A stretch of DNA of 64,000 nucleotides from Heterodontus francisci (Eukaryota), in contig NW_027141721.1 of assembly GCF_036365525.1 (NCBI RefSeq), positions 372,001 through 436,000 on the forward strand. Direction: 5' to 3'. The notes under the pieces are model-generated. The model saw only the letters and a program-made list of their open reading frames with translations. It searched no databases and was not told where the DNA came from. Positions 1 to 64,000 of the stretch are shown here, in pieces (position 1 is the first letter of the stretch; each line of letters starts with the position of its first letter). The translations under genes were made by a program, and so were the position numbers.

Positions 1-1665
1 ATTGGCTGTCTGACCATAAAGCAGATAAAGCACCAGCACCAGATGAGATGAGGGAAGTGAGGATGAAAATCGCAGAGGCGTTGGCCATAATTTTTCAGTC
101 TTCCTTAGACTCAGGGCTGGTGTCAGAGGACTGGAGAATTTCAAACGTTACACCCTTATTCAAAAAAGGAGTAAAGATAAGCCCAGCAACTACAGGCCAG
201 TCAGTTTAACATCGGTGGTGGGGAAACTTCGAGAAAATATAATTCGGGACAAAATCAATAGTCACATGGACGAGTTAATTAATGAAAGACAGCATGGATT
301 CCAAAAGGGAAAATCATGTTTAACTAACCTGCTTAATTTTTTTGAGAAGGCAACAGAGAGGGTTGATGAGGGCAATGCTGTGGATGTGGTGTACATGGAC
401 TTTCAAAAGGCGTTTAACACAGTGCCATACAGCAAACTTGTGAGAAAAATTGTAACTCGTGGAATAAAAGGGACGAAAGCAACATGGCGACGAAATTGGT
501 TTAGTGACAGAAAACAAAGAGCAGTGTTTAATGGATGCTTTTTCGGGCTGGAGGAAGGTTTGTAGTGGAGTTCCCCAGGGATCAGTGTTAGGACCCTTGT
601 TTTTCATGAGATATATTAATGACCTAGACCTCGGAGTACAGGGCACAGTTTCAAAGTTTGCCGATGATACGAAACTTGGAAGTATTGTGAACTATGAGGA
701 GGATAATGTCGAACTTGAAAAGGACAGAAACAAGTTGGTGGAATGGGCAGACAGGTGGCAGATGAGGTTCAATGCAGAGAAATGTGAAGTGATTCATTTT
801 GGTAGGATGAACAATATAGAATAAAGGGCACAATTCGAAAGGGGGTGCAGGAGCAGAGGGACATAGGTGTATTTTTGTATAAGTCATTAAAAGTGACAGG
901 ATAGGTTGGGGCTGTTTTTCTTGGAGAAGAGAAGGCTGAGAGTCGATTTGGTGTTGGTATTCTAAATCATGAGGGGGCTGGACAGAGTAGATGCAGAGTA
1001 GATGGGGCGGCACAGTGGCGCAGTGGTTAGCACTGCAGCCTCACAGCGACCCGGGTTCAATTCTGGGTACTGCCTGTGTGGAGTTTGCGAGTTCTCCCTG
1101 TGTTTGCGTGGGTTTCCTCCGAGTGCTCCGGTTTCCTCCCACATGCCAAAGACTTGCAGGTTGATAGGTAAATTGGCCATTAGCAATTGCTCCTAGTGTA
1201 TGTAGGTGGTAGGGAAATATAGGGACAGGTGGGGATGTGGTTGGAATATGGGATTAGTGCAGCATTAGTATAAATGGGTTGTTCATGGTCGGCACAGACT
1301 CGGTGGGCCGAAGGGCCTGTTTCAGTGCTGTAACTCTAAACTAAGAAAATGTTCCCGCTCCTGAAAGGATCAAGAACAAAGGGGCACAGATTTAAAATAT
1401 TTGTTAAGAGAAGCAAAAGCGACATGAGGAAAAACTTTTTCACGCAGCGAGTGGTGAAGGTCTGGAATGCACTGCCTGAGAACGTGGTGGAGGCAGGTTC
1501 AATTGAAGCATTCAAAAGGGAATTAGACAGTTATATGGAAAGGAAGGATGTGCAGGGTTATGGGGAGAAGGCAGGGGAATGGGACTGAGGGAATTTCTCT
1601 TCCAGAGAGACAGTGCGGGCACGATTGGCCGAATGACCTCCTTCTGCACTGTAACAATTCTGTGA
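1..1665 (+). mobile_element. Decayed CR1-clade LINE, 3' (RT) part, interrupted by a SINE
   Basis: Frameshifted ORFs 215-565, 504-824 and 1349-1588 carry RT motifs ([51 protein letters not shown]). Confidence 0.9.
1004..1343 (+). mobile_element. tRNA-derived SINE (HE1/V-SINE-like)
   Basis: Starts GGGGCGGCACAGTGGCGCAGTGGTTAGCAC (A box) with GGTTCAATTC (B box). Central block GGGTTTCCTCCGAGTGCTCCGGTTTCCTCCCAC. CR1-like 3' tail GGGCCGAAGGGCCTGTTTC. Absent from the duplicate copy near 37180. Confidence 0.85.
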
Positions 1666-1901
1666 TTCTGTGGTTGGGAAGACTACAACCAGGGGCACAA
1701 TTTCGCTACCACAGCGAGTAAGTTAAGGCCAATAATGGAGATGCATCTAAGGGGGAGATTAAATCAGGACATGAGGGAGTAAGGAATAGAAGGAGGTGCT
1801 GATGGGCAGAGATGCAGAGAGATGGGAACAGGATTGTAAACCATGGCGCGGAGTCAACTCCCCCTTGGCCCCTTTATTTCCTTCACCCACTTAATCCTGG
1901 C

Positions 1902-2639
1902 CGTTACGTGGGACTTAGTCCTCTTAATTCAGACTCAGGCTGGGTGTTTGGGATATTGGGGTTACAGGAGAGCCACCCTCCACCTAATCCAGCAGCTACA
2001 GTTAATGGCTTAGTACAAAGAGGAGAAAACTCAGTCCTTTCTTTAACTATCAAGTTACTTTATTCACGTTGTTGTACAATGTAAGAATAAGGCTTATACA
2101 CTTGGTTAGACAAAAGCATGCAACTCAAACTGGGTTATACAGCTAATAACAAAGCTAGCTAGAATTGATAAGCACACCCACTAGGTTACTCTGACCTTTC
2201 CCTGACCTCGTCACAGAAAACAAACGATAATTCCCGGAAAGGGGAGAGCTGACGCTGGCCAGACGTTCCGATCTGTCTCTCTCTTATGTCGTCACCGCGT
2301 TGCTCACGCAGGGTCTTCCATTTCCACGATGGTTGGTCTCTGGAGTTTCCCGCTGGCTCAATGCCTGAGATTCTCCATACTTATTCTCTTTCTTATCTCT
2401 TCAAAACTGTGCTGTCTCTTTCCTGTTAGTTTAGGCCTGCTCACCTCGTTCGTATCTTCTCCTTATTGGCCCAGGCCCAAAGACCCCGGTATATCACCGT
2501 TTCCAAATAAGGCTCTATTCCTGTGATTTCTCCCTTGCCTGTCACATAAATTAATTAGTTCAAATTGGTTTTTACCAGCACAGGCCAGTGTCTGAGCTCA
2601 GGTTACTTTAGTTCATGTGCTATCCAGCAGCTTGTAACA
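1902..2639. mobile_element. Possible solo LTR (paralogue at about 37738-38475)
   Basis: Bounded by (C)GTTAC...GTAACA inverted termini, with an AATAAA on the minus strand. No target-site duplication found. Confidence 0.35.
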
Positions 2640-3399
2640 GATTCTGTACTTCTTGCAGCCCACGGCCAAGGGATGATGTTGTTTATTTTGGGTAACTGTT
2701 TCGAACAGCCAGGCCAGGCTCGATTGATCGAATGACCTTGGTCAGTGCTGTATGATTCTATAACTATCTAAGACGCATCAAGGGGCTTGTTTGTTTCAGT
2801 CAGAGAAAGACTTATTTTCCCTGTCTCCTAAACGAGAATTGAAGGGTTAAATTCTTGCCTGGGCCGAACTCCCAGATGCTTTAAAAGTTGTTCAAAAGAC
2901 ACCGAATGTCTGAAAGACAAGTTGGTTAACAATTGTCAACAGTTGCTCAAAACCGCCAAATTAGGAATCTGTTCCAGTGAGAGACCTATCTGGGGAGTTG
3001 CCTCGTACTTGCATAGTATGAATCATCAGGGGCATGTAGAATAGGGAGGTCTGTGCAACTCCTTGTCAGAATCCTCCGTCCATTCTTTCAACAGTATCAT
3101 GAACCCATTTACCCCAACTCGTAATCTGTTCTTAAAATGTAGAGGCTACCTTCACGAAAAGAGCCTTATCACATGGATGGAGCATTTTAACCATTAATAT
3201 TGTATTGATATAATCTGAATCGAAGGAGAACAAGAAGATGCAACAATATCAACAAAATAGCAAATCATGATATATCACTGATGTAACTGCGAGATGTAAA
3301 CAATGACGTTAGATATATGATAAACAACAGAGGGATGAATATACACTTAGACAGATAAGAGCCAGATAAGTCGATCGATGACAAATATATATCGAGTTC

Positions 3400-3523
3400 A
3401 GAGTGAATAGAGATAAATAGATAAATAGAGATATATATCGATAGCTGGAGGGATCGATAGAGCGATGGATGGACAGACAAATGGAACAATAGATAGATAG
3501 ATGGAGCAATAGGTAGATATACC

Positions 3524-3593
<70 letters not shown>

Positions 3594-3604
3594 CAGATAG
3601 ATAG
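3400..3604. repeat. (GATA)n microsatellite
   Basis: Pure GATA run at about 3524-3600, degenerate upstream. Confidence 0.95.
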
Positions 3605-3616
3605 CTATAGACCCCA

Positions 3617-5315
3617 ATCACTGACTCCACTCACTGACTCCTCTCACTGACCCCACTCTCTGACACCACTCAGTGACTCCACTCACTGTCCTCTCTCACT
3701 GACTCCACTCACTGTCCTCTCTCACTGACCCCACCCACTGACCCCTCTCACTGACCCCGCTCACTGACCCCACTCACTGACCCCACTCACCGACTCTACT
3801 GACTGTCTCCACCCACTGACCCCACTTACTAACACCACTCACTGACTCCTCTCACTGACCCCACTCACTGACTCCACTCACTGTCCACACTCACTGACCC
3901 CACTCAATGACCCCACTCACCGACTCCACTCACTGACCCCAACCACTGACACCAGTCACTGACTCATCTCACTGACCCCAACCACTGACACCAGTCACTG
4001 ACTCCTCTCTTTGACCCCACTCACTGACACCACTCACTGACGCCACTCATTGACTCCACTCACTGTCCCCACTCACTGACCCCACTCACTGACTCCACTC
4101 ACTGTCATCACTCACTGACCCCACTCACATATACCACTCACTGACTCCTCTCACTGACCCAACCCACTGACTCCACTCACTATCCACACTCACTGACCCC
4201 AGCCACTGACTCCACTCACTGACACCATTGACTGTCTCCACTCACTGACCTCACTCACTGACTCCACTGAGTGACTCCACTCACTGACTCCACTCACTGA
4301 CTCCAGTCACTGACCGCACGCACTGACCCCGCTCAGTAACCCGGTCACTGACCCCACTCGCTGATGCCGCTCACTAACCCCGCTCACTAACCCGGCTCAC
4401 TGACTCCACTTACTGTCCCCGCTCACTGACTCCATCACTGACCTCACTCACTGACTCCACTGAGTGACATCACTCAGTGACTCCACTCACTGACTCTACG
4501 CACTGACCCCACGCACTGAACCCACTCACTAACCCCGCTCACTGACTCCACTGAGTGACACCACTCAGTGACTCCACTCAGTGACTCCACTCACTGTCCG
4601 CACGCACTGACCCCGCTCACTAACCCCGCACACTGACTCCACTCACTGACCTCACACACTGACTCCACTGAGTGACATCACTCAGTGACTCCACACACTG
4701 ACTCCACTCACTGACCTCACTCACTGACTCCACTGAGTGACATCACTCAGTGACTCCACTCACTGACTCCACGCACTGACCCCACGCACTGAACCAACTC
4801 ACTAACCCCGCTCACTGACCCCAGTTACTGATCCCACTCACTGACTCCCCACTGGCCCCGCTCACCAACCCCGCTCACTAACCCTGCTCACTGACTCCAC
4901 TCACCATCCCCACTCACAGACACCACTCAAGGACTCCACTCACAGACTCCACTCACTGCCTCCACTCACTGTCCCGGCTCACTGAATCCGCTCACTGACT
5001 CCACTCACTGCCTCCACTCACTGTCCCAGCTCACTGACACCACTTACGGACTCCACTTACAGACTCCACTCACTGCCTCCGCTCACTGACTCCGCTCAAT
5101 GACTCCACCACTACATCAACTCACTGTCCCCGTTCACTGACCCCACTTACTCCTCCACTTACAGACTCCACTCACTGCCTATGCACACTGACTCCACTCA
5201 CTGACTCCACTTACTGTTTCCGCTCACTGACCCCACTTAGTGACCCCACTCACTGACCCCACACACTGATCCCACTCACTGACTCCACTCATTGACTCCA
5301 CTCACTGACCCCATT
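3617..5315. repeat. 13-bp minisatellite (CACTCACTGACYC)n
   Basis: Long degenerate tandem array. Paralogous array at 41124-42248 and a short copy at about 15600-15692. Confidence 0.9.
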
Positions 5316-5945
5316 CAATCTCCCAGATCAATCCCAAAAATAATCCTTCATTCTCCAGATGTATCCCAGTAATTTTCCCTCATTGTCTCTATCTCTGTCT
5401 CCCTCTCTGTCTCAGTCTCTTTAACTCTACCTGTCGTTTTTCGTCTCACTCTCCTCTCTCTCTCACTGGATCACTCTCTCTTTCACACACACATACACTC
5501 TCTTTCTCTCTCGAACAAAGTGGGTGTCCTTGTCCTGTTGATGTATATCAAGCTGGATCTACATGATCTCCTGCTCTTTCAGTTTTCTCACTAAATCCTT
5601 CTCAAAGCCATTACCCGGTCCATGGTCCAGGATCCCCCTCTGCTGTCCCTGTGGAGAAGGTAAACACAGTGTCAGTGCATAAAAACCCAGATTACTGTCA
5701 TTGATTCCTGATAGTTACATTCTGAGATCTCGTGACATCTTTATTAATCATTCATTGCACCCTCGGCAGTACCTGTAAATCTAGTGTGTCACTACAATCA
5801 TAACTCAACTCTTTTTATTGTAATAAACACTGTCACTCTGCATAAGCGAACAGTAGGTCGAGGCACCGAACGGTTTTTCCCTCCACAGGTGTATCCTGCT
5901 GCCTTTGGGGTTTTTGTTGAACAGCGCCATCTCTCAGTCACTGTG

Positions 5946-6432
5946 ATGTCTCCAGGCACAGAAATACACGGCCGAGTGATTCTCCCGCAGGCTGGAGGAC
6001 TCCAGGTTGAACTCGGAGTCAGTTGGTCTTTCAGTGGTGAAACTCTCTACCGTCCCCTCTGAGTTCACCCTTTGTGCAGTTAGAGAGGAAAACATCAGCT
6101 GCGGTTCCTTCCTCGGGTGTTGGCTGTACCAGTACATGTAAGGGTTACTGGTACCATCCACGGTGCATTTCAGCTTCACCTGCTCCCCAGGAGATTTGGA
6201 GAGAGCGGCGGGAGCCTGGCGGATAGTCTGTGAGTTCACATCTGGGAAAGAGACAGGGAGAGGAGGAGATCAGTAAACAGGGAACTTCAGTCCAGTGGGG
6301 AGAGAGAAAGAGGGAAAGAAAGAGAGAATGGGAGAAATAAAAACATATCCAAAAGAAATGTTAAGTAGAATTATTGTTCCAATAAAATCCCTTCCGGTGA
6401 AACAGGGTGATCAGAGTCAGTAACAGATACAT
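5946..6432 (-). pseudogene. TRBV: TCR beta V segment, family A (V1); open frame but defective leader donor and 21-bp RSS spacer
   Basis: Leader 6396-6432 (MYLLLTLITLFH) is followed by GGAAG instead of GTAAG. V exon 5946-6241 reads SQTIRQ..C..WY..YFCAWR. RSS: CACAGTG 5939-5945, 21-bp spacer, ACAAAAACC 5909-5917. Confidence 0.85.
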
Positions 6433-6609
6433 CTTTTACTTTAAGCTGCCCGCTGAATCAGCAAAGGGGAGAGAGCAGGAGTGATGAGTGTTGTCAATAA
6501 CCAACCCACTCTTTGCAAATCATTGGGAGGAACAGGGAAATCATTAGGAAGTGATGCAGAGATGGTGACGCCCAGCTCAACAAGTTAGAGTGGAGTAGGT
6601 TGACAATGT

Positions 6610-6616
6610 CTCTCTC

Positions 6617-6667
<51 letters not shown>

Positions 6668-6860
6668 CAATCCGCCTTCCTCTCTCTTTCTTACTCTTTG
6701 TTTCTCACTCTCTCTCTCTCTCTGCATGTATCGAGTTTTATGTCTCCCATTCTTTCACTCTCTTTCTCTCTCTGTATCTGTGTGTGCGTGTGTGTCTCTG
6801 TGTGTGTGTGTGTCTGTGTGTGTGTCTGTGTGTGTCTGTGTGTGTCTGTGCTTGTTTGCA
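6610..6860. repeat. (CTAT)n, (CT)n and (GT)n microsatellites
   Basis: Direct inspection. Confidence 0.9.
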
Positions 6861-8083
6861 TCTTTCTGTCTCTGTCTCCCTCTGTCCCATTCATTTTTCC
6901 TCTCTATGTCTCCCTGATTCACCCTTTCGGTCTCTGTGTTTCATCACCGGATGTATTGAGTTCCTGTGCATTGGGGGTTGTTTTCCTCTGTGTAGTGAAG
7001 GTTAGAGGGAGATTAACCAGACTGGTACCAGGGATGAGGGACTTCAGTTACTGTGGAGAGACTGGAGAAGCTGGGGGTTTCTCTCCTTAAAGCAGAGAAG
7101 GTTAATGGTAGATGTGATACAGATATTCAAGATCATAGAGGATTTTGATAGATAATTGATGACAAACCACATCATCTCCTGGTCAATATCTGGAAAATCT
7201 ATAAAAAGATGGTCAATCATTACATTATTGCAGTATTTTTAATTATTTCATACAAAGTGTAATCACCTAAAGATAGAGTTAGATCGATAGAGAGATAGAT
7301 AACCAGTTCGAGATATAGATATATAGAGAGACAGAGAGATAGATAACCAGGTACAGAGATAAATAGACAGAGAGACAGAGAGATATAAAACCAGGTAGAG
7401 AGATAGATAGAGAGATAGACAACCAGGAAGAGAGATGGATAGATGGAGGGACGGAGAGATAGATAACCAGGTAGAGAGATAGATAGATAGAGAGACAGTC
7501 AGGTAGACAGATAGATACAGAGGAAGAGAAATAGAGAGATAGATGGAAAGTCAGAGAGGTAGAGAAATAGCGAGCTAGAAAGAGGGACAGTCACTGCCCC
7601 TGTAAAAGATAGGAATGTTAATTGGCATTCTCTCATTTTACACCAGCTTGGCAGCTAGTGGGTGAGAGAGGGATGGAGAGAGAGGGAGAGGGAGGAAGAG
7701 AGAGAGATGGAGAGAGAGGGATGAAGACAGGGGGAGAGAGTAGGATGGGGAGAGGGGGAGAGAGTAGGGATGTAGACAGATGGAGAGAGAGAGAGAAAGA
7801 GAGAGAGAGGGAGCGATGGGCATCTATTGATCAGTCATGATCTCATTGAATGGCAGAGTGTTTTCGAGGTGATGAATGTTCTCCTTGTGTTCCCAGGTCA
7901 CTGTTAAAGTTTGTTCCAGACTGTGATGTTTATCATGGTCCTACAGCACACTCTGCATTCCCTTTGGAGAAAGAAAACGCAGTGAAATAAAACCACACCG
8001 TATCCATCCATCCATCCATCCATCTATATATCTACCTTTCTATCTCTCTACCTATCTATCTTTTTCTCTATCTAATTAAATCC

Positions 8084-8152
<69 letters not shown>

Positions 8153-8519
8153 GATCTGTCTTTATCTGATCTTCACTTCACATTTTAAAATCTTTAATAA
8201 TCTCTCTAAGACCGCTGAAAGTTCACCCTTCAGTCTTCTCCTTTCTGGAACAAAGATTCCCGAAGTTCAAATTCTCTTGATAACTTTAACCTCTCTCCTC
8301 TGATATCATTCCTGTAAAGTCTATTTCACAATTCCCCTGTGTTTCTAAATCTAACCTGTCACTTTCTATTTAAATCCGCCCTGTCGTCTTGTGAAAAACA
8401 TGTTCCCAATGATAAAAACACCCAACAAGACGCAGCACTGCCTGGTTTTATCTGAAACAGGTGTTTCCTGCTGCCTTTGGGGTTTTTGTTGAACAGCTCC
8501 ATCTCTCTGAGTCACTGTG

Positions 8520-8971
8520 AAGACTCCAGGCACAGAAATACATGGCCGAGTGATTCTCCCACAGGCTGGAGGCCTCCAGGTTGAACTGGGAGCTAGTCGG
8601 TCTCTCGGCGCTGAAACCGTCCACTGTCCCCTCTGGATCCACATAGTTAGCAGTTCTGGAGTAAAACATCAACAGCGGCTCCTTCCCTGGCTCTTGTCTG
8701 TACCAGTACATTTCGATGCTACTGCTGCTCCCCTCCACAGTGCACCTCAGTTCCACTCCTTTCCCGGCTAATCTGGAGACAGCAGCGGGAGTCTGGTGGA
8801 TAGTCTGTGAGTTCACATCTGGGAGAGAGATGGAGAGAGGAGGAGATCAGTAAACAGGGAACATCTGGTAATGAAAGGAAGACAGGGAGAGGAGAGGAAG
8901 GTTCTGAGGGATAATCTTTGTATCTGGCACTCACGTTGACCCAGGATTATCAGAGCCAGGAACAGATACAT
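8520..8971 (-). CDS. TRBV: TCR beta V segment, family A (V2), apparently functional
   Basis: Leader 8935-8971 (MYLFLALIILGQ, GTGAG donor). V exon 8520-8818 follows a CAG acceptor with conserved C, W and YFC. RSS: CACAGTG 8513-8519, 23 bp, ACAAAAACC 8481-8489. Confidence 0.93.
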
Positions 8972-9910
8972 CTCCCACTTGACACTGCCCTATCAAACAG
9001 CAAAGGCAGTGGAACAGAGGAGATCAGTTCTGTGACTAACCAATCCGCTCTTTGCAAATCATTGAGGAAAACATGAAGGGCATGAGGAAGTGATGCAGTG
9101 TTGGACACTCCCCCTTCCACCACCCAACCAATCAGAATGGACGTGGTTGCTTTTGATGGTTGAGTGACTGGAGTAAGTGTTGTTAATATCCCCAACAAGG
9201 GTGTCTGTTGTTCAGTTTCTAATTTACTGATTAGAAATCTCCAACTGTTCATATCCAGATTCCCAATGAACCTCATCGGCATTCCCACATTAGCCACATG
9301 TAGATTTCAAATGATAGACATCTGCATTCCAAATGATTTGCTCCTGTAGGGGATGTATTCGTGTGTTGCTAATTTAACTAGACTCCTAATCCACAGCCTC
9401 AGCTAGTGTTTTAGCGACGTGGGGGTGAATCTCACCAATACAGATCATGACATTTCAATGTCATAAATGAATCTGTTGTTTTTTTTTAAAGCTCGTCTAA
9501 TGGTGACCATTGTTTCAAAATCCATCAGGTTCACTGATGTTTGTTATGGAAGGAAATCTGCCGCCTTCAGCTGGTCTGGCCTACATGTAACTCCAGATCC
9601 ACAGCAATGTGGTTTACTCTTAAATGCCCTCTGCAATGGCCTAACAAGCCACTCAGTTCGAGGGCAATTCGAGATCGACAATAAATGGAAGCCTAACCAG
9701 CGAGGCCCATATCCCATGAAAGAATTAAGAAAAAAACAGACAGATGTTGATTTTTAAATAGTCAGGTGGGACTCCTGGCAAACGTTTTCTGCAACACCTT
9801 CCCGAGGGAAGTAGGTGGAACAATATCTGGGTCACACTGGGCTGCTGATCTATTCCACAGCTTGGTCTGTGCTCATTACTGGGTCCATAACCATCAGGGT
9901 GGCTCAAAGC

Positions 9911-10308
9911 TACTGCTGCCACCTGCTGGCGGAAAATGAGCACTGAGATTCAATCTACCGCTGTCCCCTGTCGGGGGAAAATGAGCACTGAGATTCAATC
10001 TACTGTTGCCCCCTGTCGGCGGAAAATGAGCACTGAGATTCAATCTACTGCTGCCCTCTGCCGGGGGAAGATGAACACTGAGATTCAATCTACTGCTGCC
10101 CCCTGTCGGGGGAAAAAGAGCACTGAGATTCAATCTACTGTTGCCCCCTGTCGGCGGAAAATGCGCACTGAGATTCAATCTACTGCTGCCCCCTGCTGGT
10201 GGAAGATGAGCACTGAGATTCAATCTACTGCTGCACCCTGCTGGTGGAAGATGAGCAATGAGATTCAATCCACTGCTTCCCCCTGACGGTGGATGATAAG
10301 CACTGAAC
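9911..10308 (-). promoter_or_regulatory. Tandem array of nine 45-bp units, each with a CTCF-like site
   Basis: Minus-strand unit TCAGTGCTCATCTT-CCACCAGCAGGGGGCAGCAGTAGATTGAATC; the best cores match CCASYAGRKGGCRS. The array ends about 18 bp from the V3 nonamer. Confidence 0.7.
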
Positions 10309-10365
10309 TCCCATTCATCCGCTGCAGGTTTTTGCAGCTGCGGATCCGCTTTTTCAAACACTGTG

Positions 10366-11263
10366 CGAGACTACAAGCGCAGAAATAGACAGCGGTGTGA
10401 GATGGATTGGCGTCTCTCAGTGCCAAAGTAAACAGTGTATTGCTGGCTCGGACTGCCTTAAATGACTCGGACGTGTAATTGGTAACAGACCCTTCTGTAG
10501 CTGAATAGAACAGAACTTCCAGTGCCCTGTCTGGTTGTTGTCTGCACCAGTACATATGGGAATAGCCAGTATTGATCAGCGTGCATCTGAATGTTGTCGA
10601 CTCTCCTGCTGCAATCGATAGGATAGAGGGCGACTGTTCCACATAGGAGGAGAGTATTCCTGTGGAATGGAACATCGATTAGATTATTATTTCAGTCAAT
10701 AATGGATTGGAGCAGGAGCTGCATTGCAAGAAATAAAGGGCTTACATTAATATAGCGCCGTTCAGGTCCTCAGGACATCAGAAAGGGCATGCAACCAATG
10801 TAGGTACTCCCTCAGTACTGCCTCTGCGACAATGCAGCACTCCCTCAGTACTGCTTCGTCGACAGTGCAGCACTTCCTCAATAGTGCCTCTGCGACAGTG
10901 CAGCACTCCCTCAGTACTGCCTCTGCGACAGTGCAGCAATCCCTCAGCGCTGCCTCTGTGACACGCAGCACTCCCTCAGTACTGCCTCTGCCACAGTGCT
11001 GCACTCTCTCAGTCCTGCCTCAGCGACAATGCAGCACTCCCTCAGGACTACCTCTGCGATAGTGCAGCACTCCCTCGGTCCTGACACCTGGGGTATTAGT
11101 TTTGACTTTGACCTCAAGTGTTCTGGAGTTAGACTCTGACACAGGAGTGTTCCGGACAGAATCACCGCTGACATTACAATACATTATTCTGCACAGTTTC
11201 TGACTTTGACTTACGTGGGAAGAGTGCAGCCATCAAGATTAGATAGAGAACTTCATGCAACAT
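10366..11263 (-). CDS. TRBV: TCR beta V segment, family B (V3), apparently functional
   Basis: Leader 11215-11263 (MLHEVLYLILMAALFP, GTAAG). V exon 10366-10659 reads YVEQSP..FRC..YWCRQ..VYFCAC. RSS: CACAGTG 10359-10365, 23 bp, GCAAAAACC 10327-10335. Confidence 0.9.
10805..11076. repeat. 33-bp minisatellite in the V3 intron
   Basis: (CAGTACTGCCTCTGCGACAGTGCAGCACTCCCT)n, about 8 copies. Also present at 61660-61932 and 63970-64000. Confidence 0.9.
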
Positions 11264-13580
11264 GATTTCTTCATTCGATACTAACTCGATGTGTGAACGT
11301 GTGGCGTTTTCAGCAACACACTTGCAGGCGGTTTCTATATTATATCCAATTAAATACCCAGCATCCGGTTGTTATTGAGATTGGCAGTCACTTACTGCGA
11401 CACTCTGCTCCACCCCATTACTTTACATAGCAATGTTGTAGAATGATACAACACAGGAGGATAGGGGGAGATTGAATAGAGGTGTTCACATTTCAGAAAG
11501 CGCTTTGATAGAGTAGAATTCAGGGAAACAACCCTCTAATCCCAGAGAGTGTGTACATCCCTTATTGCCCCTGAGAAGGTGGCGGTGAACCATCTTCAGG
11601 AATACCTGCTGGGCCATATCAGGGGGCAATTAATAGTCAACCGCATTGTTGTGGGTCTGCAGTCACATATAGGCCAGACCGGGTTGGAACAGCAGATTTC
11701 CTTCCCTGAATGTCATCAGTGAATACGTTGCGTATTTATGACACTCCATGTTCAGAATTACTCATACTTTCCATGATAATTTTTTGATTTATTTAATGAA
11801 TTAAATTTAAATTCCATTTCTGCCCCTGGTGAGAATTGAACTCATGTCTGGGGATCATTAGTCCATGCCTCTGGATTACTAGTCCAGTAACATAACTGCT
11901 CTGCTACCATACCTCCTTGCTGAATGGGAGTTAAAGGGTTAAATTGTTCACTGGTCTGAATTGCTAGGTTCTTTGAAGAACACATCAAATGTGACTGGAG
12001 TCTGAGATCAAAGTGGGTAAACAGTTTTCAGCAGCTTTTGAACTCGCTGTCAGGAGTCAGGGGTCCCAGAGATGAAGGTATCTGGAGAGGGGTCTCGCCT
12101 TTGAACAGTGTGGAACAGCACTCAGGTGGTTAAGGGTTTTGAACTGAGTTAGTTCCTGGGCATTGGGGGGTTGTTCGGCTCTGTGTAGTGAAGGTTAGAG
12201 GGAGATTAACCAGACTGGTACCAGGGATGAGGGACTTCAGTTACTGTGGAGAGACTGGAGAAGTTGGGGGTTTCTCTCCTCAGAGCAGAGAAGGTTAATG
12301 GTAGATGTGATACAGATATTGAAGATCATAGAGGATTTTGATAGATAAATGATGACAAACCACATCATCTCCTGGTCAATGTATAGAAACTCTATGAAAA
12401 GATGGTCATTTATTACATTACTGCAGCATGTTTAATTAGTTCATACAAACTGTATTCACCTAAAGATAGAGTTAGATAGATAGAGATACAGAGAGAGAGA
12501 TAACCAGTTCGAGAGATAGATAGATAGAGAGACAGAGAGATAGATAACCAGTTAGAGAGATAGATAGAGAGACTGTCAGCTAGACAGGTAGATATAAAGT
12601 GAGGTAGAGAAATAGAGAGATAGAGGCAAAGTCATATAGGTAGAGAAATAGCGAGCTCGATAGACAGACAGTCATTGCCCCTGTAAAAGACAGGGATGCT
12701 AATTGGTATTCTGTCATTTTACACTGGCTTGGTAGCTCGAGTGAGAGAGAGGAATGGAGAGAGAGGGATGGAGAGATATGGAGATGGAGGGATGGAGAAA
12801 GATGGATGGAGGGAGAGGGAAAGAGAGATGGTGGGAGAGAGAGAGGGATGGAGAGAGAGAGAGATGGGGAGAGAGGGATGGAGAGAGTGGGAGAGAGAGG
12901 GATGGAGAGAGAGCGACGGAAAGTTATTGATCAGTCATGATCTCATTGAAGGGCGTAATGTTTTCGTGGTGATGAATGGTCTCCTTTTGTTCCCAGGTCA
13001 CTGTCAAAGTGTGTCCCAGACTCTGATGTTTATCATGGTCCTACAGCGCACTCTGCTGTCCCTTTGGAGAAAGAAAACACAGTGACATAAAACCACACCG
13101 TTTGTATGCCTGTATTGTATGGATCTATCTATCTCGCTATCTATCTCTCTTTATTTATCTACCTATCTAGCTATCTGTCTATCTATCTGTTTGTCTGTCT
13201 GTCTATCTATCTATCTGTTTTTATCTGATCTTCATTTCACATATTAAAATCTTTAATAATCTCTCTAAGACCGCTGAAGGTTTACCCTTCAGTCTTCTCC
13301 TTTCTGGAGTAAAGATCCCCCGATGTTCTATCTATCTTGATAACTTTAACCTCTATGTTCCGATATAATTCCTGTAAAGTCTATTTCATAATTCCCCTGG
13401 GTTTCTATATCTAACCTGTCACTTTCTTTTTAAATCCGCCCTGTCATCTTGCGAAAAACATGTTCCCAATTATAAAAAACACCCAACAGGATGCAGCACC
13501 ACCTGGTTTTATCTGAAACAGGTGTTTCCTGCTGCCTTTGGGGATTTTGTTGAACTGCTCCATCTCTCTGAGTCACTGTG

Positions 13581-14028
13581 AAGACACCAGGCACAGAAAT
13601 ACACGGCCGAGTGATTCTCCCGCAGGCTGGAGGACTCCAGGTTGAACTGGGAGCTAGTCGGTCTCTCAGCGGTGAAACCGTCCACCGTCCCCTCTGGATC
13701 CACATAGTTAGCAGTATTGGAGTAAAACATCAACAGCGGCTCCTTCCCCGGCTCTTGTCTGTACCAGTACATTTCGATGCTACTGCTGCTCCCCTCCACA
13801 GTGCACCTCAGTTCCACTCCTTTCCCAGGAAATCTGGAGACAGCGGCGGGAGTCTGGTGGATAGTCTGTGAGTTCACATCTGGGAGAGAGAAGGAGAGAG
13901 GAGGAGATCAGTAAACAGGGAACTTCTGGGAATGAAAGGAAGACAGGGAGAGGAGAGGAAAGTTATTCACGAGTATTTCATTCTCACTTACAATGAAACA
14001 GGATTATCAGACCTAGTAACTGATACAT
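13581..14028 (-). CDS. TRBV: TCR beta V segment, family A (V4), apparently functional
   Basis: Leader 13992-14028 (MYQLLGLIILFH, GTAAG). V exon 13581-13879. RSS: CACAGTG 13574-13580, 23 bp, ACAAAATCC 13542-13550. Confidence 0.92.
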
Positions 14029-14214
14029 CTTTCAGTACAACTTGTTCTCTTAATAGACACAGGAGTGAGAGCAGGAGCTTAGAGTCTTGTGAGGGTCCAA
14101 ATCCACTCTTTACAAATCATTGGGAGGAACATGAAGAGCAGTAGGAAGTTATACAATGTTGGAGACGCCCATTCCCCCAGTTCAACAAATCACAATCAAA
14201 TTGGTTGCCAATCT

Positions 14215-14250
<36 letters not shown>

Positions 14251-14710
14251 TTACGTTCCGCTCTCTCCCTTTCTCTCCGACTCACTCTCTCTCTCTCTCT
14301 CCCAATCTCTTACTTTTACTATCTCTTTAGTTCTTTCTCTGTCACTGTCTTTCTCTCTATCTCTGTCTCCCTATCTGTCTCAGGCTTTTTTAAAATCTCT
14401 GTCTCTCTTTCCCTCCTTCTCTCTCTCGCTGTCCACTCTCTCTCTCTCTCATTATGTCTCTCTCACTGTCTCGCTGTCTTTGGCTCTATCTGTGTCTCCC
14501 TGACTCGTGACATCCCGATTAATCGTTCTTTGCACCCTCGCCAGTATCTGTAAATTCAATTTGTCACTACAATCATAACTCAATTCTTTTTATTATAATA
14601 AACACTATCACTCTGCACAAGTGAGGCACAGAACAATTTTATCCTCCACAGGTGTTTCCTGCTGCCTTTGGTGTTTTTGTTGAACTGCTTCATCTCTCTG
14701 AGTCACTGTG

Positions 14711-15193
14711 AATACTCCAGGCACAGAAATACACGGCCGAGTGATTCTCCCGCAGGCTGGAGGACTCCAGGTAGAACTCGGAGCCAGTTGGTCTTTCGGC
14801 GGTGAAACCCTCCACCGTCCCCTCTGAGTTCACGTTTTGTACAGTTAGTGAGTAAAACATCAGCTGCGGCTTCTTCCCTGGGTATTGTCTGTACCAGTAC
14901 ATGTAAGGGTTACTGGTGCCATCCACGGTGCATTTCAGCTTCACCTGCTCCCCAGAAAATTTGGAGACAGCGGCGGGAGTCTGGCGGATAGTCTGTGAGT
15001 TCACATCTGGGAAAGAGACAGGGAGAGGAGGAGATCAGTAAACAGGGAACTTCAGTCCAGTGGGGAGAGAGAAAGGGAGAAAGAAAGAGAGATGTAAATA
15101 AAAACATAACATAAAGAAATGTTAAATAGAATTATTGTTTCAATAAAATCCCTTACAGTGAAACAGGGTGAGCAGAGTCAGTAATAGATACAT
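14711..15193 (-). CDS. TRBV: TCR beta V segment, family A (V5), apparently functional
   Basis: Leader 15157-15193 (MYLLLTLLTLFH, GTAAG). V exon 14711-15006 reads CTVDGTSNPYMYWYRQ..YFCAWS. RSS: CACAGTG 14704-14710, 23 bp, ACAAAAACA 14672-14680. Confidence 0.93.
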
Positions 15194-17224
15194 CTTTTAC
15201 TTTAAGCTGCCCTCTGAATCAGCAAAGGGGAGAGAGCAGGAGTGATGAGTGTTGTCAATAACCAACCGACTCTTTACAAATCATTGGGAGGAACAGGCAG
15301 AGAATTAGGAAGTGATGCAGAGATGGTGACGTTCATTTTCCACATCAACAAATCAGACTCGAGTTGGTTGTCAATGTCCCACTTTCTCTCTCTTTCTCTC
15401 TGTCTCTCCCTGTCACTTACTCGCACCGTTTCTTTCTTTCTCTCTGCCTGTCACTCATTCTCTGCCTCCCTGTATGTCTCAGTCTCTTTATCCTAGTCTC
15501 CCTCTCACAGATGCACGCATTAGGTCTCTTTCTCTCTCGCTGTGCGTCTCTCTCTCTCTCTCTCTCTCTCTGTCACTCCATCTCTCTCTCTCTCTCTGTC
15601 TCTGACTCCACTCACTGTCCCCGCTCACTAACCCAACTCACTGACTCCACTCACTGTCCACACTCACTGACCCCACTCACTGACACCACTCATATAGACA
15701 TATATAGACATATAAGAGATATGTATGGATAGAGAGATCAATAGATAGAGACATCAATAGATAGAGAGGGAGATACAGGGAGAGAGATCGAGATGAAGAG
15801 ATAGATGGATATAAAGAAATAGATGAATAGGGAGATCAATAGATAGATAGAGTGATGGGTATATAGTTAGTTAAAGAAAGTTATGAACAAATAGATAGAT
15901 GAAGTGTTGGAATAAATGGATAGGGAGATAGTTGGATATAAAGAAAGGAAGTGATGGATGGAGAGAGCAATAGATAGAGAAATAGATAGACAGATTGATT
16001 GAGAGACATACAGATAGATCGATAGAACGATGGCTCGGCAGATAGATAAATAAATAGATAGAGTGAAAGAAATGAATTGGGAGTTCCATAGATGGTTATC
16101 GAGAAATAGATGGACAGATTGATAGAGAGATAGACAGATAGATCGATAGAGCGATGGCTAGGCAGATAGATAAATAAATAGATAGAGAGAGTGAAAGAAA
16201 TGAATTGGGAGTTCTATAGATGGTTATAGAGAATAGATGGACAGAGGTAACAACAGATAGATTTGTAGATAAATACTGATGGATAAAGATTCTATATAGA
16301 GAGTGAAATAGGTAGACAGACAGATAATTAGATAGGCATAGACAGACAGATAGGGAGGTAGATAGACTGATAGACAGATAGATAGACAGACAGACAGATA
16401 GATACAGAGAAACAGAGGTAGAAACAGGGAGAAACAGAGGTAGAAACAGGGAGATACAGAGAGAGAGAGAAAGAGAGATGGTGCAATAGACATTCTGATA
16501 ATGAATAGAGGTGTAATGAAAAACAATACCATCATGTGGGGTAAATGCTGCTCTGGCACATGCATTTATAGTTTAACTGCTTGTCTTAAAGATAAAATGT
16601 TGTTCTTCTGAAGGAATCACTACCCCACCATTCGTGCAAAATTATATTGACCTTACAAACGCTAATCTGCACACAGGAAACAGATTTCCACGCCCCTTTG
16701 TGTGAAGAAATGCTTCCTGACATCACTCCTGAATAGCCTGGCTCGATGTTTGGGTTTAGACCACCTTGTTCTGCCCCCGTGCCCCGCCCCCAACAACAGG
16801 ATATAGTTTATCTCTATCTAGCCTATCAACACATTCAATCATTTTAAACACCTCAGTCAGATCACCGTTTAATCTTCTATACCTGAGGGAATAAAGAGTC
16901 AGCAATGTAAACATGTTGGGTGTTGCATTTCCTTCACACTTGATTGACTGATCAAATATATTTTCAGATTCTCCGACCACAGGGAATCTATCATAGAATC
17001 AGAGACTGGTTACAGTACAGAAGGAGGCCATTTTGCCCATCGAGTCAATTCCAGCTCTCTGCAAGATCAACCCAGCTAATGCAACTCCTCCTATCTCCCC
17101 TGTTAATTCAATTCGTCGCCCTAACTACCTGCAAATTCCTCTGTACTGCTTTCTTTCCATGTTTTTTTGTGGAAAGACTTTGTCAGAACAACACAGCAGC
17201 AGAATCGAATTATACAGAGAGACA

Positions 17225-17360
17225 CAGAGACAGGAAACACGCAGTCAGGATGTGCGGTTATCAGAGTGCAGCTGCAAACGTTTAAACGGCTTAAGTAAGA
17301 AAAACAGGCTGGTGTGTGGGTTTAACAGTGAGTGAATCGCACGTAGAAACCCGCCCACTT
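17225..17360. promoter_or_regulatory. Candidate TCR-beta 3' enhancer (ETS-RUNX-GATA cluster)
   Basis: CAGGAAAC at 17231; CAGGATG-TGCGGTT-ATC composite at 17246-17262; TGTGGGTT at about 17315; GC box at about 17350. About 3.7 kb 3' of the last C exon. Confidence 0.4.
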
Positions 17361-17529
17361 TTGTATTTTCCACTCCTAGGGCTGAGGCTCCAAAGAACGT
17401 TGAAGTGGAAGGTAGCAAAGTGTTACGTTACTGGGCTAGTAATCTAAAGGCCTGGGCTAATAACTTGGTGACGTGAATTCGAATCCCAGCAAGCTGGATA
17501 ATGTACGTTCACTGAGTTAGATAAACAGT

Positions 17530-17920
17530 CACTCCCTCCACCACCGACACACAGTGGCAGCAGTGTGTACCATCTACAAGATGCACTGTAGCAATGCACA
17601 AAGGCTCCTTTGACAGCACCTTCCAAACTCGCGACCTCTACCAACTAGAATGACAAGGGCAGCAGATGCATCGGAACACCACCACCTGCAAGCTCCCCTC
17701 CAAGTCACACACCATGCTGACTTGGAACTATATCGCCGTTCCTTCACTGTCGCTGGGTCAAAATCCTGGAACTCCCTTCCTAACAGCACTTTGGATGTAA
17801 CGACCCCACATGGACTGCAGTGGTTCAAGAAGGCAGCTCACCACCACCTTCTCAAGGGCAATTAGAGATGGGCAATAAATGCTGGCCTGGCCAGCGACGC
17901 CCACATCCTATGAACGAATT
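17530..17920 (+). mobile_element. LINE 3' end fragment
   Basis: ORF 17650-17865 has SFTVAGSKSWNSLP...FKKAAHHHLL (LINE ORF2 C-terminus), followed by the tail GGGCAATTAGAGATGGGCAATAAATGCTGGCC. Similar tails occur near 9660 and 60790. Confidence 0.75.
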
Positions 17921-19384
17921 TAAAAAATGATAAAAGCTGGTCTCAGTCATGGTGAGCATAAAACTACTGGATTGCCTGAAAAACCCATCTCTCACTGAGA
18001 GAAGGAAATCTGTCATCTTTAACCGGCCTGGCCTAAAAGGTGACTCCATTCCTGCAACAATGTGGCTGACTCTGAAATGACTGGGCAAGCCAGTCGGTCA
18101 TACAAAAAGCTGTGCTGGGCACCCACCCAGCATCCCTTATTAACATTCCCTATTGACCCTCCATCCTAAACTCCTCCAAAATACTGATGTGCCCGCCGTG
18201 TTATTTCCTCCCATCCTCAGGGGCCCCTTTCGACTCTGTTCCTGCTGTGTGTTTGTCATGTTGTTTTCAGCTCAGTATCTGTTCTGCATTTTCTCCTGCG
18301 AGCTGGCGAACTGCAATGCCTGGTGAAATGTTGTGTAAAGGTGCGAAAAGCAGAGTGAAAACCACAGCGTATCATTTCCACAGATCTTTTTATTAGCCTG
18401 CTTGATGTCACAAGAGAGAGAAGGGTGCTTCATGAAGAAGCTCAACTTAAAGAAATGAAGCTCAGTGTGCAAACGGTTCAAAGATGGACAGGAGACATCT
18501 CAACTAGTTAAAGTAGATTAACAAGCTCAGCTAACCAGCTGACAAGTGGTTAAATGAATTGAATAGCAATTGAGACATAAATTTTAATTATGTTGTAATC
18601 CAATTCCTCTGAAAGACCTAATGGGTTTTGCCAGATGCCGAACTGTTACTAACCAATAGAAAATGACAACATATCAATGATAGGGATATGACCCAATAGC
18701 CTCCTCCTCCTTTCCCATATTTCTGAAGAATATGTTGTGACGAGTGCCCTGTTGCAGAGTATTTGGCCCCGCTTAGTTAATCGAAACTTTTCATCAACTT
18801 TCCTGAAATCTGGAAGGCGATAAAAAGGAAGGAAAAAGATTGAGTCAGTCATGGAATATTTCTTCTACAATGCCCTGGGAAGGATCTCGAGTCAGTGGAA
18901 ACACATTTCATGGCATTTAACAAGAACCAGAGGGAAGGGTGAGTTCTTTTTGAAACTCAGAGCTTTGTTGTCATCTGGAAAGCAGTGCCTGAAAAAGCGG
19001 ACAATTGGATTAAGACTTGAAAGGGTAAATTTTGCAAGGTGATGAGGAAAGGGTAGGGGAGTAGGGCTCTCTCTCTCTCTCCCATACATGCTTCTCTCTC
19101 TCTCTCTTTCTCTCTCTGTCTCTCTTTTTGTCTATGTGTTTCTCTCTCTGCCTGTGTCTCTGTCTCACTCTGTCTCTCCCTTGCACTCTCCTCTCTCTCT
19201 CTCGCCTTCTGTCCCTCCCACTCTCACTGTCTCTCCCGTATGTTCTCTCTGTCTATTTCTCTCTCTTAGGTTCTCCCTCTGTCTCTTCCTGTCTCCCTCT
19301 CTCTGTGTCTCTGTGTCTGTCTATCTCTCCCTTAAACGCTCCTCTCTCTCTCTCTCTTCCTCTCTCTATCTGCCTCAATCTTCA

Positions 19385-20072
19385 AAGAACAAGGAACAAA
19401 GAACAGTACAGCACAGGAACAGGCCATTCGGCCCTCTAAGCTTGCGTCGATCTTGATGCCTGCCTAAATGAAAACGTTCTGCACTTCCGGGGACCGTATC
19501 CCTCTATTCCCTTCCTATTCATATATTTGTCAAGATGCCTCTTAAACGTCGCTATCGTACCTGCTTCCACGACCTCCCCTGGCATCAAGTTCCAGGCACT
19601 CACCACCCTCTGCGTAAAGAGCTTGCCTCGCACATCCCCTCTAAACTTTGGCCTTCTCACCTTAAACCTATGTCCCCCTAGTAACTGACTCTTCCACCCT
19701 GGGAAAAAGCTTCTGACGATCCACTCTGTCCATGCCACTTATAACTTTGTAAACCTCTATCATGTCGCCCCTCCACCTCCGTCGTTCCAGTGAAAACAAT
19801 CCGAGTTTATCCAACCTCTCCTCATAGCTAATGCCCTCCAGATCAGGCAACATCCTAGTAAACCTCCTCTGTACCCTCTCCAAAGCCTCCCCGTCCTTCT
19901 GGTAGTGTGGCGACCAGAATTGCAAGCAATAATCTAAGTGTGGCCTAACTAAGGTTCTGTACAGCAGCAGCAGCATGACTTGCCAATTTTTATGCTCTAT
20001 GCCCCGACCGATGAAGGCAAGCATGTCGTGTGCCTTCTTGACTATCTTTTCCACCTGCGTTGCCACTTTCAG
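19385..20072 (-). mobile_element. CR1-clade LINE 3' fragment
   Basis: ORFs 19668-20090 and 19436-19738 carry [31 protein letters not shown] and FTQRVVSAWN. Confidence 0.9.
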
Positions 20073-20297
20073 TGACACTTCCTTTCTCACTCTGTCTCTC
20101 TTTCATTACCCCAAACTCTTTCTCTCTTTATATATGTAATACAGACACACTCTCTCACTCTCTGTTTATCCCTCGGATGTCAATTTCACTTTGTTTCTGT
20201 CGATATGCCCTTCTCTCTCATTTTATCTCCCCTGACTCTCTCTCTCTATATCTGTCACTCTCTATATTTATCTATTTCTCTCTCTCTCTATCTCTCA

Positions 20298-20328
<31 letters not shown>

Positions 20329-20699
20329 AATTTATCTCTAGCTATCCCTTTCTCTCACTCTCTCCAACTCTCTCAGCATTTCCCTCACTGGTTCTGTCAC
20401 TCTATCTCTTTGTCTCTCTTTCTGTCTCTCTCTCTCTGTTTTTTTCTTTCTCGTTCTCTGTCCCTCCCCACCCCCCCCCCCCCCACCTTCACATTCTCTC
20501 TATTACTCTCTAGTTACGTCTCTCTCTTTCTCCTTCTCTATCGCTCACTCTGTCCTCATGTGAGAGGGTGGGGGAGATTCAGGACCCCTTGGTGCAGGAT
20601 CTAGATGGATTTCAGTCGACACAGTGGTGCTAATAGACAGTCTGGTTTCACTGTCGAATCACATGCACAATGACATGGACTGGGTTCAGTGATTCACCC

Positions 20700-20962
20700 T
20701 ATTTATTTATTTTTTTATTTATTTAGAGATACAGCACCAAAACAGTCCCTTCGGCCCACCGAGTCTGTGCCGACCAACAACCACCCACTTATAATAACCC
20801 TCCAGTAATCCCATATTCCCGATCACCTCCCTACATGAGGAGCAATTTACAACGGCCATTTTACCTATCACCTGCAAGTCTTTGGATGTGGGAGGAAACC
20901 GGAGCACCCGGCGAAAACCCACGCAGACACAGGGCGAACTTACAAACTCCGCACAGGCAGTG
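20700..20962 (-). mobile_element. SINE (HE1-like), 5'-truncated, just 3' of the C stop codon
   Basis: Reverse complement of the SINE at 1004 (GGGAGGAAACCGGAGCACCCG, CCCTTCGGCCCACCGAGTCTGTGCCGACCA) with an A-rich tail. Confidence 0.85.
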
Positions 20963-20975
20963 CGGGGAATGTGCA

Positions 20976-20993
20976 TCACTGATGCCTGAAAAC
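20976..20993 (-). pseudogene. TRBC: TRBC-like exon 4 (cytoplasmic tail VFRHQ*)
   Basis: Acceptor CCTCTCCAG, then GTT TTC AGG CAT CAG TGA. Phase 0, matching the end of the TM exon. Confidence 0.7.
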
Positions 20994-21072
20994 CTGGAGA
21001 GGATTGAAGTTTACAGAATAGAGAAGGGGGTCCGTTTTACACGTCAGCAAAATGTCCTAGTAATTCTCATAC

Positions 21073-21182
21073 CTTCCCCTTGAGCAGCACGATGGTGATC
21101 TTTGCCATATACAGGAAGCTCTTGGAGATGAGTAAAGTGTAAGTAGCTCTTGCCACAATCTGTTGCCTCTGTATCCGCTCCA
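21073..21182 (-). pseudogene. TRBC: TRBC-like exon 3 (connecting peptide/TM), open frame
   Basis: TTTCAG acceptor; (V)ERIQRQQIVARATYTLLISKSFLYMAKITIVLLKGK; GTATGA donor. Contains the TCR-beta TM motif Y.LL..K..LY with the CD3-pairing lysine. Confidence 0.88.
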
Positions 21183-21347
21183 CTGAAAGACAGACAAGAA
21201 AGACCATAGTCACTGGCCCTAAAATCCAACTTAATCATTATGTACATTCCATAAGTGTGTGTGTATGTGCATGAGAGAGCGAGAGTGTGAGAGAGAGAGA
21301 GACAAAGACAGATCATAGCAAACTGATAAAATATTGAACGTTCTCAC

Positions 21348-21365
21348 CATTCCCTTCACAGAGGC
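21348..21365 (-). pseudogene. TRBC: TRBC-like exon 2 (18-nt hinge with interchain Cys, GLCEGN)
   Basis: TTTCTTGCAG acceptor, 18 nt, GTGAG donor. Same size and phase as the TRBC hinge exon. Confidence 0.82.
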
Positions 21366-23333
21366 CTGCAAGAAATCAAAAAGAGGAAAAAACTTCAATT
21401 ATTTGTGCATAAATCACAGTTTTCATATCACAGCAAGAACATAAATCGGGGGAAAATTCTCTGCACAGAGATTGGNNNNNNNNNNNNNNNNNNNNNNNNN
21501 NNNNNNNNNNNNNNNNNNNNNNNNNNNNNNNNNNNNNNNNNNNNNNNNNNNNNNNNNNNNNNNNNNNNNNNNNNNNNNNNNNNNNNNNNNNNNNNNNNNN
21601 NNNNNNNNNNNNNNNNNNNNNNNNNNNNNNNNNNNNNNNNNNNNNNNNNNNNNNNNNNNNNNNNNNNNNNNNNNNNTCTGTATTTGTTTCCATGTCTCTC
21701 TGCGTGTCACACTCTATCTCCGTCACTCTCTCTGACTCTATTTCTCTTCCTTTCTCTCTCTCTCTGTCTCTCTCTCTCTCTGTCTGTGTGTGTCTCTTTC
21801 TCTGTCTCTGTCTTGCTCTCTTTCTCTCTGTCAGTGTCTCTCTTTCTCTCTGTCTCCGTCTCTGTCTCTCTCTATTTTTCTCCTTTTCTCTCTGTCTCTG
21901 TCTTTCTGTCTGTCTGTCTCTCTCTCTCACTCTCTCGCTATTTCTGTCCTTTTCTCTCTGTCTCTGTTTCTCTATCTCTCTGTGGATCTCTCTGTCTCTC
22001 TCTCTCTCTCTCTCACTGTCTCTGTCTTTCCCACTGTCTCCCTGCCTTTCTCTCTCTATGTCTCTCTCTTTCCTTTCCTCTCTCTCTCTCTCTCTCTTTC
22101 TGTGTCTCTCTCTCAGTCTCTCTCTCTTTGACCATGTGTCTCTCTCTGTACGTGTCTCTCTCTCTGTCTCTGTCTCTCTCTTTCGCTCCATTTCTCTCTG
22201 TCTTTGTCTCTGTCCCTGTTTCTGTCTCTCTGTTTCTGTCTTTCTCTGCCTCTCTCTCTCACTCACTGTCTCTGTCTTTCCCGTTGTCTCTCTGCCTCTC
22301 TTTCTCTTCCTGTCTCTGTCTCTCTCTCTGGCTCTGGCTCTCCTTCTCTCCTTGTCTCTCTGTCTCTCNNNNNNNNNNNNNNNNNNNNNNNNNNNNNNNN
22401 NNNNNNNNNNNNNNNNNNNNNNNNNNNNNNNNNNNNNNNNNNNNNNNNNNNNNNNNNNNNNNNNNNNNNNNNNNNNNNNNNNNNNNNNNNNNNNNNNNNN
22501 NNNNNNNNNNNNNNNNNNNNNNNNNNNNNNNNNNNNNNNNNNNNNNNNNNNNNCTGTTTCTGTTTCTCTGTCCCTGTCACTCTCTGTCTGTCTCTCTCAA
22601 TCTCTGTCTTCTCCCAGTCTCCCTCTCTCTCTCTCTTTGTGTCTCTCTGCCTCCCTCTGTCTCTGTCTTTCTCTCTTTCTCTCTGTATGTGTATCTCTCA
22701 CTGTCTCTGTCTGTCTTTCTCTGTCTGTCTGACTCTATCTCTCTCGTTCTCCTTTTCTCTCTGTTTTTGTTTCCATGTCTCTCTGTGTGTCACGCTCTAT
22801 CTCCGTCGCTCTCTCTGNNNNNNNNNNNNNNNNNNNNNNNNNNNNNNNNNNNNNNNNNNNNNNNNNNNNNNNNNNNNNNNNNNNNNNNNNNNNNNNNNNN
22901 NNNNNNNNNNNNNNNNNNNNNNNNNNNNNNNNNNNNNNNNNNNNNNNNNNNNNNNNNNNNNNNNNNNNNNNNNNNNNNNNNNNNNNNNNNNNNNNNNNNN
23001 NNNNNNNNNNNNNNNNNNNNNNNNNNNNNNNNNNNNNNNNNNNNNNNNNNNNNNNNGTCTCTCTCGTTCTCTTTNNNNNNNNNNNNNNNNNNNNNNNNNN
23101 NNNNNNNNNNNNNNNNNNNNNNNNNNNNNNNNNNNNNNNNNNNNNNNNNNNNNNNNNNNNNNNNNNNNNNNNNNNNNNNNNNNNNNNNNNNNNNNNNNNN
23201 NNNNNNNCCCTGTCTGTTTGTCTCTGTGTCACTCTCTGTCTCTATCTCCCTGTCTGTCTCTCTCCCTTTCTCTTTCTGTGTGTCTCTTTCTCTATTTCTC
23301 TCTCTCTCCTTCTCTCTCTCTCTCTTTCTCGGT

Positions 23334-23365
<32 letters not shown>

Positions 23366-23754
23366 ATCTTTTTCCCTCACTCTCTGTCTCTGAGTGGTGA
23401 ACCATTTGGGTGAACATCAGGTTATTGATGGTTACTGAGCCGAGGCGTCAAATAGAGTAATTGTCGCGATTAATCTTTATGCAACAGAATGGTGGAACAA
23501 GCTTCAACGGCTGAATCGCCTCGGCCTCTTCCAGTGTTCTTAAGTCTCACCTATGATGTAGACTTTCCCAAGCTATCCACCTAACTGAATTCCTTCATCC
23601 CTGGAACCTTTGTCGTGAATATTTTGTGCACCCTCTCGAACACCTTCACATCCTCCCTCTAGGCTGTAACATTGTATTGATAAAGGTTCAGTATAGCTTC
23701 CTTGCTTTGGGCTCGGGAGAAGCAGAGGTGATTCCAGGCATTGCAAACACTCAC

Positions 23755-24091
23755 CTGCCTTGCTGCTGATCTTGGCATCTTGAGAAATCTCCGCGCCGTC
23801 TTTACTGTAATGGGTCACTTTGCAGGAATACTGCTTGCGGGCCCATTCGGCCATGGGAACCTACAACCTACTGGTCCACGCTGTAGCGGCCAGCATCATC
23901 CTTTACCCACCTGTCAGTCAGCACATCCTTCGTCTCGATCTCCTCGTTGCCCCCCTGTCCAGGAGAACTTCACGTAGTCCGGGAAGAAGCCACTGGCCAG
24001 GCAGACAAAGGTGGCTTTCTTAGGGCCCTGATTTCTTCGTCCGATGGCTCAAAAACGGTCATGGTGGGATGCTTAACCTCTTGGTCTGCCT
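23755..24091 (-). pseudogene. TRBC: TRBC-like exon 1 (C1 Ig domain) with three frameshifts and one stop
   Basis: Reconstructed as EADQEVKHPTMTVFEPSDEEIRAL/KATFVCLASGFFPDYVKFSWT/GNEEIETKDVLTDRWVKDDAGRYSV/TSRL*VPMAEWARKQYSCKVTHYSKDGAEISQDAKISSKA, then a GTGAG donor. Matches the C-beta hallmarks VFEPS.EI, KATLVCLA.GF.PD and SRL.V. Confidence 0.9.
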
Positions 24092-24334
24092 CTCTGGGAG
24101 AGCGAAACATGAGTGTTAGGAACGATGGGGATGGAAGGGGGGTTGGCGAGTGGGGGTGGGGGGGGGGAGTGTGCTTACCCCAGCGTTCATTCTCCTTCAC
24201 CACAACATCAACAGTTTGTTGTAGACTCTATAAAAGAAAGGAGGGAGGGAAAAAACAGAGATATACAGACCAGTTAGCCTGACATCAGTAGTGGGTAAAA
24301 TGATAGAGACTATTAGAAAGGATGTGATAACGGA

Positions 24335-25330
24335 ACAGAGATAGGGAGCAGGGGGCTGGAGGACGTTACAGAGATAGGGAGGGTTGTTGGGGCTGGAGGA
24401 GGTTACAGAGATAAAGAGGGTTGGAGGGGCTGGAGGGGTTTCAGATATAGGGAGGGGTGTGGGGGCTGCATGAGGTTACAGAGATAGGGAGGGTTGTAGA
24501 GGCTGAAGGAGGTTACAGAGATAGGGAGGGGTGTAGGGTCTGGAGGAGGTAACAGAGATAGGGAGGGCTGTAGGTGCTGGAGGATGTTACAGAGATAGGC
24601 AGGGCTGTGGGTGCCGAACAATGTTACAGACATCAGGAGGGGTGTAGGGGCTGAAGGAGGTTACAGAGCTAGGGAGGGGTGTAGGGCCTGGAGAATGTTA
24701 CAGAGATAGGAAGGGGTGTCGGGGGCTGGAGGAAGTTACAGACATAGGTAGCGGTGTGGGGGGCTGGAGGATGTGACAGAGATAGGGAGGGGTGTAGGGG
24801 GCTGGAAGGGTTTACAAAGATAGGGATGGTTGTGTGTGCTGAAGGAGGTAACAGAGATATGGAGGGCTATAGGGTCTGGAGTATGTTACAGAGATAGGGA
24901 GGGCGGTAGTGGCTGGAGGATGTTACAGAGATAGAGAGGGGTGTAGGAGCTGGAGGAGGTAACTGAGATAGGGAGGGCTATCGGGTCTGGAGGATGTTAC
25001 AGAGATAGGGAGGGCTGTAGGGACTGGAAGATGTTACAGAGATGGGGAGGGGTATAGGAGCTGAAGGAGGTTACAGAGATAGGGAGTGGTGTAGGGGTTG
25101 AAGGATGTTACAGAGATAGGGAGGGTGTAGGGGCTGGAGGATGTTGCAGAGACAGGGATGGATGTGGGGTGCTGATGGATGTTACAGAGATAGGGAGGGT
25201 GCAGTGGCTGGAGGATGTTACAGAAATAGGGAGGGGTATATGAGCTGTCGGAGGTCACAGTGTTAGGCAGGGCTGTCGGGGCTGGAGGATGTTACAGAGA
25301 TAGGGAGGGTGGTAGGGGCTGGAGGAGGTT
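24335..25330. repeat. Minisatellite of about 33-35 bp in the J-C intron
   Basis: (GGAGGATGTTACAGAGATAGGGAGGGGTGTAGGGGCT)n. Confidence 0.9.
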
Positions 25331-26609
25331 GCCCGAGTCCCAGTCCAGAGCTGCAAGTCTATCATCCAGGGCAACACTACCTCCAGGACTGAGAGAAAAG
25401 CAGACTTAGAACCGGAGCTTGTAGGAAAGCGAGGGAGAGGTCGATGATCGAACAGAAACAAGGTAACAAGTAGAGAGGGGGCAAGCAGAGACAAACAACA
25501 GGGAAAAGGAAGAGGGTATGTAGAGAGAGAGTAAAGGATAAGAAATAAAGAGGATGAGGAACTTAGTGGCGGAAAGCTTTAACGAAAGAGAAATAAAGTG
25601 AGTTCACACAAGATGACACAAAGGATGAGAGACTTCAGTTAATGTGGAGAGACTGGAGGAGCTGGGATTGTTCTCCTGAAGAGAAAGTTCAGGGGAGATT
25701 TAGCAGAGACGTTTGCAATCGGTCATGGTTTTGACAGAGTAAATGAGGCGAAACTGTTTCCCGTGACACAAAGCAGTGAGCTGTTGTGATGTGGAATGCA
25801 TTGCCTGAAAGGGCAGTGGGATTCACTCATAGTATTACAAAGAGAATTGGGTCAACAGCTGAAGGGAAGGAATTACAGGTCGATAGCGATAGGGTGGGAA
25901 GGAACTGGGATCAATCAGACAGCTGTAGAAAGAAGCCAACCCTGGCACCATGGTCAATGGTCCAGAATTGTACTGCTCTCTCTGCCCGAATCTCTCTCTC
26001 TCTCTCCCTCTACCTGAATCTCTCTCTCCTTTCCTCTCTCAATCTCAGTAAATCTCTCCCTCTCTGATTCCTTCCCTCTCTCCCTGAATCTCTCCCTCTC
26101 TCTCTGAATCGCTCCCACTCTCTCTCTCTGAATCTCTCCCCCTCTCTCTCTCTTGGGTTCTCTCCCTCTCTCCCTGAATCTCTCCCTCTCTCTCTGAATC
26201 TCTCCCCCTCTCTCTCTTGGGTTCTCTCCCTCTCTCCCTGAATCTCTCCCTCTCTCTCTGAATTGCTCTCTCTCTCTCTAAATCTCTCTCTCTCTGAAAC
26301 ACACACCCCCGATCTGAATCGACCCCACTCTCTCTCCCTCTGCCTCTCTCTCTCTGAATTGCTCTCTCTCTGTCTCTAAATCTCTCTCTCTCTCTGAAAC
26401 ACACCCCCTCCCTCTGAATCGCTACCACTCTCTCTCTCTCTCTCTGCCTCTCTCTCTGAATCTCTCCCTCTCTCTCTAAATCACTCTCTCTCTCTCTGAA
26501 ACTATCTCTCTCTCTGTCTCTCATTCCCCCTCGGAGTGTTTCTCTCTCAATTTGTGATTCTCTCCCTGTGTTTCTCTCACTGGCTTTCTGTCTGCCTCTC
26601 TACTGCCTG

Positions 26610-26685
<76 letters not shown>

Positions 26686-27069
26686 CTGTTTATTTTTTCT
26701 CTCCGTTTCTTTCTCTCTCTCTCTTCCCTCTCTCTTTCTCTCTGTTTCTTTCCATCGATCTCTATCATCACTCTCTCGGTGTTTCTTTCCCTCTCTCTCT
26801 GTTTCTTTCCCTCGCTTTCTGCATCTTTCTCTCTCTTCTTCCATTTTTTCTCGCCATTTTTTCTATCTCACATTTTTCTCTGCTTATTTCCCTTTCTGTT
26901 TATTTCCCCCTCTCTGCACCAAAGAGGCACAATGATCAAATGGCCTCTTCCAACACAATAATAAGATTCCATCTGCTCAGACACGGTAAACTCAGAGATA
27001 TTATGGTGTGTACCGGCTCCTTTTGCTCCCCAACTCAACCTCCAGCACCGGGACTCGAGCATTACGTAC

Positions 27070-27118
27070 CCAGAACGGCGAGTCGGGTCCTCCCTCCGAA
27101 GGTAGATGGATCGTTCAC
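27070..27118 (-). other. TRBJ: TCR beta J segment (FGGR variant)
   Basis: VNDPSTFGGRTRLAVL + G, then a GTACGT donor. 12-RSS: heptamer CACAGAG 27119-27125, 12 bp, nonamer ATTGAAACC 27138-27146. Confidence 0.8.
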
Positions 27119-27386
27119 CACAGAGAGTGAACCCACCATTGAAACCCCCCTCCCCCAGCAAGCCTCTCGCCTTGCCTGGGCAGTTTGCTGTCTCTTCAGG
27201 GGGCATGTGCCCCATGAGATGGTCAACTCAGGATTCAGTCTGCTCCTGCCTGTCCTGACAGTGCAGGCGCATGCTGCAGGGGTGGGGAGATCCTGGGCAC
27301 TGGGGCAGGCAGTCGGGTAGACTGTGAGAAGGGCAAGCAGACGGTGGAGTTCCTGCACGGGGTGAGCACAGGAATGTAACACGGTG

Positions 27387-27400
27387 CTATACTGACCTCC
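27387..27400 (-). other. TRBD: TCR beta D segment (GGAGGTCAGTATAG) with 12/23 RSS
   Basis: 5' RSS: TTTTATTGA, 12 bp ending TGTAA, CATCGTG (27401-27428). 3' RSS: CACCGTG 27380-27386, 23 bp, GCAGGAACT 27348-27356. Confidence 0.75.
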
Positions 27401-29138
27401 CACGATGTTACAAAGCAGTTCAATAAAACCTCTCCCCCCCCCCTCTCTCTCTCTCTCTCATTTTCTGTCCGTTTATCTCTCACTTCAAATTTCCCTTTTA
27501 ATCACGTGTCCTTCCCTTTTCCGAGTTATTATCCCATTGGAGGTCTCCTGTTTCCATAAACACTTTCTCTCCTCCATATTGTAATCTTCTTCTCCCTGTA
27601 TAAGTCTCTTGACAAGTCTTTCTCTCTCTGTGACTCCATTCCTGTCTCTGTCTGTCTTTCTCTCACTCTCTATCTCTCCCCGTCCCTCTGAAACCCTNNN
27701 NNNNNNNNNNNNNNNNNNNNNNNNNNNNNNNNNNNNNNNNNNNNNNNNNNNNNNNNNNNNNNNNNNNNNNNNNNNNNNNNNNNNNNNNNNNNNNNNNNNN
27801 NNNNNNNNNNNNNNNNNNNNNNNNNNNNNNNNNNNNNNNNNNNNNNNNNNNNNNNNNNNNNNNNNNNNNNNNNNNNNNNNCTTTGTCTTGATCTCTGTTT
27901 TGCTTCTCTCTCTCTATCTTTGCCTGTCTCTGATGTTCTTCCTTTTCTCTCTCAGCATCACATCTCTCACTGTCTCTCGTTCTCTGCCTCTCTTTGTCTC
28001 TTTCTGTCTCTCCCAGTCTCTCCATCTCTGTCTCGCTATTTCACTCTATCTCTCTTTCTGTGTCTAAAACTATCACACTATATCTCTGTCTATCTGTCTC
28101 TGACTGTCTGTCTGTCTGTCTCTCTCTGTTTGGCTGTCTTTCTGTCTCTCCCTCTGTCTCTCTGTTTGCCTGTCTCTCTCTCTCTCTCTGTCCCTGTCTC
28201 TCCCTCTGCTTCTTTCTCTTGTTCTCTGTTTACCTTTACTCTTTCTCTCCCTTTCTCTCTCTCTATCTTTGCCTGTCTCTGACGTTCTTCTTTCTTCTCT
28301 CTGCCTCTCACTCTCTCACTGTCTCTGTCTGCCTCTCTCTCTGTCTCTCTCTTTCGCTCTATCTCTCCATCTGTCTCACTACCTCACTCCGTCTCTCTTT
28401 CTCGGCCTCACGCTATTTCACGCGATCTCTGTCTGCTGTCTCTCTCGGTCTCTCTCGCTGACTCTCTCTGCCTCTTTGTCTTGTTCTCTGTATCCTTCCT
28501 CCCTTTACTCTTTCTCTCCCTTTCTCTCTGTCTATCTTTGCCTGTCTCTGACGTTCTTTTTCCCCCTCTCTTCCTCTTTGACTCTCACTGTCTCTGTCTG
28601 CCCCTCTCCCTGCCTCTCTCTCTCTCCGNNNNNNNNNNNNNNNNNNNNNNNNNNNNNNNNNNNNNNNNNNNNNNNNNNNNNNNNNNNNNNNNNNNNNNNN
28701 NNNNNNNNNNNNNNNNNNNNNNNNNNNNNNNNNNNNNNNNNNNNNNNNNNNNNNNNNNNNNNNNNNNNNNNNNNNNNNNNNNTCACTCTCTCTCTGCCTC
28801 TCTCTATCTCTTTCTCTCTGTCTCTCTCTCTCGCTCGCTCTCTGTCTGCCTCTCACTCTTTGCCACTCTCTCTCTCTCTGCCCCATCTCTCTTTCTGACT
28901 CTCTGTCTTGTTGTTTTCCTCCTTCCCTTTACTCTTTCTCTCCCTTTCTCTCTCTCTATCTCTGACGTTCTTCCTTCTCCTCTCTGCCTCTCACTCTTTC
29001 ACTGTCTCTGTCTGCCTCGCTCTCTGTTTCTTTCTTTCTCTCTGTCTCTCCATCTGTCGCACTACCTCAACTGTTTCCCTTGCTGTGCCTGACACAATCT
29101 CACTCTATCTCTGTCTACTGTCTCTCTCTGTCTATCTG

Positions 29139-29180
<42 letters not shown>

Positions 29181-30076
29181 CCTCCCTCCGTCTCTCTGTC
29201 TGCCCCCTCTCTCTTTCTTTTCTCTCTCTTCTCCCCTGTCTCTCTCTGTCNNNNNNNNNNNNNNNNNNNNNNNNNNNNNNNNNNNNNNNNNNNNNNNNNN
29301 NNNNNNNNNNNNNNNNNNNNNNNNNNNNNNNNNNNNNNNNNNNNNNNNNNNNNNNNNNNNNNNNNNNNNNNNNNNNNNNNNNNNNNNNNNNNNNNNNNNN
29401 NNNNNNNNNNNNNNNNNNNNNNNNNNNNNNNNNNNNNNNNNNNNNNNNNNNNNNNNNNNNNNNNNNNNNNNNNNNNNNNNGTCTTGTTCTCGCTTTCCCT
29501 TCCTTCCTTTACTCTTTCTCTCCTTTCTCTCTCTCTATCTTTGCCTTTCTCTGACATTCTAACTTCTCTCTGCCTCTCACTCTCTCACTGTCTCTGTCTG
29601 CCTCTCTCTCTGTTTCTCTCTTTGTCTCTATCTCTCCATTTGTCTCACTACCTCATCTGTCTCTCTTTCTGTGCCTAACACTATTTCACTCGGTCTCTGT
29701 CTACTGTCTCTTCTCTGTCTCTCGCTCCCTCTGTCTCTCTGTTTGTCTCTCTCTCTCTTCCGTTCACTCTCGCTCTGTCCCTCTTGCTCTCTGCCTCTTT
29801 GTCTTGTTCTCTGTTTTCCTTCCGCCCTTTACTCTTTCCCTCCTTTTCCTCCTCTTTCGTTGCCTGTCTCTGACGTTCTTCTTTTTTCTCACTCTGGCTA
29901 TCAGCCTCTCACTGTCTCTGTCTGCCTCTCTTTCTCTCTGTCTCTCTCTTTCTCTCTGTCTCTCCATCTGTCTCATTACCTCACTCTGTCTCTCTTTCTG
30001 TGCCTAATACTATCTCACTCTATCTCTGTCTACTTTCCATCTCTGTCTACTTTCTCTCTCCATCGCTCTCTCTCTG

Positions 30077-30117
<41 letters not shown>

Positions 30118-30720
30118 CTCTCGCATTCACTCCATCTCTGTCTCTCTGCCTCACTCTGTCTCTCTTTTTCAAACGCTATATTCCTCGAACTCCGTCTATC
30201 TGTCTCTCTCTCTGTCTCTGTGGGTCTCTGTCTCTGTGTTTCTCTCTATATATGTCACTTTCTCTGCCTTTCTCTCTCTCAGTCTCTCTCTCTCTGTCTC
30301 TCTCTCCCTTTCTCAGTCTCTCGCAGTCACTCCATCTGTGTCTCTCTGCCTCACTCTGTCTCTGTCTTTCAAACGCTATATTACTCGATCTCCATCTATC
30401 TGTCTCTCTCTCTGTCTCTGTGGGTCTTTGTCTCTATGTTCCTCACTCTATGTATCTCTTTCTCTGCCTTTCTCTCTCTCTCTTGCCTCTCTATCTCTCC
30501 CTGTCTCCCTCTATCTCTCTATCTGTCCCTCCCCTCCCCACCCTATCACAGACTGTCTCTTTTGCATTTCTTCACGCTCAAACATCCATTTAAGTTGCTC
30601 AAAACGCTTCTCATGTTTGCCGGTTCTGATGTGAAGCGGTAGCTCTGTTTTACTCTCTGCAGATCCTGCCTGATGCACTGAGGATTTCTAACATTTCATG
30701 TTCTTGTTGCTGAAATCCCA

Positions 30721-31118
30721 TCTACTGCTGCCGCCTGTTGGTGGGCAATGACAGCTGCACCTCCATCTACTGCTGCTCCCTGTTGGTGGGCAATGACAGC
30801 TGCACCTCCCTCTACTGCTGCTCCCTGTTGGTGGGCACTGAGAGCTGCACGTCCATCGACTGCTGCCCCCTTTTTGGTGGGCAGAGAGCTGCACCTCCGT
30901 CTACTGCTGCCCTCTGTTGGTAGACAAAGAGAGCTGCACCTCCAGCTACTGCTACCCCCTTTTGGTGGGCAATGCGAGCTGAACCTCCATCTACTGCTGC
31001 CCCCTGTTGGTGGGCAATGAGAGCTGCACCTCCATCTACTGCTTCCCCCTGTTGGTTGGCAATGAGAGCTGCACCTCCAGCAACTGCTCCCCCTAATTGC
31101 GGGAAACGGGTACTGCGA
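30721..31118 (-). promoter_or_regulatory. Second array of about nine 45-bp units with CTCF core plus upstream motif
   Basis: Minus-strand unit TGCAGCTCT-CATTGC-CCACCAACAGGGGGCAGCAGTAGATGGAGG. Lies between the upstream V genes and the D segment. Confidence 0.7.
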
Positions 31119-31173
31119 AAAGATAAATGTTGAATGTCAACACAAAAAGTTACGTGGGAAAAAGATCCCTTAC

Positions 31174-31210
31174 ATTGAAATAATACTATCAGATTCAGTA
31201 ACAGATACAT
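31174..31210 (-). pseudogene. Orphan V leader exon (MYLLLNLIVLFQ), no V exon downstream
   Basis: Same 37-nt length, AAGATGTATCTG start and GTAAG donor as family A leaders. The CTCF array starts about 55 bp later. Confidence 0.75.
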
Positions 31211-31829
31211 CTTCTACTGGAAGCTGTGTTTGTAATCTGTAAATCAGTGGAAACAAGAGCTTTGAGTCCTGTGAGGAGCTACATGAAGACTGAAGTAAGT
31301 GATTTGGTTTTCACAACTCCTTCCTCCCTGATTGGAAGCCACACCCCTGTCTCTCTGTTTGGCTGCAAGTATAAGTTGTTGGTGCGTTTGTTGCTCTTAG
31401 TCTCCTGCTGAAGTTGTTGCTGCATTTGTTGCTGGTAGTCTCCAGCTGAAGTTGTTGCATTCTTTGGTGCTAGTCGCCTGCTGAAGTTGCTGCTGCATTT
31501 GTTGGTGTTTTTTCCTGAAGTTGTTATTGTATTCGTTGGTGTTAATCTTTCTCTCTCCCTCTGTCTTGCTCTGTCCGTCTCTCCATCTCTCTCTCGTGTC
31601 CCTTTAAGATCTTAGGATGCTAATAAGATAAATTCCAGCACGTAGTCACGTGACTCGTAGCCAGTGTCACTCTGTAACTGGAACACCTACAGGCAGGTCC
31701 TGTAAATAGTTAGCTCAGCACTGTGTATTATAGTTCAGCTGTAAATAGACTTGTTTGTGATCTTCAACCAACTGGACTCCACGCTTCTCATTTATGTTGC
31801 ATCACACACAACATTATGAACTCACAACA

Positions 31830-32495
31830 CTAACAGCTAATATGCAGGTGCAGCAAGCAATTCCGAAGGCGAATGGTATGCTGGCCTTCATTGTAATGGG
31901 ATTTAAGTACAGGTGTAAAAATGTCTTGTTGCAATTGTATAGAACCTTGATGCGACTGCACCTCTCGTATTGTGTACAGTTTTGCTCTCCTTATCGAAGG
32001 AAGGATATACTTGCCAAAGAGAGAATGCAGCAGAGATTCACCAAAATAATCCCTGGCAGGGTGGATTTGTTTTACGAAGAGCGATTACAGAAACTGGGTC
32101 TGTATTCTCTGGAGTTCCAAAGAATAAGAGGTGATCGCATTGAAACTTACAAAATTCTGACAAGACGTGACACGACGGATGTGGATAGCGTATTCAGTCT
32201 GGAATCAGGATACACTGTCTCCGAATAAGGTGCAGGCCATTGAAGACTGAGATGAGGAGGAATTTCTTTAACTGAGATAGTTGTGAATCTTTGGAATTCT
32301 CTACCCAAGAGAGCTTTCGAAGCTGACTACATTGAGCATGTTCGAGACAGAAAACGATTGATTTCTAGATACTAATGACATCAAGGGAGATGGGGATAGT
32401 GGGGGGAAATGACTCAGAGGTAGGTGATCAGCCATGAGTCGGTTCGATGAGCCAAATGGCCTACTCCTTCTCCTATCCCCTATGTTCCTATGTTG
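31830..32495 (+). mobile_element. Decayed CR1-clade LINE 3' fragment
   Basis: ORF 31794-32228 has KANGMLAFI, LYRTLMRLHLSYCVQF and GLYSLE. Confidence 0.85.
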
Positions 32496-32844
32496 TGTCC
32501 TGAATAAGCAGGGAGCAGGCTGTTGTGTGTTTGACGGTCCTAGAGCGCTCTCTGCTGTCCCTGTGGAGAATGAAGATAGTGTCAGGAGATGAAACCTAAA
32601 TGCTTTTAGTGATCATTCCTTCCTGATATTTACATCTTCTCAATTTGGGGTTCATCACCTTTAGTCATTCATAGAAAGACAGAAGGTTTTAGGGAACAGA
32701 AGCAGGCTATTAGTGACATCTTTAACAGTGCCTCTATATTTATTCTCTCACTTTTATTCTCATGGGTCCCTTCTTATTGTCACAAACACCATCGCCCTGC
32801 ACAAAAATCAAGTCTCTGTACAGCGCAACTTTATCTCCCACAGG

Positions 32845-33071
32845 TAGTGGTGGGACTCTGGAGGACAGTCTGTGAGTTCACATCTAGGAAAGAGATGGGT
32901 CGAAAATGACGCCAGGACACTCTGGATTATCGAGGAAGAAGGATGGAAGGGAGGAATGAAAGCGTCAAGGAGAGAAGGAAATTATAAAGTAAAGAAAATT
33001 ATTAAGCAGCATTATTTTTCATTAAGTTCCTTATGGTGGGAGATGGTCATCAGACCCAGTAACAGATACAT
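32845..33071 (-). pseudogene. TRBV: Family A V remnant with internal deletion
   Basis: Leader 33035-33071 has a GT>AT donor. The V exon start (VNSQTVLQSPT) runs directly into post-RSS flank (CCTGTGGGAGATAA); the rest of the V and the RSS are missing. Confidence 0.75.
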
Positions 33072-33704
33072 CTTTAACTGGACCTTTCCCTATTCATCAA
33101 GTCATCTTTACAAACCATTGAGGAAAGCAAGGTAGTAAGGGACGTTTGGTCACGCCCCCTTCTCTCATTCAACCAATCGGAATTAGCATGGTTGTCAATT
33201 CGCAATTGCTCTTTTTGTATTTGCCAATCAGAAACGCGGATCTCCACATCTGAATTTCCCAATTGGATACAAGAGCCTGAGCGAAACTGTCACATGTGGA
33301 TGGCTCTTCAGATGTAACAGGCTCGATGGGGCTGAATGGCCTCACCCATTTCCTATTTAACAGATTCGAGGTGCTGAATGGGCCTCCTCCTGTACCTGTG
33401 CAGACTGAGGGGGGGAACTGAATCGGCCTCCTCTTGCTCCTGTGCAACAGGCTCAATGGGGCTGAATGGCTTACTCCTGTTCATACTAATAGGCTCAAGG
33501 GGGACTAAGTACCCTTCTCCAATTCCTACGAACAAGCTCTACATTGATCAATAGCCTCCTCCTGTTTGTGCGCAATGAGGCAGGGGAGTAATTGGCCTCC
33601 TCATGTTCCTTTGTAAGAGGCTCTAAAAGACTGAGAGACCTCCTCCTGAATTCTTCATAAACAGTTTTCCAGGCAGTTGTGTGTTACTGGTCCTTTAGGG
33701 CCCT

Positions 33705-34115
33705 CTTCTTGGAGAAATTCGCTGTGATGCATTTTGGCTGAAGGGATAGGCAAAGGCAATATAGACTAAAAGGCAGATTTTGAAAGAGTTTGCAAGGAAC
33801 AGTGGACCTGAGGCTGCATGTGCATCGATCTTTGAAGGTGGCAGGGCATGTTGAGAGAGTGGTTAGTAAAGCAGATGGGATCCTGATCTTCATAAATGGA
33901 GGTATTGAGTACAAAAGCAGTGAACCTTTATAAAGCTCTGGTTAGGCTCCAGCTGGAGTATTGCGTCCAGTTCTGGCCACCACACTTAAGGGAGAATGTG
34001 TGGCTCCTTATTAGGGTGCAGAGCATATTTACGAGATTTGCAAAATGATCTCCTCCTGTTTCTATGTAAGGGGACAAAGGGGCTGAATGGCCTACTCCTC
34101 TTCCTTTGTTCCTAA
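33705..34115 (+). mobile_element. Decayed CR1 fragment
   Basis: TATAAAGCTCTGGTTAGGCTCCAGCTGGAGTATTGCGTCCAGTTCTGG translates to YKALVRLQLEYCVQFW. Confidence 0.75.
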
Positions 34116-34466
34116 CAAAGAGAGTTGTGTGTTTGATCATCTGAGTGAAAGAAGACACCGTGTTAGTGGATAAAACCCCAATCTTTTTCCTGATATTCTC
34201 TCCTGATAGTTAAAACCTCAGTGTGGTGCCACCCTTCTTAATCTTTCATAGAAAGATAGAAAACTTATCAGCACAGAAAGAGGCCAGACTCTTCGCCTCT
34301 GCACCTGTGCTCTCAATTTTATTCTCACCCGTCTATTCTTACTGTCAAAAATATGATGGCCCTGCATCAATTCAAGTGGAAATACCGCGCTATTGTATGT
34401 CCAACAGGTGTTTCCTGCTGCCTTTGGGGTTTTTGTTGACCTGCTCCAGCTCTCTGAGTCACTGTG

Positions 34467-34921
34467 AAGACTCCAGGCACAGAAATACACGGCCGAGTGA
34501 TTCTCCCGCAGGCTGGAGGACTCCAGGTTGAACTGGGTGCTAGTCGGTCTCTCGGCAGTGAAACCGTCCACCGCCTTCTCTGGACTTTTGTGATTAGTAC
34601 CCGTGGAGTAAAACATAACCTGAGGCTCCTTCCCCGGGTATTGTCTGTACCAGATCAAGGGAAGAGTACTGCTCCCCTCCACAGTGCACTTCAGTTCCAC
34701 TTCCTCCCCCACAACTCTGGAGACAGCGGCAGGAGTCTGGAGGATAGTCTGCGAGTTCACACCTGGGAGAGTGTGGGGAAGAGGAAGAGTTCAGTAAACA
34801 GGGGATTTCTAGGAAATTAAAAGGAAGGGGGAATGAGTAAAGGAAGGTTATGAGAGAAAATGTTGGTATTTCAGACTCACTCACAGTGAAAAAGGATTAT
34901 CAGAGCCAATGACTGATACAT
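34467..34921 (-). CDS. TRBV: TCR beta V segment, family A (V6), apparently functional
   Basis: Leader 34885-34921 (MYQSLALIILFH, GTGAG). V exon 34467-34762. RSS: CACAGTG 34460-34466, 23 bp, ACAAAAACC 34428-34436. Confidence 0.92.
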
Positions 34922-35779
34922 CTTCCCCTTGAAGCTGTTCTCGAAGTAAGCAAAGCAGCGAGAACCAGAGTGTAAGCCTTGTGAGGGTCCAAACCTGCTC
35001 TTTACAAATCATTGAGGAAAATATGAAGAGCATGAGGAAGTGATGCAGTGTTGGACACGCCCCCTTCCACCACCCAACCAATCAGAATAGACGTGGTTGC
35101 TTCTGATGGTTGAGTGACTGGAGTAAGTGTTGTTAACATCCCCAACAAGGGTGTCTGTTACTCAATTTTTAATTTACTGATTAGAATTCTCCAATTGAAC
35201 ATATCCAGATTCCCAACGAGCCTTATCGGCATTCCCACATTAGCCACATGTAGATTTCCAATTTATAGACATCTGGATTCCAGATTATCCACACCTTCAT
35301 CCCCGAATAGCCAGAGGTCGATGCCGTGTGTCTCCTGGCAAACGTTGTAAGCAGCACTGGCCTGAGGCAAGTAGGTGCAACACCATCTGTGTGGCACTGG
35401 GCTCCTTACCTATTCTGCAGCAGGGCTATGCACATTACTGGGCCATTGGCAAGTTTAAGTTGCACTGGGTGTGCCGGTGCCTGAACCCGTGTAAACTGGG
35501 CATCAGCCTAGGCCTCTGGCTTATTATCGCAGTGACATTGCAACTAAGCCATTGTTACCCTTGGACCAGGGACGGTTCAAGAGACATTTACCAGAATGGT
35601 GCCATGGTTGAGAGACGGTTGTTATGTGGAGAGACTGGAGACGCTGGGACAGTTTTCCTGGATCAGAGCAAGCTAATGGGATGTTTTAACCCTGGAGGTA
35701 CAGCCGTTCGATAGAGTAGTTAGGGAGAAATGATATCCCCTGGCAGGAGCTTCAGAAGGTAGAAACTTCACATATAGCA

Positions 35780-37505
35780 TCAACAGGCAATTAGGAAGGT
35801 TAATGTTATGTTAGTCTTTATCCCAAGAGGATTTGAGTACAGGAGTAGTGAAGTCTTGCTTCAATTGCAAAGAACCATGGTTAGACCGCACCTGGAGTGC
35901 TGTGTGCAGTTTTGGTCCCCTGACCTTCGGAAGGATATTATTCACATAGAGGGAGTGCTAAGAAGGATCATCCGACATGTTCCCGGGATGGCGGGTCTGT
36001 CCTATGAAGAGAGATTTGGGAAACTGGGCCTGTATTCTCTAGAGTTTCGAAGAATGAGAGGTGATCTCATTGAAACCTACAAAGTCCTTAAAGGGATAGA
36101 CAGGGGAGATGCAGGTAAGAAGCTTCCTCTGGTTGAAAGAGAAGGTAATTCAGACACTAGAGTGTTTAACATGGGTGCAGAGAAAGTATTAGATTGGCTG
36201 TCTGACCAGAAAGTGGATAAAGCACCAGCACCAGATGAGATGAGGGAAGTGAGGTTGGAAATCGCAGAGGCGTTGGCCATAATTTTTCAGTCTTCCTTAG
36301 ACTCAGGGCTGGTGCCAGAGGACTGGAGAATTTCAAACGTTACACCCTTATTCAAAAAAGGGGGAAAGATAAGCCCAGCAACTACAGGCCAGTTTAACTT
36401 TGGTGGTAGGGAAACTTCTAGAAAAAATAATTCGGGACAAAATCAATAGTCACATGGACGAGTTAATTAAAGAAAGACAGCATGGATTCCATAAGGGAAA
36501 ATCATGTTTAACTAACCTGCTGGAATTTTTTTGAGAAGGCAACAGAGAGGGTTGATGAGGGCAGTGCTGTGGATGTGGTATACATGGACTTTCAAAAGGT
36601 GTTTGATACAATGCCACACAACAAACCTGTGAGAAAACTTGTAACTCGTGGAATAAAAGGGACGATAGCAACATGGATACGAAATTGGTTTAGTGACAGA
36701 AAACAAAGAGCAATGGTTAATGGATGGTTTTTCGGGCTGGAGGAAGTTTTGTAGTGGAGTTCCCCAGGGATCATTATTAGGACCTTTGCTTTTCCTGATA
36801 TATATTAATGACCTAGACCTCGGTGTACAGGGCACAGTTTCAAAGTTTGCCGATGATACGAAACTTGGAAGTATTGTGAACTATGAGGAGGATAATGTCA
36901 AACTTGAAAAGGACAGAAACAAGTTGGTGGAATGGGCAGACAGGTGGAGATGAGGTTCAATGCAGAGAAATGTGAAGTGATTCATTTTGGTCGGATGAAC
37001 AACAGAGAATAAAGGGCACAACTCGAAAGGGGGTGCAGGAGCACAGGGGCCAAGGTGTATATTTATTTCAGTCATTAAGAGTGGAAGGACGGGTTGGGAC
37101 AGTTTTACTTGGAGAAGAGAAGGCTGAGAGGTGATTTGATGGAGGTTTTCAAAATCATGAGGGATCTGGACAGAGTAGATGGAGAGAAACTTTTCCCACT
37201 CGTGAAAGGATCGAGAGGGCACAGATTTAAAGTATTTGGTAAGGGAAGCAAAAGTGACATGAGGGAGAACTTTTTCACACAGCGAGTGGTGAAGGTCCAG
37301 AATGCACTGCCTGAGAACGTGGTGGAGGCAGGTTCAATTGAAGCATTCAAGAGCGAATTAGACAGTTATATGGAAAGGAAGGATGTGCAGGGTTATGGGG
37401 AGAAGGCAGGGGAGTGGGACTGAGGGAATTTCTCTTCCAGAGAGACAGTGCGGGCACGGTGGGCCGAATGACCTCCTTCTGCACTGTAACAATTCTGTGA
37501 TTCTG
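35780..37505 (+). mobile_element. Tandem decayed CR1 fragments (the second is the paralogue of 1-1665)
   Basis: ORFs 35808-36449, 36693-36953 and 37094-37423 carry RT and C-terminal motifs. Confidence 0.88.
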
Positions 37506-39348
37506 TGGTTGAGAAGTCTAGAACCAGGGGGCTCAATTTCACGACCACAGCGAGTAAGTTAAGGCCAATAGTGGAGATGCATTTAAGGGGGAGATTAGAT
37601 CAGGACATGAGGGAGTAAGGAATAGAAGGAGGTGCTGATGGGCTGAGATGCAGAGAGATGGGAACAGGATTGTAAACCATGGCGCGGAGTCAACTCCCCC
37701 TTGGCCCCTTTATTTCCTTCACCCACTTAATCCTGGCCGTTACGTGGGACTTCGTCCTCTTAATTCAGACTCAGGCTGGGTGTTTGGGATATTGGGGTTA
37801 CAGGAGAGCCACCCTCCACCTCATCCACCAGCGACAGTTAATGGCTTAGTACAAAGAGGAGGAAACTCAGCCCTTTCTTTAACTATCAAGTTACTTTATT
37901 CACGTTGTTGTACAATGTAAGAATAAGGCTTATACACTTGGTTAGACAAAAGCATGCAACTCAAATTGGGTTATACAGTTAATAACAAAGCTAGCTAGAA
38001 TTGACAAGCACACCCACGAGGTTCCTCTGACCTTTCCCTGACCTCGTCACAGAAAACAAACGATAATTCCCGGAAAGGGGAGAGCTGACGCTGGCCAGAC
38101 GTTCTGATCTCTCTCTCTTTGACGTCGTCACCGTGTTGCTCACGCAGGGTCTTCCACTTCCACGATGGTTGGTCTCTGGAGTTTCCCGCTGGCTCTATGC
38201 CTGAGATTCTCCATACTTATTCTCTTTCTTATCTCTTCAAAACTGTGCTGTCTCTTTTCTGTTGGTTTAGGCCTGCTCACCTCGTTCGTATCTTCACCTT
38301 ATTGGCCCAGGCCCAAAGACCCCGGTATCACACCGTTTCCAAATAAGGCTCTATTCCTGTGATTTCTCCCTTGTCTGTCACATAAATTAATTAGTTCAAA
38401 TTGGTTTTTACCAGCACAGGCCAGTGTCTGAGCTCAGGTTACTTTAGTTCATGTGCAATCCAGCAGTTTGTAACAGATTCTGTACTTCTTGCAGCCCATG
38501 GCCAAGGGATGATGTTGTTTATTTTGGGTAACTGTTTCGAACAGCCAGGCCAGGCTCGATTGATCGAATGACCTTGGTTAGTGCTGTATGATTCTATAAC
38601 TATCGAAGATGCATCAAGGGGCTTGTTTATTTTAGGCTGAGAAAGATTTATTTTCCCTGTCTCCTAAACGAGAATTGAAGGGTTAAATTCTTGCCTGGGC
38701 CTAACTCCCAGATGCTTTGAAAGTTCTTCAAAAGACACCGAATGTCTGAAAGACAAGTTGGTTAACAATTGTCAACAGTTGCTCAAAACCGCCAAATTAG
38801 GAATCTGTTCCAGTGAGAGACCTATCTGGGGAGTTGTCTCGTATTTGCATTGTATGAATCATCAGGGGCATGTAGAATAGGGAGCTATGAAAAACTCCTT
38901 GTCAGAATCCTCCGTCCATTCTTTCAACTGTATCATGAACCCATTTACCCTGCCTCGTAATCTGTTCTTAAAATGTAGAGGCTACCTTCACGAAAAGAGC
39001 CTTATCACATGGATGGAGCATTTTAACATTAATATTGTATTGATATAATCTGAATCGAAGGAGAACAAGAAGATGCAACAATATCAACAAAATAGCAAAT
39101 CATGATATATCACTGATGTAACTGCGAGATGTAAACAATGACGTTAGATATATGATAAACAACAGAGGGATGAATATACACTTAGACAGATAAGAGCCAG
39201 ATAAATCGATCGATGACAAATATATATCGATTTCAGAGTGAATAGAGATAAATAGATAAATAGAGATATATATCGATAGCTGGAGGGATCGATAGAGCGA
39301 CGGATGGATAGACAAATGGAACAATAGATAGATAGATGGAGCAATAGG

Positions 39349-39405
<57 letters not shown>

Positions 39406-39440
39406 GGATAGATAGATAGATAGATGGATAGATAGATAGA

Positions 39441-40943
39441 TTCTTTCTTTTGGGCCTCCTTATCTCGAGAGACAATGGATACGCGCCTGGAGGTGGTCAG
39501 TGGTTTGTGAAGCAGCGCCTGGAGTGGCTATAAAGGCCAATTCTGGAGTGACAGGCTCTTCCACAGGTGCTGCAGAGAAATTTGTTTGTTGGGGCTGTTG
39601 CACAGTTGGCTCTCCCCTTGCGCCTCTGTCTTTTTTCCTGCCAACTACTAAGTCTCTTCGACTCGCCACAATTTAGCCCTGTCTTTATGGCTGCCCGCCA
39701 GCTCTGGCGAATGCTGGCAACTGACTCCCACGACTTGTGATCAATGTCACACGATTTCATGTCGCGTTTGCAGACGTCTTTATAACGGAGACATGGACGG
39801 CCGGTGGGTCTGATACCAGTGGCGAGCTCGCTGTACAATGTGTCTTTGGGGATCCTGCCATCTTCCATGCGGCTCACATGGCCAAGCCATCTCAAGCGCC
39901 GCTGACTCAGTAGTGTGTATAAGCTGGGGGTGTTGGCCGCTTCAAGGACTTCTGTGTTGGAGATATAGTCCTGCCACCTGATGCCAAGTATTCTCCGAAG
40001 GCAGCGAAGATGGAATGAATTGAGACGTCGCTCTTGGCTGGCATACGTTGTCCAGGCCTCGCTGCCGTAGAGCAAGGTACTGAGGACACAGGCCTGATAC
40101 ACTCGGACTTTTGTGTTCCGTGTCAGTGCGCCATTTTCCCACACTCTCTTGGCCAGTCTGAACATAGCAGTGGAAGCCTTACCCATGCGCTTGTTGATTT
40201 CTGCATCTAGAGACAGGTTACTGGTGATAGTTGAGCCTAGGTAGGTGAACTCTTGAACCACTTCCAGAGCGTGGTCGCCAATATTGATGGATGGAGCATT
40301 TCTGACATCCTGCCCCATGATGTTCGTTTTCTTGAGGCTGATGGTTAGGCCAAATTCATTGCAGGCAGACGCAAACCTGTCGATGAGACTCTGCAGGCAT
40401 TCTTCAGTGTGAGATGTTAAAGCAGCATCGTCAGCAAAGAGGAGTTCTCTGATGAGGACTTTCTGTACTTTGGACTTCGCTCTTAGACGGGCAAGGTTGA
40501 ACAACCTGCCCCCTGATCTTGTGTGGAGGAAAATTCCTTCTTCAGAGGATTTGAACGCATGTGAAAGCAGCAGGGAGAAGAAAATCCCAAAAAGTGTGGG
40601 TGCGAGAACACAGCCCTGTTTCACACCACTCAGGATAGGAAAGGGCTCTGATGAGGAGCCACCATGTTGAATTGTGCCTTTCATATTGTCATGGAATGAG
40701 GTGATGATACTTAGTAGCTTTGGTGGACATCCGATCTTTTCTAGTAGTCTGAAGAGACCACGTCTGCTGACGAGGTCAAAGGCTTTGGTGAGATCAATGA
40801 AAGCAATGTAGAGGGGCATCTGTTGTTCACGGCATTTCTCCTGTATCTGACGAAGGGAGAACAGCATGTCAATAGTCGATCTCTCTGCACGAAAGCCACA
40901 CTGTGCCTCAGGGTAGACGCGCTCGGCCAGCTTCTGGAGCCTG
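39441..40943 (-). mobile_element. RTE-clade LINE, young, inserted in (GATA)n; 5' end lost in an N gap
   Basis: Uninterrupted ORF: QCGFRAERSTIDM, FIDLTKAFD, GVKQGCVLAP, LFADD, WLGHVSRM, C-terminal CxxCGR..H. Absent from the paralogue at about 3600. Confidence 0.92.
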
Positions 40944-42879
40944 NNNNNNNNNNNNNNNNNNNNNNNNNNNNNNNNNNNNNNNNNNNNNNNNNNNNNNNNN
41001 NNNNNNNNNNNNNNNNNNNNNNNNNNNNNNNNNNNNNNNNNNNNNNNNNNNNNNNNNNNNNNNNNNNNNNNNNNNNNNNNNNNNNNNNNNNNNNNNNNNN
41101 NNNNNNNNNNNNNNNNNNNNNNNTCCACTCACTGACACCACTCACTGCCACCACTCGCTGACACCACTCACTGTCCTCTTTCACTGACTCCACTCACTGA
41201 CCCCGCTTACTGACCCCACTCACTGACTCCTCTCACTGACCCCAAACACTGACACCACTCACTAACTCCTCTCTTTGACCCCACTCACTGACACCACTCA
41301 CTGACCCCACTCACTGACTCCACTCACTGTCCCCACTCACTGACCCCACTCACTGACCCCACTCACTAACTTCTCTCTTTGACCCCACTCACTGACACCA
41401 CTCACTGACCCCACTCACTGACTCCACTCACTGTCCCCACTCACCGACCCCACTCCCTGATACCACTCATCGACACCACTCGCTGGCTCCTCTCACTGAC
41501 CCCACGCACTGACCCCACTCACTGACTCCACACACTGACTCCACTTACTGTCCACACTCACTGACCACACTCACTGACCCCACTTACTGACCCCACTCAC
41601 TGACTCCACTAAGTGACTCCACTGAGTGACTCCACTCACTGACTCCAGTCACTGACAACACGCACTGACCCCGCTCACTAACCCCGCTTACTAACCCCGC
41701 TCACCGACTCCACTTACTGTCCCCGCTCACTGACTCCACTCACTGACTCCACTGAGTGACTCCACTGACTGACTCCACTCACTGACTCCAGTCACTGACC
41801 ACACACAGTGATCCCGCTCACTAACCCCGCTTCGTAACCCCGCTCACTGACTCCACTTACTGTCCCCGCTCACTGACTCCACTCATACACCTCACTCACT
41901 GACTTCACTCACCTACTCCACTGAGTGACACCACTCAGTGACTCCTCTCACTGACTCCATTCACTGACCCCACGCACTGACCCCGCTCACTAACCCCACT
42001 CACTGCCTACACTCACTGCCTACACTCACTGCCTCCACTCACTGCCTCCGCTCACTGTCCCCGCTCACTAACCCCACTCACTGACCTCACTCACTGACCT
42101 CACTCACTGACCTCACTCACTGACTCCACTGAGTGAAAGCACTCAGTGACTCCACTCACTGACTACACTTACTGACCCCACTCACTGATCCCACTCACTG
42201 ATCCCACTCACTGATCCCACTCATTGACTCCACTCACAGACCCCACTCAATCTCCCAGATCAATCCCAAAAAGAATCCTTCATTCTCCAGATGTATCCCA
42301 GTAATTTTCCCTCATTGTCTCTATCTCTGTCTCCCTCTCTGTCTCAGTCTCTTTAACTCTACCTGTCGTTTTTCCTCTCATTCTCCTCTCTCTCTCATTA
42401 GATCACTCTCTCTTTCACACACACATACACTCTCTTTCTCTCTCTAAAGTAGTGGGTGTCCTTGTCCTGTTGATGTATATTAAGCTGGATCGACATGATC
42501 TCCTGCTCTCTTAGTTTTCTCACTAAATCCTTCTCAAAGCCATTGTCTGGTCCATGGTCCTGGATCCCCCTCTGCTGTCCCTGTGGAGAAGGTAAACACA
42601 GGGTCAGTGCATAAATACCCAGATTATTGTCATTGATTCCTGATGGTTACATTCTGAGATCTCGTGACATCTTTATTAATCGTTCATTGCACCCTTGGCA
42701 GTACCTGTAAATCTAGTGTGTCACTACAATCATAACTCAACTCTTTTTATTGTAACAAACACTTTCACTCTGCATAAGGAAACAACAGGTAGAGGCACCA
42801 AAAGGTTTTACCCTCCACAGGTGTTTCCTGCTGCCTTTAGGGTTTTTGTTGAACTGCTCCATCTCTCTGAGTCACTGTA

Positions 42880-43364
42880 TTCTCTCCAGGCACAGAAATA
42901 CACGGCCGAGTGATTCTCCTGCAGGCTGGAGGACTCCAGGTTGAACTCAGAGTCAGTCGGTCTCTCGGCGGTGAAACCCTCCACCGTCCCCTCTGAGTTC
43001 ACCCTTTGTGCAGTTAGGGAGTAAAACATCAGCTGTGGCTCCTTCCCCGGGTATTGTCTGTACCAGTACATGTAAGGGTTACTGGTGCCATCCACGGTGC
43101 ATTTCAGCTTCACCTGCTCCTCAGAAAATTTGGAGACAGAGGCGGGAGTCTGGTGGATAGTCTGAGAGGTCACATCTGGGAAAGAGACAGGGAGAGGAGG
43201 AGATCAATAAACAGGGAAATTCAGTCCAGTGGGGAGAGAGAAAGAGAGAGAAGGAGAGAACGAAATAAATAAAACCATATCCTAAAGAAATGTTAAGTAG
43301 AATTATTGTTTCAATAAAATTCCCTACGGTGAAACAGGGTGATCAGAGTCAGTAACAGATACAT
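42880..43364 (-). pseudogene. TRBV: TCR beta V segment, family A (V7); open frame, RSS heptamer TACAGTG
   Basis: Leader 43328-43364 (GTAGG donor). V exon 42880-43175. Heptamer 42873-42879 has lost the invariant first C; 23-bp spacer; nonamer 42841-42849. Confidence 0.85.
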
Positions 43365-45091
43365 CTTTTACTTTAAGCTGCCTTCTGAATCTGCAAAGGG
43401 GAGAGAGCAGGAATGATGAGTGTTGTCAATAACCAACCCACTCTTTACAAATCATTGGGAGGAACAGGGAGAGCATTAGGAAGTGATGCAGAGATGGTGA
43501 CGTTCATTTCCCACATCAACAAATGAGAATCGAGTTGGTTGCCAATGTCCCACTTTCTCTCTCTCCCTCTGTCTCTCCCTGTCCTTTACTTGAGATGCTC
43601 CTTTCTTCCTCTCTGTCTCTCTTCTGTGCCTCCCTATATGTCTCAGTCTGTTTATTTCAGTCTCTCTCTCACAGATACACACACATTAGGTCTCTCTCTC
43701 TCTCTTTGTTTGTCTCTCTGTAATGATGTTTTATCAATCTAGTTTGATAGAAGTTAGTAGTGGATGAAAACACAGCAAGTATTTAGCAGAGGTATCTTTA
43801 TGAACGATGAATACCTACATGGAAGAAGAGAACAGACGATTAGGAAGAGTTTGACTAACTGCATCCTGCAGACTGGTGGCTGAAACTGTTCATGAATCAA
43901 TATCAGGCGGCTGAAGATAAAGCAGAGAGCGGAAATGACAGCACTGGAAGCAGGGTTTCCTTCTGACCCCTCACTTCTGGGTATGACAGAATAATAACAC
44001 CCCCTGGTCGGAAGGAGCTTGAATAAGGAACTGCTTCCCGTCTGTGTCTGGCTCTCGTTGCTTGTGTCTGATTAGTGTTGTGTCGGGTAGCTCTTTCGAA
44101 CAGCTGGGCCAGGCTCGATGGGCTGAATGGCCTCGGCTCTGCTGCATGATTCTATAAATATATAAGACGCATCAAGTTGCTTGTTTGTATTAGGCAGATA
44201 AAGATTTATTTTCCCTGTGCTAAACGACAATTCAAGGGCTGTGTTTTACATTGGGGTGAAATCTTAGATACTTTGAAAAGCGACAGTGTCATGAAGAAGT
44301 GGGTTAACTGTTTTGAACAGATGCTCAAACCGCTGTCAGGAGGCAGGTGTTCCAGTGAGAGACCTATCTGGGGAGGTGTCTCACTTTTGCATTGTGTGAG
44401 TCATTGGGGACATGTACAAGAGGGAGCTATGTGTAACTCTTGTCAAAAACCACAGACAGCTCATTCAACAGGACCATGAACCCATTTACCCCACCTCGGA
44501 ATCTGTTCTTTCCAGGTAGAGGCTGTCTTAACGAGAAGGATCTGAGCACATTGCTGCAGCATTTTTAATAATTCATAATGTATTGATGTACTCTGAGTCG
44601 AAGGAGAGCAAGAAGATGAAACTGAAAGAGACAGAGATGACAAATATATATATATATGATCGAGATAAATAGATAGATAAATGGTGCAAATAACCAAAAA
44701 TGGACAGTGAGATCGATAAATAGATCGATACAGATGGAGAGATAGATAGATACAGATGGATAGATAGATACAGATAGATAGATAGAGACAGAGAGACAGA
44801 CAGACAGACAGGCAAACACAAAGATAGATAGATACAGATAGATTTTTTGATAGATTGATAGACACGTAGATGGATAGAAAAATAGATAGACATGGATAGA
44901 TACAGATCGATAGACAGATTGACAGACAGACAGATAGATAGATGCAGAGACGCACAAAGAGACACAGAAACTCGCAGGTAGTCCGAGAGACAGAAAGACA
45001 CTGAGGTAGACAGGCAGGTTTATCTCCCACAAGTGCTTTCCTCCCCCTTTAGAGTTTTTGCTGTACTCCGGCGCCTTTCTGAGTCACTGTG

Positions 45092-45985
45092 CTGTCTCCA
45101 GGCACAGTAATACACGGCTGATTGATTCGCCCACAGGCTGGAGGACTCCAGGTAAAAATGGGTGTTGTCGGGTCTCCTGGCGGTGAAACCGTCCACCTCA
45201 CCGGAGGGAATGACCGTTCCGGGGACGTTGGAATAGAAAAGGTTCTCGGGCTCACGGTCCAGATGCCACCGGTACCAGTAGAAATAGGAGCCAACTACTG
45301 CTTCAGGGTAAATACACTGGATACTGACTGGAGAACCTGGGGAATGGGATAGGGAAGCGGGAGTCTGTTGTATCAGCACCGCCCCCACATCTGTAAAACA
45401 GAGAGAGAGAGAAAGATAAACCCAGAGACAATGTTTAAATTGACATCGGCCACAAAGAGGGGAGAGGCACGATGGGCTGAAAGACCTCCTGTGTGTTCTC
45501 GATGTCCCGTTTTCCTTTGTAAGAAGGGAGAGGTGGGAGACGGGGAGCTGCACAGAGAGAGAGAGAGAGAGAATGAAAAAGAGTGAGAGAAAAGGAGAGA
45601 AGCAGAGACAGAGAGAGAGCGGGGGAAGCAAACACACTGAGGGAGAAAAACAGCAACAATTTAAGCATGGGCAACAGACATGAAGGAACTAAGAGGACAG
45701 GGAGAGAGAGCAAGAGAGACAGAAAGAAAAGGAGAGTGGGAAGGACAGACATAGAGGTACATATATCGTTAGACAGAGAGAAAGAGAGAGGGGGAGAGAG
45801 AAAGGAATTCAAAACGAGAAAGAGAGCAGCTAAATTAACAATCACAGTGACGGTGCCTAGTAGGGGGGTAAACCCCCAATGGGGTCACACAGGGAAAGAG
45901 CAGTGAGGATGACTGACAGCTCCCAGTCCAGTTCCACCTTACCCCTTAACACCAGTAACACAACCCAGAGGTGAGACACAGTCAT
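45092..45985 (-). CDS. TRBV: TCR beta V segment, family C (V8), apparently functional
   Basis: Leader 45943-45985 (MTVSHLWVVLLVLR, GTAAG). V exon 45092-45390 reads LIQQTP..IQC..YWYRW..VYYCAWR. RSS: CACAGTG 45085-45091, 23 bp, GCAAAAACT 45053-45061. Confidence 0.92.
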
Positions 45986-46587
45986 CTCTGGAGGGAGACA
46001 GATCCATGTGTTCATTGTGTGAAATCACTGAGCTGCTTTATTGCAGAATATCTCAATGTTCTGAGTGACATTTACTGTCCCCTCCTCCCCAGTGTTTCAT
46101 GTTCCCATTGGGGGGGAGGCGCGGGGGGCAACTTCCTTATGGTTCATTGGTTCCCACATGTTGACATGTTGACAGGTCATTTCCGGGGCTGAGCGAAGGA
46201 GGCCTCAGGGGAATCCGGGGGGCCTCTGGTCAATATTAAAGACCCAACATGATGACGTCTAACTGCGTTCTTTGTGTGTGTCTGTGAAATAGTTGAGAAG
46301 TGAAACATTTCAGAAGCTGCCAAGTTGACCTGTGGAGCTGCTGTGGGGAAAGCTCACTCTGTCTGAGCATGTTCTGGGCAGCGGCTGCAGTGGAGTAACA
46401 CTGGCACCTAGTGGCTCCAGGTGTAACTGCAAGCTCCGATTCTGCAGGCCATTCAGTGTCAGACCCTGAACCTCTTTCAGTCATTAGTTATATTCTCCTA
46501 CTCGACTCGTGTTGGCGCTTGTGGCACAGAACTAGATGGAAGTTAATGCACAGATCGGCGCCATTCGGCCCGACGGTTCTCTGCTTC

Positions 46588-49500
46588 GTGTTTTTGGGAT
46601 CCTTAAGGGGGAGGGGGAGCACCCCCAAGTCGTGGTCCACATAGGCACCAACGACATAGGTAGGAAGAGAGATGGGGATTTAAGGCAGAAATTCAGGGAG
46701 CTAGGGTGGAAGCTTAGAGCGAGAACAACCAGAGTTGTTATCTCTGGGTTGTTGCCTGTGCCACGTGCTAGCGAAGAGAGGAATAGGGAGAGAGAGGAGT
46801 TGAACACGTGGCTGCAGGGATGGTGTAGGAGGGAGGGTTTTGGTTTCCTGGATAATTGGGGCTCTTTCTGGGGTAGGTGGGACCTCTACAAACAGGATGG
46901 TCTTCACCTGAACCAGAGGGGTACCAATATCCTGGGGGGGAGATTTGTTAGTGCTCTTCGGGGGGGTTTAAACTAAATCAGCAGGGGAATGGGAACCTAA
47001 ATTGCAGTGCCAGTGTACAGGCTGTTGAGAGTAGTGAGGTAGGGGATAAGGTTACAGGGACGCAAGAGGGCACTGGCAAGCAAGAACTTGGTTTAAAGTG
47101 TGTCTACTTCAACGCCAGTAGCATCCGGAATAAGGTGGGTGAGCTTGCAGCATGGGTTGGTACCTGGGATCCTGATGTTGTGGCCATTTCGGAGACATGG
47201 GTAGAGCAGGGGCAGGAATGGATGTTGCAGGTTCCGGGATTTAGATGTTTCAGAAAGAACAGAGAAGAGGGTAAAAGAGGGGGGGGGGGGTGTGGCATTG
47301 TTAATCAAGGAAAGTATTACAGCGGCAGAAAGGACGTTTGAGGACTCGTCTACTGAGGTAGTATGGGCCGAGGTTAGAAACAGGAGAGGAGAGGTCACCC
47401 TGTTGGGAGTTTTCTATAGACCTCCGAATAGTTCCAGAGATGTAGAGGAAAGGATAGCGAAGATGATTCTCGACAGGAGCGAGAGTAACAGGGTAGTGGT
47501 TATGGGGGACTTTAACTTTCCAAATATTGACTGGAAATACTATAGTTCGAGTACTTTAGATGGGTCTGTTTTTGTCCAGTGTGTGCAGGAGGGTTTTCTG
47601 ACACAGTATGTGGACAGGCCAACCAGGGGCGATGCCACATTGGATTTGGTACTGGGTAATGAACCCGGCCAGGTGTTCGATTTAGATGTAGGTGAGCACT
47701 TTGGCGATAGTGATCACAATTCGGTTAGGTTTACCTTAGCGATGGGCAGGGACAGGTATATACCGCAGGGCAAGAATTATAGCTGGGGGAAAGGAAATTA
47801 TGACGCGATTAGGCAAGATTTAGGATGTGTAGGATGGGGAAGGAAACTGCAGGGGATGGGCACAAACGAAATGTGGAGCTTATTCAAGGAGCAGCTAATG
47901 CGTGTCCTTGATAAGTATGTACCTGTCAGGCAGGGAGGAAGTTGTCGAGCAAGGGAGCCGTGGTTTACTCAAGAAGTTGAAGCGCTTGTCAAGAGGAAGA
48001 GGGCGGCTTATGTTAGGATGAGACGTGAAGGCTCAGTTAGGGCGCTTGAGAGTTACAAGCTAGCCAGGAAGGATCTAAAGGGAGGGCTAAGAAGAGCAAG
48101 GAGAGGACACGAGAAGTCATTGGCGGATAGGATCAAAGAAAACCCTAAGGCTTTCTACAGGTATATCAGGAATAAACGAATGATAAGAGTTAGAACAGGG
48201 CCAATCAAGGATAGTAGTGGGAAGTTGTGTGCGGAATCAGAGGAGATAGGGGAAGCGTTAAATGAATATTTTTCGTCAGTATTTACAGTAGAGAAAGAAA
48301 ATGTTGCCGAGGAGATTACTGAGATACAGCCTACTAGGCTAGATGGGATTGAGATTCACAAGGAGGAGGTGTTAGCAATTTTGGAAAGAGTGAAAATAGA
48401 TAAGTCCCCTGGGCCAGATGGGATTTATCCTAGGATTCTCTGGGAAGCCAGGGAGGAGATTGCAGAGCCGTTGTTGTTGATCTTCAAGTCGTCATTGTCG
48501 ACAGGAGTAGTGCCGGAGGACTGGAGGATAGCAAATGTTGTCCCCTTGTTCAAGAAGGGGAGTAGAGACAGCCCTGGTAATTATAGACCTGTGAGCCTTA
48601 CTTCGGTTGTGGGTAAAATGTTGGAAAAGGTTATAAGAGACAGGATTTATAATCATCTTGAAAAGAATAAGTTCATTTGCGATAGTCAGCACGGTTTTGT
48701 GAAAGGTAGGTCGTGCCTCACAAACCTTATTGAGTTTTTCGAGAAGGTGACCAAACAGGTGGATGAGGGTAAAGCCGTGGATGTGGTGTATATGGATTTC
48801 AGTAAGGCGTTTGATAAGGTTCCCCACGGTAGGCTATTGCAGAAAATACGCAAGTATGGGGTTGAAGGTGATTTAGAGCTTTGGATCAGAAATTGGCTAG
48901 CTGAAAGAAGACAGAGGGTGGTGGTTGATGGCAAATGTTCATCCTGGAGTTTAGTTACTAGTGGTGTACCGCAAGGTTCTGTTTTAGGGCCACTGCTGTT
49001 TGTCATTTTTATAAACGACCTGGATGAGGGTGTAGAAGGGTGGGTTAGTAAATTTGCGGATGACACGAAGGTCGGTGGAGTTGTGGATAGTGTCGAAGGG
49101 TGTTGTAGGGTACAGAGGGACATAGATAGGCTGCAGAGCTGGGCTGAGAGATGGCAAATGGAGTTTAATGCGGAGAAGTGTGAGGTGATTCACTTTGGAA
49201 GGAGTAACAGCAATGCAGAGTACTGGGCTAATGGGAAGATTCTTGGTAGTGTAGATGAGCAGAGAGATCTTGGTATCCAGGTACATAAATCCCTGAAAGT
49301 TGCTACCCAGGTTAATAGGGCTGTTAAGAAGGCATATGGTGTGTTAGCCTTTATTAGTAGGGGGATCGAGTTTCAGAGCCACGGGGTCATGATGCAGCTG
49401 TACAAAACTCTGGTGAGGCCGCACCTGGACTATTGCGTGCAGTTCTGGTCACCGCATTATAGGAAGGATGTCGAAGCTTTGGAAAGGGTGCAGAGGAGAT

Positions 49501-49943
49501 TTACTAGGATGTTGCCTGGTATGGAAGGAAGGTCTTACGAGGAAAGGCTGAGGGACTTGGGGTTGTTTTCGTTAGAGAGAAGGAGGAGGAGAGGTGACTT
49601 AATAGAGACATACAAGATAATCAGAGGGTTAGATAGGGTGGATAGTGAGAGTCTTTTTCCTCGGATGAGGATGGCAAACACGAGGGGACATAGCTTTAAG
49701 TTGAGGGGTGAAAGATATAGGACAGATGTCAGAGGTAGTTTCTTTACGCAGAGAGTAGTAGGGGCGTGGAACGCCCTGCCTGCAACAGTAGTAGACTCGC
49801 CAACTTTAAGGGCATTTAAGTGGTCATTGGATAGACATATGGATGTAAATGGAATAGTGTAGGTCAGATGATCGGCGCAACATCGAGGGCCGAAGGGCCT
49901 GTACTGCGCTGTAATATTCTCATTCTAATTCTAATTCTAATTC
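46588..49943 (+). mobile_element. Young 5'-truncated CR1 (HER1-like) LINE: partial ORF1 esterase plus ORF2 EN-RT
   Basis: ORF1 SGNH motifs VVVHIGTND and DGLHLN. ORF2 has ISETW, GDFN, SDH, QHGF and FADD, broken only at the G run 47279-47290. (ATTCTA)n tail. Empty site at about 54527. Confidence 0.95.
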
Positions 49944-51200
49944 ACTCAAGCCTCAAACAGTCAAATACATTTTGAAGTGCAGTCACTGTTGTAATGTAGG
50001 GAAGGAGGCAGACAAGCTGCAAGTTCAAGTGCAGGGTTATTCAGAAAGAACAGGGAGTGGGAACAATTGGACAGGGAAGATGAAAACCAAGGATCATAAA
50101 TGTAAGGTAGTCCTTAATAAATCCAACTGGGAATTCAGGAGGAGGTTCTTTTTCTCAGGGAGTGGAGATAATGTTGAATGGGCGACCAAATGGAATGGGT
50201 TGAGGTCGAATAGAGACGATGCAGTTAAGGGGGAAGCTGAATAAATACATGAGTGAGAAAGTAATTGAAGAATCTGTTGATAGGGTAAGATAAAGAGAGA
50301 TGGGAGGAGGTCGTCTTTCGAACAGCCAGGCCAGGATCGATGGGCGGAATGGCTTAGATTTGTCCTGCATGATTCTATGATCCAATAAGACCCGTCAACC
50401 TGCTGCCTTGTTTCAGGGCCAAGACAGTTTCATTTCCCCGCCCCCCACCCCCTTGCGATAAACGGGAGTTAAAGGGTTAAGTTCTTCACCGCACTGAACT
50501 CCAGTCAATGTGAAAATTCTTCAAAAGACACCGACAGACTGAGAGACAAGTGGATTAACAGTTTTGAACAGATGCTGAAGCCGCCGTCTGGAGGCAGGTG
50601 TTCCAGTCAGAGACGGATCTGGAGAGGTTTCTCACCTTTGCACTGTATGAATCATCAGGGACATGATTAAAGGTTCCAAGATCAACCATTTCCAATTTGT
50701 ATGGACTTGTGTCCATTAGAGTAATGAGGGTAAGGGGAGATTTGAAAGACGTGGTCAGATGTGTCTTGATGGAGAAACTGTATCCAGAGGGTCGTATCTA
50801 CTGTCAGGAGGGTCGATAAACCAGGGACCAAGAATTGAAGGTAATTGGGAAAGGAACCAGAGTGGGAGATGAGTGGAATCTTTCTCCTCAGTGAATTGTT
50901 ATCATGTGGAGGGCATTGACTGAAAGGGCGGTGGAAGACCATCCAATCGTAACTTCCAGATGTCAATTGGAGAAGTAGATGAAGGGGAGATTTCTTAATG
51001 TAATGGAGAACTGGTCAGTGAATGGGAACTGGTCAGACAACTCTGTCAAAGAGCCAGTTCATTCAACAGTAGACATAGAAACTGACAGATAGTCAGAGTG
51101 ATAGAATGACATCCCAGATAGACAGGTCTATCTCCCACAAGTGAGCTCTGTCAATGTTTAGAGTTTTTGCTGAACTCCAGCGCCTTTCGGAGTCACTGTG

Positions 51201-51817
51201 CTGACTCCATGCACAGTAATACACGGCTGATTGATTCACCCACAGGCTGGAGACTCAAGGTAAAAATGGGTGTTGTTGGGTCTCCTGGCGGTGAAACCGT
51301 CCACCTCACCGGAGGGGGTGACCGTTCCGGCGGGGTAGGAATAGAAAAGGTTCTCGGGCTCACGGTCCAGATGCCATCGGTACCAGTAGAAAACAGAGCT
51401 AGCTGTTGCTTCAGTGTAAATACACTCGATCCTGACTAGAGTGCCTGGGGAATGGGATATGGAAGTGGGAGTCTGTTGGATCAACACGGCCACCACATCT
51501 GTAAAACAGAGAGGGAGAGAGAGAGAGAAAGAGAGAGATAAAACCAGGGACAATGTCTATATCGTTATCAACAAGAAGAGGTAGAAGTGGGCAGACAGAG
51601 AGAGAGAGAGAGCGGTGGGGACCAGTTAGAAATAGAGACAGAGATAAAGGCAGAGATAGAGAGAGAGAATGAGAGACAGAGAAAGAAATATAAAGGGAGA
51701 AGGAGAGAGACAGAGACTGAGAAGCAGAGACACATGTACATCATTGGAACCTCACAGTTCAGACACCTCCTTACCCGTTAACACCAACAACACAACCCAG
51801 AGCTGAGACAAAGACAT
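51201..51817 (-). pseudogene. TRBV: TCR beta V segment, family C (V9); 1-bp deletion in FR3
   Basis: Leader 51775-51817. V exon 51201-51498. GGCTGGAGACTC versus GGCTGGAGGACTC in paralogues shifts the frame before YYC. RSS intact (51162-51200). Confidence 0.88.
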
Positions 51818-53084
51818 CTCTGGAGGGTGAAGGATCCGTGTGGTTTTAAATGAAATGACTGAGCACTTTTATTGTAGAGTATCTCAAAGTTCTCGGCACT
51901 GACTGAAATTCACAGCTTCCTTCTCCATCACTTTATCATTCAGATAGGCGGGACCCAGTTTTCTTTCATTTCCGGGGAGGGACCAATGTTTGACGCCTGG
52001 TAATCGCTTTCTGGAACTGCAGTTCTCTGTCATTGACATCTGCAGCTCGATCATTCGGAGCCCTGTCCAAATATGTGCACACAGTACTCCAGGTGTGTTC
52101 TCACCAAGACCCAATACAAGTGTAATACGACTTCATTATTCTTGCACTCCCATCCCCCTTGCAAAAAAGACCAACATGCCTGTAATTCAACAGAAGCACT
52201 TCATTGGCTGTAGAACTCCTTGGGAAGTTCCAGATCGGCTTTCCAACTTTCTCCCCTCTTTCAGATACTGACGTTGACTATATAGAATTGCAGACAATAT
52301 AGAACACAGCATCAGGTGAACGGATCTATACAGGTGTTGATGTTCCACAGATACATCCTTTCATCCCTCTTTATCTCATCTTCTCAGCATCTCCTGTCAA
52401 TCCTTTCTGCCTCGTATGTCTACTAGTTTCCCACTGAATACTATTTACCTCCACCACTGCCTATGGTTGTGGGTTCCCCATTCTCACCAATCTCTGGGTA
52501 ATGAAGTTTGTCCTGAATTTGGATTTTTACTGAGTATTTTATACCTTATAGATCTGGTATTTGGCCTCAAGTGAAAATATCTTCTCTACGTCTATCCTAT
52601 CAAACCTATTAATAATATTAAAGACTTCTTATCTGGGAACCCCTCATTTCTGGAGAAGGACCCCAGCCTGTTCGATCTTCACTGCTATGCATAATTATAC
52701 CATGATCTAAATGTGGTCTTACCAATGTATATAGACGCCAGAACTGTGCATAGCGCTCCAGTTGTGATCTAACCAATGTATAATGAGAACGGAACAGTGC
52801 ACAGTTCTCCAAATGAAGTCTAACCAAGGTATGAGGAGACCTGAAATTTTCACAGTGCACCCAGTGTGTTTTAACCAAGGAGGTTGGAGACCAAAAATGT
52901 GTACAGTCCAAGTGTGGAACCCAGGTACATGAAGATAAAACTGTGGATGAGGCCCTGCTTTTTGACTCCTTGGTAAAATTACGTGAGTTTGAGGTCTGTC
53001 TGTGTGTGATTCTTTGTCTAGACAGTGGATAGCTCTGAACTGCTTTGTCCCATCAGTCACTGCTCATAAATACATCTCCACATT

Positions 53085-53697
53085 GACCTTACCTTGGAGA
53101 ACCTACAGTGGACACCTCAAAGCACAGGAGAAGTAACACCAGAGGTGCCTCCGCATTATCCTCCAACTCCAGTGGCAAGACAGGTAGTCCAACAGCATCA
53201 TCCTTTCCCAAACCAACCTGCCGAGTGTGAGGGCGCGAAACACCGAAAACCAGCTCCACTGGCTGGGACATGTCATTCACATTCCTACCGCCAGACTCCC
53301 CAAAGCAGCTGTTCTACTCAGAACTTGGTCGTGGCAGGAGACTCCCAGGAGGACAGCGGAAATGCTTTAGAGGTGTCCTCACAGCATCCCTGGAGAGATG
53401 AAACATCCCCGTCGACTCCTTGGAGTCCCAGGCTCCTGATCATCCCAGACGGAGGAAGGACAAACGGGAAGGCATCGGACACCACGAGGAACTTCAGGAA
53501 CATGCAGAGGTAAGGCCGAGGCATCGGAGGGAGCGCACAAACCTGCAAACTACTCACCTACCTGATCCTACAAGCACCACCTGCACCTCATGTGACAGAG
53601 TCTGCAGATCATACACTGGACTCATCAGCCATCTCAGAACCCATTGAACCGGAGTTGAAGAAAGTCAACCTCAACCCCGGGGAACTGCCTAAGAAGG
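53085..53697 (+). mobile_element. Decayed RTE-clade LINE 3' fragment
   Basis: Contains a WLGHV-like segment (TGGCTGGGACATGTC) and C-terminal CTSCDRVCRSYTGLISHLRTH. Confidence 0.75.
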
Positions 53698-55773
53698 TGA
53701 ACTCTCTCCAGCTTCCGGGTTAATTTATTATTTTGCAATGTTCTGCAAAAGCAAACCCGCTCTTAAAACCTCAACATACTGAGTTTCACCTCATCAATGA
53801 ACAGACCTGATTAATACAGCCCCTCCACTGACGGGTTGTGGATATCACAACATGTCAGTGTGAGGCCTTCTGTTCTGAAAACTGTCTCTCACTTGATCAC
53901 ATGAAGTGAGCACCAGATCTCACGTTATTCCACCTGGAAACAGGGAGTATGTGGGAAAAATGTTACTTTACACTTGGCACGATAGATGTGGGAGTTGTGC
54001 TAAAGTCACGATGGAAATTCAGGCTCTCTCCTAGTTTCCTACAAACACCTGGGACAATGTAATTGTAAAATAGAACCTGGAAATCTACAAATTGGCATTT
54101 GGGTGCAAATATTCCAAGGTTGGAATGATATAAATGTCACTTAATGCCCCCAAAACGATCAGACTAAAAGCTCATCTATCTCATCTATCATTGAGTTTTT
54201 TTTTCATTGCCGGAATATTTTGTGTGAAATAGTTGAGAAGTGAAACATTTCAGAAGCAGCCAAGTTGACCTGTGGAGCTGCTGTGGGTAAAGCTTACTCT
54301 GTGTGAGCATGTTCTTGGCAGCGGCAACAGTGGAGTAACACTGGCATCTAGTGGCTCCAGGTGCAACTGCAAGCACTGATTCTGCAGGCCTTTCAGTGTC
54401 AGAACCTGAACCGGTTTCAGTCATTAGTTATATTCTCCTACTCGACTCGTGTTGGCGCTTGTGGCACAGAACTAGATGGAAGTTAATGCACAGATCGGCG
54501 CATTTCGGCCCCACAGCTCTCTGCTTCACTCCAGCCTCAACCAGTCAAATACATTTTGAAGTGCAGTCACTGTTGTAATGCAGGGAAGGAGGCAGACAAG
54601 CTGCAAGATCAAGTGCAGGGTTAATCAGAAAGAACAGGGAGTGGGAGTAATTGGACAGGGAAGTGAATACCAGGGATCATAATTGTAAGATAGTCCTTTA
54701 TAAAACCAATTGGGAATTCAGGAGGAGGTTCTTTAACCCAGGGAGCGGTGAGAATGTGGAATTACAGACCAAATGGAATGGGTTGTGGTCGAATAGAGAC
54801 GATGCAGTTAAGGGGGGAGCTGAATAAATACATGAGTGAGAAAGGAATAGAAGAATCTGTTGATAGGGTAAGATGAAGAGAGATGGGAGCAGGTCGCTCT
54901 TTCAAACAGCTAGGCCAGGATCGATGGGCTGAACGGCCTGGATTTGTCCCTCATGATTCTATGATCCAATAAGACCCGTCAACCTGCTGCCTTGTTTCAG
55001 GGCCAAGACAGTTTCATTTCCCCCCTTCTGCTAAACGGGAGTTATAGGGTTAAGTTCTTCACCGCACTGAACTGCAGTCATTGTCAAAATTCTTCAAAAG
55101 ACACCGACAGACTGAGAGACAAGTGGATTAACAGTTTTGAACAGATGCTGAAGCCGCCGTCTGGAGGCAGGTGTTCCAGTCAGAGACGGATCTGGAGAGG
55201 TGTCTCGCCTTTGCACTGTATGAATCATCAGAGACATGATTAAAGGTTCCAAGATCAACCATTTCCAATTTGTATGGACTTGTGTCCATTAGAGTAATGA
55301 GGGTAAGGGGAGATTTTCAAGATGTGGTCAGATGTGTCTTGATAGAGAAACTGTATCCAGAGGGTCGTATCTACTGTCAGGAGGGTTGATAAACCAGGGA
55401 CCAAGAATTGAAGGTAATTGGGAAAGGAACCAGAGTGGGAGATGAGTGGAATCTTTCTCCTCAGTGAATTGTTATCATGTGGAGGGCACTGACTGAAAGG
55501 GCGGTGGAAGACCATCCAATAGTAACTTCCAGATGTCAATTGGAGAAGTAGATGAAGGGGAGATTTATTAGTGCAATGGAGAACTAGTCAGTGAATGGGA
55601 ACTAGTTAGACAACTCTATCAAAGAGCCAGTTCATTCAACAGTAGACATAAAAACTGACAGATAGTCAGAGTGATAGAATGACATCCCAGATAGACAGGT
55701 CTATCTCCCATAAGTGAGCTCTGTCAATGTTTAGAGTTTTTGCTGAACTCCGGCGCCTTTCGGAGTCACTGTG

Positions 55774-56397
55774 CTGTCTCCAGGCACAGTAATACACGGC
55801 TGATTGATTCACCAACAGGCTGGAGGACTCCAGGTAAAAATGGGTGCTGTCGGGTCTCCTGGCGGTGAAACCGTCCACCTCTCCGGAGGGGGTGACCGTT
55901 CCGGCGTAGCTGGAATAGAAAAGGTTCTCGGGCTCACGGTCCAGATGCCATCGGTACCAGTAGAAAACAGAGCTAGCTATTGCTTCAGTGTAAGTACACT
56001 CGATCCTGACTGGAGAGCCTGGGGAATGGGATATGGAAGAGGGAGTCTGTTGGATCAACATGGCCCCCACATCTGTAAAACAGAGAGGGAGGGAGAGAGA
56101 GAGAAAGAGAGAGATTAGCACAGGGAAACTGTCTACATCGTTATCAACAAGAAGAGGTAGAAGTAGGCAGACAGACAGAGAGAGAGAGAGAGAGAGAGCG
56201 GTGGGGACCAGATGGAGGCAGAGAGGCAGAGCGAGAGTGAATGAGAGACAGAGAAAGAACTACAGAGTGAGAAGGAGAGAGACAAAGACAGACAGAGACT
56301 GAGAAGCAGACACATGTACATCATTGTAACCTCAAATTTCAGACACCTCCTTACCCGTTAACACCAACAACACAACCCAGAGCTGAGACACAGCCAT
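55774..56397 (-). CDS. TRBV: TCR beta V segment, family C (V10), apparently functional
   Basis: Leader 56355-56397 (MAVSQLWVVLLVLT, GTAAG). V exon 55774-56072. RSS: CACAGTG 55767-55773, 23 bp, GCAAAAACT 55735-55743. Confidence 0.92.
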
Positions 56398-57029
56398 CTC
56401 TGGAGGGTGAAGGATCCGTGTGGTTTTAAATGAAATGACTGAGAACTTTTATTGTAGAGTATCTCAAAGTTCTGGGCACTGACTGGAATTTGCAGCTTCT
56501 CTCTCCATCATCTTCAACATTTTCCTAGGCGGAGCCAAGCTTTCTATCTTTGCTCATGGGCTCACCGAGCACTCGTCATTTCTGGGGAGGGACCAATGTT
56601 TGACCCTCAGCTCATCGGTTTCTGGGCCTGCAGTTCTGTTTCATGTCTTTGAACGTTGCAGAAAGGAAGGGAGTAAATGTGATGTAAACTATCTTCTGTG
56701 GTGGAGAGGTGATTAAATGGGTGGGTGTGTTGGGATCATCAATACGTTCAATAATCCCCTGATCATAGCCACATTCATCCTGACACCATCCTCACACTCA
56801 TCATTACCATCTGAGGCCACATTATCACCCTCGTCCCGACCGCCAGTATCTGTGTCAGCCTCACCCTCAGCAGCCTCATCACCATAAAGAGATGCTCACT
56901 CTATCATCATTATCAAGCTTATTCACTTCCAATTGTATCTGAATGTATTCAGTGATGGGATGTGTGCATTGCCGGGAGGGTCATTTCAGAAAAGCTGAGA
57001 TGTTACAAGAGTAAATGTTCACTATCTTT

Positions 57030-57510
57030 GGGTGCAGAGGAGATTCACCAGGATGTTGCCTGGGATGGAGCATTTCAGCTATGAAGAGAGACTGAAAAGT
57101 CTGTGGTTGTTTTCCTCAGAGCAGAGAAGGCTGAGGGGTGACCTGAGTGAAGTGAACAAATTATGAAGGGCATTGATAGGTTAGAAAGGAAGAAACGTTT
57201 TCCTTTAGTGGAGGGGTCAATAACCAGGCGACATAGATTTAACGTAAGGGGCAGGAGGTTTAGAGGGGATTTGAGGAAAAACGTTTTCACCCAGAGGGTG
57301 GCTGAACTCTGAAACGGACTGCATGAAGAGGTGATAGAGGCAGGAACCCTCACAACATTTAAGAAGTATTCAGATCAGCACGTGAAACACCATAGCATAC
57401 AAGACTACGGGCCAAGAGCTGGAAAATGGGATTAAAATAGTTAGGTGCTTGATGGCCAGCAGAGACACGATGGGCCGAAGGGCCTGTTTCTGTGCTGTAT
57501 AACTCGAAGA
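57030..57510 (+). mobile_element. CR1 3' fragment
   Basis: GTGCAGAGGAGATTCACCAGGATGTTGCCTGG through to the tail GGGCCGAAGGGCCTGTTTCTGTGCTGTA. Confidence 0.85.
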
Positions 57511-59704
57511 CTCTATTTCGTTCCATGAAGGTCATCATTGGGTTTTTACAACACTCCATGTTCAGGATTGCTCATACTTTCCATGACAAATTATTTATTT
57601 ATTTAATTAATTGAATTTAATATCCATTTTGCCCTGGTGGGAATTGAACTCATGTCTGGGGATCATTATTCCAGGCCTCCGGATTACGGGTCCAGTAACA
57701 TAAGTGCTCTGCGACCGTACCACCTTGCTGAATGGGAGTTAAAGGGTTAAATTGTTCACTGGTCTGAACTGCTCGTTTCTTTGAAGAACACATTAAATGT
57801 GACTCGAGTCTGAGATGAAAGTGGGTAAACAGTTTTCAGCAGCTTCTGAATTCGCTGTTAGGAGGCAGGTGTCCCAGAGATGAATGTATCTGGAGAGGGG
57901 TCTCGTCTGTGAACAATGTGAAACAGTGCTCAGATGGTTAAGGGTTCTGAGCTGAGTCAGTTCCTGTACATTGGGGAGTTGTTCGCCTCTGTGTAGTGAA
58001 GGTTAGAGAGAGATTAACCAGACTGGTATCAGGGATGAGGGACTTCAGTTACTGTGGAGAGACTGGAGAAGCTGAGGGTTTCTCTCCTTAGAGCAGAGAA
58101 GGTTAATGGTAGATGAGATACAGATATTGAAGATCATAGAGGATTTTGATAGATAATTGATGACAAACCACATCATCAACTGGTCAATATATCGAAAATC
58201 TATGAAAAGGTGGTAATTCATTACCTTACTGCAACATGTTTAATTAGGTCATACAAACTGTAAGCACCTAAAGATAGAGTTAGACAGATAGAGAGACAGA
58301 GAGATAGATAACCAGGTATAGAGATAGATAGATAGAGAGACAGAGTGATAGATAACCAGTTAGAAAGATATACAGATAGAGAGACAGAGTGACAGATAAC
58401 CAGTTAGAGAGATATATAGATAGAGAGACAGAGAGATAGGTAACCAGGTATAGAGATAGATAGATAGAGAGACAGAGTGATCGATAACCAGTTAGAGAGA
58501 TATACAGATAGAGAGACAGAGAGATAGATAACCAGTTAGCGAGATATATAGATAGAGAGACAGAGAGATAGATAACCAGTTAGAGAGATATATAGATAGA
58601 GAGACAGAGAGATAGATAACCAGGTAAGAGATAGATAGATCGAGAGACAGAGTGATAGATAACCAGTTAGAGAGATATATAGATAGAGAGACAGAGAGAT
58701 AGATAACCAGTTAGAGAGATGGATAGATAGAGAGACAGTCAGGTAGACAGGTAGATACAGAGAGAGAGAGGTAGATCGAGGGAAAGTCAGATAGGTAGAG
58801 AAATAGCAAGCTGGATAGAGAGACAGTCAGGTAGACAGATAGATATAGAGAGAGGTTGAGAAATAGAGAGATAGAGGGAAATTCAGAGAGGTAGAGAAAT
58901 AACGAGCCAGACAGAGAGACAGTCACTGCCCCTGTAAAAGACAGGGATGTTAATTGACATTCTCTCATTTTACACCAGCTTGGTAACTAGAATGAGGTAG
59001 AGGGATGGAGGGAGAGGGAAAGAGAGGGAGGGAGAGAGAGGAATGGAGGGAGACTGTTGGAGAGAGGGAGAGAGAGAGATGGAGAGAGGGAGAGAGAGGG
59101 ATGGAGAGAGGGAGCGACAGGAGGTTATTGATCAGTCATGATCTCCTTGAAGGGCGGTGTGTTTCCGAGGTGATGAATGTTCTCCTTGTGTTCCCAGGTC
59201 ACTGTTAAAGTGTGTTCCAGACTCTGATGTTTATCATGGTTCTACAGCGCACTCCGCTGTCCCTTTGGAGAAAAAAAAACACAGTGACATAAAACGACAA
59301 CGTATGTATCTATCTCTCTATCTATCGATCTCTCTATCTATCTGTATTTATCTGATCTTCATTTCACATATTAAAATCTTTAATAATCTCTCTAAGAACG
59401 CTGAATGTTTACCCTTCAGTCTCTCCTTTCTGGAGCAAAGATCCCCCGATGTTCAAACTATCTTGATAACTTTAACCTCTGTGTTCTGATATCATTCCTG
59501 TGAAGTCGATTTCACAATTCTCCTGTGTTTCCATATCTAACCTGTTACTTTCTATTGAAATCCGCCTGTCTTCTTGTGAAAAACATGTTCCCAATGATAA
59601 AAACACCCAACAGGATGCAGCACCGCCTGATTTTATCTGAAACAGGTATTTCCTGCTGCCTTTGGGGTTTTTGTTGAACTGCACCATCTCTCTGAGTCAG
59701 TCTG

Positions 59705-60156
59705 AAGACTCCAGGCACAGAAATACACGGCCGAGTGATTCTCCCGAAGGCTGGAGGACTCCACGTTGAACTGGGAATCAGTCTGTCTCTCGGCGGTGAA
59801 ACCATCCACCGTCCGCTCTGGATCCACATAGTTAGCAGTATTGGAGTAAAACATCAACAGCGGCTCGTTCCCCGGGTATTGTCTGTACCAGTACATGTTG
59901 AGGTTACTGCTGCTCCCCTCCACAGTGCACATCAGTTCCACTCCTTTCCCGGGAAATCTGGAGACAGCGGCGGGAATCTGGTGGATAGTCTGTGAGTTCA
60001 CATCTGGGAGAGAGATGGAGAGAGGAGGAGATCAGTAAACAGGGAATTTCTGGGAATGAAAGAAAGACAGGGAGAGGAGAGGAAGGTTCTGACTGATAAT
60101 CTTTGTATTTGGCACTTACGGTGAACCAGGATTATCAGAGCCAGGAACAGATACAT
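59705..60156 (-). pseudogene. TRBV: TCR beta V segment, family A (V11); open frame, RSS heptamer CAGACTG
   Basis: Leader 60120-60156 (GTAAG). V exon 59705-60003. Heptamer 59698-59704 lacks CAC; 23-bp spacer; consensus nonamer 59666-59674. Confidence 0.85.
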
Positions 60157-61033
60157 CTCCCACTTGACACTGCCCTGTCAAACAGCAAAGGCAGTGGAAC
60201 AGATGAGATCAGTTCTGTGACTAACCAATCCGCTCCTGACAAATCATTGAGTAAGACATGAAGGGCATGAAGAAGTGATGCAGTGCTGGACACGCCCCCT
60301 TCCACCACCCAACCAATCAGAATGGACGTGGTTGCTTATGATGGCTGAGTGACTGGATTAAGTGTTGTTAACATCCTCAACAAGGGTGTCTGTTGTTCAG
60401 TTCCTAACTTATTGATTAGAAATCTCCAACTGTTCATATCCAGATTCCAAATGAACCTCATCGGCATTCCCAAATTAGCCACATGTAGATTCCCAATGAT
60501 AGACATCTGGATTCCAAATGATCTGCTCCTGTGGAGGATGTATTCGTGTGTTGCTAATTTAACTAGACTCCTCATCCACAGCCTCAGCTAGTGTTTTCGT
60601 AACGTGAGAGTGAATCCCACCAATACAGATCATGAAATTGCAGCAATCCATTTAGTTCACTGATGTCCATTAGGGATGGAAATCTGCCTCCTTCACCTGG
60701 TCTGGCCTACATGTGACTCCAGATCCACACATTGTGGTTGACTCTTAAAAGCCCTCTGCAATGACCTAGCAAGTCATCCAGTTCAAGGGCTATTAGGAAT
60801 GGGCAATAAATGCTGGCCGAGCCGGCGAGGCCCACATCTCATGAACGAATTAAGAAAAACAGGCCGATGTTGATTCACAAATAGTCAGCTGGGAGTCCTG
60901 GCAATCATTTCCTGCAACACTGGCCCAAGGGAAGTAGGTTCAACAATATCTGGGTCACACTGGGCTGCTGATCTATTCGACAGCTTGGTCTGTGCTCATT
61001 ACTGGGCCCATAACCATCAGGGTGGCTCAAATC

Positions 61034-61160
61034 TACTGCTGCCACCTGCTGGCGACAAATGAGCACTGAGATTCATTCTCTGCTGCCCCCTGCCGGGGGA
61101 GGATGAGCACAGAGATTCAATCTACTGCTGCCCCCTGTCGGTGGAAGATGAGCACTGAAC
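61034..61160 (-). promoter_or_regulatory. Three-unit CTCF-like array 3' of the V12 RSS
   Basis: Same unit as 9911-10308. Confidence 0.65.
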
Positions 61161-61217
61161 TCCCGTTCATCCGCTGCAGGTTTTTGCAGCTGCAGATCTG
61201 CTTTCTCAAACACTGTG

Positions 61218-62116
61218 CGATACTTCAAGCGCAGAAATAGACAGCGGTGTGAGATGGAGCGGCGTCTCTCAGTGCCAAAGTAAACAGTGTATTGCTGGTT
61301 CTGTCTGCCTTAAATGACTCGGACGTGTAATTGGTAACAGACCCTTCTGTAGCAGAAAAGAACAGAGCTTCCAGTGACCTGTCTGCTTGTTGTCTGTACC
61401 AGTACATATCGGAATAGGCAGTATTGGTCAGCGTGCATCTGAGTGTTGTCGACTCTCCTGCTGCAATCGATAGGATAGAGGGCGACTGTTCCACATAGGA
61501 GGCGAGTATTCCGGTGGATGGAACATCGATTAGATTATCATTTCAGTCAATAATGGATTGGAGCAGGGGTTGCATTGCAAGAAAAAAAGGGCTTACATTG
61601 ATATAGCGCCATTCAGGACCTCAGGACATCAGAAAGGGCTTTGCAACCAATGTAGTTACTCCCTCAGTACAGCCTCTGCGACAGTGCAGCACCCACTAAG
61701 TACTGCCTCTGTGACAGTGCTGCACTCCCTCAGTACTGCCTCTGCGACAGTGCAGCACACCCTCAGTACTGCCTCTGTGACAGTGCTGCACTCCCTCAGT
61801 ACTGCCTCTACGACAGTGCAGAACACCCTCAGTACAGCCTTTGCGACAGTGCAGCACTCCCTCACTACTGCCTCTGCGACAGTGCAGCACTTCCCCAGTA
61901 CTGCCTCTGCGACAGTGCAGCACTCCCTCAGTCCTGACACGTGGTTTGTCAGCCTTGACATTGAGCTCAAATGTTCTGGAGTGAGACTCAGACACAGGAG
62001 TGTTCCGGACAGAATCACCCCTAACATTACAATACATTATTCGACACTGTTTCTGACTTTGACTTACGTGGGAACAGGGCAGGCATCAAGATTAGACAGA
62101 GAACTTCATGCAACAT
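61218..62116 (-). pseudogene. TRBV: TCR beta V segment, family B (V12), pseudogene
   Basis: Leader 62068-62116. Acceptor AG>CG at 61512-61513. TGA directly after YFCA. RSS intact (61179-61217). Confidence 0.88.
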
Positions 62117-63527
62117 GATTTCTTCAGTCGATACTAACTCGATGTGTGAACGTGTGGAGTTTTCAACAACACACTTGCAGGCGGTTTCTATATTGTATCC
62201 AATCAAATACCCAGCATCCGGTTGTCATTGTGATTGGCAGTCACTTACTGCGACACTCTGCTCCACCCCACTACTTTGCATAGCAATGTTGTAGAATGAT
62301 ACAACACAGGAGGATAGGGGGAGATTGAATAGAGGTGTTCACATTTCAGAAAGGGATTTGATAGAGTATAATTCAGGGAAACTACCCTCTATACCCAGAG
62401 AGTGTGCCCATCCTTTATTGCCTCTGAGAAGGTGGTGGTGAACCATCTTCGGGAATACCTGCTGGGCCATATCAGAGGGCAGTTAACAGTCAACCACATT
62501 GCTGTGGGTCTGCAGTCACATATAGGCCAGACCAGGTAGGAATGGCGGATTTCCTTCCCTGAAGGTCATCAATGAATACGTTAGGTTTTTACGACACTCC
62601 ATGTTCAGAATTGCTCTTACTTTCCATTACAGATTTTATTTATTTACTTAATTAAATTTAAATTCAATTTCTGCCCTGGTGAGAATTGAACTCAAGTCTG
62701 GGGATCATTAGTCCAGGCCTCTGGATTACTAGTCCAGTAACATAACTGCTCTGCTACCGTACCTCCTTGCTGAATGGAGGTGAAAGGGTTAAATTGTTCA
62801 CTGGTCTGAACTGCGTGTTTCTTTGAAGAACACATCAAATGTGACTCGAGTCTAAGATGAAAGTGGGTAAAGAGTTTTCAGCAGCTTCTGAACTCGCTGT
62901 CAGGAGGCAGGTGTCCCAGAGATGAAGGTATCTGGAGAGGGGTCTCACTTTGAACAGTGTGAAACAGCGCTCAGATGGTTAATGGTTCTGCGCTGAGTTA
63001 GTTCCTGTGCATTAGGGGGTTGTTCGCCTCTGTGTAGTGAAGGTTAGAGGGAGATTAACCAGACTGGTATCAGGGATGAGGGACTTCAGTTACTGTGGAG
63101 AGACTGGAGAAGCTGGGGGTTTCTGCCCTTAGAGCAGAGAAGGTTAATTAGATGTGATACAGATATTGAAGATCATAGAGGATTTTGATAGATAATTGAT
63201 GATAAACCACATCTTCTACTGGTCAATATATAGAAAATCTATGAAAAGATGGTCATTCATTACATTACTGCAGTATGTTTAATTAGTTCATACAAAGTGT
63301 AATTACATAAAGATAGAGTTAGATAGATAGAGAGACAGAGAGATAGATAACCAGGTAAAGAGATAGATAAATAGAGAGACAGAGAGATAAACAATCAGGT
63401 GGACAGATAGATATGAACAGAAAGCTTCAATCTACTGCTGCCCCCTGCCAGTTGAAGATGAGCACTGAACTCCCGTTCATCCGCTGCAGGTTTTTGCAGC
63501 TGCTGATCCGCTTTCTCAAACACTGTG

Positions 63528-63821
63528 CGATACTACAAGCGCAGAAATAGACAGCGGTGTGAGATGGAGCGGCGTCTCTCAGTGCCAAAGTAAACAGTGT
63601 ATTGCTGGCTCTGTCTGCCTTAAATGACTCGGATGTCTAATTGGTGACAGACCCTGTTCCAGCAGAATAGAACAGAGCTTCCAGTGCCCTGTCTGGTTGT
63701 TGTCTGTACCAGTACATATAGGAATAGGCAGTATTGGTCAGCGTGCATCTGAGTGTTGTCGACTCTCCTGCTGCAATCGATAGGATAGAGGTTGACTGTT
63801 CCACATAGGAGGAGAGTATTC
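63528..63821 (-). pseudogene. TRBV: TCR beta V exon, family B (V13); in-frame stop, leader beyond the window
   Basis: TAC>TAG after SVTN. RSS intact (63489-63527). A single CTCF-like unit lies at 63431-63470. Confidence 0.88.
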
Positions 63822-64000
63822 CTGTGGAATGGAACATCGATTAGATTATTATTTCAGTCAATAATGGATTGGAGCAGAGGCTGCATTGCAAGAAAGAGAG
63901 GGCTTACATTAATATATCGCCGTTCAGGACCTCAGGGCATCAGAAAGGGCTTTGCAACCAATGTAGTTACTCCCTCAGTACTGCCTCTGCGACAGTGCGG

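Follow-up and report, generated by a model that had tools for sequence, protein, structure and literature searches.

The 64,000-nt stretch of Heterodontus francisci DNA analyzed here (the window) carries one D-J-C cassette of T cell receptor beta (TCR-beta) type inside an array of V segments, in the layout V..V-D-J-C-V..V and in one orientation on the minus strand. The cassette is likely (at a probability of about 0.7) a decayed TCR-beta D-J-C pseudogene, a leftover of block duplication that was stranded among co-oriented and partly functional V segments. It reads as a relic and not as a working gene because the first constant exon has frameshifts and a stop, and the J is spoiled. Taken alone, the cassette is an ordinary pseudogene, and the part that is unusual for a TRB locus is the presence of co-oriented V segments after the constant gene.

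The cassette and its lesions

The elements of the cassette and the two minisatellites near it are listed below in the direction of transcription.

30718..31094, minus strand: 45-bp minisatellite, 8.4 copies, between the last upstream V and the D (TRF)
27401..27428, minus strand: 5' signal of the D, with a heptamer (reverse complement CACGATG), a 12-bp spacer and a weak nonamer
27387..27400, minus strand: D-like coding element, 14 nt
27348..27386, minus strand: 3' signal of the D, with heptamer CACCGTG, a 23-bp spacer and a weak nonamer (5/9)
27119..27146, minus strand: J recombination signal, with nonamer GGTTTCAAT, a 12-bp spacer and heptamer CTCTGTG
27070..27118, minus strand: single J, reading ..STFGGRTRLAVL, with a phase 1 end before a GTACGT donor
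24352..25330, unstranded: 37-bp minisatellite, 26 copies, in the J-C intron (TRF)
23755..24091, minus strand: C-beta exon 1 (Ig domain), a pseudo-exon (three-frame translation, tblastn, DNA contigs)
21348..21365, minus strand: C exon 2, 18 nt, GLCEGN with the inter-chain Cys and good AG/GT borders
21073..21182, minus strand: C exon 3, connecting peptide and transmembrane segment with the conserved Lys, open
20976..20993, minus strand: C exon 4, VFRHQ and then a stop

An earlier note on this DNA had claimed four C exons with matching splice phases. All four do have AG/GT borders and phase-1 junctions, with a Cys in the short exon 2 and a Lys in the transmembrane exon, but exon 1 is not open. 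Poly-A signals lie past exon 4, at 20723 and 20711. Exon 2 is identical to the catshark protein P0003 at six of six residues, and exon 3 has 58-61% identity to whale-shark P0008 and to P0003. When exon 1 was compared with the same two proteins by tblastn, it fell into four pieces in frames -3, -2, -3 and -1, with one base missing near 24022, one extra near 23956 and one extra near 23877. A TAG stop lies in frame at 23863-23861. Whereas a functional gene in the IMGT sense ('F') has an exon 1 that is open in one frame with both domain cysteines, three frame changes and the TAG interrupt this one.

The J, described before as having a 12-RSS and a donor, retains both (on the plus strand its signal is CACAGAG-12-ATTGAAACC), but the FGXG motif is lost: it reads FGGR, the second Gly having become Arg. 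No other J-like segment was found between D and C.

Every part of the cassette is present in the right order and phase, exons 2, 3 and 4 are open, and several C-beta-like exon-1 variants are expressed in the same animal, as expected of a working cassette in a tandem V-D-J-C cluster locus in which the frame changes are assembly errors. However, DNA contigs from public runs carry exactly the letters of the window at all the lesions, at a depth of ~23 (diploid single-copy), and on this ground an assembly error behind the frameshifts was rejected. The runs come from what is probably the same sample as the assembly; they exclude a consensus error and leave room for a peculiarity of the individual. 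The in-frame TAG and the FGGR of the J are moreover substitutions and not homopolymer slips, and at none of the indel sites (near 24022, 23956 and 23841) does any RNA contig of this animal carry the window state. The idea of a working cassette is thereby largely refuted, and we regard it as very improbable.

The RNA-like contigs cover the exon without intron, ending at the exon 1 acceptor and splicing at the exon 1 donor. The loose end of the RNA at 23755 corresponds to the first 24 nt of exon 3, and one contig joins 23755 straight to 21182 with letters that match the window on both sides, although a paralog could yield the same contig. Exon 2 is thus skipped in the observed RNA contigs (exon 1 to exon 3). 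One RNA contig differs from the window at 2 of 115 letters and has the base that is missing at 24022, which counts against the pseudogene reading; an intact or less broken near-twin of exon 1, or an allele, must therefore exist somewhere, and none was seen among the DNA contigs. A second genomic C copy ('type A'), at a depth similar to that of the window copy, is also dead: it stays in a single frame up to RYSV, shares the extra base near 23877, and has its own stop and a further extra base. Because the extra base near 23877 recurs in type A, as read from short contigs whose mutual linkage is unproven, the cassette was probably dead before it was last copied with the V blocks.

On sequence comparison, made exon by exon and piece by piece and not with a spliced model, the constant domain is TCR-beta-like. 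By tblastn its pieces share 53-86% of their residues with the C-beta of catshark and whale shark, and the last exon-1 piece matches catshark P0003 and P0004 and whale-shark P0008 by phmmer. A search with the catshark C region led to catshark P0009 (93% identical), which is named 'T cell receptor beta chain-like', and in the PDB the single-stretch matches that rank highest for an exon-1 piece belong without exception to TCR beta chains. The naming of P0009 and these PDB matches led us to reject a non-beta identity of the C. In the protein atlas, P0008 adjoins the 'T cell receptor beta constant 2' cluster. When P0008 as a whole was searched against the PDB, multi-domain Ig heavy chains dominated the result, and phmmer against the PDB with the last exon-1 piece and the transmembrane exon gave no useful match. 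Homologous-protein searches with a V, the catshark C region and the whale-shark C returned 1-3 proteins each, none of them from H. francisci. NCBIfam gave no match, nor did Rfam for 15-35 kb of the window.

V segments on both sides of the constant gene

The window holds 13 V segments whose RSSs have 23-bp spacers; eight have coordinates above those of the cassette and five below.

63489..63636, minus strand: upstream V, subgroup II, 3' part, good 23-RSS, frame broken further 5'
61179..61542, minus strand: upstream V, subgroup II, open exon, TGA right after Cys-Ala, good 23-RSS
59666..60156, minus strand: upstream V, subgroup I, leader, open exon, defective heptamer CAGACTG
55735..56397, minus strand: upstream V, subgroup III, leader, open exon, 23-RSS
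51162..51553, minus strand: upstream V, subgroup III, pseudogene with a frameshift near the 3' end
45053..45985, minus strand: upstream V, subgroup III, leader, open exon, 23-RSS
42841..43203, minus strand: upstream V, subgroup I, open exon, defective heptamer TACAGTG
34428..34921, minus strand: last upstream V, subgroup I, leader, open exon, perfect 23-RSS
14672..15193, minus strand: first V past C, subgroup I, leader, open exon, 23-RSS (nonamer 8/9)
13542..14028, minus strand: downstream V, subgroup I, leader, open exon, 23-RSS
10327..10678, minus strand: downstream V, subgroup II, open exon, 23-RSS, no leader by the filter used
8481..8971, minus strand: downstream V, subgroup I, leader, open exon, perfect 23-RSS
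5909..6269, minus strand: downstream V, subgroup I, open exon, RSS spacer of just 21 bp

The co-oriented V array described around the cassette was thus recovered in full, with 23-RSSs and on the minus strand on both sides. At least three of the downstream Vs (14731, 13601 and 8540) have a leader together with a V exon that is open and a 23-RSS of canonical form. In a mammalian-type TRB translocon every co-oriented V lies 5' of all D-J-C clusters; here five lie 3' of C.

V pairs across the cassette are 90-95% identical, including those at 14672..15193 and 42900 (94%), 13542..14028 and 59725 (93%), and 10327..10678 and 61239 (94%). The pairs belong to longer direct duplicates that flank the cassette, 1-6570 with 36193-43502 and 6959-12566 with 57959-63413 (81-96% identity); the V blocks on its two sides are recent copies of one another, in direct orientation. 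The first of these homologies ends at the window edge. For the cassette with its flanks (about 15.5-34.4 kb) no second copy is found in the window, and tblastn finds no second C there. The earlier proposal that the locus is built from tandem V-D-J-C blocks is accordingly not supported within the window, where no tandem period is shown and the cassette is single.

Seven N stretches lie around and within the cassette. Four of them (21476-23207) are inside intron 1, in CT-rich low-complexity DNA, and no exon, RSS or reading frame crosses them. They separate C exon 1 from exons 2-4 and make continuity there presumptive, which counts against the pseudogene reading. The other three (27698-29480), between the cassette and the eight upstream Vs, weaken the linkage to those Vs. 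These gaps would fit a scaffolding artefact, in which the piece with D, J and exon 1 (23208-27697) or the whole cassette was misplaced among the Vs; the abundant 81-96% identical duplicates would favour such misjoins, and forward Vs past TRBC in pink salmon were deemed an assembly issue (PMC10464911). Against it, the stretch 1-21475 is free of gaps and holds C exons 2-4 together with all five downstream, co-oriented Vs; the C-then-V order is therefore independent of any gap. Exon 1 also agrees in strand and order with exons 2-4, the RNA join from 23755 to 21182 is identical to the window in its letters, and all the gaps sit in similar CT-rich repeats on both sides. We consider a misplaced cassette distinctly unlikely.

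Recombination signals and growth of the locus

The D-like element is the only one in the window between inward-facing CAC heptamers with 12- and 23-bp spacers. Shuffled sequences gave 0.01 such elements per window by chance, indicating that the D, though weak, is non-random. The earlier description of a D with 12/23 RSSs holds for the element between CAC-type heptamers but less well for the nonamers, which match at 5/9 positions; on the 5' side, 7/9 is reached only with a 14-bp spacer.

Both D heptamers and the J heptamer retain the essential CAC, so the relic might still be active in recombination. Its D and J signals might be cut by RAG and serve as a sink or decoy for V-to-DJ joining, with rescue by a later join to a downstream cassette, or the relic might form a boundary inside the V array together with a CTCF-like array. 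Such an array is offered by the 45-bp minisatellite 3.3 kb upstream of the D, each unit of which has a CTCF-like core (a candidate motif, identified by eye). The RNA contigs include stop-bearing, dead C-beta copies spliced from exon 1 to exon 3, and dead cassettes of the family are therefore transcribed. However, the nonamers are poor, the best 5' spacer is 14 bp and the window copy is not seen in RNA, and we hold continued activity of the relic to be unlikely.

With the cassette read as a decayed pseudogene, block duplication would once have copied a V-D-J-C unit, of which the present cassette would be the remnant. The claim that the downstream Vs cannot join this D by deletion proved sound in its topology, since they lie 3' of the D in the same orientation. 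The Vs on both sides probably act as one array, rearranging by deletion to a working D-J-C beyond position 1, and rearrangement of an upstream V to that D-J-C would remove the relic. No downstream D-J-C is visible within the window, a point against this reading. A second D-J-C is predicted beyond position 1, which fits the homology of 1-6570 with 36193-43502 being cut at the window edge.

A D-J-C with potentially functional co-oriented Vs behind it suggests that the locus grew by copying whole V-D-J-C blocks. This is the same mode of growth as in TRG and Ig-lambda loci, with constant-gene relics carried along. More tentatively, the shark TRB might be, rather than a single translocon, a chain of large co-oriented V(n)-D-J-C blocks produced by repeated duplication, with several C-beta copies transcribed and some blocks dead; the dead ones could still be open, transcribed and perhaps cut, and thymocytes could step from block to block, as in TRG cassettes or Ig-lambda units.

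For annotation, a naive gene model at the cassette would give a working TRBC, and for repertoire work, RNA contains reads with dead C copies. The layout also bears on the relation between cluster and translocon organizations in early jawed vertebrates.

Relation to known receptor loci

Reviews describe the TCR genes of cartilaginous fish as mammal-like translocons (PMC6795676). The literature searched yielded neither a germline map of a shark TRB locus nor a TRB map that includes co-oriented Vs 3' of C. Tetrapods have tandem TRBD-TRBJ-TRBC clusters, two in human and mouse, three in sheep and five in axolotl (PMC12529555, PMC10464911). The window resembles them in one D-like element with a candidate 5' 12-RSS and 3' 23-RSS (weak here), and shares with them a J that has a 12-RSS and a donor in phase 1, a C of four exons, the second 18 nt long and the transmembrane one bearing a Lys, and V 23-RSSs. 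In tetrapods, however, the co-oriented Vs are all 5' of the clusters, the sole V past the last C being an inverted one, whereas the shark cassette is a dead unit with one J and with five co-oriented Vs after C.

In salmonid TRB, D-J-C units are likewise duplicated locally and Vs occur 3' of TRBC, as in chinook ([C-J-D]-[C-J-D-V]-[V-D-J-C]) and in pink salmon, with nine forward Vs after TRB2C (PMC10464911). Those units form head-to-head pairs, and the authors set the forward Vs past C aside as a likely assembly problem, whereas the C-to-V stretch of the shark has no gap.

The TRG loci of ruminants, carnivores, mouse and salmon are made of V-J-C cassettes, some of them dead (mouse TRGC3, bovine TRGC7; PMC7349638). 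They resemble the window in that Vs of the same orientation flank a constant gene on both sides, and in growth by copying whole recombination units, some of which decayed. Unlike the window, in which one cassette is visible in 64 kb, they encode another chain without D and have few Vs per cassette and several cassettes side by side.

The earlier note had also likened the locus to the Ig clusters of cartilaginous fish, mini-clusters of V-D-D-J-C within about 10-20 kb (PMC6795676), which share with it the animals and the idea of many repeated units. In those a single V sits close to the D, J and C that belong to it and rearrangement stays within the cluster, an arrangement that the window does not contain. 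The likeness does not extend to the TRB window, where the eight upstream Vs occupy more than 35 kb and the closest of them, with its RSS at 34466, lies 7 kb upstream of the D.

Layout of the V array and the embedded cassette

All genes in the window are on the minus strand. V segments were called by scanning for recombination signals together with a Tyr-Phe/Tyr-Cys-Ala V exon end. This yielded 13 segments, eight upstream (at higher coordinates) and five downstream of a single TCR-beta D-J-C cassette, and all 13 matched Pfam V-set. A 45-bp minisatellite, a D-like element, one J and four C exons follow in that order between the two V groups. The scan thus recovered what the earlier note had read from the sequence alone, with the same counts and coordinates.

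Features of the locus in window positions
63527, 61217, 59704, 55773, 51200, 45091, 42879, 34466, minus strand: heptamers of upstream V segments (signal scan)
30718-31094: 45-bp minisatellite with CTCF-like core, between the last upstream V and D
27400-27387, minus strand: D-like element (heptamer-pair scan)
27118-27070, minus strand: J, the only one found between D and C
24091-23755, minus strand: C exon 1 (all C exons with AG/GT borders and phase-1 junctions)
23075-23207, 22818-23056, 22369-22553, 21476-21676: N stretches in intron 1, between the exon 1 donor (23755) and exon 2 (21365)
21365-21348, minus strand: C exon 2
21182-21073, minus strand: C exon 3
20993-20976, minus strand: C exon 4
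14710, 13580, 10365, 8519, 5945, minus strand: heptamers of downstream V segments (signal scan)

In three downstream Vs (named by exon end: 14731, 13601 and 8540) the leader has both an ATG and a phase-1 donor, the V exon is open and the 23-RSS is canonical. A fourth (10387) has an open exon and a good RSS, and the RSS spacer of the fifth (5966) is 21 bp. Upstream, the Vs at 59725, 42900 and 51221 carry mutated heptamers or broken frames, and the frame of that at 63549 is broken. The heptamers at 59698-59704 (CAGACTG) and 42873-42879 (TACAGTG) lie beside open V exons and carry changes within the three leading bases that are essential; judged by these motifs, the two Vs are probably no longer cut. 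The 45-bp tandem units of the minisatellite recur in a related array at 9894-10361, directly behind the RSS of V 10387, and bear the CTCF-like core in both places. A 37-bp minisatellite (24352-25330; 26 copies, 78% match) occupies part of the J-C intron.

Each of the intron-1 gaps interrupts CT-rich low-complexity DNA of similar appearance to its left and right. None of them breaks an exon, signal or reading frame, so frame continuity over the gaps is moot. D is separated from the last upstream V by three further N stretches (27698-29480); the segment 1-21475, which contains C exons 2-4 together with the five downstream Vs, is gap-free. In one RNA-like contig from a public run, 76 window-identical letters up to 23755 are followed by 24 letters from the start of exon 3, which occur once in the window (21159-21182). 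This contig is consistent with exons 1 and 3 belonging to one transcription unit, as read from its letters, and a paralog identical over these letters could also yield it; continuity across the gaps cannot be proven from the window sequence.

Identity and decay of the constant gene

Each C exon, or piece of an exon, served as a separate query, with exons unjoined. A phmmer search with the last exon-1 piece against 1.8 billion representatives retrieved cloudy catshark (P0003, P0004) and whale shark (P0008) proteins. NCBI names a protein of the small-spotted catshark 'T cell receptor beta chain-like'; its C region is 93% identical to that of P0003. When shark C regions were aligned to the window by tblastn, the last exon-1 piece was 63% and 53% identical, the exon-1 B-strand piece 86% and the transmembrane exon 58-61%; exon 2 (GLCEGN) matched at 6/6 positions. 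The best single-stretch PDB matches of an exon-1 piece were all TCR beta chains, and P0008 adjoins a 'T cell receptor beta constant 2' cluster in the protein atlas. With protein, PDB and atlas matches all pointing to TCR beta, we rejected the possibility, raised in the earlier note, that this C is closer to a non-beta locus.

Exon 2 is only 18 nt long, with the inter-chain Cys and good splice sites. RNA-like contigs of the same animal join exon 1 (23755) straight to exon 3 (21182) and omit it; it is likewise missing from the whale-shark model P0008 and included in the catshark models P0003, P0004 and P0009.

Exon 1 aligned by tblastn as four pieces in frames -3, -2, -3 and -1, the last holding a TAG (..TSRL*VPMAEW..).

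Lesions in exon 1 relative to intact relatives
near 24022, minus strand: one base missing
near 23956, minus strand: one extra base
near 23877, minus strand: one extra base
23863-23861, minus strand: stop

Contigs from four public runs of one sample were mapped to 23420-24290 only; the DNA runs are probably from the assembly's own sample. Both DNA runs contained contigs identical to the window over all lesions (k-mer depth ~23). The frame changes are therefore present in the reads, and consensus slips were rejected as their source. The J reads ..STFGGRTRLAVL, with the second Gly of FGXG replaced by Arg. As the sole instance in 64 kb on both strands, against 0.01 expected in shuffles, the D-like element is clearly non-random as a sequence pattern; its nonamers match at only 5/9 positions, and the best 5' nonamer is at a 14-bp spacer. 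Judged from its sequence, with frame changes and a stop in exon 1 at the DNA level, a J without FGXG and D nonamers of 5/9, the cassette is dead, and by itself it is an ordinary pseudogene.

Further exon-1 copies and transcripts

The same animal holds a second genomic exon 1, hereafter type A, 93-94% identical to the window copy at similar depth (window 23815-24167). Its reading, obtained by applying contig differences to the window letters, runs in a single frame from the exon 1 start to ..RYSV. Type A shares the extra base near 23877 with the window copy and has lesions of its own, a W-to-stop change at 23908 and a further extra base at 23841; its states were also found in an RNA contig over the same part. 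By this reading type A is also dead. Provided that these short contigs are truly linked, the last common ancestor of the two copies would already have been broken, and the relic would thus have been copied after its death.

The two small runs are RNA-like: exon 1 is covered and the following intron is not, and contigs end at the exon 1 acceptor and splice at the donor. Three or more exon-1 variants with ≥90% identity occur in them. All RNA contigs differ from the window at 24022, 23956 and 23841, and the window's own exon-1 copy was absent among these contigs, which can miss rare forms. One of them (23978-24092) differs from the window at 2/115 letters and has the base missing at 24022; no match to it was found among the DNA contigs of the same sample, and it could represent a near-twin copy, an allele or a filtering effect.

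Duplications and the proposed history of the locus

Self-comparison revealed direct duplications of 1-3604 with 36193-39439 (92-96%), 4187-6570 with 41126-43502 (85%) and 6959-12566 with 57959-63413 (81-92%). V segments are part of the duplicated blocks (81-96% identical overall) both upstream and downstream of the cassette. The V exons form three subgroups, two with members on both sides, and identity between paired Vs from opposite sides of the cassette is 90-95%. No second copy of the cassette and its flanks (about 15.5-34.4 kb) was found within the 64-kb window. The window edge truncates the homology between 1-6570 and 36193-43502; if this homology continues, the counterpart of V 34487 would lie ~2 kb, and that of the cassette 9-15 kb, beyond position 1.

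The relic is most likely the decayed D-J-C of a duplicated block whose flanks later grew by V-block duplication. A block with Vs, CTCF-like array and D-J-C unit would have been duplicated inside the locus, its D-J-C would then have decayed, and more V-block duplications would have enlarged both flanks. As the earlier note had argued, the downstream Vs cannot join this D by deletion, given their shared orientation, position 3' of D and signal geometry. They would thus have to serve another D-J-C farther downstream, and upstream Vs joining such a unit would delete the relic.

Cartilaginous-fish TCR genes are reviewed as translocons, as in mammals (PMC6795676), and no shark TRB locus with a germline map turned up in the literature searched. 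Tetrapod TRB loci have 2-5 tandem D-J-C units with no Vs in between (PMC12529555), whereas here Vs flank D-J-C on both sides. Forward Vs after TRBC were seen once in salmonids and attributed to assembly problems (PMC10464911). For TRG, constant genes with V segments to either side have been well documented, as have dead cassettes (PMC7349638), and both features are present in this window. Compared with these systems, the layout is a variant new to TRB of an established mode of antigen-receptor locus construction; the likeness of the proposed tandem V-D-J-C blocks to shark Ig mini-clusters, suggested in the earlier note, does not hold.

The V array also contains an open 856-aa reverse-transcriptase (LINE-like) frame at 47292-49862 (plus strand). 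A 5'-cut relative at 39497-41128 (minus strand), adjoining an N stretch, is missing from the duplicate block at 3604-4187.
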